Shown piece by piece: positions 1 to 64,000 of a stretch of 64,000 nt of DNA. Source of the stretch: Ruditapes philippinarum (lineage: Eukaryota); NCBI RefSeq assembly GCF_026571515.1, contig NW_026856964.1:124001-188000 (forward strand). The letters run 5' to 3'. A program made the position numbers and the translations under genes. The notes beneath the pieces are model-generated. The model saw nothing but the letters and a program-made list of their open reading frames with translations. It made no database searches and had not been told where the DNA came from. Numbering within the stretch: position 1 is the stretch's first letter; every line of letters begins with the position of its first letter.

Positions 1-2969
1 CTACTATAACGCCATATACTAGTAAGAAAATCTGCCATTTTATTGCTCTCCGCGCGTTCCGCCATCTTGAATTCATCGTTGAATAAACAAAAAACACAAT
101 GCAAAGTTTCAAAGCAATTCATCCTGCTACTATGCAAATAAAAAAAACTATATGAAAACCTCTTACAAACAATTATGCGTTGAAAAGTAATTGGCAAAAT
201 GAAATTCTCAATAAACATACGATAAGATGTATGAACATTATTATGTTGTTAAGAACTACAATTGATTCCAAAATGCATTTCTTTCTAAGAACCAAGATGA
301 TTAAGAAACGTGATTAAGATGATTTGAGAAACGTAACTAATTAACAGCCCATTTGTATTTAAAACAGCATGCATCTAGATTCATGCTTATTTTCATGAAA
401 AATTTGAAACTGTATGTAAAAGTGAAATATTGTGAAGTGATCAAAGATAACAATTTTCATTATTTCAAACTTCGCTTACAATCCACGAAAATTACCAATT
501 AGAGGCTAAAAGTTGCCAAAAATAACTCTTACTGTGTTAGTCACGCAGTAGAAATATTGTGATTAATACTGCAAATCAGTCATAAAACGCATTTAAAATG
601 TAAATTATTACTGTAAAAGTCAAACATCTGTTTACTTTACATAAAATTTATTACATTTTTCTCAAGATTGATTTTCTTGAAATTTTTTGGATTATCTGGA
701 GGCATGCACCTTTAAGGATAATAAACGAAAACAAAACGTCATCAAACATGGATAACACGGAAAACAGTTAAACAAAACATTTTGTGAGGTTCTTGTGATA
801 AGTGAAGAAAAGTAAAAATGTACGTTTATTCAATATATACAATAATTGACGGTACCATTTTTTCTGAAATGTAAATATGCTCAATTAAAGTCGCCTATTG
901 TTCGATTTATTGGTATAAATTTAGTGTTACTTTTGTGTTCGATGCTCTTATTCAAAGTTTGACGAAAAACTTTCGTTTTAGTTGTATATAGGGCCATTTA
1001 AAGCTTTATTTTCTACTGTATGTACATTTTTTTCTTCAAAATATTCACTCCATAGAGGATATTAAATGAGTGTAAGTTCAATACTGAATTTATTGCACGA
1101 GTTGAATAAAATTATATTATGCGAGCCTCAGGCGAGCATAAATTATTTTATTCAACGAGTTCAATTAATAAAATACACTAATTAAATATTCTATTAAATT
1201 CCTAAATTAAATTAAAGACCGTTTAATGTGAAATAAGAGTCATTTTTCAATGACGCGCCTAAAGTATAACGCTAACATTTAGCGCGTCTTTACGCTATAT
1301 TTGTATAACGCTAATGACGTAACGTCAAAATATTTGCACGGCGTGCAATACCATATTTACGGAGTCGCCAAATCGGCACGGGTGTGTGATAAATGTAACT
1401 ATAAAACGTTGTCCATGTTTGCTGACGATCTACGTTAAATATTAAATTTTATATTTTATTATACATCGGAAAATAAAGTCAATATTGATTGAAAATATGT
1501 CTGCCGTTCAGAATCAATTAAGGGATACATGTTGTTACCCAATTTAATCTGAAATATAATCAACAGGTAAACATTGATATAGAAAAAACAAGTATAGTGT
1601 ACGATTATACAGAATTCACGCGACCTTGAAGCAGAAACGCTACGCATGCGCTGTGGATTTTTTTATTGATCGACCTATGTATCACTGCAGAGTGCTTAAA
1701 GCTTAAAAAATTGAGTGCAGTTTCTGGACCCCTAAGTTTTGTGGAATTTTGACTGATTTATGTGAGTATGATTTGTGATACAATGTTTTATTTATTTTAC
1801 TATTGTAATACCTTTATGTAACCCTACTGCATCAAAGTAACCTGGTTTATAGTTTATATACATGTACATTATAGAATCCACGGAAATAAATAGAACAGAA
1901 CGTTGTTCTAAATATTAACCTAGGTTTCTATTATGAAACAGGTGTTCTTATGAATGGGTTGGCATTTGATCGCTTTGCAGCATTTATTCAATAAATATAG
2001 AGGTATCTGGAATAAGTGGAAAAATAATAGGATATCTAATTCGTTTTATGTTTATTTCTTTTCTTTTTCTTTTTACAATACTTGTTCGTTTTCTTTCCTG
2101 AATGTATTTTCATTAAACCAGAAAGAAATTAGCAAATTATTAAAATCTATAAATCTTAAACAGCTCCACTTTTCGAAGGAAAGAAATAATGGAGCTAGTA
2201 AGCCTTTTTCGTTAAAGCCTGTTATGCCTCAGAAATGCTATTTCTATTTCATTTTATTTCTCAAAAACTTTCTATATTTTGGTATCTTAATTGTTACAGT
2301 TTCCAAGCAAATAAATACTTATAAGCCATATAGATGAACTATCTTTGTTCTTTTAGCAATTGGTATAGTTATAGTGAATTAGTATTTTGTATTGAAGTCA
2401 AAATACTAAAATGTATAAAACAATAAAAAAAAATAAATGTTAAAATTTTATTTAACAACAGAACTCATCTGAACAACATTTCATTTTTCATGAGACCCAT
2501 AACATGGCACAATATAAATTAAACATATTCAAACGAGGCCATCAACTTGTATACACCGATGTGTTTTAAAATCTCAAGTATAAGGTTTTAAAATTGTTTA
2601 CAGATGTAGCAGACTTGATATAATCAGGAAAGCCTCTCAAAATTCAAGATCCAGAATAAACAAAATACTTAGTATTTGGTCTAGGTAATGAAAAGTTGAA
2701 AATCAAATGATGAACTGTGAACATCTGACGAAAAAATAAGACATTTGAAAATAACCTGTTTCCTTTTGATAGCATCCAACGATATTACTCGTAACGCATG
2801 CAATGTATTGGTGATATTTTAGTAATTTTCTCATTTTATATACCAATCGTAGGTATTTGGTTGGTTAGCAACTGGAACATAATGTACATTGACCAATTCA
2901 ATACCTGGGACATGTTTTGAGATACTACAAATTGATATTTTAGTGACGGTTTTGAGTTTGGAAAACAAT

Positions 2970-5900
2970 ATGTCTTCTGCTGAAGAAACTAACAGGCTAC
3001 TGGACGGAAATGATTCTGGAAATGAAACGCTGACCTTTAATATTGGAGGAGTCGTATTCGAAACATACAGGTACATTTTTTTGTGTTTTTTCATGGAAAT
3101 ATAATTATGTATTGTCCGAATGGAAATAACCGTACTAGTGACATTGTCTATGGCAAGAGGATGATAAGGTCATTAGGTCCGATGTCCATGTCGTAGTGAC
3201 AGTTTGTGTTCGATCATTAACTTGAAAAAGCCTAGATGTGTACAGCATAGTAGGGACAATAGTGTGTAACTGACCCCTTTTGATTTTGAGGTCATTAAGT
3301 TATTTGGTCAAAGTAACAGCGAACTCCCGTGTAAAAATATTGTCCGATTAATTCCTAAAGGGTATTAAACCCATCATTTTTAAGGTACGAACTGTCGGGA
3401 CATTGTCCAGGACCAGGGGATTACTTCTTACTTTGAGGTTATAAGGTTAAATGCCAAGGTTAAAGCGACATTTTGTGAAATATCATTTAAATATGATCAA
3501 TTCTTTTAGATGGTCCAGAGGTTAGGAGGTCAAAGACAAAGTGACACGTGTGTTACTCATAATTACAGTTTCCTCGGACATAGTAAAACATGTCAGCGCG
3601 TGTCAAATGGCCTGTGACAGCTAAAAAATGCCCTGTACCTCACTTACTGCAGTGTTGTTTATTTAACATCTCCTTCTAGATCATTAATTCCTGCACGCTG
3701 AATATTAAATAACGCTTAAGCCGGTGCTAGGGTGCGTGAGAGATGATGCACTTTTACGTTTATCTCAAATGAACCGAGTCTGAACTGTTCATACAATATG
3801 TTTGTTTGAGACATCATTTCAAAACGTTGTAACATTTTACTAGCAAGTGAACATAATTATACTTTATTATGCCAATCATGTTATAATGTATTTTTGTATA
3901 TTTTTCGACATATTTATATATATTATCGTCAGAGTAATGGTTTGGATTTACGGCGCACGACATGATTCTGGTTTTATTTTCATTGTTTTATGTTACTAAA
4001 ATTAATCGTGTTTTGCTAGAATTAAATGGTAAATATTCAAAACGCAAAAAAATGCTATTTTGCAAAGAAACCAAACTATTTTGGGATAAAATCAACAAAT
4101 AACAAAACAAATACAAAACTATTCGGATCAAAATAAGAATCAATTTTACGATCAGGATCAATATTTTGATCCACTGTAAAATACCTGTATCTTGCAAAAA
4201 TAACAATTTTATTCTAAAATTTCATAAACTTTCTATCGCAAGTCAAGTTTTCTCAAATTGATATTAGATATTTCATCTTATAGCATAAACAATGAATATT
4301 ACAGTTTTTTAATTTGATCCTGATCTTGATCTTGTTCGAACACAGGATCAGGGGTTAAAACAACCTCACCTGCTGGAACAAAGAGATGCATAGACTCAAG
4401 AAGCTCAAAACCACATAATCATCTCTGACGATCACGTAGTGTTAAACATAAAGACAACAACTCAGCCACAAGTGGATATGGTAGATGTCATAAGAAAAAT
4501 ATTTTTGTAAGAACCAATACATAATAATTTAGTACCCATTAGACAATCTATCGTTTTGTTACAGATCTACAATTATGCAAATACAGAGCGGTCCTCTGAG
4601 AGATGAGAGTTTTCTGAAGACAATTCATAGACCTGGGAAAAACGATTACTTCGTTGATAGAGACCCGGATGCCTTTAAGGTTGGCACGCTATTCCATCTT
4701 AATATATTATGCTTGATATTTCCGTTAAATGAATATTAAACGGGTTATCTTTTATGACATATTAGGTTTCATTTAAAAGTTATATTTGTTTTAATGATAA
4801 CGATTGTATTGGACAATGACCAAGAGTAAAGTACTGAAAGCGTCATGATTTTGAGCTGGATAAGATACTGAATCCAGAGCACGGTTATGACAGAATGTAG
4901 ACTATAAAACATTAATTACATCTATCTGTAATAAGCCATATGCAAATTTAAGGAAACGAAGCGGAGCAGGTTTCAAAAAAGTAATTAACAAAACGAAAGT
5001 GTTTTGACCATCACCTTAGTGACCCCATACTATACACAAAGTTAGAGGGTTACCTAAGATATCAACCTACATATTTCATACCTGCATGCCAATTATGAAA
5101 AAAAACATAAGTATATTAATTGACAAAAAATATATGAGCAAAAGTGTAAATATCTATTTGAAGTGCCAGTGTCATTGACACAAGTGACCTCTTACTGTTC
5201 CTAAATTAGGAAGGTCATTTAAAGTATTTTTCGCCCGCTTAGCTCATACGAAGCCAAATGTCCCCGTGGCAACTGATCTCATACATTGAGTGTTTACTTT
5301 TATGAAAATTCTGGTATTGGTGATCATTAGTTGATTGGCAAAAGATGCTCTTAGATGAGAAGAGTCTTTTCATGTCACGTGACATAACCCTTTGCTTTTT
5401 CTTCAGAAGCATTAAGTAACAACTTAGATATTTGTCGTGCAGATGTATTTGGATAAGCTATTCTGACGGCAGTAATATATACATCAATTTATTTGAATTT
5501 TAATGTCTATCCCTTAACAATTTTTTAAGGGAATGGATAAAGGCATACCTTTCTGTTTTTCAAAATATTAATACTATTTATTGAATACTACACCAGAGAA
5601 AGATTTCTAGAATGTCTGAGCCATATGCTAGTACACTTTAATAAAGGTTGTTTCCACCAAATTGTATTGTCCATATTAAAAACTCTTTTGCATTGGCACA
5701 AATCCCTGTATATTGTTCTGACAATTTAGGTAATGACAAAGTGAATTTTGTAATAAATTATCAACTTAAAATGTGCATGTGTGTATTTTTCATTGTTTCA
5801 GATTGTGTTAAACTACCTACGAACTGGTCAGGTCTTTATCCCGTCAAATATCGATGGTCCTCTTGTAAGGAATGAACTCCTGTTTTGGGGCTTGACTCCC

Positions 5901-7366
5901 GATTTGAAAGTGATTGTCAGCGGAGATGTTCCATTGGTACTTATATGTATTCCTATATATGCACACCTTTACACCCTCGAATAGGGACAGAGCAAATACA
6001 TACAATCATGACAATGTTTCATCAACAAATGTTAATATAATTATTTATATATTATTACCATTGACTTTAAATGGTACCATGTGCCAACCAATTAATTCCC
6101 AAAATGGAAACTATAGCTGTCGATACAATTGTCCTATATTAAAAAGTTATGTGCATTTGGCCATTGCCATGCAAATTCTATTTCCTTAGAGAATAAACAC
6201 ATGTAGTTATACAACTTACGAGTACTGGCACTTTAGGTCGAACACAGATTTATATTTGTGACCCTCCAAATATATTCACGTATTGTACAATTAAATGTTT
6301 GATTTGTATACTTTAAAATATGAACACAAAAGAACAGTTTACCATATGCGTTTTCTTAAAGCATTAAAACTTTATATATTCACATATACAAATGTATATT
6401 AGTAATCATATACACTTGATTTCTTTCATGAAGAGATACATGTATATTTATCTTTTTTTTCAGCCCTGTTCTACAATTGGACATTTAGCAGGTGTGACTG
6501 AAAACAGAAATATGTCTCCTCACACTGGAACGGGAAACAAAATCTGGAATATTCTTAGCAACCCGGAAACGTCAATGTGGGCGAAGATATATGCCGGGAT
6601 ATCATATTTGTTAATGTTCCTGTCGGTAGTGATTTTCGTTGCTGCAACAACGCCATATTTGCAAACAGTTCAAACAGTAGAAACCAATACCACTGTGGAC
6701 CGTGCCTATGATAAAATCACTGAAGAACCCGTTGTACTTTTTGAGGCTACCATCATATCTTTAGTATGCTGTTTATTCTTTACTGTAGAATACATCTTAC
6801 GACTGTTGTACTCACCAAACAGGAAAAACTTCATTTTGTCTTTCCTTGGTATAATAGATTTCTTGGCTATTCTACCAGAATGGCTGTTTTTTATCATTGA
6901 AAATCTTGTAGCGGTTAATAAGTCGTTAATGTTTCTTCGTGTTTTGAGAATATTCCGTATCCTCCGTCTTTTGAGAATTTTTAAACATTTTAAGGTAATG
7001 CTAGGGACGGACGTTTTCGTGTACACTTTAAAGTCTTGCTTTGGGCAGTTGATTTTTATTACTTTCCTTTCATTCATTCTTGTTGTATTCTGGGGAACTC
7101 TTGTATATACCGTTGAAATTCCTGGTGACGAGTATGGAACACGATTTGAAAGTATTCCAGGCGCGTTCTGGTGGGCAGTTATAACAATGACAACCGTGGG
7201 TTATGGCGATATGTTTCCGGAAACTACTCAAGGACAAATAGTGGCTTCTTTATGTGCAGCATGCGGTCCATTGATAATTGGACTTCTTGTTGCTGTTCTA
7301 GTTAATGGTATGATCAACAGTTCCAGGAAGATAAAAATCCTTCCCAAGAAAATGATGTTTAAATAG
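2970..7366 (+). CDS. Voltage-gated potassium channel subunit, divergent Shaw/Kv3-like (copy 1, intact, about 417 aa, 4 coding exons)
   Basis: Exons 2970-3070, 4565-4679, 5802-5936 and 6464-7366 have GT-AG boundaries and matching phases (2,0,0). T1/BTB motifs: NIGGVVFETYR, YFVDRDP, LNYLRTG, GPL..EL.FWGL. S4: RVLRIFRILRLLRIFK. Selectivity filter: TMTTVGYGD. The exon 3 donor could alternatively lie after 5909. Confidence 0.9.
4040..4345 (-). repeat. Old dispersed repeat, homologous (inverted) to about 28570-28870
   Basis: Shared segments caagatcaggatcaaa.ttaaaaa, caagata...acagt.gat.aaaatattgat and tttatcccaaaa..gtttctttgca are collinear on opposite strands. Confidence 0.65.
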
Positions 7367-10300
7367 AAACTTCATTTGTAGAAGTAAATGTCAAATTTGT
7401 CTGTCTGTTTTTAAGACAATTTATACACTTATTTTGTCATACCGGCGGCCCATCTAACAGGCTTTTCAAAGGAGGACCGAGCTATTATTCAATTATTGTA
7501 TCACTATACCGGTATTTTAAAAATGAATGGTAAAAACCTCTTCTTTTTATCATCCTCTTTGAAGATAAAAATGTAATTTCCCAATCTTGTTTTGTCATAA
7601 CATTGTATTTGTTTTATATTTTCTCTTAACTGAATCATTATCGTATGGTATTTGTATGTATTTATGTATATTTTTTTACTTATACTGTTTACGAATTCCA
7701 ATTTCTCTCTCTAGAAAAGGTACTGTTAATTAAGTATATAGTTGTCTTGCTGGTTAACATTTATCCTTTGCCCTTATCGTAAGGGAGTTTTACTTTCATT
7801 GGGATGTTTAGAGTCAATGGTTAAAATATGGTAAACAATATCATGTGAGGTTGCCAGTTGGATTTCTAGTACTGTATGTTTAAAAAAATATTATCTAAAA
7901 ACATATCTTATCATTCTCTTTGTAATTAAATGTATTTTCTATTACCTGATTAAGTATCATATTGTATTTTATTTAACTATATTAAAGGCCATTAAAGCAT
8001 TCTTTTTGAATACGTTTGTTGAAATGTCTTACTTTTCGGGCCGTTTGTATATATTGAATATTATTTGATATTCAAATAAACCTATGCTTTGTAATAAAAA
8101 GTTTTAAAAAATTCTTGAAATTTGTTCGGGCCACCATTATAAATGTAGGTGAGGAATATTTTGCGTCGATCCATGATAACACATGCTTTCTGAATAAAGA
8201 GACATTAAATGCATTCGAGCCGGATTAATTAAGCAGAAAAAAACTACGGTCCCCTATTGCACTAAAACGTGTGCGATAAAGTATTTTTGTCCTTCTTTAA
8301 GTTTATGACATAATTTATCCATTTCGTTTTGATTGCTGATCCAGTATCCAAATAATTTATGGATATGATTGAAGCAGACTATGACACAAAGTATGTGTTT
8401 AATGTACTGCTAAATTAAACGCAACAGCTAGCAGACTGCGAGCTTATCAACCATGCTTTATTTCTTTCATTGAATTTGCTTAACGACGTTATAAAATCTA
8501 CATCCATTTACCATTACAAATGGAAATTATCCCAATAAAATGCAAATGTGCAAAAGCAGAATTCTGGAACGACATTGCCCTTTCCATTGCCCTATATAAA
8601 GAGAGGAGTTTAAATTAAAACCAAGTTCTGTTTATTCAATATACGTTCCGAATAGAAAGCATTTAGTCTTTCCCTTGTCCGTAATGCCTTCGTCTGGGTC
8701 AAAATCCTACGGTTAATCAGCTTAATGTCTTCTGTAATCTTAGTTAAAAAGAAAGAAAATCGCTAGTTAAAGTGATAATTTTAATTTTTATTCGCGCGTT
8801 TGTGTGTTGGTGCTTGTGTGTACATGCGTGCATGTGTGTGTGCGCGTGTGTGTGATTGAAAATTGCCTCTACATGATCAAAGAACAGTCATCCTTTAATG
8901 TTGAGATGTACATCCGTCCGTCACACACTTGCCTAAAGAATAACTTAAAAAAGTACTGAAAGAATTAAAAAAAACTAAGTGATATAAACCAATTAGTGGA
9001 ATTTCAGTGTCTAAGGGCCATGACTCTACCATGCTATTATTTTTAAATTGTATCCCTTAAGTTAATAAATAAATGCTTATTAGAAATATAACGAATTAAC
9101 TGCCAATGATGTTTCAATCAAACTTCACTTATTTAAAGAGATTAATGTTTTATAATCTTTCTTCAGGATAAGTAAAATATTTAAAAATGCTTGCTTTGAG
9201 TATACAGATTATATCCACATTTATCAGAATAGTTAAATTAGGTGCAGCATAAATAGAAATTGTATCATAGTTTGGAGACCTTTCTGTTCCAAATGAGTAA
9301 ATTCGTATACCCATAAAATTATTAGTTACCTGCACTCTAGTTATTACACTATCTGTCAGGTAGAAACATAGAGCATGCTTGTTGATTTGCTACATTTTAC
9401 TTGGGTTTTCTTATTCTAACAGGAGTGAACACTGTTTTACACCGAAAATGAAAGTAAAAAGGTTTACATCGAGTTCACCCGAGGCAATGTTTCAACTTAT
9501 TTCTCCATCATAACTTAATCGATTTTTTAAAAAAAAGCTTTTTGTGAAGCTAAATATGTCTGGTTTTAGAGCAGTATTTGTTTGTTTTTTCCTGCAAATT
9601 GAATACAGCATTATATCCTTAATTATGTATAGACTGTGTCCGGAGGATAACTTATTGAAGGAATTGTAAAAGCAGGTTCACACAGTAATACAAATTAGTT
9701 TTAGGATTTGTAGTAACCTTACACTTTGATCTTGTGTTTTTTGAACAACCACCTTTATGATAGCCGTAGAATCGCAGTATATTCAGCAAAGATAAAAGAA
9801 AGACATAAATGTGAAGACATACGTATACTAAACATTATACAATTTTAACAGAGAATATCAAATAAGAATGGATGTAAACAGACCGTTATGTTGATAAAAA
9901 GACGCAATTCCGCCGCCGCAGATGGTAGGAGGCGTTTGACTCTTTCGTTGACATATCTACAATTTTGCATACCAAAACTCAACAAGATCTCCGATGTTGT
10001 CAGAAAAAAGACCTCATAATATCTTACTGAATGGACTGATATTTGATTGATAGACACATTGGGTCCTATACACCTATACAAAAGGTAAATGGAAAAATTC
10101 ACATTGTTGTGTCAGGTCAACAGCCAATGTTAACGCAGGAACAAGAACCTTTCTTACACAAGCATTGGAAGTCTAAAATAGTACTAATAATAAAACCTAA
10201 AGAAAAAGCCATTTCACATCTACATGATTGCTTAAAATGCCTTATTATTGAATATAAACCCCAAAGGAAACTGCAGGTGCTTAGTGGGTGCACAGTATCA

Positions 10301-12600
10301 AGTATCAGTGTCTCAAAGAAGTAATTATTATAGTAGAGTGGAATGCATTTGCTCTTCATATCTTATCCTCATTACTTTGATGCAGGCAGCACTGATGGTA
10401 GGGTCAGAAATATTTGAACAATGATATTCTGTTGATCAAATACCGAAATATCTGACACAAACTTACATGACCATTTGGAACCAATTCTTCCTTCTCGATG
10501 TAGTAATTACTCTATTTTCATATCGGGTGATAGTCACTAGGTTTAACCAGTTAAGGTCAACAGACTCAATCAAGTCGAGCCTGCAACATTGTCAGTTATC
10601 CCGAATTGGGCTTTCTTTAGGGAGTTAGTTTTTACTATTTCAATAGAGTGAACATAAGAGCAGAGCATTATCTTGCTTATATTTCCGTCGTGTTGTTCCA
10701 ATTGTTCCAATTACAGGTCTAATCACATCGAGCCTGCAGTATTTTTAATTTAGTCGTTTTGGGCTTTCTTTCGGGATTCCGTTTTTCTATATTTTGCTAA
10801 AACCGAAGGACGATTCATGCTTTGTTCTTTTCGAATTTGATTGAATTGCAGTTTATGTGAGTCAGCAGGCCGATAAATAAGTAACACGTCATGAGGTAAG
10901 CAACACCTGTGAACATTCAATTAGTCATAAAGCGTTGTGGAATATTTCAATATAACCCTTATGCAATTCATGATGCCGCCATTGATCTAGCTTATCATTC
11001 AACAGTCTTGTAATCTAGTGGTGCATGTCTTGAGATTGCTGTAGGCGGACAAGATTACTAGATTTACCAGACTGTCACTACTGAAGCTAGAACATTCCCG
11101 GAAAAAGGGTGGACACATCTTAAGGAATCCTTGTGAGGAGGCGGTAAATAAAGTCGCCCGTACATATTATTCCTTGGAGATCGTTCAACACGACATTATT
11201 ATTTTGTGTACAGGTTTATGGTAATGTAAGTTCTTCCTATTTGTCCATTTTTGGCTTGGGTGGTTGAAGTTTTTATACTTGAATACGTCTAATCTGTGAT
11301 ATATACCAGTCTGACCCTCTGATCCCCTTTCAAAGTTCTTTTTTGTTTAGCTCCGTCCATTGTTTTTTTTGTTTTTTTTTTGTCAACTCATGGAATATGG
11401 CACTAATGTATTTCATTGAAGATTCCATTACAATCGCCGTATGAATTCATCTGTATACATGTTTCTAAATTCTTTTTCACCATTTTCGTGTTTTAATGTT
11501 GAATTCTGCTGAAGTTGGTACTGGGGTCTTAGGCGGTAGCTTGTTATTACCACTTCTGTCCATGAACAAGCTCAATCAAAAACCGAGACTGCAACATTTT
11601 CAAACGTCGTTTTGGGCGTTCTCTTCGTCTAATATTTTTTTATTTCTTTTTGTTTCACATGTTTATTCCTTAGATCTAGACCTATTCATCTAAAAATCCT
11701 ATAGTTATATAACATAAGCACAAACACACGAAGTTCATTTTTCTGTTTTTTATTTTTATTTTTTATTAAAGGCCCATTATTCCTAAGAAATGCTTTTATT
11801 TTTACTTCTAAATAGCGTTGTAATTTTCACGTACTGTCATAATATGCACAAATTTTCTCTTGGCCTATTACATGAAACATTTCATTTGTTGCTTTTATGG
11901 CAATTAGTACGGTTATAGTAAATTTGTTTGTTTTTTTTTTTTGTCTGGAAGTCAAAATACTACTATGTTTACATTTTGCTACCTTTATAACAAATTATTT
12001 TACATTTGTTCGCAACTTTCCTCAGGTAACAGGTATCTAACATTCTTTAAAACTATTATCTAAACATTATAAAATTCATGTTTGCCCTTTCGAAAGAGGT
12101 AAAAAAAATGTTTAGGAGGCATAATGTGCCTTTCACAATTCCAACTGGTTAAAATAACATCTATATATGTGCATTTAAACTCACCGTAGAAAACTGCGGC
12201 AACATTGCATGTATACTGTCTGACTATATTTATATATTTTTTCATTAAAACATAAATCGTTATCTAAAATGAGTTCAACAGTTACCCAATGGAAATACAC
12301 ACTTTAAAAGAAGAAATTATTAAATCAACCAATTAAAATGTATTTCATGAATTAAGAAATTATCGATTCGGCCAATCATAAAGATTAGGTTTATACTAAT
12401 GGCATGTCAGCTGCAAAAAGCCAGCGGCCTGATAATTCTTTTCTTTTAGTTAAATAGATAATTCTTTTATAAAAGAATCTCGGAAAGAAGCAAATGAAAA
12501 TAATACAGCGTAACAAATGTTTGACAGTGACAGAAAGTATTGGTCCTGATTAACCTGCGGTGACAGGTCAGTTAAAGCTGACCTACTTTGAACTTTGTTA

Positions 12601-15600
12601 TTATTCCTGAATTTTATACACAAAATTGTGTAATGATGTTAGAAATTCTCTTGACTTGAAGTTCTCCTTCATTTTTGAGAGCTCGTAATGGCGGTGTTTA
12701 TCGATTAATTTTATCCAGCTGGCGTTCCTCTGTCTCTTCTTCTGTGATATAATGTCGTCAAATTGTCCATCCTTATAAAGAGTTTTAATTAATTCTGGAA
12801 CATCTTGTTTAAACTTTTCTTTTCCGCTAATATAATAAATATACTATTAGTAAAATACATAATGATTTTGATATTTTAAATACGCTTTTACAATTATAAA
12901 ATGATACAATTTGGGTTGATTTCGTTATACAAAACTCACGGTTTAATTGATGTATAATAAGAAACTTACAAATCTAGTAGTTCTTTATCCTTTGGTTATT
13001 ATTAAATATTCTTAAAGGTATATGCGTAATGATTTGGTTCAGTGAAATATTATTTTGATTGCACACAGTACAACCTTTGAATGTTTCGGACAAACATAAT
13101 GTTCTAAACGAATTAGGCTTGCAGGCCTATCCGTGAACATATATTCTACTTTGCATTATTTGTAAAGAAATCCAATCAGAGAACACAATTTCCTTAACTC
13201 TTAAAGCAAATGCAATGCATATATAAACAGCTCAAAAAAACATGTACACATACTTTGATATTACGTGATCAACTAAACCCAAATTGTGAGCAGTCATTGC
13301 AGATATCGGTGTTGTCTCACGAACAAGTTCCCTGGCAGCTGTATGACCAATGCGTGCTGGAAGGAAATATGTCCAATATTCCGAGCCGAAAAGATTCATC
13401 GATTTGTACGACGGAGTAAGAAAAACACCCTGAAAATATTGAGGTAGATTTAAAATATGACAAAAAGAATTAAAAGGTGCCTACTATAACTTTGAATACC
13501 TTCTGTATCATTTGTATCAGAAGCAGAAAGATATATCTTTTCAAATCTAGCTACCAACTATCAGACAGTTTTATAAATTTTGAAAGGATTTTGCGTACAT
13601 AAAAAAAGAATGGTTGAGTTGTTCCTCATAATGGTTCAATCTCCCTATACATATGTAGTGATTATATTTATCGAGAAAAAGGGAAACAATTAAACACTTT
13701 CATAACGTCAGGAAATATAATCAGATTTTGCGGAATGAAACTTTTCCCCTTTTATTGTAGATGAAAAGTATTGCAAGACTTTAATTTCAGGAAGTTTAAA
13801 ATGTATCGAATTTCATTGAAATATATATCTTTAAGGTAGACACCGTAAAAAAGATAAATAACATAACGATTTTTTTCCATTACCGGATGAGCAACTGTGA
13901 CGTCACAAGCTAGTGCAAACATTGCGCCCCCTGCAGCAGCGTTTCCTTGTAAGACTGCAACAGTTGCTTTGTTATGCATTTTTACCGTGGTGCTTATGAC
14001 ATCATTGATTTTGTTTATGTTGATCCATGCTTCCGCCTGCTTGTACATGCTGTGCTCAATAACACACAGATGGATTCCTGTAAGTATTATAATCCTTATG
14101 TTATCGTACTTTCATCGTATTTAGTAGGAATCTAGAACAGATTTGTACAAGAAAATAAGGTCCTATTTATAGTCTTCCAAAGAAAAAAAAACGAAATTAC
14201 GCTAGAACGCGCGGCGTTTATGGATAATTTTAAATCTTGGACGGTTTCAATTTAAGATGTAATTTAATTTCACTTTAGATACTTGATACATGTCCTTTGA
14301 TGCCTTTCCTGCATAATTTGAGATAAATGTTTAGTATCGACACGATCACGCAAAAGATCTATATAAGTTTTATTCTTTATTTTACACTCCTTAGGCTTTA
14401 TTTACAAAAAATGTTCTAATACAGTCAGGAAGGTTAACATTCGTGCCTTTTTCATATCGTGTATTGGCTGACAAGTATTCCTCGATTTAGGAGGGTTTTT
14501 GTTTTTCTGAACAATGATCGAAAAGTAAACATATCTAAGAATTTGTTCTGTGCTCTCTCATTACTAGTAATTAAAAAAAAATATTTTGAAAATATCAAAC
14601 TCCTTTATACATATAGATAATAATTGCAAATTATGACAACCTTGTACGTGTATGAGATCTACATTAATCAAAATTTAATGTTTTATGATAATCAACAAGT
14701 TGATAAATGGTTGGTTAAGCTCATTTGAAGTTTGTGAAGTTATTTCCAGAACTTAAACTTTTTAGCATGGGCCTATGTTCATTGCTGTAATTTTAACTGT
14801 TTGTACATATTTTAAATCTTAATTGCAATCTAACTCGTTTTCATAATATCGTTTGATCTCAACTGAACACAGATTTCTCACGTAGTAAATCCATATGTAT
14901 CAAATGTATGTACTTTAATAACTTTGTTTACTGATTTATCTCAAATACTTATAGAATTAAACAAAATGGCAATTATCACGCGTGAGCATATTTTAGCTTA
15001 AATAAAACAAAATGTTTTGATAAACATGCATCGGTTAAAAACATGAAACAACCTAGATGTTGAAAGAATTAAGTATACAAAAAGAGATTATTTTTTTCTG
15101 TCACAAACGTTTTTTTAAGTTTTTAGCGATACAGTTAAAGTGTAATTGGTACATAAATGTAAGTAAAAGAAATCAGGTACATGTAAACATGTTAAAATGA
15201 CACTTTAAAGCATCAAAAGTTAACAATTTCAAGTGTCAAATTTACTCTTCAATAGGTGTAAGGTACACTAGAAAATGAATCAAAAATTTCAGAACGTTAT
15301 TATAGTATAAAGTGAAATAATTGAGTTTTAAGGGAACAGTTTACATATATGTATTTAAGTGTATGTGGTCAAAGTGGCAATGTGGCACTCAAACAAGTAC
15401 GTGTACGCTTCTGTATTATCGTAGACGTACATTGTTGCATACAACCGAGTTCGTTATGTGGCACATTAACAAGTGAAACATGTACCTGTGGAAGAGAATC
15501 TCTCGCCACCCATAAGTACAACAACTTTAACATCAGGCATCTCGTCAATTAGCTGTAATGATTGAACAAGTCTCGCAGCCTGGTGTTTATCCATAGCTCC

Positions 15601-18600
15601 ATTATAAAAGTCAAAGTGTACATAACAAATTGGCCCGTCGTGTACCACTTGAATATCATCATAAGCACATGGCTCATTAATCTCGGGTAAATAGATTTCT
15701 CTGTTCGCCTCGTGAAGTATTTTCATTGACGGCAATTTGATAGTGTTAGTCTTCGATGCCTGAAAAAATATTAGTTTAAAAGTTTCAGTATAAATTCGCT
15801 ACATGATGAAGGATGGTATAAGAGTATGCTATATCATGTAATATCTAGATCACTTTTAATTGGGTAAACCTCCAAAACATATTGTATCATAGTTTTGGAG
15901 ACCTTTCTTGTTGAAAATGGTGTCAGGGTTAATTGTATACATATATAACTGCACAGTGCATTAACTGGATGGGGTAATTAGTTACCCGCACTCCAGAACA
16001 TGCCCATTGATTGGGCTCATTTTTGCTGGGGTTTACATTTATGTCGCCCTATTCTAAAATGGGTATATACAATTTCTCTTTTTTGGGAAAAAGGGGTTAA
16101 AGGTTCAAGAGTTGTAACTTTAATTTTAATAACTCCTAACAGTGTTGGACTTCTGGATTGGTATTATAGATGTCAACATGTGATAAAGCAATTTGTTATA
16201 TACCTTTATAATTTTGCAGTAATTGTAAAAATTAAAAAAAAAAATTTGGAGATAGACCAAAAATGTTTATTTTTAGATTAAAAAATTACTCTAAAAAGGT
16301 TTGCGGAGATATGACAAAGTAAGGTCTAAAATTGTAATCTTTTTTGATTTAGCATTTTTAAGAGTAAATAATTTAAACTATAGAATATTAGTAGATTTTA
16401 CATTCTAAAGAACATTTTTAGCCAGAGTGGTTGAACCGCTGACACTGAATCATTTTATCTTCGTAAAAAACTATGGTCAAAGTGTAAATTCATTCCACGT
16501 GAATCCAAGTGGGCCTTTCTCGATAATAACAATATAAAAAGTGTGCAATAAAAAAGAAAAACAAACATTTACAAAATTTTTAAATGCATGAACTTGCTAA
16601 AAAAATGAACATATTTTGAAACCATTATGAAAAATGAAATGATTGTAACATCTCTAAATATTGTGATTTTAAATGATACAGATATAAATTATTATTACCA
16701 TTTCATTTCATTTCATTTTATTGGCAAATCGGCAAATAAACATTACCTTTGGCCCATTAACAGAGTATCATGAAAAATATGGCCAAAAAAGTTAAATAGT
16801 TAACAAATATTACATCATACAATAATATAACAAAAAGAGTACAAGAATTGAAACAATTAAGAAAAGAGTTACATCTTCAAGAGACTGTTGCCCTCAACTT
16901 TAATGCATTAGAAAAATAGTGAGTTCACAAATTTAAGAATAAAAGCTTTTTTGTTATTAGTGGACAATATAGTCGAACATTTTAGTAAAGGTAAGCAATG
17001 AAATGTTTTTCCTAAATATTTGGTTCTTATAAACAGTATAAATTTTTGACAACATAAAAGGAAGTGGTATTCTGATTCAATAGAGTTATATATACATAGT
17101 TTACATTGCGATCGTTTCTGAAATCAATGTATCAATGTTAAAATGTTACCAATAAATTCTTTTTAATTCACACAATTAAAGTCAATACGAACATGCATTC
17201 AAGTTTCAAGTAAATTGTTTGTGGTTTAATATCAACGTAATGAAAAAATATCTGCTCAAGTTTCTTAACAATCTTCAAGATTGCAAAAATCGTCGTTTCA
17301 AAGATTTAACATCCAGTGAATTTTGCAATCTCCCATATTGGTTTTTGTCGCACAACGTAGATACTGGAACAATCCATGAACAGGCTAATCAAACCGAGCC
17401 GGCAACATTTTAGATCATGCCGTATTGTGCTTTAAAAGAATTCTGCTATTATCTAATAAATATAATCATTGATGACCCGGAGAACACTGAAACTCGCAAT
17501 GCAAACTTAAAATCTATGTTTTGACAAGACAGTGGTATTCCGACCCATTGGAATGTTAAATATCTATTTATTTTGTGAATATTTTAAAGACTTGAAACAA
17601 TGATTTATCTGAAACTGATGGCAAGTTCAAAACTTCCCCCACAGACTTGATGTTGTTGATAATAAAATTCCAATAGTTTTGTGGAAGTTCTGGCTAACTG
17701 CAGTCACAAGTTCTAAGAGACAATAATTTCTTGTAAGGACAACGTCTGATAATGTAAGTAAGTCTGACCTGAAATGGACAAAATATTATCATTAACAATT
17801 AAACAACAACAATGCTCGATACTCCAAATAGTTCAAAATAGTTCATACGAATATCCGAATATAGTTATCCGAAACTATGTGATTGTGAAACTTTGAGAAA
17901 TATATATAAAATAATGATAATACTATGAAACAAATACTAATACAAAATATAAATTCAGTTATAAAACGTATAGAAGCTAAAATATATTACTTACATGCTT
18001 CAGAAATCATTTTTTAACTGTTACTTTCCTAAATAGCTGGCTGATTTAGATACGATTGTTGTTGTTATCACTGGAGTTAGAACAATTATATTGTCAGGCC
18101 CCTTCAGGTCACATGACATATATTTTTCAACTTGATTGGCTGGCACGAAAGATTAGTCTAAAAGTGTTACATGTGTTGGAGATACGACGTAAAAAGGCTA
18201 ACAAAAAGCTTTCCATTGGACATAGAACAAAATACAGACGCTATATCTACAAAAGTATGACGTAAATCTTCACAATTTTTGTTTTGGAGATAGAACAAAC
18301 TAATACTAAAATAAATGTGCAGTTATCTCATTTTTGGTAAAAATGGAGTTAGGACATTTTTAGAATAAGGCGACGATATTGTGACGGCAGAGAAAGGGAA
18401 AGCGACAGAAATGTCATATTCAGATGTTCGTTCATTGGTTCATTTTTGCCGGGGTTTCATATTTTGACAACAGGGAACGTGCTTTTATGTTTGACTATGA
18501 TACAAAAGAGAAAGAACACCAAAACACTAGGCAATCTGATTAATACTAGGGGGCTATGCCCCCTCGTACAAATAAGATAGCCTCGTGTTTCGGTGCTCTT

Positions 18601-20195
18601 TCTATTACTAATTACATTGTTTACATTTTATCGACTTCAGCAGACAACTAGGTAATTATTTATCTTCTAATCAATACTTAACTAACCCAAACTTAATTAT
18701 GTAAATAAAATGATCAGTTTATAGAAAGTTTCCGTCTTTATGTTATTTATTTATTTTTTTTATTTTTTATTATTTTTTTTTTTTTTTGGTACTTTTTTCC
18801 ATTTTATCTCAAATTGTCATCAATATGTTTGTACATGCACATACATAATTTTTATTGGGAAAAAAGGTTTTTAATGTTTACTTTTTTCATTTGTCCGATC
18901 CATAAAGCGTTGTCGTCCCCAGCTTTAACCAACATTGCATTCTGTCTTTGTCCTATAAACTGCCCTGGCTGAGCCGCGGTTATCAAATTCTTTAATAATT
19001 CGCTTTCTCTTCCTGTTTCAATATGTGCATCAAACAGACGGTATACATTTTCCCCACCAAGTTGTCTAAATCTACCAATTGCTCCTGGTGATGTATCTGA
19101 CATGCGTATTTTTGCTGAAATCTTTTCCGCTGATTCCTCCCAATCTATACGACGGTCGTCATGTTTCATATTTCTACGAAAGGTTCCGGTGATTTCAGGA
19201 CAAGAATATTGAGGAGTTGGTGCTATCCCCTGACAATATCGAGACAAAGAGTCTAGAATGCACCTGACTGCAGAATCAGCAATACTGCCGTTATACAAAG
19301 ACGATTTAGTGCTTCCTTTAGGAACCCTAAATGTATCTGTACTCCATATATGACCGCCATCAAAAACATCTGATGCCTCTACTACAGTAACTCCCCATTC
19401 ATGTTTGCCTTCTAAAATCGCCCAATCTATAGAACTAGCTCCACGATCTCCCGCTATTCCAGGATGAAGGATCAGACATGGCTTTTGTTTATAAATTGAT
19501 TCCGGGATTCTTGCTTTAAGAAATGGACAAATGACAATATCTGGCTGAAATTTGTTGATTTCATCTTGCATTTCTTCATTATTCCTAACACTCACAGAAC
19601 TGCAAACTACCTGTAGCGGAAGTTAAAATGTTTATTAAAGTATGATTATATATACTGTGTGTCAATACTGTAATGTTTCAGATAATCTTGATAATGAAAA
19701 TGTACGTTACGTTCATTAAAATCCGTCAATTGCATTTCCAGCTAGCATGACACAATCATATAATATTAGAGTCCACTATTTCTGATCACGTTTGATTATT
19801 TTAATTAATTTACATGTTATGCTGTGCAAACAGATATAAAATACATCAAAACTATGACTGGCTTATTAAACATCTCTCATATAGTCGACAAAATATGTGT
19901 AATTACTCTGCTCCTTTTATTATCTACTGAGTATTAGCTATCTTTATAATTTCGAAAAATTTACAACCTCATACGATTTTATCGTTTCTTCTACTCTTCT
20001 TGTTAACGTATTTACAGCTCCGCTCATCAACAAGACCCGGACATGTTTTCGTATAGACACTCGGAATTGGCCCGGTTTCGGAAGCTGGAAATTGTGAACA
20101 AACATTAAACTTTTGCAAGTACAGTAAAACCTCGCTAATGAGACCACTAAACGGACTTCGCATACCTGTTCTTCATTATAACGGGTTTGTCTCAT
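12601..20195 (-). CDS. hoxX: HoxX/HypX-like protein (N-terminal formyltransferase + C-terminal enoyl-CoA hydratase/crotonase domain), about 580 aa, spliced
   Basis: Minus-strand exons are 20166-20195 (tentative), 19968-20084 (donor could be 19965), 18882-19610, 15486-15759, 13884-14077, 13254-13429 and 12601-12826. All are GT-AG, phases are compatible and there are no internal stops. HoxX hallmark blocks appear in order: FQPDIVICPFLKARIPESI, HPGIAGDRGASSIDWAI, WGVTV..A...DGG.IW, IDW, HFDFYNGAM, VLMGG, GIHL..IE, LQGNAAAGG, Y..M.LFGSEYWTY.LP.RIG, EL.KM..NF, FVYK. Confidence 0.9.
16699..17125 (-). mobile_element. 5'-truncated non-LTR retrotransposon (LINE) 3' fragment in a HoxX-like intron
   Basis: The minus strand encodes a decayed C-terminal motif, CKLC...IESEYHFLLCC, followed by AATAAA and an (ATGAA)n tail at about 16699-16722. 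Confidence 0.6.
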
Positions 20196-20529
20196 CAATG
20201 AGTTTGGTATGACAAAAAATGCTATTTAATAAAATATACCGGCTTAAGCAGATATTAACATTTAAACATGAAAATTGTGAACTTTTAAATTTAGAAACAT
20301 CATAAAAATCATCTATAATACTCATCGGATAAATATTAATTATATTATTGAATGGCAAAAAAGGACATCAGAATACTAGATTTGATTGTGTATAGAATAC
20401 TAAATCGTTAAAAGTCAACAATTACACAATTAATCAGAAATATTTTGGTCTGATAAAGCATCATTTCCAGCGCAACATTTTTGTATTAACGGTGTTTATG
20501 ATGCAAATACCACTCTGTTTATCATCATC

Positions 20530-20705
20530 NNNNNNNNNNNNNNNNNNNNNNNNNNNNNNNNNNNNNNNNNNNNNNNNNNNNNNNNNNNNNNNNNNNNNNN
20601 NNNNNNNNNNNNNNNNNNNNNNNNNNNNNNNNNNNNNNNNNNNNNNNNNNNNNNNNNNNNNNNNNNNNNNNNNNNNNNNNNNNNNNNNNNNNNNNNNNNN
20701 NNNNN
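20530..20705. other. Assembly gap (N run)
   Basis: Run of N. Confidence 0.99.
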
Positions 20706-20778
20706 TAAATCATTATCATATTTTTTATTTTTATAATTATTATCATTATTATTATTATTATTATCGTTATTACTATTA

Positions 20779-20816
<38 letters not shown>

Positions 20817-21056
20817 TTATTATTATAAATAACTATTATTTTTATTATTATAAATAATTATTATTGTAATTATCATTGTAAATTATTATTGTTGTAATTA
20901 TTATTATTATTATTATAATAATTTTTTTATTATTTTTATTATAATAATTTTTATTATTATTATTATAATTATTATTATTATTATTATTTTTATTTTTATT
21001 TTTATTATTATAATTATTATTATTATTATTATTATTATTTTTACTTTTATAAATTA
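20706..21056. repeat. Degenerate (ATT/AAT)n microsatellite
   Basis: Imperfect trinucleotide array flanked on both sides by gaps. Confidence 0.95.
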
Positions 21057-21232
21057 NNNNNNNNNNNNNNNNNNNNNNNNNNNNNNNNNNNNNNNNNNNN
21101 NNNNNNNNNNNNNNNNNNNNNNNNNNNNNNNNNNNNNNNNNNNNNNNNNNNNNNNNNNNNNNNNNNNNNNNNNNNNNNNNNNNNNNNNNNNNNNNNNNNN
21201 NNNNNNNNNNNNNNNNNNNNNNNNNNNNNNNN
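21057..21232. other. Assembly gap (N run)
   Basis: Run of N. Confidence 0.99.
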
Positions 21233-24200
21233 ATATGGTAATTTTGCAATTTAAAGCTTTCATTAGGAAAAACATTTTCATTACGTATTTTATAATTAAC
21301 TAACTCTTACCTACAAAAATTACTGCGTTTAAAAAACTGTCTTACAATTAATTTGTAACCATGATATGTGGATACATTTGATAATCAAGATATTTCTTAG
21401 CAATATAAACTATAAATGAAAGGCATATAAGAAAGAAAAAAAGATTGTTTTATGAAAATACAAGCCAAATAAAAAAAAAACAAACAATAATATGAACAAC
21501 AATAAAAATCCGTTATAGAATACATAATTTTACATATATGAATATGTGTTTATTTAGACAAAGCCGATGACGCATTTGAAAAAAAAATCTTTCTAAAATA
21601 GATAATAAATTGAATGTTTTATTATCACGTAATAATTCTATTTTCGAAGGTTATAAATCTATAATTTTGAAACCCTCACATAGAAATAACAAAGAAAGAA
21701 AGGAGTGGTGGGGGCGGCGGGAACGTACGGTTCAGATTGTTTCCCTTTTCCATGTTGTTTTAGCTTTGACATTGTTCAACATAGATATTCAGTTTAAAGT
21801 ATCTTGTTCTTTTTTACATTTGATTTCACTTGCAAGACTACATTTTGTTTCAATATATTCCAAAATGAATTCAAATACTAAAGTACCAGACCTCTCTGCT
21901 ATTATAATAAAATTTTAAATACCTTGTTCATAATGCTGTTCATTTTAACAATGAAATTACAATTCCAAGCTTTTTGTAACACATACACATGAATTTATTA
22001 TTGTAACGATTCGTTTCACAGCCCAACAAGTTATTACGCCAGTCTTTAATAAAGAATAAAAATTTAAATTCGAAATCTATATTGCCACATAAATTCTCAA
22101 ATATACTAATATATCCAGTTTTTTAAATGTTTGAATAAAAATAACTTGACTGTATAAAGTATCCTTTATTATCCAATGTAACTTTTATAAAAAATAACGA
22201 AAAAAGAGACTGGCAAAGAAATAAACAATTTAAACAAGAATTCTAAAATGATGCAAAGCGTTAACAAACACTCATTGCGCATGACATATTATTCTGTTTA
22301 ATTTTGAAGTTTGAAAATCTTTAAAGTGGGTTGGTCTACAATTGACAATTTTTTTCCGGAAGTACTTTAATATTGTAAAAAGCAAAAGAAATTATCATTT
22401 TGGATTTTATTTATAATTTTATGCTTGAAAATAAAAAAAAAAAAAAAACAACAATTGTTGATAAAGTTCTTAGTGATTTAGTTTTTATATTATGAATAAT
22501 GCTATTTTGTTTTTGAGAACATTTTATTATATGATATACAACGTAAAACACGTATTATTGGATCATGTATCTCACACTTTCCAAAAAACCATCCATACAT
22601 GATATTTCTAGATACTAAATAATATTGACATTATTTCTTTTTTTTATTACACACATTCCATTATAGAATAATCAGCTTTCACAAAAATATTGCAACATTC
22701 TAATCATAAATTGATAAAAAGAGGATGACTTTTATTCACATTTCAAAACGACTCTCTTTAAAGTCATAGACAAAAACTATACAAAAAACACCCTTTTGAA
22801 TTACATATTTTCTCGAAAAATATTCTGTTCTGTCAGCCGTTTACTCGATTACTTTTGAACCACATTTTAAGTAAGATGGGGTTGCTGTAAAATGCATTTA
22901 ATATCATCTCAGTGCATTTTCTTTTCTGTTTAAATGACTTGTAACACGTAAGTTAGAAATAACATTTACCATAATAAACTTGCGTGACGGCTACAACTAC
23001 ATTTTATTTCAAGTCTATTTTACCTAAATATTTTGACCTCGAAACATCGATAATGAAAACCTATATAATCATATACGTATGATTAATAATCATTTAAACT
23101 TTAGAAACAAGTATATTTGAAAAACAAATTACATCTTCTTCATGATCATGACCATGATCACCTATAAGTTGATAATGCCTTACAGTAAATTTTTGTTTTC
23201 ATCTCGTAAATCCTATTGATTTTTAAGTTTGTCATGAAACAATCATGATATTTTATGAGGTAAATATATTTTGAATTAGTATGTCATTTTTTTGAATTTG
23301 TGGCCAGTTTCGACGCCCTCCTGAGACTAAGAAATAAACTGATAGGAGTATAATCTAATGTAAACGTTAATTTACTGGATTACAGATTCAGTTAATTCCA
23401 AATGAAATATCTTTCAGTAAATATCGTTGTTTGTGAGTATTTGAGTATTCAAGTTGATACTTTTCTGCTTAGATGTAATAAATAAGGTTTTAAAAAAGGA
23501 TTACCCAAAATAATCAAAGTAAGAACGAGTGAACAGCACTGGTGAATACCTTTGGTGTGCAGATCATTTAAGTACAGGCTCATAGATTATGGTTGATTTA
23601 ATGGTATATGCCAAGAATAATTGATTTTGTCTAGCATCTTGAATAAATTGAAACATATCAACTGTCAGATTTTCAATATTACGTTTCAAACACGTGATGT
23701 TTTAATATAAATCATTATTTGGTTAAGCCTCGTTGTCAAGTCCAGTCTCATAATAGTTAACATCTAATGCATATCGTACCCCATAAAGCCCTGTTGTTAC
23801 TTTCAGTATCCAAAAAATCTATATCTAGGCACCAGCCTAGTCCAATATAGGTTTTGTAGTTGTGTAAGAGTCCAGGAAAATCAGTATTGTATTCAACAAT
23901 GTATAAAGAATTCTTTATTTCATTCATCAGTTTTTAGGTCTAGACAGAACCTTTTTATTTGAGTATAATATAGAAATGATATGGATATTTGGACTCGGAA
24001 AATGTAAAAGAGGCTAGACGGAGTACAATAAGGATTTAACAGGGTTTTCGGACCTGAAAAAAAACGAGACTTGATTGAGTAAAATAGTGATGTGATATAG
24101 GTTTTTTTTGACTCGAGAAAAGAAAACTTGGCTAAATTGATCAAATTTGATCCAACAATGATTTTTTGTTATAAAATTATAATTTAAATCATTTTAAGTC

Positions 24201-25164
24201 ATGCTGATTTATTTTATCGATGGTGTATTAAACATCAGATGTGGTTGAAGCGTTTCTTAAAAAAGACATCTTAATGTTACCATAATTGCTAAATGGTATA
24301 AGAATTTTTGTACAGAAAGTTTAATTAATCTTTTAAGTGATATATGGTGTAAGTTTGTCTTGTTTTTGTATTGTATGACAAGAATTTGTGCATTTAATAT
24401 GTAGGTAATGTACTAGTGCTGATGCATTGCAGTTGCACTCCATTAAAAGTGCAAATAATTTACCGCCACATGATTATATAATAATTTTACGAGCTATATA
24501 TACATGTTTTTACAGCATAACAATCAGTTGTGGTAAGAGATATTACAGACATTACATATGAAAACGTGATCTAATATTCATGCGTTGTGATTGTTTGACA
24601 TAACTTAAGTATATACATAAGTTGGTTTACCTTAAAGTACTTCACTTCAGTGTTGTTATATTTTTCTGGTCCTTCGGGATCACTGATGCCAGCACTATTA
24701 AGTGTTGAGAATTGAGTACCGCTCAAGCCGGTGCTAGGGGCGTGAGGGATGTTGCACGTATTCATTATTGTATTCATTATCCCTCATGTACAGACTCAAT
24801 CAAACCGAGTCTGCAATTTTCATGTAATTTTGTTGTGCTTATGAGGGATCACTTTGTTTCCAGATTGTTCGCATTCTTTCTTAAATAGCTTAACTGTTTT
24901 GCAATCGTGTCAAACGCCAGATACATAAAACTAAAGTTTTCTACTACAATAATAGTAGCGAACAAATAAGAAATATATATGTGTCAATATATACTTTTGT
25001 ACAAAGAGTTGGGATTGCCCCATAATGATTTTTTTATACAACTCTATTCTTTAAATAAGAAGTTCCAAAAAAAACAACAACAATAAAAATATCGAGTATA
25101 AAAAGGAGGGTATGATTTAATGATGAAGTAAACATTTCCCAGTCAGTCTAATTAGGGCTAGCTT

Positions 25165-28100
25165 ATAGATAGATTTATTTCGGCAAAGGAAGCATATACA
25201 TAGTTGACAATATAACATAGGATAAAATAATGAGCATTATTAAATACTATATCACATACGAGTAAAACTATGACATGCTCACCAAAACCAAGGATAACAC
25301 AAAAAAGGGCAAAAAAGCTCTTATTTCCATTGTGGTCCTTTGTATTGGCGGCATGACATAGAGAGGCAAACCTTAATATGATCATGTTTAAAAATACTAA
25401 TAAATCATAAAAATGTATATCACAGTCAAATCTTGAGTTAATAATACTCCTGTTTACAGCTAGGATTTAAAACACATTACTAAAATTGTAATAAGATAAA
25501 TAGAAGACAATTAAAAATCCTGAGTCGAAATATGTAAAAAAATGTTTAAAAAAAATTTAAATACTGTTCATAAGATGACATTTGATGGCAACCTTAAAAC
25601 TTTGTAACCTGTTGATCTCCGTTAACTTTACAGGTAAATCATTCCATAATTTAATACCAGAGAAAGCAAATGATTTAGAACCCTGGCCTTTGACCTTACG
25701 TAGACAATATCCACCCTTTTGACTAAGTCTTGTACTATAATTATGAATGGAATCTTGTGAAATAAAGTATTCAGACATGTAATCCGGAGATAGGCCATTT
25801 CTTATCTTAAAAACATGACACAACATTATCTGTTCAACTCTTTTGTGGACCGGTAACCAGTTAAGGGACTTAAAGTGGGATGGGTCAATGTGGGTTCTAG
25901 AGTCCAAGTCAAGTACAAATCTCATTATTTTGTTTTGACAAGTTTGTAACTTATTTTTTAAAGACTGTGTCAAGCTATTATACCAAACATAGCATGCGTA
26001 ATCATAGTGACACTGAATAAGAGACATAACCAGAAGTTTCTTGGTATGCTGAGTAAGAAACTCTTTCTTGCGGTAAAGAAATTTTAACCGAGAGTTGGCC
26101 TTCTTAAGAACAGACTCGGCCATGGCGCAAAATGACAGATTTTGGTCTATAGTAATCCCAAGATACTTGATAGATGAAGTTGATTCAATGGATGTACCAG
26201 AACAGGTTATATGCAGGTTAGATTGTGACCTAAGTTTTTGCCTGGACCCAAATAAAATTGACTCGGTTTTACCCAAATGCAATGATAACTTATTGTCCAC
26301 TAACCATTGGCTGACCAATTCCATATCATCTGTCAATGCCTTTTCAACAACAGACAAACTTTTACCAGATACAAGGATACCAGAATCATCAGCATACAAA
26401 AGCAATTTATTTTTGACCACAGCTGACATATCATTTACATAAATTAAAAAGAGAAGGGGTCCAAGGATTGAGCCCTGAGGAACACCACATGTTATTTTGG
26501 AATTGGAAGAATAAGTACCAGAGACATCTACAAGCTGCTGTCTATCTGATAAATATGATTTGAACCAATTTAGGACGTCAATACTAAGACCTGATGCTTG
26601 CAGTTTCATTAAAAGAATGGAATGGTCGACTGTGTCAAACGCTTTCTGCAAATCCAGCAGCACCATACCAACAACATTACCTTTATCATTTTCATACCTG
26701 ATAAAGTCTGTAAGGTGAATCAGACAAGTATCAGTAGAGAAGCCACTCCTGAAACCTGATTGAAATTTATACAGCAGATCTTTATCCTTAAAATAAGCTT
26801 CAACCTGGTCATAAACCACCTTTTCAAGGATTTTAGATACAACATTTAAAATGGACACAGGCCGGTAATTACCAACAGACAATTTGTCGTTCTTTTTATA
26901 GAGGGGAACAACTCTTGCAGATTTAAGATCATCAGGGACTTGACCTTGTATAAGGGATAAGTTTATGATATGAGCTAATGGACTAGCAATAACTGGGGAT
27001 CCATCTCTGATAAAACGTGAGGGTATACCATCTAAGCCAGTAGCTTTTTTGACACCTAATGAAGTTAAGTATTTAAGAACTTTACTTTCAGAAACAATGG
27101 AAAAAGAAAAACTGTTTGCAAAAACACCCTTGTTTGCATAAAAAGTATTAACAAAATTCGTACCAAATTTATGCATACTTTCTGGCAACTTTTCAACAAG
27201 TTTACATGCAACTGTTGTATAAAATTTTGTTAAATGATTCAGCAATAGGTTTCTTTTCAAAACACACATTATCATCAATATTTAAACAAATATTTGAACT
27301 GGTTGAAGATGAACCCTTCTTGGAAGGCAAACCAAGATTTTTAACAGTCTTCCATAAAGAGGTTGAGTCATTTTTGTTCTCATCCAGTGTATTAGTAAAA
27401 TATTCCTTTTTTGCTTTGGCAACAAGATACTGAACTTTGTTCTTGAGAGTCTTAAATGAATCATAATTATCACAGTTTCTATCACATTTATATTTATTAA
27501 AAGCTTTATCCCTTTCATTAATTACACTAAGAATGTCTGAGTCAATCCATGGTTCTGTTCTCTGTTTAATTCTGGTCTGTTTCACAGGTGCTATATTGTC
27601 TATCACAGATAAAAGTAACTGTTTAAATATATTCCAGGCATCATTTACATTATCACTTAGCAAAACAGGAGATCAGTCAGTATCTAGAAGACTAGCTTGA
27701 AAGTTATCTTTGTTATAATTTTTCAAAGATCTTAAAGTGACATTGTTATGAAAATAAAGAGGAATTTTACTGACTTTTCTTGTACAAAATATTAAGCTAT
27801 GATCACTAAATGAAGTATGAATTACACCTGACTGAGTAATTTTATCATTATCAGACACCAATATCAAGTCAATAATAGTTGCACTTGTAATACTAACTCT
27901 AGTAGGTTCTGAGATCAATTGTTTGTAATGAAACATATTAATAAATGACTTAAAACATTGCAAAAGAGGATAAGACTTAACTTTAGACACATCTGTATTA
28001 AAATCTCCTAAAATTATAGATTCACATTGTAAAAAGTCACTACTTGACGAGCATAAAGAGTCTAAAATTGTATAAAAGTTTAGTTGCACAGGAGGTCTAT

Positions 28101-28500
28101 AAATAACACCACATAAGATAGGTTTTGATTTTGGTAAAAGTATATCAATCCATGTAGCTTCTAATTCTTCATGCTTGAGATCATCACGTGTGTTGTAGGA
28201 TAAATCCTTCCTGATATAAATACAAACGCCACCCCTTGTCTGTTTCGATCCCTGCGCTGAATACAATAGTTGTCGATGTTAACTTAAGAATCTGGAACTG
28301 AGTCATCTAACCATGTTTCGGAAACACAAATACATGCGGCTCTAGATCTACGAGCTACAGAATTAATTTCATGTAGTTTTGGTAAAAGACTTCGAGTGTT
28401 TACATGAATAAAATGAAGACCACGTTTATTGAAAACTTTAAAATCACTTGTGGTGGAACTAGAAGTGTCAGTGCTTAGAACACGTTCCCTAGCAAGGTCG
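25165..28500 (-). mobile_element. Decayed non-LTR retrotransposon (CR1/L2 group) with AP endonuclease + reverse transcriptase
   Basis: Endonuclease motifs GLHFIHVNTRSL, CVSETWL, GDFN, IDLI and SDH lie at about 27673-28430. The RT ORF at 25557-27278 has YRPVSIL, QSGFR, LDLQKAFDTVDH, GVPQGSILGPLLF, YADD and YLGI. ORF2 is broken by a stop (about 28284) and frameshifts (about 28240, 27670, 27230). The 3' UTR ends in AATAAA plus an (ATCT) tail near 25165. No ORF1 was seen. Confidence 0.92.
25557..27278 (-). CDS. Reverse transcriptase portion of LINE ORF2 (remnant open frame)
   Basis: 573-aa open frame with all RT motifs including YADD. It is disconnected from the endonuclease by frameshifts. Confidence 0.8.
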   Translation of the reverse strand: MMIMCVLKRNLLLNHLTKFYTTVACKLVEKLPESMHKFGTNFVNTFYANKGVFANSFSFSIVSESKVLKYLTSLGVKKATGLDGIPSRFIRDGSPVIASPLAHIINLSLIQGQVPDDLKSARVVPLYKKNDKLSVGNYRPVSILNVVSKILEKVVYDQVEAYFKDKDLLYKFQSGFRSGFSTDTCLIHLTDFIRYENDKGNVVGMVLLDLQKAFDTVDHSILLMKLQASGLSIDVLNWFKSYLSDRQQLVDVSGTYSSNSKITCGVPQGSILGPLLFLIYVNDMSAVVKNKLLLYADDSGILVSGKSLSVVEKALTDDMELVSQWLVDNKLSLHLGKTESILFGSRQKLRSQSNLHITCSGTSIESTSSIKYLGITIDQNLSFCAMAESVLKKANSRLKFLYRKKEFLTQHTKKLLVMSLIQCHYDYACYVWYNSLTQSLKNKLQTCQNKIMRFVLDLDSRTHIDPSHFKSLNWLPVHKRVEQIMLCHVFKIRNGLSPDYMSEYFISQDSIHNYSTRLSQKGGYCLRKVKGQGSKSFAFSGIKLWNDLPVKLTEINRLQSFKVAIKCHLMNSI

Positions 28501-28569
28501 CGTTTTTTTTTTCAGCCGAAGCAGAAACACTGATCAACAATTTAAAGGTAAATCCATGTTCAATATGAT

Positions 28570-28870
28570 TTCAGGATCAAGATCAGGATCAAAATTAAAA
28601 ACTCAAACATTCTCTAAACAATATCTTCATAGATTTAATATCAAACTTTGGCTTGATAGGAGAGGACTTGAAAATGCATATTCATAATATATCAATTCTG
28701 CAATACTTTACAAGATATGAGCATTTAACAGTTGATTAAAATATTGATTTTGATCCTCAAATTAAGACTTATTTTAATCCGATAATTCTTGGACTTGTAA
28801 TACTATTACACAAGTTTATCCCAAAAACAGGACCGTTTCTTTGCATTAAAGCAAATGTTTTACATTTTGT
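28570..28870 (+). repeat. Old dispersed repeat, homologous (inverted) to about 4040-4345
   Basis: See the partner copy at 4040-4345. Confidence 0.65.
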
Positions 28871-30059
28871 TTATGTACTACATGACTGTATTAAAAATTT
28901 AGTCTAATACAAACTATTTTAGTTATCATAAAGCAATCAAAATACAATTAGGATCAAATGATTGTAATCGTGATTTATTAGTGTACCATTTATCTCTGTG
29001 TAACTGATAAGGAGAGATCACTGCGTAGGAGACTGCTGTAAGATATGAATAAAAAAACCAAAGTTGTCTCCCTTATAGTAACTGTCAGAACAGAATTTTA
29101 CACTTTGTACGATCTATGGTTATTTCAAGAAAATTTTAGCCAAAACATCGAGGTGTCGATCACATCTTAGTTATTTGTTCTTACACGTGCCAATAATCGA
29201 ATTCAAGGGCATTTAAGTCAAAATTGAGAAGGTCGACGCTCGATCATGTTCGTTCACAATAATTCTTTTATCTTACTATCTTAAAATCGTATAAAGTTTG
29301 AATGAGTACTATGAATCTTTTTTTTTTATTTTGCCTGAAAACTGTATTAGAGAGTCCTTAAAATAAGGTAATAAACAAATCCGTTGGAACCGCTGTTCTA
29401 TATATTATTTGAGGGGTCATATTATATCATATAGTTAAATGTTTATAAAGATGTAAAGAACTTAGTCACATTTGTACCTCTTAATAGTTGCTTTGATTTT
29501 TATTCGGTTCTACATTACCGACTGAGCCTAGAAAATAACGTTACCAAAGCGAAGATATATTGAAATGCTGCTATCGCGACCTTGAAGCATACCTTTATAC
29601 AAGACAGAAACGCTGCGCATGTCTGCTGACTTCATTGAAAGAGTAAAAATAGTTACAAAAGCATAATCATCTTAAAATCTGCTGTAAAAAGTTTGTTGCT
29701 TCAAACTGATATTATAGTGTGCTGTTTCCATGTTCATTAATTAAGGTTTACGGAATATTCCCGGATAAATGTGAAATTTAGTGTAATATCTTTGACTTGA
29801 TATATCTAAAGCATTTTACAATATTCAGCAACAGCATAAACAGGCTAATTAGGTTTTGGAGTATGTACACATCATGTTTAGATAGAACGTCTGGGTTTGT
29901 TTTTGTTTGTGTGTTTTTATATAAATCGGATACATTTCACTTACTTCATATTTACCTACTAGGTTGTGTTTTCTGAACCGATGGACTTGAGTGTGTACGT
30001 TTTTGAATGGAAATACACTTATATGTATATAATCGAAAACTATTTGACCAAGGTCGTAT

Positions 30060-30201
30060 ATCTCGGGCCTGTAAACATTTGATAAGATGGCATTAGAACT
30101 ATTGTCCCAAGGCGTGGCGGTAACGTAAGTCTGACCTGAATTCGAACCCGGGACCCTCGTATTACCGGTATGTTGGTCTACCGGCTGAGCTAGCCGGCCC
30201 C
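30060..30201 (-). mobile_element. tRNA-derived SINE
   Basis: The minus strand has an A box (TAGCTCAGCCGGTAGA) and a B box (GGTTCGAATTC), followed by a non-tRNA body. A related body fragment (gtaagtctgacctgaa) occurs at about 17757-17772. Confidence 0.7.
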
Positions 30202-31051
30202 TTACACATTCTCTCCCCTAATAATTGCACACTTCTACAACTTTAATGGTGTTAACATTTTATGCTATATCATACGTTTAATTTATATATTCAATGATGT
30301 CTTCATCAGTTGCGTCTACTATAACATTAATTTTATTTTATATTTCAGTTATACTTATGCTATCGGATTATATGGAAAAATAACAGGCTTTTAGCCTCTG
30401 TAGAATCACTGTTGTGTTCTGTTCTAATAAATGCATTGATATTGACAAGTAAGTATAAATCTACAAAGAGTATAAGCATCAGTCAGGTTTTGTGCATTAT
30501 GCACTATTATATTGGTTATTGTTTACTTCACGTTAATGTTTTATAGAGAACAGCCGTGAGTTGTTACATTTTCCTCTAATTTTATGTAAACTGCTGAAAT
30601 TATATATAATTATTACATACAATCAGAGGATTTACTATAATTTCAGCACAATAAACAATCGTCGGTTCGACAATCATACTAGTAAGTGTCTCAATATATA
30701 TAATTATATAGAACTACGTCAAGTTTATTATATTCAGCCTTGATCATTTATATAAAATGCAACAAATCCTTGCTAATTTCTAAGACTTGTTACGGATTAT
30801 TTGAAAGATAAGGCAGATTTACGATTGTTTTCAGATTCGAGTTCAGCTAAACAACTGTTAAAGGCAGGGTCAACAACGATCAGTCGGTAAAAAACCTTTG
30901 GATTTAAGTTAACTCGTGAGGTATCAATATCTGAATTTAGATCATAAAGGAAGAAATCCAAACCTGATTTTAGAACAGTCAGTGAGATATCAACACTTAA
31001 ATTTATGCCAGGAAATGAAATATAACAACGGTAATGAGTATGGAAAACAGT

Positions 31052-33450
31052 ATGTCGTCTGCAATTGAATCTAACAGACTTCTGGAAGGAAATGATTCTG
31101 GAAATGAAACGCTGACCTTTAATATTGGAGGAGTTATATTCGAAACTTATAGGTACATTTATTTTGTGTCTTATAATGTGTACATGCAATATAAAATCAT
31201 ACAAACAATTACATTCCTTTAATCATTTACAATAATACATGTAATTGGGATTTGATAATGCTATAAAAAAGACTTCAAGAAACTGTTTTATGTTGTTAAC
31301 ATTAATTGTTTTAATAAACGATGTATGGTGTCTACGAATAATGAAAATGGATCCGTTAAAGTCGCCAAATCAAGCAAGTATCACATCTGCGGTTGAATTT
31401 TGTACCTACATGTATATTTTTTCGAAATAATAAGATGAATGTATTACTTTAACACCATGATTAATAAAGGAAGACAACCTATTATATCATTACAGATCTA
31501 CAATAATGCGAATTAAAAGCGGTCCTCTGACAGACGAAAGCTTTTTGGAGGCTAATCATAGACCTGGGAAAAATGACTACTTCTTTGATAGAGACCCTGA
31601 TGCTTTTAAGGTTGGAACATGAATTCATTCTTTTCTGTTCTATAAAACAGTAATGTTTTCAAAGTAAACGTGTTGTTTACGTATTGTTTTAGAATTAGAA
31701 CGTATCATTGGTACGGTTTTACCCGATAATGACCGAGTAAAATCAATTGATGAATTTATGATATGATTGGGATTTTACCCGAATAACCGAGTAAGATCAT
31801 TTGATGATGATCTTCAAAAGTTATGCTTGCGATTTTACACAATAAATGACCGAGTAAGATACTGAAAACGTTCCCATTGATGATGAATGTCATTCAAAAC
31901 AGCATGCATTGTATAGAAACGATTCTATGTGTTTTTGTTCTTATTAATAAAGTTAAGTCATATTGACTGATGTATCATTTTTTCAGATAGTGTTAAACTT
32001 TTTACGAACTGGTAAGGTTTTCATCCCGTCACACATCGATGGTCCGCTTGTTAGGAATGAACTAATGTTTTGGGGATTGACTCCTGATTTGGAAGTGATG
32101 ATCAGCGGGGACATTTCATTGGTAGGTATATTAATCCATACATCTGCTGGATTTAAGGTCCATTATGACTCAGAAATACTTTTAGTTGTATTTCTCAAAA
32201 GCCTTTTAGTTTGGTGTACTTAAAGTATAGATCTACAAAATACTCATCTAATTGTGTATTAATTATTGTTTGGAAGTCAGTTTTATAAATAGTTTATTAA
32301 AAATACAAATAGGGAGCTGTCATACAAGTGTTTCAACATTCTGGTGTATTTGAGATGGAAATAGAAAAAATGGTAGACTTTATCAGTGTTTACAAAACAA
32401 ACACATGCCAAGGTATCGAAGTTCAACATATCTCGGTCTCTGGATCTTCCACTGAAAAAAATGAAGTTATTTACGAATATAAAGCTGGGAATTGTATATT
32501 ATTTGTTTGTTATGTATTATATGAATATTTTTACATTTGTCTATTTTTTCAGCCTCGTTCTACAAATGGACATTTAGCAGGTGTGACTGAAAACAGAAAT
32601 ATGTCTCCTCACACTGGAACGGGAAACAAAATCTGGAATATTCTTAGCAACCCGGAAACATCAATATGGGCGAAGATATATGCCGGGATATCAGATTTTC
32701 GTTGCTGCAACAACACCATATTTGCAAACTGTTTCAACTGTGGAAACCAGTACCACTGTGGACCGGGGCTATAATAAAGTCACTAAAGAACCGGTTGTAC
32801 TTTTTGAGGCTACCATCATATCTTTAGTATGCTGTTTATTCTTTACCGTAGAATACATCTTGCGACTGTTGTATTCACCAAACAGGAAAAACTTCATTTT
32901 GTCTTTCCTTGGTATAATAGATTTCTTGGCTATCCTTCCAGAGTGGCTGTCCTTTGTCATTGAACTTCTTGTAGCGGAAAATTTGTCTGTCTTCAGGGTT
33001 TTCTGTGTTTTGAGAATTTTCCGTATCCTCCGTCTTTTAAGAATTTTTAAACATTTTAAGTTAATGCTTGGAACGGACGTTTTCGTGTACACTTTAAAGT
33101 CTTGCTTTGGGCAGTTGATTTTTATTACTTTCCTTTCATCCATTCTTGTTGTATTCTGGGGAACTGTAATATACAGCGCTGAGTTTCCTGGTTATGAAAC
33201 AAAATATCAAAGTATTCCAGACGCGTTCTGGTGGGCAGTTATAACAATGACAACCGTGGGTTATGGCGATATGTTTCCGGTAACTACTGAAGGCCAAATA
33301 GTGGCTTCTTTATGTGCAGCATGCGGTCCACTGATAATTGGACTTCTTGTTGCTGTTCTAGTTAATGGTATGATCAACAGTTCTAGGAAGTTACAGGGCA
33401 GTAGGCAGAGAACTGTTTTAAAAAACGAACCGTTAGCAAATGTTAACTAA
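31052..33450 (+). pseudogene. Shaw/Kv3-like potassium channel paralog (copy 2), frameshifted in exon 4
   Basis: Exons 31052-31152 (upstream in-frame ATGs at 31034/31040), 31496-31610, 31987-32121 and 32553-33450 have the same sizes and phases as copy 1 for exons 1-3. Twenty-six nt of S1 present in copy 1 (6605-6630) are missing between 32693 and 32694, giving a stop at 32772-32774. The downstream frame retains S2-S6 and TMTTVGYGD. Confidence 0.8.
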
Positions 33451-33484
33451 TTTATTTTTTGTATCACATTTCTTGTGTTAAATA

Positions 33485-33748
33485 CGCGGCCGTGACCGAG
33501 GGGTTAAGGTGTCTAACTACAACCAACCTTCCCCTTAATTATAGCTGCCGGTTCAAATCCCACTAGGGACCTTTCATGTTATGAAACTCGCTAGCTAGAT
33601 AACAGAATTCATATGTTCTAATCAGGTACTTGCCTGCGCTTGAAATAATGCTTGAAGGGGCATTCGAGGTGCTCCTTCACCAGTAAAGCTTGTCAAGTAC
33701 GCCATATGAACTTTACCATGTTAGTGCGACTTTAACACAACCAACAAA
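33485..33748 (+). mobile_element. tRNA-derived SINE just downstream of Kv copy 2 stop
   Basis: A-box-like GTGACCGAGGGGTTAAGG and B box GGTTCAAATCCC, then a central domain and a tail (cgccatatga...gcgactttaacacaaccaacaaa) typical of mollusc SINEs. Confidence 0.7.
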
Positions 33749-35184
33749 GGTATTTTGTGTAAATAAACTTCTAAAGAAACCCGTATCATCTCTACTATAC
33801 ATGTAAACTATCTTCCTTTTTTTTGCTTAACAGATTTATTAAAGTGCCTGAATTTATAATTTGATTATTATATATATCTCATAATCTATATACTCTTAAA
33901 ATAAAGGTTTATAATTGTTCATATGTTTTTCTTTTGTTGTATACTTACACCAAACAAATAAAAACAAAGTAGAAGCAGTCATAACAGGCCGCGATATTAG
34001 AAAAACGTCGACTGGAAAACATTATCAGTAATTTTCGAACGCATTTAACTCGCTCCGTCTAGTCAGATGTTAACAAATGTCACGGGTAACAAACTTTAAG
34101 CTACAACACAAAAATCTTCTAGGCAAAGAACCAGTTTAATTGTTATATTTTTTTCATGTATATGGTTTTGCTAAGGCAGAGAAAGTGTTTCTGTAGCCCT
34201 TTCTTGCAGATACCATAGCCTATTTTGGAGATTGCAAGTTTTTAAATTATCTGGCTATTGTATACATGGGATAATTTTATTATAGATTTAAAATGTTATG
34301 ACTAATATGCTCTCAAAAAGATGTCTTTTCCTCTCGGGTTTTGGAGATTGAGATCAGAATAAAAAGAAAAGTGTATAGGACATTGAAGGCAAGAGCTTGG
34401 AATTTAATGTGGAGTGCTAGCTTACGAAGCCGTCGACAAGAGTTAATTTTCATGTTAATAAACGGCATAGAGAGGTTGTTTTATAAAGTTAACGTTACAT
34501 GTATATACTTCATCTTGTATTCTAGACTTGATGATGGTAGTCAATCCGCCTTTCCAAGTACTGAGAGTACGGACCCAAAACATGCCACCATTCGTGTCCT
34601 TAAAAGTTACCAATTGCCAGAATGTGACCTATTCATTTTGAATTCAGTAATTCACTGAATGATTTTGCGATATGCTTCCAGTTTTTCACAGAAAACTTTC
34701 ATCAAATATTTGCGATTCCCATTTATTCTTTTATCCGTTCAATTTTTCAAATAAATGAAAATTTCCGAACATTAAATATTATATTACATTACGATACATA
34801 GTAAAATTCACCATATGATGCGAAGCATATCCCTTTGTTTTGTTTTACCTTATAAAGTTCATAGTAATTCGTATAACCTTATTATACGGGCACAGATTAT
34901 TATCTATGATAGTGATGAGAGATTAAACATGTGCTCAAAGAGTACAAGTTCGTGAAGTTCAGTACTGATCAGTTAAGATAATGTTTTGATATTTTGGACT
35001 CTTTTGCGTAAGCCATTTCTACGAAAACAAGTGACGTTTCGGTGTTTAGTAATTTTCATACATGATGATTCTTAAATGACTTTTAACGAGAAGAGATAAG
35101 GACTTTAATTGAATAGTTAGTTAGGCATCACTTGTGACTTTAAGTTTTATAAATTCTTCATCTCAGGGCTTACTTAAAATAGAA

Positions 35185-35348
35185 NNNNNNNNNNNNNNNN
35201 NNNNNNNNNNNNNNNNNNNNNNNNNNNNNNNNNNNNNNNNNNNNNNNNNNNNNNNNNNNNNNNNNNNNNNNNNNNNNNNNNNNNNNNNNNNNNNNNNNNN
35301 NNNNNNNNNNNNNNNNNNNNNNNNNNNNNNNNNNNNNNNNNNNNNNNN
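35185..35348. other. Assembly gap (N run)
   Basis: Run of N. Confidence 0.99.
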
Positions 35349-35927
35349 CCTTCAATGACATCATTGTGAGAATTCATGGTTCACATTCCATTATGATTAT
35401 AAAGCCCGGGTTACCGAAGATAAATATTGATTGATATATTACAAAATATGCTAAGCTCGGAACGCATGTTTAAATTCAAAGTAGTGTGTCTCTAGATTAT
35501 TCTTATTATTATTGTTTATTTAATTTTTTTTCAAAACAAACAATACAAGGAAAAAGATATAAAAAGGGAAAAAACAAACAACAACATATACACCAATTTT
35601 ACTACATACAACAATAAAATATGAATTGGTTAATACATGCATAGAATTATAACACTTAAAAATGACACTATTACTTACGTTAAGGTGGACGCAGTGCTGT
35701 TCTTAATTTCATAGCACATGCAGTAAATCTAGCACCATTTCTAATATTTCTGGTAATTGTTTTCTTGTTATTGCAACGAAGGCCGTCACACTATTTCTTT
35801 TCTTTTTAAAAAAATGCACATTTCTGTTAATATTTATACAAAAATAAAAATTATGTTACTAGTATAAAGAGGTTTACTAAAAATAGAGTACCGACAATAA
35901 AATGACCAGCACGTGTCATAGATTCTC

Positions 35928-35962
35928 TATATAAACGTTTACCGAACGTATGTAAAGTCAGT
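35928..35962 (+). promoter_or_regulatory. Core promoter of C1q-domain gene (TATA + Inr)
   Basis: TATATAAA at 35928-35935 and an Inr-like TCAGT at 35958-35962 at the canonical ~30 bp spacing, about 20 nt upstream of the ATG. Confidence 0.6.
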
Positions 35963-35979
35963 GTCGAGTTAGATACAAA

Positions 35980-38900
35980 ATGAAAATACTATTTCTATTT
36001 TCGGTCGTTTATTTTCTAAATGTTCAAACCTGTTTTTGCGTTAAAGGGTCCGATGATAACTTCAAAGGGAAGAACACGATCAACGGTATTCTAGAAAGAC
36101 TTAAGGCAGCTGAAAAACAAATACAGGTACCTGCTTTGTTTCTTATACTCTGTTTCACGTCATACACGTGCTTTATCACGTGACGTCGCTTGGCCTAGTC
36201 TGAGACAAAAATGTTTGGTTCCAAGCCTAGTTTACTATATAGGCCAGTTTTTTTTAATATTAAGAAAAGTTCAATATATAGCATGTTATGCTTTTTAAAG
36301 CTGCATACATCCAGATGAGCCAAGCTGTTTCAATAATATCAAACATGAGAAAAATGTACTACTTAAGTAAAAACAATTCAAGACTGACGCAGTAAAGGCT
36401 ATTTTTGCAGATGTTGACCTTTTTTTGCAATGTGTTTGTTACTTTCCATGTTTACACACAATATTAATTTTTACTTTTAAATACATTTTCAAAATTTTCA
36501 TGAAAAAAATGCATCAATCTGCAGGTACGCTGCTTTAAAATGAATATTGTTTCGTCTTAGAACAGGGCAAAAATGTGTTTAAATAAACAAGGTATAAATA
36601 TTTGATATAAAACATGTCGGGCGTATGTAGCATTGGATATTAACCAACTGTCATAGCAAACACGTAAACAAAACTTTAGTTGTTGTTGTTTTTTATTTCC
36701 ATACAAAATACTAAATTACTGTAACTGTACTTATAAAAACACATACTAAGAGATAAAAGATGGTTTAGATAAAATGCGTACTTTTTCCTGTAAAGTGTAC
36801 ACTGCATCTACAACATCTATATATATATATCACTCGGTTCGGGCCAGTGTTCAATAAAGGTTTGACTAAGTACTCGTCCAATAGAGGTCAGTGTTATACT
36901 CAACAATGCATTATATATATAATAACTTGAACATATCTTCCATATTTACCTATAGATGTGTTAAATGTTTATGTTATTGATGTTGTTATTTTAGGTACTT
37001 CAGAAAACAATCTCTGCCCACCAAGACAACGGCAACAAAAAATTAAACTTGGCTAACACGCGATCCATTACCAATGGTATGTTAAAGCAAAATACATTCT
37101 GGTATTATGCCATCTTGATAAACTTAAATTTGAATACACCATCTGAGTAATATGTTTGATCAGGTTTTATACCATCTGTGCATAATTATGGCAATTTTGT
37201 AGTATCATATACTGACTGGGTATACTTAATTACTGTACCATTATTTCTAAAAAGTTTGCGATCTGCGAAATGTTACATGGAATAATGTCATCTGAGTTTA
37301 CTAAAATTCAGGTATTATGCTGCCAGGGTAAAGTTGTAATTTTAAATAATGCAAATTTATTATAATTTATACTTAAAAATGAATTATACAGCAGTTTAGT
37401 GTCCAACTTTATTTGTCATCCAATGAAAACGCTGTATTTCTTAAAAAAGATGTGCGTTAATTTTCATAGAAGTACAAAAGTCGATACTATATCGAATTCC
37501 GTCCATAGTCGACTTCTATTTTTCATAGTACTTCATAAAACCGCGTAGTGGCGTAATACAGTGAATGATAATGGGGCCAAATAAAGCTTGACACTAAATA
37601 TGTTAGTATTCATCCGTGCTGTTCTACAGAAATTAGAAACATTCTCCTGTCGCTATCGCTCCCGTCGAAGTTTCTAATTTCTGTAGAACAGCACGGATGA
37701 ACACTAACATATACATGGATGAAATAAAATGCATATTTTCATTTTCATATTTTCATTGTAAAAATATATTTTTTTCTCTGCAATGAAACATGTTTTCCGT
37801 ATTTTCACTGGTGTCTTTCCAGACTTTTTTCTTCAAAATTCATATCAAATATAAATATAAGGAAGTCAATCTAATCGTTAGGTCAAAAAAGTATGTAACG
37901 AGCAGATGATGCGATTTTCATCTCGATCATGATGTGAAAATTATCATATTTCACTCGTGGCTACCGCAACTTGTGAAATATTTATTTTCATTCCACCCGA
38001 TTAAAATAAATCCCATATTCATAGAAAAAAATATCCTAGTAAAGATTACTTATGTTATATGTATAATGCCGCCATTGTATACTAGAATCTAAGATTTATT
38101 CCATCTGGAACTATATCATTTTAGAATACTTATAGTTTATGCCATCTTGGTACACATTTAGAATATAGCTTGGTTTACATTTGTACCTTTAAAGGTATAC
38201 ACAATCAGTGATTAGGATAATTTTCGCGTTAGTCGGTTATCTTTCAATTTCTAATCTAAGACGGATAATTTTTCCTAACGATCATGGCTTTACATAATGA
38301 TTGCTGTCACTGCATGAAGATCGCTCTTTTCATACAGCGATGATACATAATTATAAAAATGACATCTTGTATCGTGATACACTGGATTTATACAAAAAAG
38401 TTAATGATTGAACACTTTACCTAAAAACGCCCGGTTAGCTCTGATAAGTAGAGCGGTGGACTTTGAATCTATTAGGTTCCCGGACGACGCAGGTCACTTT
38501 TGTTGTGATTGATCATGAACTCTTTTCTACGGTCATTTGCACTGTACCTCTGCTCTTGTATGTACAGAAGTAATCAGTTCCTTGCAAAAGTGAAGGGAAC
38601 TAGTACTGGTAAACTGCTTGACAGCCTGCCCAGGAGCGATGCGGTGGCTGAACTGTGCTCTGGCACACTTCACCTAATTCATGTTTTTCATTTCAGGTAA
38701 CACGGCAATCGGTTTTACGGCATGTTTGTCGGTGTCTGGAGACGTCAAATATGAACGTGATCAGACAATCATTTTCGACAAAGTATTTACAAACGTAGGT
38801 CACGGCTACAATTCCCATTCTGGCGTTTTTACTGCCCCGCGGAGGGGATTATATGTGTTCCATTTAGCTGCTATGGCACGTTCAGAAACGAGCAAATTAC

Positions 38901-39106
38901 TAGATCTTGTTAAAGACGGAAACAGATTGGACACAGCATATGTCGGTGCCCATGGTGCGATTGACTATCAGTCTGTCTCTAAAGAATGGGCTCTGCAGTT
39001 AGAGCAGGGCTCTCAAGTTTGGATTAAGGAAGGCAGTTATCATGGAGATATAATAGATGGGTGGTGTAAAACGGCTTTCACCGGCTATATGGTGGGCGCA
39101 ATGTGA
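35980..39106 (+). CDS. Secreted C1q domain-containing protein (signal peptide, coiled coil, gC1q), 212 aa
   Basis: Exons 35980-36126, 36995-37076 and 38697-39106 (phases 0,1). Hydrophobic signal peptide; coiled coil ILERLKAAEKQIQVLQKTI; gC1q motifs IGFTACL, IIFDKVFTNVGHGY, GVFTAPRRGLYVF, LQLEQGSQVWI, FTGYMV. AATAAA at 39134. Confidence 0.9.
36299..36534. mobile_element. Short TTAA-flanked MITE (Kolobok-like)
   Basis: Imperfect TIRs AGCTGCATACATCCAGAT / ATCTGCAGGTACGCTGCT, each flanked by TTAA. Confidence 0.55.
37599..37711. mobile_element. Palindromic mini-MITE / fold-back element
   Basis: About 42-bp near-perfect inverted repeats (tatgttagtattcatccgtgctgttctacagaaattagaaac) around a short spacer. 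Confidence 0.7.
38428..38665 (+). mobile_element. Degenerate tRNA-derived SINE in C1q intron 2
   Basis: The head gcccggttagctc...gtagagcg is followed by a core-like segment ttgatcatgaa...tctacggtcatt...cagtt; the B box is decayed. Confidence 0.55.
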
Positions 39107-40630
39107 TGTCATGATAATGTTAATATTAACAAGAATAAATACATGTACAATGCTGAAGTTTGAGTATTATCTATTTTAGCACAATTGTGAAGACGTAATG
39201 AGGCTTATTTGTCCATACTTTCGTTCGCAACCCTGAAACTACCAATAACTTGAGTCGTTTGTCAATATGTGTGCATGAACAAAGTAGAACTCGAACCTAT
39301 ATCCATAGATAGATAGACAGAAGATACCCTAACCAAAATATGCATTTATTATTTACAAAAGTACATTCATAATAAGTACTCAATATCTCAAACTTATAGT
39401 CTATAATGAGGCTGATTTTGTTGTTAAAGGTCTTGTTCACATAACCTCTTCGCAAATTAGATCGTTAACATTCTATTTTATAATGCGGTCCGACCAATAT
39501 TCTCCGAAGTTTCAAGGAAAAGGGCTTACATCCGTTTGTCAATATAGGTTACTTCCTTGACTGGAACACTGCACTTTATTATCATTCTGTCTTGTTTCCT
39601 TGCGTAGTTTAAACAACAATATAAGCGCTTTCGAAATTTAAATTTAGAAATAAAAAGAAAAAAAGTCAAAACAATATGAGCATTCGGTGGATAACATTAT
39701 AATGTCTCCAAAATACTTATTTACCGTTCGTAAGGGGACGTAAATATGTGTATATAAAATGATAAAGGTGATTGAATTATTTCCCTTTGATATATATAGC
39801 AAGTGATTAATATTCAAGAGTTGACAGGTTGTGTTTAAGTAACACAGGGGGTAAGGTCTCTGGTTTAATCAAGGGACACTGTTTGAGCTGCCAAAAATGC
39901 AGTAAAACAAGGTTTTAATCCTTAAATAAAATACATATATTAGACTGATACATGTACCCTATTTCAAAAGAAATAAGCTCATGAACTTTAGATGCATGAT
40001 CTAATAATAATAAATTTACTGCACTTTGAAATGTGTCACAAAAATAGTCCTTTTGGGGGCTTCATGGTTATCAAGGCAGGTTAACACAATTCTTGACTTT
40101 CAGTGTATACTCTTTTACATATTTGCAACAACTCAATGAATGACTTTGAAAAATGTGAAATTCTAGCATTGTTATGGTTACAAAAATTGGAAAATCGGAA
40201 GATTTTATAAAAAATTATTATATATTATTATATCTTCCTCTTGTCGAAATTTTGCGACCCCCTCCCCGCCATCCCCTCTTGTAAGAAACCTACATGTAGC
40301 TAGGACCCGCTCCTGATCATGTAAGATGAAATCACTTGCCTTAAATTATGATAGGCTTGTACTTTGTAAGATTCAAAGTTTTATATTTTGAAGGAAGTAC
40401 TTAATTAAATGTAATATGATTAAAGTAACACTCTTGGGCTGTGTAAATCAAATGCATTTTTAAAATGACAGCACTAATTAAAGTCTTATAAAAACGGCGA
40501 GTTCGACTTATGATTTAGACTTGAAACATTGATCTTTACATTATGTTGTACTTCAAACTGACCACGCAGTGACCTGACCTTCAATCACAAGCCGCATAGC
40601 TTAAATTTAAACTTGACCTTGGAGATAAAT

Positions 40631-40865
40631 GAGCCGTGTCACGACATAACCAACATAATGGGCTTGCGACCAGCATGGATCCAGACCAGCCTGCGCATCC
40701 GCGCAGTCTGATCAGGATCCATGCTGTTCGCTTACAAACCCTATAACAAGTAGAGAAATTGATAGCGAACAGCATGTATCCTGATCAGACTGCGCGGATT
40801 CGCAGGCTGGTCTGGATCCATGCTGGTCGCAAACGCATCACGTTGGTTTTGTCGTGACACGGCTC
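40631..40865. mobile_element. MITE with long TIRs and 4-bp TSD (Sola2-like ends)
   Basis: GAGCCGTGTCACGAC...GTCGTGACACGGCTC termini with about 100 bp of inverted repeat, and an AAAT duplication on both sides. Confidence 0.85.
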
Positions 40866-42723
40866 AAATAATCCGATAGTTTATAAGCGATGGTAAAATG
40901 ATAGTATATATTGTATTATAAATACGGCACATAAGTTTAGTTTTAGTTCACGAGTTGAAGGCTGTGTCCTTTATTGATCACATAGTTATACAGTAGTTGC
41001 TTTTTTTGTTTATTTCTTCTTCTAAAAATAGATAATCTTGTATATTAATGTGATTGGTTGTACTGGGTGAAATTAGACAGGTTTAGTTATCTGTGGTTAT
41101 ATAAAAATAATGCATAATTCAATTGTGATTATAAATGCCCTCTAACCACCCCGAGAAATAGCCCATACTTTAACATTCTTCATTCTGAAGAAACAACATC
41201 ATGCATATGGTTGTATGTATGTATGTAATAAGTTGTCCTCATCATGGGCTTATTAGCCTTTTGATAATGAAATAAATGAATATCGTATCTTGTAATGCAC
41301 CGGCAAAATCTCTGACAATGTCGAATCCGAAACATTATAAGAAATTATAATCTAAAATTTATTAAATTTTATCATGTATAGGATCGAACTCGCGCCCAGT
41401 TGAATTATACCAGAATGCGTTGCTGCTATGCAACTTGCTCTATAACTCTTATAAAGTTCAATCGAACCTTTCTGCAGAGTAGCGGGCCACTTCCGTCAGT
41501 CGCTCGAACTTGTTTTTCACACTTGACATGCTGGAACCAAAAATGGTTAGTCAATACCACCAGTACAGAGCCAATCCAGTCTGCACTTCCGTGGTGTCTT
41601 ACCAGCCTAAACCCAACTAGTACTGTTGGTAGCTCACTTTTGATGATTTAATTGATATCTTCTAAGACCTTTAAAATAGCTTTAAAATAGACTGTTCCAC
41701 ATTCTCTTGGTAAACGTCGTGTTTATGTTTCAAATCTTCTTTCTGATTGGCCATTTAATAATTATTGTTGCTTTATGATCATAATTAAAATATCGTAGTA
41801 GTTTGAAAAACGATTTATGTCGGTGCGGTGCGCGTGATATTTAAATTATAAATTAAAAATGCCGTCGCGGTATAATTTTTTTTTTTTTTTTTTTGCATAA
41901 TTTATTCTTATAATGCATATGCTTTCAGCACGTGATTATACCTCGCGTATAAACAAAATAAATATTATTATTCTTGTGAGTCATGCAATTTGTCATCCTG
42001 ATTTTTTAAGACATGTGATAGATACCAAAGATGAAGCACGTGACGGAAATCTTAATAATATTAAAGCAATGTTTAGCATTCAGGCGCACACAATGAAACT
42101 GTTAGATCTTCTTAACTCAAATATCCGACTATCACTAATTATATTTCTTCTTTTCCGAAGATTGGCGGAAAGCACCGAAAAAGTTTAGCGACTTCTGTGC
42201 ATCTTGCGAATATTTCGCGCATATTGTCCATGCAATTGTGCTATTACTCACGGTGTTTGATGATTTTATGTCACATCAGCAGATTATACAAGGTTAACTT
42301 CATATATCAACCCTTCACCTTGGTCACGAAATTTTTATGTAACGCTATAGTACAAAATAAATGAAGTGATCGACCAGGGTCTTTCAAATGGCAAATTCTA
42401 TTCATTGACTCACTGGCAATTGATTGGCATCATTTTAACGACTTAAAGTACCTATTCCGAACGTTGTCATTTTTAAAAAAAATTAAAGCAGCATGCCACC
42501 ACATTCATGATAATTTTCGTGACAGTTTTGAAAATGCGTTTTAAACCCATAATTTTATTTCCAGTACCTGTATCAGCAACCAGAGCGATTTAACCTGTAC
42601 GTACAGGCCGCCTTTCAGAACAGGCCCCTTAGAGATTTGACTGGCTAACAAAATTAGGAATATCGCATTTCATATCATAATAGACCGATGCTAGTGAAAA
42701 CGTTCAATATAAAGTGAACAAAA

Positions 42724-43625
42724 TACGGAATGCCGTTAGGGCCATCGCCTATGAATGTGTTGATCTAAAACGCGATAGTCGATAGTACGATGGTGAAAAC
42801 GCGAAATCACGAAACTACGATGGTGAAAACGCGAAAGCACGATGATGAAAACGCGATAGTACGATGATGAAAACGCGACAGTACGATACTACGATGATGA
42901 AAACGCGATAAACTATCGTGTTTTCACCATCGTACTGTCGCGTTTTCACCATCGTAGTTTCGTGATTTCGCGTTTTCATCATCGTACTGTCGAGTATCGC
43001 GTTTCAGATCAAACCATTCATAGGCGATGGCCCTAACGGCATTCCGGAATGCCGTTAGGGCCATCGCCTATGAATGTGTTAATCTGAAACGCGATAGTCG
43101 ATAGTAAGATGGTGAAAACACGAAATCACGAAACTACGATGGTGAAAACGCGATAGTACGATGATGAAAACGCGATAGTACGATGATGAAAACGCGATAG
43201 TACGATGATGAAAACACGACAGTACGACGGTGAAAACGCGATAGTACGATGATGAAAACACGACAGTACGATGATGAAAACGCGATAGTACGATGGTGAA
43301 AACGCGATAGTACGATGATGAAAACACGACAGTACGATGATGAAAACGCGAAATCACGAAACTACGATGGTGAAAACGCGAAATCACGAAACTACGATGG
43401 TGAAAACGCGACAGTACGATGGTGAAAACACGAAAGTTTATCGCATTTTCATCATCGTAGTATCATACTGTCGCGTTTTCATCATCGTACTATCGCGTTT
43501 TCATCATCGTAATTTCGCGTTTTCACCATCGTAGTTTCGTGATTTCGCGTTTTCACCATCGTACTATCGACTATCGCGTTTCAGATCAACACATTCATAG
43601 GCGATGGCCCTAACGGCATTCCGTA
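42724..43625. mobile_element. Tandem dimer of a non-autonomous fold-back DNA transposon (IS3EU-like ends) with internal ~22-bp repeats
   Basis: TACGGAATGCCGTTAGGGCC... and ...GGCCCTAACGGCATTCCGTA termini with a 6-bp TSD, ACAAAA (42718-42723, 43626-43631). Internal end-to-end junction at 43045/43046. Subrepeat: ACGATGATGAAAACGCGATAGT. Confidence 0.85.
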
Positions 43626-43900
43626 ACAAAACGGTTTGTATCTAAAAAAACAAAAACACCTGTAAGCTATGTAATTTGCATGCCTACTGATGGTTCTGTC
43701 CTTGTGTTAGGATGAGCTTGCATTTCATGGGTAGGCCTATAGCTGTACGCTCTTGTGAGATAAACCCATTACATTGTCGCTGTTTTAGAGTATGGTATGC
43801 AGCACTGCCCAGGTTGACTATATATGTTGTGTAATTTTAACTATTTTTCTTACCGTGAAGATATAATGTTTGAATATTTTGTTAAACCTTTGACATTTTA

Positions 43901-45709
43901 GGCCTAAATTAAAAATAGCTTTGTTTGCTGTCTCCCGACCGACCCTAAAAAAACGCTGCGCTCCGAAAAATTTTATTTGCTCTCGCCGACCATTTTTTTT
44001 TATTTTTTTTTTCTGGTGCCGCATATTTTTACCGATATCCGTTCAATAACGGCGTGTAGTATTCTGGTTCCCGCGTATTATTCGTCACGTGTATCGACTA
44101 TCAAGTACCGCCGGGTAAAAGTTGATTGTGTACACATCCGTTACAATTTTGCAAAACGAAAGTAAGAAGATCTTCAAGAAGACGAGTATTTTATCATCTC
44201 GTCAACATTTATTATTACGTTTATTCAACTTTGTTGAAAAATAACCTCCACGAGAATGAATTTGTCTGGGCATGGGCCGATCTGTTGAATGACGTCGAGG
44301 ATTTTTACCCGAAAAAAATCGGACGTTCTTACGGTATGCTTAAATACTGGTTTGGGTTAAAAACTTACTGAGTGCTCATGTAATCGACTTAAAATAAAGT
44401 TTTTGTAAATAAATAAAGTTTCTTGTATGTACTCATTCATTTATAAGTACCAGTATTTATTAAATAATCATTTTCTTCAACCAGCAAATGCACTAATCTT
44501 ATTGTTTTCAGTACCACCTGTCTTAGTATTTGAACCATTTCAGCACTCGTTTATCACATTTTCTCATTATTGCAGGGCTTTAAGAATAGTCTTCTAGTGG
44601 CTCAAAATGCAAGGCACTGAATGCGGATAAACCAAGGTGTATTTACTCCAAGAATAAATTGACAGGGAAACATGATCTCTAAAACACAACCTTGAGAAAT
44701 TTGATTACAACTGTGTTTCAGTCATTACAGTTGATGGTTAGTATTGGTATTGCACATTGTTGTGCTTATTTTCTTGAAATAGTGATGTCAAAATGTTTTT
44801 ACATAATCAACTGAAAGTAGAAACCTGATTTTATTCTTTCTTACATATTTCCCATGGTGTTTGTATAATTAAAAATGTTAAAATAATTGCATTTTTGGCA
44901 AAATCTGTATTGCATAAAGTCTAGCCTTCTGTCTGTTTTCATAGGAGATGCTCTGCAAGGGAGAGTGTTTGTATGACTGCAGATGTCATGTCAATCTCAC
45001 GTGGAGTTCCCTTACTGTGCCTCCAACATTGGACGACCAGATATTTGTGCCCATTGTGATGAGCCAGAAGCACAGAGAAATCCAGAACTGTTAACAAAGT
45101 TTAGGATTGTACTTTCAGTTTATGAGCAATGCATCAATGTCCACAAGAAAGACATTCCCCATAGATGTCCTATAAAAAATGAATACTGTGAACCTAAATT
45201 TTGTTGGTATACTGTGGCTTAACTGTTTACTTGTCTGAAGTTGCTTAGTGTTTGAAATTGTTTTTCTGGTTGTGTCACTAACTATTCATTTCAGTGGAAA
45301 AAAAATGTAAGCAGACTTTAAACTGTTGATGTATAATGATGCCTTTTGTTGTTCAGTAGTTATTTTGCATAATATATTTGAGTATATTTGTGTGTTTTAG
45401 TCATCCTCTCACATGTTGGGTGAATGTTCGAAATTTTGCTTTTGTTACATGTATTGTTATTAAAAAGAACTATACTTCTTGTATTGACTAATTGAAAGAT
45501 ATACAAACTGAAATAAAAAGTAAGATATATCAATTTTAAAAAATTTTATTCGCTTTTTTATTAAACCGTTTTTTCCAACAAACAGAATCAAACCAAAAAC
45601 ATACATGTATGTATTTTTAAAAAAAAAAAAAAAAAAATCCCTACCTACCTACCCAACTCTAAAAAGGAGGGTCGGGAGACAGCAAACAAAGACTTTTTTA
45701 AATGTGGCC
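43901..45709 (+). mobile_element. Internally deleted DNA transposon (Zator- or Harbinger-like) with transposase C-terminal remnants
   Basis: About 45-bp imperfect TIRs (GGCC...ctttgtttgctgtctcccgacc / ggtcgggagacagcaaacaaag...GGCC) and a 3-bp TTA TSD. Decayed Cys-rich coding remnants (VAQNAR..EC.KPRCIYSK; SCQSHVEFPY..DICAHC) lie at about 44590-45190. Confidence 0.7.
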
Positions 45710-47766
45710 TTATTACAATTGTAGTAACTCAACGATGAGTATTTAGCGTGTGATAGATAAGAGACTAAGTTGAGTATTTGTCAACTTTAGGCTTTAATTA
45801 CGTCACCATTCTTGTTATCATAAACCGCACCATCATAAACCGCACCCGGTTCGTGTATCTGAGTCATTTTCGGTATTTTAAAATCACGAGTGAGTTATTA
45901 TGATATTAGTGTTGCTTGTTTACCTATCAACGTGAGCTTAACTTACTGAGAGTACGAACCCCGGACAAGTCGCAATTCATGTCTTAAAACTATAGATGGC
46001 CTATAAATTTTGAATTCAGGAATTCATTGTATGATAACAAATATGTACCCAAGTCGATTTTAACTAAACTTTAGTAAGTAACTGAATTTAATAGCGTTAA
46101 AATGTATATATTGAAATTCGGAGACCTTCGTCAGAGTCGGGAAGGGCCGAAAGTTGCGTTGTTTTAACATTGCGTGAATTTATGCGAAATTCTCTGAAAT
46201 AACTTGTATTTTCATAAAAAATATATATTTAATTCTAATTCTTTTGCATTGAATTCTAAAACTTGTTTATTTTAATTAAGATGACCAAGCAACAATAATC
46301 TCGTCGCAGTTAATCTTGTTATAATCCTAATCCAAACAATGTATGACATAAAATAAAATTGTTCGCATGTCCACATTCGTCCAAGTTGGTTTAAAAACGG
46401 ATTTACAAAGTGAAGTTCAAGTTCGCACATGTTCCGTAAAGTGCTATTATTACAATTACAATGAAAAAACAAACAACAATATTTATTATTTCTTTATTTG
46501 ACTTTGTCATTTTCACTGTAGGATAACAATTTAAAGATTCAACAATACTTGACGTAACATCAAATATTACAGAAAATAAATAAGCGTTAAATAAAACGAT
46601 ATCATACATGTATATACAAAATGAACACTGACCATCTTTTTAATTTGTTACGATTTTGTAAATGATAACAGACGGGCACGTTTCATTTAAAATGTTTTTA
46701 ACAATCAAATGAATGGTCGGCTTCTTCCAACATACGTTATGCAGCACGAGATCACGTGTAAACTTTTTTGTAATCCCGGATCTTCAACGTATTTGAATAA
46801 TGGTATACATATACTAAAAGTGTGACTGTAAATTGTGTTTATATGCTGCTAAAAAACTGTAACATCGTTTTATATAATGTGGCGTTTTTCCTTACATACA
46901 TGTGATATAATTTTTATGGAATCATTAACGTATGATTAAACGGGCACAGCCAGCGTTAAACAGTAGTAAAATATCATATATAAGTGCAAACTTGTTATAA
47001 AAGAACTATCCTACCATAACATCACAGTATATACATGTATATGTACTTGTATTTTATCAATAGGTGTGGGATAGTTCAGAGTTGGTGACGTGTATCGGTG
47101 AATCGTACTTTTCCAAATACACATATAAATAAACATTTACACCCCCCCCCCCCCCCCGAAAAAAAACTTAGTCTTTAACAAATATGAAAGTTATTCTAAC
47201 ACTCAGCGCATGTTGTTTGAAATATTAATTAATTGAACATAATTATTCACATAAGAAATAGTATAAGCGTTGCATTAGTCAATAAAGATGTCCCTTGCAA
47301 AATCACATGTTGCATAAATTACACCAATGACAAGTGACATAACTTAACTTAGTTAATGAAACCTTCAATAAAATAACGTAATATATCAGTTAAATGAAAA
47401 ATAAAATTAATAAAACAAAGATTAGAGGAAATTTAAGGTAAATAATAGACTTAGATATTATCCAACACATTTTGACACTGAAAAGTGTACTTAAGGCACT
47501 CATTACGAAACTCTGCTGTCAAATATTATTTTGCTGTAATTTTTTCACCTGTCAACTGTCAGTGTCACGTGTGTTATGAACGGCGTTTGTGCGTACAGCA
47601 GGCACGTGAGCGTTATTTAATGTTCAAAATGCGTGATGCATGCATCTTTAATTGCGTTGGATGAATAATTGCAAATGTTTACTTTGACCTCATTGACGAA
47701 GCTATTCGACGAATTTTGCATTGATAAATATGAATGAACACTATTCGAATACTCGTTCGGGCCTCC

Positions 47767-48288
47767 TCAGATAGTAAATTTCTTGGTTTTCTTAACGCCA
47801 ACTTGATCTTCGTACGCGTCGCCTAGAAATTTAGCAGTGTCCGACAATTGATGTAACAGCCCAAATAATCCTTGTAAATGATGTCTAAATGCCTGAGCGG
47901 TTTTCGTGGCCGCATCCTGTTGCACACCGTCATCGGAAGAATCGTCACTAAGGGTGTCCGAATCACCGTCCGATTCACTTAAACTGGTTATCCGATGTGA
48001 ACTTAAGGGACCTTTTCCACTTAAAAGTTCTCCTTTTACTGCATTTATCATTTCATAATAACTATACAAGTCCTCACCGTTTCCCGAAGTGAATGGTAAC
48101 ACAGCCATATTATTGTTCTCCTCAGTGGGTTCCAAGTTCGAGTTTTGGTTGAGCTGCATGTCCCGAAGTCGACTCGGCACCATCACCTTTTCGTCCATAA
48201 TATTCACTGTCTCAACAAATTTGTTTAACACAGACATCAATGATTGACTGCTACATTTCTCACACATCTGATGTTTTCTATTAGCCAT
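47767..48288 (-). CDS. MID1IP1: Spot14/MIG12 family protein (Mid1-interacting protein 1-like), single coding exon, 173 aa
   Basis: Family blocks SLMSVLNKFVETVNIMDEKVMVPSRLRD, DLYSYYEMINAVK and FRHHLQGLFGLLHQLSDTAKFL..AY. Confidence 0.92.
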   Translation of the reverse strand: MANRKHQMCEKCSSQSLMSVLNKFVETVNIMDEKVMVPSRLRDMQLNQNSNLEPTEENNNMAVLPFTSGNGEDLYSYYEMINAVKGELLSGKGPLSSHRITSLSESDGDSDTLSDDSSDDGVQQDAATKTAQAFRHHLQGLFGLLHQLSDTAKFLGDAYEDQVGVKKTKKFTI

Positions 48289-50477
48289 TTTACAGTTATT
48301 TTATGTTTAAAATGTCCGCAAATATTTATATCATTTATTTAGAATAAATAAATGAATAAAATCATCTAAATATCCAAGCTAGTATCCGTTTGAAAGTATA
48401 TCTAATGCAATTTAACTATCTAAATGATCGATCTAGATCTATATCCACTCTTGATTCATTCAATATTATTTATTCGATACGAGCATCTAAAACGTTATGA
48501 TCTGTTTGAAAAGTATATCTAACATGCTTAAAGACCTTTCACCCCTACAAAATAATGCACCGGTCCAACCTATATTTTCAACCGCAAGGTCACGCGATTA
48601 AACACGCCTGCTGATTGGTTCATTTCCGCCTCGTGATCCTTACCATGCTGTTTACATGTGGTTACTCATACCAACCGGCCAGGTTACAACAAACAGAGGT
48701 AAATGTTTTGAATACTTTAAATAACGTCAGAATAAATTGATCAATTTTTCTATACCAAGTGATCATTGTCAACGATAGTGGGCGCAACCAGTGTTTCATT
48801 ATATATATGATCATCGATAAAGCTGTGTTTGTCACACATTTAACAAAATAAATTATACGCCTGCACTTTCGCTTTATTGATATACCACGCACTGTACAGT
48901 ATGCAGTACAGGGGCAGATCACTGATATTAAGGGTGGAGATGGCGCCTATTGCGTGAAGATTCATGAAGCGGGACGGGCAAGGGCGGGGGATTAAATGAT
49001 GCAAGCTGGTTCTTAAATTTTACTGACACAGCTTGCATTATTATAAAGTGCAAATAAATCTTAAAGAGCAACCAGGGGGTTTATACTTACAAATATGACA
49101 TAATCAAATCTTCATATTTAATCTGTTAAATAAAGTTTCACCTTTTTTTTTTAATCCTAGGTATTCAGAAATATTTGGGTATTTATAAATATTATTAAAG
49201 CGGGATCAATATTTTTAAATTTATTACAGGCCGGAATGGAATAATAAAGAGGGCAAAAATAAACAACGCATCTTTAGATTAATGTTGTAATGAACATATT
49301 TTGACGTGCCAAAGATATTTTAATCCTTGGTATTGTGTAAAACATCAAATGTGCCAGCCACTTCTTTAGGCACAATAATTGTTGCGCAGAAACAATACGA
49401 AACGAAATAAAGAAATTTCAAATATAATATATATCATTTGGAAAACATAAATTAGTGCATAACGTGTCAAATAATGGTTTTAGAGCATGTTATATTAAAT
49501 GCTTGTTTAATTATATGTTACCTGCAAACAGTAGCGCTTTTCATAATAAAAAAAAGTATTATTTTGCCTAATATACAAAATAATAAAATAACTTTAACTG
49601 TTCTTACAGCAAACATAGAACAGAAGAAAAAAGATGCAAAAGTAGGTAATGTGCCTATGAGTAAACTATTTGGAAACTTTAAAACACCGAAAATAAACAG
49701 CTGTAGAGAAATAAAAGCATTTCTGCGGCAAGTATTAAATGGCAGAACTTAGAGATGCATCATGTACCGGAAATTAGCTATAGATCTATGCATGCTGGGA
49801 AACACGTTTGCAGGGCATAAAGTCATTTTCTGTGACTATCATTTGGCACCTGGCAAAACGCTATTTACTATTTAGCGTCTCTTTAGTGATACCAAGCTCA
49901 AATCAAAGGGTCTTGAGTTCACGCTCAGCAGTTTAAAGGTTTAAGTCCCTCCATAATCGTTTGCATACAAATACATGTGGAATCCAACCGAATATATATA
50001 TATATATATATGTATGTAGTAATAATAGAAAAGTCGCCACGATGACATTACCTTTATATAAATAAAACCCAAACAAATATATATAAAATGTTAAATGACA
50101 AAAACTGGAAGTAAAGTCGTTTCCCCTTTTTCTTTGACAAAAACTTAATGTCCATTCAAACTTGCTAATTTTACAAATGATGATCTTTTATTTATGTATA
50201 GCATTAATTACACCGCTTCAATAGGTTGACTAAAGAGCGGAAAGTCGCTGTAAAAATAAATCATGTGTGAAAAAATAAACAGAATATTATCAATTGTAAT
50301 ATGCTTAAATTTGTATTTTAAACAGGGAGGAAGGGCCTCAACCCGTGGATCTATTCAGTGAAAAGTTATGTTTAGAAATAGGATATGTGAACTTTATGAA
50401 AACGGACGAAATGCACATAAAAGCTAGTTGTAAAATGTAGCCTTTGGAAGAAACAGCATATTTTAGATAAAACAGGC

Positions 50478-52382
50478 ATGAAGTTTCTTCATCAGCCACA
50501 ACTCGCAAGATTTTACAAAAGTTTAGATGTTTTCCGTTTTTCAAAATGCGGATGTGCAACATTGGACAACCTGATTGCTAAAAATACAGAACTCACCAGG
50601 GACCACATGACACCGGAAGTAGCTTTACGTTTAATCACCAAACGATGTCCACTGTGGAAGTGTAGGCCAGATGACAGTGCGCCGTTTTCGGATCCATTCT
50701 GGGCATTTTATTGGCCCGGGGGACAAGTTCTGACCAGGTAAATAACCTTAATCTTTATCAGGCTAGACTTGTTCATCGTCCAATCTGGACAAAACCAGTC
50801 ACCATTTTGGGGGACAGTTTCAAAATGTGTTCTCACTAAGTCGCGTACAGTGCAAACCAATCAGACATCACGTTTTTGTTGGCTGATGGTAGCATAAGTA
50901 TATTTAGTTGCCAGTTGCCTTTTATTTAGCGCCACCTTTTAACATGACTGTTAAATTATAGGAGGGCACTTCGCCGGTACTCAAAGGTAATTTTAAATAA
51001 TACACTTTTCATAGATCGTTTTTACCGTTACAGTTTCCTAAATATTGCTTTCCAATGCTTCTGTTAATTCAGAATTTGAAGGACTTGCTAACCATGATTT
51101 CTGTAAATGTTTTTCATATAGTCTCTAAAATTCTGTGTATTAAATAATAGGTATTTGGCTTATCATACCAATAATTAATATATTAATTATTTACCATATT
51201 AAATGTATGTATGTTTAACCATATAGATAAGTTTATGTATAAATATCGTTATTGTTATGCTTGCAGATATATTTTAGACAACCCGGCTATATTTAATGGG
51301 GCCACGGTGTTGGATGTCGGGAGTGGATGTGGCGCCTCCGCAATAGCTTGTGTCATGTGTGGAGCTGAAAATGTTATAGCCAATGATGTTGATCCAGGTG
51401 TTTATAAATTTCAAAACATTTTCTTTCCTCTGCCCTGACAAAAATGCTGATCTCATCATAATATAATATTGCTTTGAAATATGTTTAACATTTAAATTCA
51501 CGAGTCTGAATTCTTTTTCAGTATCCCATATTTTCGATGGAGTTTTGTATGTATGTATGTAGTCTAAGTTTAATGAGGGTCCATATCTGCCCATGCCCCG
51601 TGTCTTCTCAGCGTCGTGAACGCACCGATGTGAAGTGAGAAGTTCATCACATGTTATATTTGTATGCAGAATATGAATAATAAACGTTATTGGAAGAATC
51701 GCACTTAGCAACTTGTTCTATGTTACAAACACAAAATTTTAGAAATGTGAAAAGATAGAAATTACGAAACTTTTAAGAGAATTTTTAATTGTTTTAAGAA
51801 AATAATCTTATTACTTCCCTTTATGTACAATTTCTGTAACATTATTAAAATCTATTATTAGTAACATTTAGCATAATCTTTCATACTCTTATATGGATGA
51901 AAACCTTATCTTGAGTCTTAATTCTTTTTTTATTGTAGCATTAAGTTTGAGGCAAAAACACTCAATTAAAAAAGAAATAAAAACAGGGACAAGTAGTTAG
52001 TTTGACATTTAGTTACAATATATGAATTTATCTAATTCCAGTTGCAATTAGAGCGATCCAGTTGAATTCAGCAGCCAATAGGGTGACAGTTCAAACATCA
52101 AGAGACAATATGATTGGTCAACTAAATTCAGAATGGTCCACTGTTCTTTTGGGTGACATGTTTTATGATGAAGAATTCAGAGACAGTCTAGTGGAATGGA
52201 CAACTAATTTGTTCAGTAAATTTAAAACAAATGTGTTCATTGGTGATCCAGGGAGATTGCCATTTCTAGACCATCCAATCAGAAAACGTCTTACAAAAGT
52301 TGCAGAATATGACCTTGATGGGTCATGTAAAGAAGAAAACAATGGTCTGTCTACAGGCTATGTATGGAAACTTGATAGATGA
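50478..52382 (+). CDS. ETFBKMT: ETF beta-subunit lysine methyltransferase (METTL20), 243 aa
   Basis: Exons 50478-50737, 51267-51397 and 52042-52382 (phases 2,1). Motifs TPEVALRLIT, DPFWAFYWPGGQ, VLDVGSGCG, ANDVDP, LGDMFYD, IGDPGR and ENNGL. The basic N-terminus is compatible with a mitochondrial presequence. Confidence 0.93.
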
Positions 52383-52643
52383 TGAAAATTAATTGTAATA
52401 TTGTTTAATAAATATACAAATTATGTTCAAGATATTTCTGTTTCAGATACATCCCCCTGTTTTATCAATGTTTCTTTTGTTAATATTCAGGCTTTAGTGC
52501 TTGTCCTATCTATTTGTCCCAAGATAAGGCCAACATATCAAAAATATTCTGTTTTCCATATAAACTGCAGCAGAATATACTTAACTACTTTTATTTAGTG
52601 TAACATCTATTTGGATAAACCACACTCGCCTATGAAAAGTAGA

Positions 52644-53686
52644 ACAAGAGGGTCATGATGGCCCTGAAATCACTCATCTGTATATAGCCCCCTGGGCAAA
52701 GGCAAATTTTAAACCAGGGGCTGTTATTTAAACAAACTTGGTAGTCACCCATTAGAAGATGTTTCATGATAAATATCTAAGCTCTATCTCTTTGGGGTTT
52801 TTATAAGAAGATTTTTTAAGTTTTTTACTATATACATATAGGGAAAAACAATGAACCCCCCAGGGCTTTTATTTGAACAAACTTCGTAGACACTCACTAG
52901 AAGATATTTCATGCTTAGTATCTAAACTCTAGCTCTTTGTTTTTTTTTATAAGAAGATTTTTTAAGTTTTTACTATACACATATAAGGAAAATCAATGAC
53001 CCCCGGGTCGGGGCCAATTTTAACCCAAGGGACCTTATTTGAACAAACTTGGTAGACACCCATTAGAAGATATTTCATGCTAAATATCTTAGCTCTAGCT
53101 CTTTGGGGTTTTTAAAAGACGATATTTTAAGTTTTTACTATATACATAAAGGGAAAAACAATGACCCCTTGGGGCGGGGTAAATTTTTACCCCAGGGCTT
53201 TTATTTGAACAAACTTGGTAGACACCCACAAGAAGATGTTTCATGCGGAATATCTAAGCTCTAGCTATTTTTTTTTTTTTAAAGAGGATTTTAAGTTTTT
53301 ACTATATACCAATAAGGAAAATCAATGACCCCCTGAGGCGGGGCCAATTTTAACCCAGGGCTTTTATTTGAACAAACTTTGCAGACACTGACTAGATGAT
53401 GTTTCATGCCAAATATTTAAGCTCTAGCTTTTTCGGTTTTCTAAAAGGAGATATTTTAAGTTTTTTCTTTCTGTTGCCATGGCAACCAGAGTTCTGCTTG
53501 GAATTTAATTCTTTGAACAATTTATAAAGTTGACTACTAAAGGAACATTCCTGTGAAGTTTGGATGAAATTTGCTAAGCCATTTATGAGGAGATGTCGTT
53601 TAAAGTAAAAGTTATCGGACGGTTGCCTGACGAAAAGCGATCACAAAAGCTCACCATATGTCACTTTGTGACAGGTGAGCTAAAAA
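52644..53686 (+). mobile_element. Helentron/HINE-like non-autonomous element with internal ~165-bp tandem array (about 5 units)
   Basis: Starts AACAAGAGGG. The unit marker atttgaacaaactt recurs at about 52725, 52871, 53037, 53203 and 53366. Ends in the hairpin agctcacc..tgtcac/gtgacaggtgagct plus an A-run. Confidence 0.8.
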
Positions 53687-55720
53687 CAACAAAATGAATA
53701 TCTTTGCTTTTTCTTTAATAATAACAATACTTTAAATAAATCAGATTAATATAAACATGTTTGAAGATAATATCACTTGATTATTATTATGCAGGAAAAA
53801 CATTATTATCTAGTTTACAGTTTTGTAAAACTTTAAATCTTACATCGTAAAGTCATGTAAAAGTTAATTACAAATTATAAAACAGTAAAACACACTAAAT
53901 TTTTTTTTACAAAAATAGAACACATTATCATTTCATCTAATAAAATACATGTTCAATTTCTGGAATGTAGCAACTGAAATGAAAATCTAAAAACATTGCC
54001 CAGTATTTGCGTAAAAAAAACTTGTATAAAATTATATATTGCATATTTCCCTTTGCTACATACATAATATCAAACTAACTTACATTTATAGTTAGTTACA
54101 TATAGAGAAGTTTGAAGAGTTGGTAAAAAAATTTGCTCTTTTTCCCTGCTATCCCCCCCCCCTCTTCCTGAGGGTTTGGACAGCCATTGTTATAACTAAT
54201 TAACTCTTTGTCTCCTTTACGATGGGGTCCGTTGCTATGAAATATCGATAGGAAGTAGTATTTTCTCGCGCATGCAAAATTTGCGTAGGGCAAAAAGAGC
54301 ATCGCCCTACATAGAAATATGTTTGAAGTTCATAGTCTACTCTGAGTTAGTTTAATTAAAGGTAAAAAGTAGAAAAATAACATAAAATAGCTTTTAACAA
54401 AAACATAAAAGATGCCTTTATAGATTTGTGGCCAAAAAAAGCCCTCACTACAATTTAATTGGAAAGAAATTCAAATATGATAATGCATTTTAAACATATT
54501 TTGCATGAAATGTACACGTTCTTGACTCTTTGAAAGTGGATTCAACTCTACTTCAAAATATATTTTTCTTAGAAAATTTGTTCACTTGTCTAGTGAGTGT
54601 AAGGAGGCACTTGAATACATGTGTTTTCTTTGAATAAAATTACATATGTAAATGAGTCACATAAACAACCTTTAACAAGATCCACATACATGTAACATAT
54701 ATCACAACACATTTTTTTCTTAAATAATAGCCTATTGAATTTCTAGATTGGATATGTTCAACTTTCATTTAATTACAAGTCCACAGTAATTTTTCACCAT
54801 ACACTGTGTATAAGAGAGGCCTATATAAGGCCTCTTCCAAAAGGAAATTTTATTTAAAATCATACAGTTTTCCCAAAAGTCTGAACTTAACCAGCTTTTC
54901 TCCTTCCCAAATTAGCATTTTTAGCAATAATTTTTCCCAAAATCAAGAGGCTAAGGCCTCTTCCAAATTAAATGAGAAAAAACACTGGTCAATTATCAAT
55001 TCAGGTATATTGTGATGAAAATCAATAGTAACTTAAAGCCAAAAAAGTAGACCCTGATCAAACTGCAAGGATCAAAGTTCAGGGTGGTCTGTCTGTATAC
55101 TCAGGGTGTCCAAGACAAAATAATTTTTGATCCAGCAGGTTTAGGGATTAGTTTTATCCACATACAATATCACAAATACCTTTCTTAAAAACTGATACGC
55201 CTTCTGACAATAAATCACAATGCTAATGGAATGTATTGCATAAAATTAAGTCATTATAATAATTGTTGGAAATCTATAAATTTTTGTTAGAAATAACTGG
55301 GATTTTTTTTACAGTTTTTTCAATTGAAAGAAAGGCATATATTCAACAACTGTTTCAAATCCTCAAAAAAAAACAACTGGTAAATCCCTGTAAACAGTAT
55401 CTGTGTAACTACTCGGGTAGCAAAATCAATTGTCCGTATTGCCCAAGTTGTCGCACAGCCTCTACATATATAAATATCATATGGACAAGAATGTCAAAAT
55501 GAGATTTCTGCCAGCCCTGCAGTGTTAGTCCAACTAATTATACTGCATAAGGAGATACTGTGCTATTTTCTTGTCTGGGCAATATCTCGCCTCTAAAAGC
55601 GAGATTCTGCCCCAGAACGAAAATATCTCAGAATCAAGCTTTGGCACATCAATATATTTTGACTACCTGCAGTGTATACTTGGGACATTTACACCCATTA
55701 AAGCAATTCAACTTTCACTT

Positions 55721-58520
55721 TTAACTATTTCTCGGATTATACTCATAGATATTGTTCCAGCCACGTTTGGTAAGGAAATCATACCCTGCTATCTTAAGTT
55801 TACGAGTTGTTTCCAAGACGTCCTCCGGGTCATGAAGGTCTTCATGTATAATATACATTGGTCTATACCCTAGCCTGATCCACTGATGTAATATCTGTCA
55901 AAAAATATAAATTTAATATAATATACAGTGAAACTGTCTATCAAAAACACCAGGTTTTTTTGGTCAAAATTGTTTTAATTCTGGGACGTGGTCTCATAAT
56001 TAGATTTATAATCTGATATATGTTGTATGTGGCTTTTAGCTTGATCACTGAATAACTTATTTTCTTTGCTTCAAGAATTTGTTACAGTATTAAATTACAT
56101 GAACGGTGGTTAAAACTGAAACATTTTGCCCTATGAGTTGCAAAGGGAGAATACTCCAATGAAGATAATTTATTTCTGCTGCACTAGATTATCTCCCTTG
56201 GAAAATATTATTTCTTATACTTTTAAAAAATAAAATGCTAAAGGGCATCTTAATTGAAATTAAATGTAAATAAGCAAATTTAACATGAAACGTCACACTA
56301 TCAAAATGGATATTAATAAAAAGGAAGATTAATTTCAGCATTATCAACAATTTACTGTAATATTATACATTTCAAGGGAAGCTATATCTACTGAAATTAA
56401 TATTTTTATATGATTTATAAACAGTAAAATTATTTTCATATGTTGTTTACATATTAATCTTACGGTGAATTTTTGAAAAAGTTGCAGTGATTTTTTTTTC
56501 AATTTTGAAAACAACCTGTGGCTTTCTGATGGGGGAAAATATAGCGCAATAAATCAGAAAAGGGGAAAATCAAATTCTAATAACTGAGAATGGTTTACCT
56601 ACAAATATTTTAGAATATTCAATTTCAATTCAATTTAACATCCATGATACATAGCAGAGGCTATCTGTAGGGACAGCGTTCTGTCTTAAGCTGATATAAG
56701 TCAGCTGCTGTTAAGTCATGGCTCTAGTGAAAAATCTGCAAAGGGCATTTTAGGGGAAAAATAGTAGCATTTTTAGGAGAAAATATACCTATTTAGGGCT
56801 AGGGGAAACGGCCTTTATTCGGCTGTTAAATACAGGAAAAATAATCACTGAGTTGTAACATATAATGTCTCTGTTATTTAACATCATGTATGTAAACAGA
56901 ATAAATATTTTTAAAGATAATATTTTGCTACTATTTAATAGGTGCATACACCATTCGCTCAGAAACAGAAAATACAAACATATTTCCTACAATGTACATA
57001 TACATGTCAAAATGAAGGAAATATGCATGTATTTTCTAGAATGGCTGGTGTAACCATGCAACTTACCAGCTTTACAGGCTTGAAGCACTAGTATCTGAAC
57101 TCACATATGACTTAAAGAAGTTTGATTTTTAATCAATCACAAAATTTAACTTACCGTACTACCTAGCCCTTCTGCATCTATTGATAGAATACCAAAATTG
57201 GTCGGAACGTTGAATTTGGTTGCAAAAGTTTTCACCGAGTAACACCGGATTTCCGTTACTACACCTGGCTCCCTAGGATCAGTGATCACATGACTTTCCA
57301 TAGCAACAATATCCGAGGAAAGTTTAAACTTGGCTGTTCCATCATAGTTACTCAGAACAGCATTTACAAAATATACTTTCTGATCTATATGCTGCTTTAT
57401 ATACCTGAAGAAGATGGAAAAAAACACATTGACAACTTGGGTCATCATAGTATTATGCTTCAAATTTGAAAAAACTGCTGAATTATGAGCTGAAATTTTT
57501 GTAAGTTGGAGAATTATGGTGATCCAAACTTCTAGACTCTGTTTAACTTAATCAGTTCTAACAATTAAAGCTCTGTGTCATAAATGATTACCACTGGAAG
57601 GCATGATATGAGTGCATACTTTGATTGGTAGAAATAAAACCTCTAATATATAAAGGTACATTAGTGACATTAAGCCTTAGACATCAGGGTATTATAATGT
57701 TTACATAATGGTTTAATAGCATGTTTGCATGTATTATAAATTTGTTATGAATATTTCTGACACGTAATATCATCAGTTGTTCACAGTATACATGTAACAC
57801 TCACCTAGCAACTCTGGTTATATTTCGAAACAATATTTTTTATATTAGGGTCATATACCCTGTCTGGGGAATCTTTATAGCTAATAATAGAAGAAACAGA
57901 ATGAGATTATTAAATATTTACCCATGCAAGTTTCTCTTTGCAATATCTAGCTGGTAACTCTGAGGTTCTACCAAGATTGCACTCCAGCCCCAGCGAATAA
58001 AGTTATATGAATTGCTTGACAAGAGCCCATCATTAGCTCCTATGTCTATTACCAGTTTCTCCCAGTTCGTTCTATTAACTCCCAGATTATGAATTCTTTC
58101 AAGAATATACATAGTCTCTCCTGATGATGAAACGTCAACACCTAATCTATTAATAGTATGCCGTGAATTTGAACTGCTGTCACGAATATGAGAAACTCCT
58201 TTCCTGGATCTCTTTACATTATAATTCTCTATAGACTCTATATACACCCTACCAACTGTATTTTCAAGAAGTTTCGCAAATCCACCTTCTTTTCCTGAAT
58301 AAACTAAGCTGGCAAAGAATGGATTAACGGCCAGCTTGTCAAGAAACGTCTCACCAGGTGCTTTTATAACATCATTGAAAGATGCACGCAGGTTCCAGAT
58401 AATATAGAGAAATATTGTATTAAATAGAATGCTTTCTATAACAAAGAAAGCTACTAAACAGATAATGCAAGTTTTAATATGCTTCTGACAAGGCAGCGAG
58501 AGCCCAAACGATTTTCTCAT
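55721..58520 (-). CDS. Type II membrane FkbM-family (Methyltransf_21-like) SAM-dependent methyltransferase, 340 aa
   Basis: Exons 57922-58520, 57155-57404 and 55721-55894 (phases 2,0). N-terminal TM segment IICLVAFFVIESILFNTIFLYIIW; motifs VIDIGANDG..SNS, GWSAILVEP, LSIDAEG, YRP.YII.E and GY..L....N.IY. Confidence 0.85.
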
Positions 58521-58819
58521 AATTTCCTGTATTGAAACACGGCTTTGATTGAAAAGAATACCTCATATAGATGACGCTGCATTCATGACATGTGGTGATA
58601 TCATAACAAGATTTGTGTAATATCATTTACACAAGTATAGCAGTCATTCTTCTCAGGTAAATACCTGAAAAATAGAAACACAGAAATTATTTAAAGGTTA
58701 AATGACCAGATCTCTACAGTGTTAGTTTTCACATGTGTTAGGGCCAAAAATAAGGCCCAATTAACAAACAGAAAAGTGTTTTTTTACAATCATGAAGTGA
58801 CAAAAATGTGGCATTCCTA

Positions 58820-59572
58820 CAAAAGTTAGAGCAGAAACTGAAATGTTCTTATTTTTTTCTAAGTTCAAGAAGGATAACTATGTCAAAAATCATCTGACCA
58901 AAACCAAATTCAAACTTGACTTGTATTTTCTGTTTAAATACCTGTACATGCAGTTTCTATCTTATGCATACTGGTACATTTTTTAATAAGAAAGAGCGCA
59001 GATGCCAGAACCTAAAAATTTCCAATTTTTCCCACCATTCAAGAGATATAATTTTGTCGAAAATCATCGAACTATGACAAAATTAAAACTTGACCTGCTT
59101 ATTCCTATGATGTATCTATATGTCAAATTTTAGTTGAATGTGTACATTGACTTTTGGGGAGATAATGAACGGAAACTGATAATTTCTTCTGTTTTTCTTT
59201 CATAGTTAAAGGGGCATAATTCTGGCAAAAGTCATCAAACCATGACCAAAGTCCAACATGACCTGAGCATTCCCTTAACGTATCCATATTGCAATTTGAC
59301 AAATCTGAGTTGAATGTGTACAAGTGATGGGAAGATAATGAACGGAAACTGAAAATTTATTCAAGGGGCATAACTCAGAAGTCATCAGACCATGACCAAA
59401 TTCGAACTTGACCAGCATATTCCCATGCTGTATCCATACATGTATGTCAAATTTGAGTTGAATGTGCCACTGTTGCAAAGATAATGATCAGAAACTGATA
59501 ATGAGGGAATGGCACAATGACGGAACAGGGTAACATTATATGCTCCTGCCATTTATGGCGGGAGCATAAAAA
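58820..59572 (+). mobile_element. Second Helentron/HINE-like element with diverged ~150-175-bp tandem units
   Basis: The unit marker (aa/ag)tcatc.gacca.gaccaaatt..aacttgac recurs at about 58885, 59061, 59229 and 59380. Terminal hairpin atgctcctgcca-ttta-tggcgggagcat plus an A-run. Confidence 0.7.
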
Positions 59573-61503
59573 CAGAGAATTAAACTATTAGACAATTTTT
59601 GGCTTGCAGCCACGGCTGCAAGCCTATTTGTTTTGGAAAAGTTGTTCCGGTTAGGTGGTTTCCTGCTTACATTTGTTAGTGCATGATTGAACGGGAAACC
59701 AGTTGCAATCGTGCCAATCGCAACTTTTCGGCCCTTTCCGTCACTCTTCGGATTAATTATAATAGCCGAGGTTGTTCCGATTGCAATCGTGACAATTCGG
59801 GCGATTCCGTCATACTGCGGAATCAGACGAAGTAATATTACGGAAATCTAAGCTATTTTAGTTACTTTGGAAATCCCAGTTTGTTTTTCTATTTTTACTT
59901 GATTCCGTTTAAATTCTTTTTCAAGACGCAAAAGTTAGTTTCTTTTATAATTGGTTTTTGTCTTTATTAGTGTTATAAAATAGAGAATGGTTACTGTAGT
60001 ATTATTCCGTCTCCAAAGGGCGGTCCTGCTTACCAAAATATCGTGACCGAATCACGCAGAATATTAGTGCATGGTCAAGTTATATTTAGATCTACTGACA
60101 TAGTTTAAACGTCTTGCTGAGGTAATCTAAAAATAGCCCATGCATATCATTAACCTTACCACGTCCATAGATATTTTAGGTGTAACATAGTTGATACATG
60201 CTTATTAATTGGTACCACGTAACGAAGTCTTTTAGTGCATTCACTTGTCTCTAAAGCTGCTATAGAAATGAAATTAGCAACTGCTAAAACGAATGACTCT
60301 CTCTGCGAAAAAAGTGGAAATGAAATGTCCTTCAGTACGATAAATTGATCTCCATGTGAGAGCCAACGTTAGTATTTTTACGATTGATTATTTTAATAGA
60401 GAATAGATTTCGAATCGTTTTTGACAAAAAAATATTATTTTTTACAAAAAAAGTTGCAACTGTTATCGTCAGCATGTTCCCGTTCAGTTATAAACAGTGG
60501 ACTTTTGGTCCCTATTTACGCATAACCACTGGTGCTCAAACAAATGGGCACAGGTGCTCGTCCAGTCTTGGGCTTACCCTACCTATCCTTTTAAAAGTGA
60601 AACTTTTTTTTTCGAGAAAAAAACTGTATAAACCCTTAATGATATACAAATACCGTAATTCAAAACAAATTGTGATAATAAATTGAAACAAGAAAAAACC
60701 CCACAATTTTAAAGGGAAGAGATGAAGACACACTGAGCTAGTTCTGGCTTCCATAACTTTATATGTCGCTTTTATTTTGACGTTGCGACAGTAACAGGTC
60801 AAGCAGAACTATAAAACCTGTTCGCTGAAGTATCTTTAGCTACACTGAGCAAGATTTTCCTTTTAAAAGGAAACTTTATTATTACTGTGTTTGTTTTATA
60901 AAGAATCAATGCATTTTTCAGCACTATATTAACTAATTATTTAACCAACTACTGACGATTTATTTGAAATTATCATGGTAAAATGGAACTTTTTTTTAAA
61001 TACTGATTATTCAAAGGGCATGGACTGGTCACTCTTTCAGAAATAACTTTGAAAAACATAGTCCTATAAATATGACGTCGCTTTGAGATATTTTTGCTTC
61101 TGGGCAAAGCAACGTCATATCGAAATTGCTCAAAAACCCATAGCATGTTCCGCCAGAAAATCGGGCGGAACGAAAAACAATGAAGACAGCGTGTATTTAC
61201 ATAATTTTTGACCTATTTATGAACAAAACTAAAAAATAAATACCTTTTGTCAAAATAATTAAACTGTCACATCCGAAAAATCATGATTAAATCCTCTAAT
61301 GTATTTCAATTCCTTTTACAGCCGATAAACAAATGGCGGCCGTAAAGTGAGCGAAATCTGATTGGCTAATTCAAATGCAAGCGTTTAACTGAGTCAGAAC
61401 AATCTAACGGAATATTTTTTTAACGAAATAATTGCCCATGCACCGTCAGTGTGTTCGAATATATTTTTCCGTTCAAAAATTTGGAATCAATCTGTAAAGC
61501 ACC

Positions 61504-63480
61504 TTTTTTTTTTTTTTATTTATTTTATTTTAGCAACAACATAGATCACAGTTACATAATAAGATATATATATAAATAAACATATATATAAAATAACAGT
61601 TTATCCAAATTAAAATATCATTTCATATTAATAATAAATAAATCAAATTTAGTTAATGACTGAGATCAGACGAGTCATAGGATAAATGTATTTAAAAAAA
61701 GAAGCAAATGAATAAATTAATAAAATCACATTTCAGGTTAAGACTACAATAGTCAGAATTATAATTATCACAGAATATTGTTTAAAATTACTGATAAACA
61801 TGATATAAAAGAAGTAAAAGAATTTCAATAAAATTTCAATACAAGGGGTTTTGTTAAATAGTGATCTATGGTTACAAGGATAGCCCTTAAGCTGGTGTGC
61901 TTATTTCCAATGGGGTCCTGTTAACCAAATAGATGGAAACAAGATAAAACCAGAGAGACATTCATTCCTCAAATAAAAATAGACAATGAGATAACCCTTC
62001 AAATTATTCAATCACAGTAGTTTTGCATTATCACAGAAAGAAAGGCACAGGAAAAAATAAGATAACTAAAAACAATAAAGTTGGCGAGACCTATGTCGCC
62101 ACTTAATTAGTAATATAAAAATCACTTTGATGTTGCGCAGCCCATATTGAAGCAAGATGGCTTTTAAACAGAATTTTTATATAAAGTTGGATTTTATATA
62201 CATTTTACATCATCTGCAAAACTATTCCAATTCTTTAATACCATTATAGAAAAATGTGCTAATTACATATCTTATTACAAAGAGGAATTGAAAAATTAAA
62301 CTTATTTGATCTAGTGTTGTAGTTGTGTATATCAGACATCCGAACAAAATTTGTTTTCATATAACTTGGACACGTATTATAAAAAATCTTATGCAATATG
62401 ATTAAAGTCTCAGTTGTTTAACTCTGTTTTCAATATTTAACATGTTAACATCTTTAAAATCAGAAGGAGTTAAACTAGTTCTTGGATGGTAATCTTTTAT
62501 AAACCTTATGACTTTGTTTTGAGCTACTTGCAGTTTCTTTTCAGACTTTTATTTTAAACTTTCGTACCAGGACGAACAAGAATAGTCAAAATGACATTGG
62601 ATTAAAGCAGAACAAAGCAATTTTCTACAGTTAAATGATAGACATTTACTGTTTCTGTACAAAAATTTAAGTTTAGTGTTTACTTTAGATATGACTGCAT
62701 TAACAATTTCTTCTCCAGACAGAAGATTTTCAATTTTCAAGCCAAATATTTGACTGTCTTAGTAGATTCAATAGTGTGACCATTACAAATAATATTAAAA
62801 TTATTAATCTTTTTAAGTTTTTTCTTTGGACCAAAAAATCATACATTCAGTTTTTCCTAAGTGGAGAGACAGTTTATTATCAACTAGCCAATCTGAACAA
62901 GATTCTAGAGCTTTACCTAATTTCTGTGAAATAAAATCAGGATCATGATGAGAAAAAAGTTATTAGTGCTGTCATCAGCATACAAAATAAGCTTACACTC
63001 AGAATCGATACTGGTGATCATATCATTTACATAGCATAAAAAGAGCAATGGACCTAAAATACTTCCCTGAGGAACACCACAATTTACTATTGATGGAGAA
63101 GAAAGAAAACTCTCCAATATGCTACTAATTGTTGCCTGTTATTAAGATAGATCTAAACCATTCTGTATTGGTAATCCCATCAGATGAAGTTTTCCACAAA
63201 GAATATTATGATCAACAGTATCGAATGCCTTTTGCAAATCTATCATTATCATTCCAGTAAATAAGCCATTGGAATTATTCAGTCTGATATGATCTAACAA
63301 ATGTATGAGACAAGTATCAGTTGAATGTGAACTTCTAAAACCAGATTGGTGTTCATACAATATATTATTTTTAACAAGAAATGATTCTAATTGATTATAT
63401 ACAGCTCTTTCTAAAATCTTAGAGATAATACTTAATATACTAACAGGCCTGTAATTGCCCACTTCAAGTGTACTATTTTT
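61504..63480 (-). mobile_element. 5'-truncated, frameshifted CR1/L2-group LINE (RT remnant)
   Basis: Fragments YRPVSILS, QSGFR, IDLQKAFDTVDH, GVPQGSILGPLLF, YADD and LIQCHFDY occur in shifting frames. An A-rich tail lies at about 61504-61530. Confidence 0.88.
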
Positions 63481-64000
63481 GCTTAACCAGTATGGCTGAT
63501 AGACAAAAATAGATTGATGTTTATATTTTATTTTAAATTGATAAGTACATCGTTTGAAAGTTTTTGTGTATGATTGAGCATGAAATTGAAAGAAAATATG
63601 ATAAGCTTTTGAATAAAGCTTGAAAGGCAAGACAATAGACATTTTTGGATTTTTTTATGATGCTATGCGTTTTTGAGCAATAACTATTAGACGTCAGGCT
63701 TGACCGACAAAAACTATAACAAGCCTGTAACGTCTAATATATTGGACTATGAAAAACATTGCTCATTTTTTTCCATTCTTTTCCAGAATTATGAAAAATT
63801 CTAACAAGAGCTGACAGTATGACACTGACAGCATGCTGGAATATTTTTGTGCTTGTTTCTAAAACATGAGCCTGGATTATGTAATAAAACACGAGTCTGG
63901 ATAATCTGATAATGTAATAAAACATGAGCCTGGGTAATGTAATAATTAAGAAAGAGGAAGATTTCATTCACAAAAATACAAATAATGTATGTGATATATT

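Follow-up and report, generated by a model that had tools for sequence, protein, structure and literature searches.

The best described relatives of the locus reported here are bacterial. HypX of Aquifex aeolicus (PDB 6J0P, 6J1E and 6J1F) carries two domains in one chain, and its catalytic residues were assigned as His74, Asp80 and Asp109, and Tyr416 and Glu426 (Muraki et al. 2019, PMC6802093). Mutation of the residues equivalent to the latter pair in Ralstonia HypX, Tyr439/Glu449, results in a HypX-minus phenotype, and the arginines that contact the CoA diphosphate are reported to be dispensable for CoA binding in the Aquifex enzyme (PMC6802093). HypX of Cupriavidus necator (Ralstonia eutropha) has been shown biochemically to decarbonylate 10-formyl-THF (Schulz et al. 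2020, in the summary of PMC12134894); its gene lies in a hyp/hox cluster, and it supplies CO for the NiFe(CN)2CO cofactor under oxic growth. The literature searched deals with HypX only in its role of hydrogenase maturase in bacteria. No paper describing a eukaryotic HypX was found there, in agreement with a first, sequence-only reading of the DNA analyzed here, which knew of no functional description.

Results

The source DNA was a 64-kb stretch of the Ruditapes philippinarum assembly GCF_026571515.1 (contig NW_026856964.1, positions 124,001-188,000, forward strand), hereafter the window, and feature coordinates are positions within it. Reading of the sequence, followed by a scripted check, placed six coding exons on the minus strand (12601-20105, with a start possibly at 20195). 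All similarity searches were run exon by exon. Chain positions of Aquifex HypX are the numbers of the structural paper plus 20; residues cited by name (e.g. His74) keep the numbers of the paper.

Exon 1, 20105-19968, minus strand: short basic leader ahead of the formyltransferase domain, of which the first strand and helix follow, with an N-T-L-T-R-R motif (tblastn, Mercenaria protein P0156, residues 41-83 against 20090-19962, E 4e-12; donor GAG/GTTGTA).
Candidate 5′ extension of exon 1, 20106-20195, minus strand: in frame and without a stop from the ATG at 20195; possibly 5′ UTR instead.
Exon 2, 19610-18882, minus strand: 243 codons; rest of the formyltransferase N subdomain (His and Asp of HPGIAGD, Asp of FDGG) and the C subdomain (Pfam PF00551 and PF02911; Aquifex HypX chain 65-269, E 1e-37; Mercenaria residues 81-324, 65% identity).
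Exon 3, 15759-15486, minus strand: interdomain linker and start of the crotonase-fold domain; FYNGAM contains Asn306, which tethers the CoA 3′-phosphate (HypX chain 271-362, E 9e-8; Mercenaria residues 324-416).
Exon 4, 14077-13884, minus strand: crotonase core with GIHLC and GNAAAGG motifs (HypX chain 369-426, E 1e-9; Pfam ECH_1; Mercenaria residues 415-480, 76% identity).
Exon 5, 13429-13254, minus strand: YKSMNLFGSE, which holds the counterparts of Tyr416 and Glu426 (HypX chain 429-488, E 3e-11; Mercenaria residues 481-537).
Exon 6, 12826-12604, followed by TAA at 12603-12601, minus strand: C-terminal helices, ending FVYK-IQE (HypX chain 491-553, E 7e-5; Mercenaria residues 539-612).

All five introns are of the GT...AG type with pyrimidine-rich acceptors, and the two codons split at exon junctions encode Gly and Asn, both of which fit the homologues. 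Residues 41-612 of the Mercenaria HoxX-like protein (612 aa) aligned in six collinear tblastn pieces whose ends are the exon borders. An alternative pair for intron 1 (donor TC/GTATGAG at 19975, acceptor at 19599) is also in frame; homology speaks against it, as it drops six residues that align gap-free to Mercenaria, Potamilus and another homologue (P0001). The GC content is 0.40-0.45 in the exons (0.33 in the last one), versus 0.27-0.29 in the introns. Since stops make up ∼6.5% of intron codons (one per ∼15), the exon total of 1734 nt, or 578 codons without a stop, would stay open by chance with a probability of ∼1e-17. The earlier reading had proposed an intact, intron-containing animal gene, and the open frame, the GT-AG introns and the animal neighbours described below bear this out. 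Its remark that the open reading frame list misses the last two exons holds for exon 6, which is wholly absent, but not for exon 5, which is partly listed (13232-13399). Similarly, its frame of ∼580 aa is indeed uninterrupted, but the start that it set at 20195 is ambiguous, with 578 aa encoded from 20105 and 608 aa by read-through from 20195. We conclude that: i) the gene is almost certainly real and a constrained member of the HypX family, and ii) the predicted six-exon model very probably describes its splicing.

Taken singly, exons 2-6 each found Aquifex HypX (6J0P) as their best match among solved structures, in collinear order. With exon 2 the match to HypX (E 1e-37) exceeded that to FDH, the best other structure (1e-13), and with exons 3-6 HypX came first with a lead of 3 to 9 orders of magnitude. 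Exon 1 by itself had no PDB match and is placed through clam homology only. The collinearity with bacterial HypX up to FVYK that had been claimed is therefore seen directly for exons 2-6 (chain 65-553), and via clam homology for exon 1. ECH_1 extends across exons 3-5 in the Pfam search; NCBIfam holds no HypX-specific model, and its best match, fmt, fell far under its cut-off. The hydrolase domain of ALDH1L1/2 and methionyl-tRNA formyltransferase (FMT) share the formyltransferase fold, the folate site and the catalytic His and Asp with the window protein, and use as formyl acceptor a phosphopantetheine thiol (ALDH1L) or an amine (FMT). They differ from it in that they match exon 2 with E 1e-13 or weaker, carry no crotonase-fold domain, and have Ser instead of Asp as the third residue of the triad (PMC6802093). 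The per-exon E values thus identify a full-length HypX relative, as first proposed, and not ALDH1L, FMT or a plain crotonase.

The fold was compared by proxy: an AlphaFold model (pLDDT 91) of the Mercenaria orthologue, which is 65% identical, stood in for the window protein. Superposition on 6J0P gave a TM of 0.82-0.92 and an rmsd of 2.5 A over both domains (566 columns), whereas one-domain relatives reached a TM of only 0.35. For the window protein, the Pfam domains and the collinear exon matches show the full two-domain HypX architecture. Identity to Aquifex HypX is ∼35-40%, and the animal side differs by its N-terminal extension and its six-exon gene.

All the motifs named in the first reading (HPGIAGD, FDGG, YKSMNLFGSE and the C-terminal FVYK) were found, and the catalytic residues that it listed as apparently retained are the five named in PMC6802093, all of which are kept. 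HPGIAGD and FDGG align to His74, Asp80 and Asp109 of Aquifex, and exon 5 aligns to chain 436/446, i.e., Tyr416/Glu426; both sets are invariant in 56 of 56 homologues. The spacing from Tyr to Glu is one residue shorter than in Aquifex. Furthermore, every one of the 60 covered columns with at least 95% conservation among 56 HypX proteins is kept in the window. The Gly-to-Ala change in GNAGAGG was considered as damage and rejected, as four bacterial HypX proteins carry it. At the tether of the CoA 3′-phosphate Asn306 is kept, with Thr for Ser194 and Ser for Gln195; among the diphosphate contacts (Aquifex Arg9, Gln15, Arg131 and Arg542), Arg9 is replaced by Ala, Gln15 by Arg and Arg131 by Asn.

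Bivalves and Lingula have six substitutions in common at sites where all other sequences show 90-98% conservation (N341T, N346C, S358A, N411T, Y530F and R534M/L, Sedimenticola numbering). The window gene shares them with its bivalve orthologues; cnidarian, placozoan, amphioxus and annelid orthologues lack them. The crotonase-fold domain contains all six, and the formyltransferase domain has no such signature. As three of the six are next to the presumed oxyanion-hole and Tyr motifs, the bivalve/brachiopod lineage may have an altered second half-reaction.

The tree, a quick IQ-TREE run of 57 rows with narrow bacterial sampling and with the window represented by exon 2 only, placed the window as sister to the clam Mercenaria (branch value 98) within bivalves, followed by Lingula and then by a nemertean and an annelid. 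One branch (value 100) has all 20 sampled bacteria on the same side. By this topology, descent within animals is shown to be vertical. The same contig carries a Kv channel, C1q, Spot14 and LINE sequences, and the base composition, ∼32% GC, matches the host. In a duplicate in the same genome (contig C7330), exon 2 is broken by frameshifts and stops, whereas the window copy is clean. Many bivalves retain orthologues, often two or three of them.

Proteins automatically named "hydrogenase maturation factor HoxX-like" occur in Mercenaria, Mya, Dreissena, Branchiostoma, Nematostella, Hydra, Oculina, Tubulanus and Bradysia, so that the first reading was right about such annotations in invertebrates, and they extend to many taxa. 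Unnamed orthologues are present in Potamilus, Sinanodonta, Pinctada, Mactra, Lingula, Owenia and Trichoplax; the protein searches returned no full-length model from the species of the window itself. These animal proteins are orthologues of the product of the window gene, an N-terminal extension is common among them, and the identity of exon 2 to Mercenaria amounts to 65-67%. To treat the gene as a singular discovery is hence an overstatement: it belongs to a vertically inherited clade that is widespread in eukaryotes and already represented in public databases. The brown alga Ascophyllum, the dinoflagellate Togula and other protists have a HypX-like core with the same Pfam domains that is fused C-terminally to a complete methylene-THF dehydrogenase/cyclohydrolase (PF00763 and PF02882), whereas the animal proteins stop at the FVYK/FVYH motif. 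The fused enzyme makes 10-formyl-THF, which links these HypX-like proteins to their substrate.

A profile search of the 1.4-Gb genome gave no match to the [NiFe]-hydrogenase large subunit (PF00374) or to HypD (PF01924), and the same search found PF00763, a split animal gene used as positive control. As the assembly is in 15,874 contigs, absence of both is likely rather than proven; the statement of the first reading that animals lack such a hydrogenase agrees with this result. No match to heme oxygenase was obtained in the Pfam search of the genome, a negative that counts for little, since a search made exon by exon can overlook short exons. Unlike the C. necator gene, with whose family the window protein shares the Tyr439/Glu449 equivalents, the animal gene has only unrelated animal genes around it, and unlike in Aquifex, no HypC, HypD or hydrogenase partner was found in the genome. 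The HoxX-like names of the animal proteins are automatic annotations, and the hydrogenase role that they imply is unsupported by these genomes.

Of 36 eukaryotic homologues, 34 have a basic, acid-poor N-terminal extension (5-121 aa, as a rule at least 18), versus none of 20 bacteria. In the window its length depends on the ambiguous start: the ATG at 20105 gives a leader of 21 aa (four Lys/Arg, no Asp/Glu) ahead of the first strand, near the 18-21 aa of most bivalve models, and the ATG at 20195 gives 51 aa (three Glu). Upstream of the shared LPKPGQ motif Mercenaria has 42 residues, against 37 here from the ATG at 20195. A GTATGC...TTCCAG pair (∼20165 to 20085) in the 5′ extension could splice out 81 nt, and a first exon that would encode the 40 N-terminal residues of Mercenaria was looked for within the window without success. 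Runs of N occupy 20530-20705 and 21057-21232, masked sequence lying ∼300 bp upstream. Residues 1-36 of the Mercenaria AlphaFold model are disordered. The extension suggests import into an organelle, most plausibly the mitochondrion, in which 10-formyl-THF and CoA are both abundant; we regard a mitochondrial location as an evenly balanced prediction. The targeting-peptide reading is one of composition alone, and the start codon of the window gene is itself uncertain.

Discussion

On balance, we slightly favour the view that the locus represents a functional gene in the nuclear genome of a heterodont-bivalve-like animal, encoding a 578-608 aa orthologue in the eukaryotic HoxX-like branch with CO chemistry as predicted from its residues. 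In the proposed mechanism, the His/Asp/Asp triad of the N-terminal domain would transfer the formyl group of 10-formyl-THF to tightly bound CoA. The CoA arm would then swing into the crotonase-fold domain, where Tyr and Glu would decarbonylate formyl-CoA, with release of CO and regeneration of CoA. Whether both half-reactions are kept, so that CO is formed, could go either way. With no HypCD scaffold as acceptor, CO would be a free product; it could act in signalling, inhibit haem proteins or be used against microbes, or else the recycling of THF could be the useful outcome. Free CO poisons cytochrome oxidase, hence a mitochondrial source would need tight control. A broader proposal is more tentative, although possible: that many animals and other eukaryotes have a haem-independent, folate- and CoA-dependent CO synthase derived from a single ancient bacterial-type HypX, probably mitochondrial, whose free CO would tune respiration or signalling, and whose decarbonylase site may have been retuned in the bivalve/brachiopod lineage. 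The animals concerned are bivalves, brachiopods, annelids, nemerteans, amphioxus, cnidarians, placozoans and tardigrades.

A repurposed one-carbon or formyl-CoA enzyme is a rather unlikely alternative, yet the one that survives best. Shuttling of formyl between THF and CoA would be kept and serve another useful reaction, with CO at most a side product; formyl-CoA, e.g. from 2-hydroxyacyl-CoA lyase, could be salvaged to 10-formyl-THF or hydrolysed to formate. The confinement of the six bivalve/brachiopod changes to the crotonase fold would fit this view, as would the lack of a CO acceptor scaffold among the genes found in the genome and the protist fusions, which tie the family to the folate pool without specifying CO. 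However, the signature is missing from the other animal orthologues and so cannot explain the persistence of the family in eukaryotes. Formyl-CoA from alpha-oxidation arises in the peroxisome, and the protein ends in FVYKIQE, without a C-terminal SKL-type peroxisomal signal, which speaks against this view. Furthermore, the Tyr416/Glu426 equivalents are invariant in 36 of 36 eukaryotic sequences and in the window, and mutation of their counterparts in Ralstonia leads to the HypX-minus phenotype (PMC6802093).

It is improbable that the fold was kept and the HypX chemistry lost, leaving an enzyme for another acyl-CoA substrate or a CoA- or folate-binding regulator. The CoA contacts Arg9, Arg131, Ser194 and Gln195 do differ from Aquifex and the hydrogenase context is missing, but retention of all covered family-invariant columns and of the five catalytic residues is unexpected for a non-catalytic protein across the bacteria-eukaryote divergence, and the diphosphate-contacting arginines can reportedly be lost without loss of CoA binding (PMC6802093). 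We consider an unexpressed relic or young pseudogene, still open by chance, very improbable: the decayed duplicate, the uncertain start codon and the masked sequence upstream could be cited for it, but the long open frame, the intact splice sites, the retained family-invariant residues, the exon/intron GC contrast and the orthologues kept in other bivalves argue against it. Bacterial contamination or a recent bacterial insertion, conceivable for a family first known from bacteria and named HypX/HoxX in some metagenome annotations, can be dismissed, since the five spliceosomal-type introns that break up the frame refute either, and the animal flanks, the host-like GC content and the position with clams, apart from all sampled bacteria, agree.

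The CO synthase reading bears on a limited set of enzymes. The recognised enzymatic source of CO in animals is haem oxygenase, and to our knowledge no enzyme other than HypX generates CO out of the one-carbon folate pool. Here a complete HypX, with every catalytic residue kept under constraint, is present in an animal in which no hydrogenase was detected, and the taxa that carry such genes are known for hypoxia tolerance. If CO is released, this would be a second biosynthetic route to this gasotransmitter, linked to mitochondrial one-carbon metabolism; if it is not, the eukaryotic HypX-like proteins would define a new reaction of formyl-CoA. With either outcome, "hydrogenase maturation factor" misleads as a database name in animals.

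Structure of the gene

Six coding exons, all on the minus strand, make up the gene; they were read from the sequence and checked by script. In all comparisons the window protein was represented by these single exons.

Exons of the HypX-like gene, with the part of the Aquifex aeolicus HypX chain matched by each in a search of solved structures
20105-19968, minus strand: exon 1; no match when searched alone (too short to score)
19610-18882, minus strand: exon 2; HypX chain 65-269
15759-15486, minus strand: exon 3; HypX chain 271-362
14077-13884, minus strand: exon 4; HypX chain 369-426
13429-13254, minus strand: exon 5; HypX chain 429-488
12826-12604, minus strand: exon 6; HypX chain 491-553; followed by the stop codon TAA at 12603-12601

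Counted from the ATG at 20105, the coding sequence is 1734 nt long (578 codons). Each of the five introns (357, 3122, 1408, 454 and 427 nt, in order) has GT...AG borders with a pyrimidine-rich tract before the acceptor, and two codons, for Gly and Asn, are split by introns. The G+C content is 40-45% in the exons (33% in exon 6) against 27-29% in the introns. Since ~6.5% of intron codons are stops, a frame of 578 open codons would arise by chance with a probability of ~1e-17. When the 612-aa HoxX-like protein of the clam Mercenaria mercenaria (P0156) was compared with the window by tblastn, it fell into six collinear pieces (residues 41-83, 81-324, 324-416, 415-480, 481-537 and 539-612) that terminate at the borders of the modelled exons, and the window exons aligned to the Mercenaria protein without gaps at every exon junction. 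The sequence-only reading had proposed an intact, intron-containing gene for a protein of about 580 aa, and the six exons, the open frame, the GT-AG introns and the P0156 tiling bear it out. Its remark that the ORF list misses the last two exons was roughly right, because exons 1-4 are in the list, exon 5 is there in part, and exon 6 is lacking.

For intron 1, an alternative donor/acceptor pair (19975/19599) also keeps the frame. It would delete six residues that align gap-free in Mercenaria, in Potamilus and in the equivalent exon of P0001, a 56% identical relative, and the 19968/19610 pair was preferred. The ATG at 20105 gives a basic leader of 21 residues, and most bivalve models have one of 18-21. 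The ATG at 20195, which had been the start proposed first, is in frame with no stop between and would give a protein of 608 aa. The ~40 additional N-terminal residues of the Mercenaria protein had no counterpart in the window by tblastn with P0156. A very AT-rich simple-repeat tract at 20490-21260 (19% G+C in 20001-22000) contains two 176-base runs of N (20530-20705 and 21057-21232), which begin ~330 bp upstream of the possible gene start; a third N run is found at 35185-35348.

Membership of the HypX family

In Pfam, exon 2 matched Formyl_trans_N and Formyl_trans_C, and exons 3-5 matched the enoyl-CoA hydratase/isomerase family; the NCBIfam collection held no HypX model. Among solved structures, A. 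aeolicus HypX was the top match for each of exons 2-6, in collinear order. For exon 2 the E value was 1e-37, and the best non-HypX match, 10-formyl-THF dehydrogenase, scored 1e-13. Because each of these five exons matches HypX first, ALDH1L, MTFMT or separate ordinary crotonases are ruled out as the best matches, and the proposed collinearity with HypX, from the N-terminal formyltransferase to the C-terminus, holds over exons 2-6.

For Aquifex HypX, the structural paper names His74, Asp80 and Asp109 as the formyl-transfer triad and assigns decarbonylation to Tyr416 and Glu426; in Ralstonia, mutation of the equivalents of the latter two gives a HypX-minus phenotype (PMC6802093; PDB chain number = paper number + 20). 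All five have identical counterparts in the window exons, as the sequence-only reading had suggested, and all are invariant in 56 of 56 full-length homologues (20 bacterial and 36 eukaryotic). The fold was modelled on the Mercenaria orthologue as a proxy for the window protein, from an alignment of 48 sequences (mean pLDDT 91, pTM 0.88; residues 1-36 disordered). With Foldseek, both domains of this model matched Aquifex HypX (TM 0.82-0.92, rmsd 2.5 A, ~566 columns); ArnA, FMT, FDH and crotonases matched one domain only (TM ~0.35). Sequence, residues and the modelled fold of its proxy together place the protein in the HypX family and, within that family, in the eukaryotic "HoxX-like" clade.

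Clues to function

In an exon-by-exon profile search of the genome, neither the [NiFe]-hydrogenase large subunit (PF00374) nor HypD (PF01924) gave a match; as a positive control, the same search recovered a split methylene-THF dehydrogenase gene. Given these results, the protein is most unlikely to be a hydrogenase maturation factor in the functional sense in this genome, from which its partners are probably absent.

Methylene-THF dehydrogenase/cyclohydrolase produces 10-formyl-THF. In Ascophyllum (a brown alga), Togula (a dinoflagellate) and several protist transcriptomes, a HypX-like protein carries the complete form of this enzyme at its C-terminus, in one chain (fusion proteins with PF00763 and PF02882: P0179, P0185, P0207, P0227 and P0017). 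The fusion to an enzyme that supplies 10-formyl-THF argues that eukaryotic HypX-like proteins still use it. An N-terminal extension of 5-121 residues, mostly at least 18, was present in 34 of the 36 eukaryotic homologues and in none of the 20 bacterial ones. It is rich in Arg, Lys, Ser and Thr and poor in Asp and Glu, a composition that fits an organellar presequence, most simply a mitochondrial one.

The heme oxygenase Pfam family gave no match at E <=0.001 in the exon-by-exon search, which in this fragmented assembly (1.41 Gb in 15,874 contigs) can easily miss it, and this negative is too weak to build on. Such an absence, if real, would be notable beside a putative CO-forming enzyme.

Proposed mechanism and alternatives

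By homology to bacterial HypX (PMC6802093; summary in PMC12134894), the N-terminal domain would take up 10-formyl-THF, and the His/Asp/Asp triad would move the formyl group onto the thiol of a permanently bound, extended CoA. The CoA would then bend back into the crotonase-fold domain, where Tyr and Glu would drive decarbonylation to CO and free CoA. Without HypCD, CO would escape as free gas. That the predicted enzyme has retained this full reaction, from 10-formyl-THF to CO, we consider about evenly balanced.

In the strongest alternative, clearly less probable, the protein would now work in formyl-CoA/one-carbon traffic (salvage or hydrolysis) and form little or no CO. The catalytic Tyr and Glu are in place, and the domain that holds them carries a lineage-specific signature. 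In the alignment of the 56 homologues, bivalves and Lingula share six substitutions at sites that are 90-98% conserved elsewhere (N341T, N346C, S358A, N411T, Y530F and R534M/L; Sedimenticola numbering), all in the crotonase-fold domain. At these six sites the ancestral residues persist in the orthologues from annelid, nemertean, cnidarian, amphioxus and placozoan. By analogy with crotonases, sites 341 and 346 probably lie within the motif giving one oxyanion-hole amide, and site 411 would be three residues ahead of the catalytic Tyr; the Aquifex HypX paper (PMC6802093) does not discuss these positions. Since the signature sits in the crotonase-fold domain, the second half-reaction may have been retuned in the bivalve and Lingula lineage.

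Loss of HypX chemistry is unlikely. Four CoA contacts are changed in the window (Ser194 to Thr, Gln195 to Ser, Arg131 to Asn and Arg9 to Ala), and its GNAGAGG motif has Ala for Gly, a change shared with four bacterial HypX proteins. Diphosphate contacts were found dispensable for CoA binding in Aquifex HypX (PMC6802093), and 55 of the 56 homologues retain Asn306, the CoA tether. The window exons cover 60 of the 61 columns that are at least 95% conserved, and carry the consensus residue in all 60.

Still harder to sustain is the view that the gene is a silent relic. Another contig of the same genome (C7330:1-4570, locus L085) carries a segmental duplicate of window 14259-22000. The copy spans the gene's 5' half plus the flank upstream and lacks ~2.7 kb of intron 2; the contig boundary lies inside the copy, short of exons 4-6. 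At the DNA level, intron 3/exon 3/intron 2 is 92% identical to the window and exon 2/exon 1 is 86% identical, the latter with many indels (92 gap positions in the exon 2 region). Exon 3 is intact (97% protein identity), and exon 2 has frameshifts and stops. This copy may be a paralogue in decay or else a haplotype that is very divergent and poorly assembled; set against the window copy, it shows how an unconstrained copy looks in this genome.

Contamination can be practically dismissed, the gene being set among the following ORFs at a G+C content of ~32% throughout the window and grouping with its bivalve relatives.

Neighbouring ORFs in the window
6392-7366, plus strand: Kv-type channel subunit (Ion_trans/Ion_trans_2), long single-exon ORF
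25557-28266, minus strand: LINE-like retrotransposon, with apurinic-type endonuclease and reverse transcriptase spread across three adjoining ORFs
32680-33450, plus strand: Kv-type channel subunit (Ion_trans/Ion_trans_2), long single-exon ORF
38681-39106, plus strand: C1q-domain ORF, typical animal gene
47767-48288, minus strand: Spot14 (THRSP/MID1IP1) family ORF, typical animal gene
63142-63642, minus strand: reverse-transcriptase fragment, LINE-like

A quick, unrooted IQ-TREE analysis (57 rows, short search) represented the window by exon 2, which fills 40% of the columns. The window was sister to two Mercenaria paralogues (support 98), within a clade holding Mactra, Mya and Dreissena (99). 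Next outward came other bivalves and Lingula (99), then a nemertean and an annelid (100). All 20 bacteria in the sample, which span at least 7 phyla and were chosen among the best matches of a single gammaproteobacterial query, fell to one side of a single branch (100). On this evidence the gene is one descended vertically within animals, and neither a contaminant nor a recent transfer. The two ecdysozoan HoxX-like proteins (from Hypsibius, a tardigrade, and Bradysia, a fungus gnat) grouped with Chara and protists, away from other animals; a second eukaryotic lineage, transfer or a tree artefact could account for this.

Distribution and significance

Full-length animal relatives bear automatic "HoxX-like" names, as the sequence-only reading had noted for some invertebrates, or are called hypothetical. 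Their hosts are bivalves, Lingula, Tubulanus, Owenia, Branchiostoma, Nematostella, Hydra, Oculina, Trichoplax, Hypsibius and Bradysia. Outside animals, relatives are found in Chara and in protists, among them a brown alga and a dinoflagellate. No full-length model from R. philippinarum itself was among the matches of the protein searches. The literature searched yielded no paper on a eukaryotic HypX/HoxX protein, in agreement with the sequence-only reading, which knew of no functional description. There, "HoxX-like" occurred in Chromobacterium papers only and the exact animal annotation phrase not at all; papers since 2020 with "HypX" dealt with bacterial hydrogenases or used the letters for hypoxia/hyperoxia. 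Neither eukaryotes nor animals come up in a review from 2025 on how the [NiFe] cofactor is assembled.

In contrast to the bacterial HypX system, the gene described here is eukaryotic and intron-bearing, no hydrogenase partner was found in its genome, the eukaryotic protein has an N-terminal extension, the decarbonylase domain carries a lineage-specific signature, and the literature searched holds no published function for the eukaryotic form. As a gene it adds a further member to a clade already in the databases, and interest attaches to the eukaryotic HypX-like family more than to this locus.
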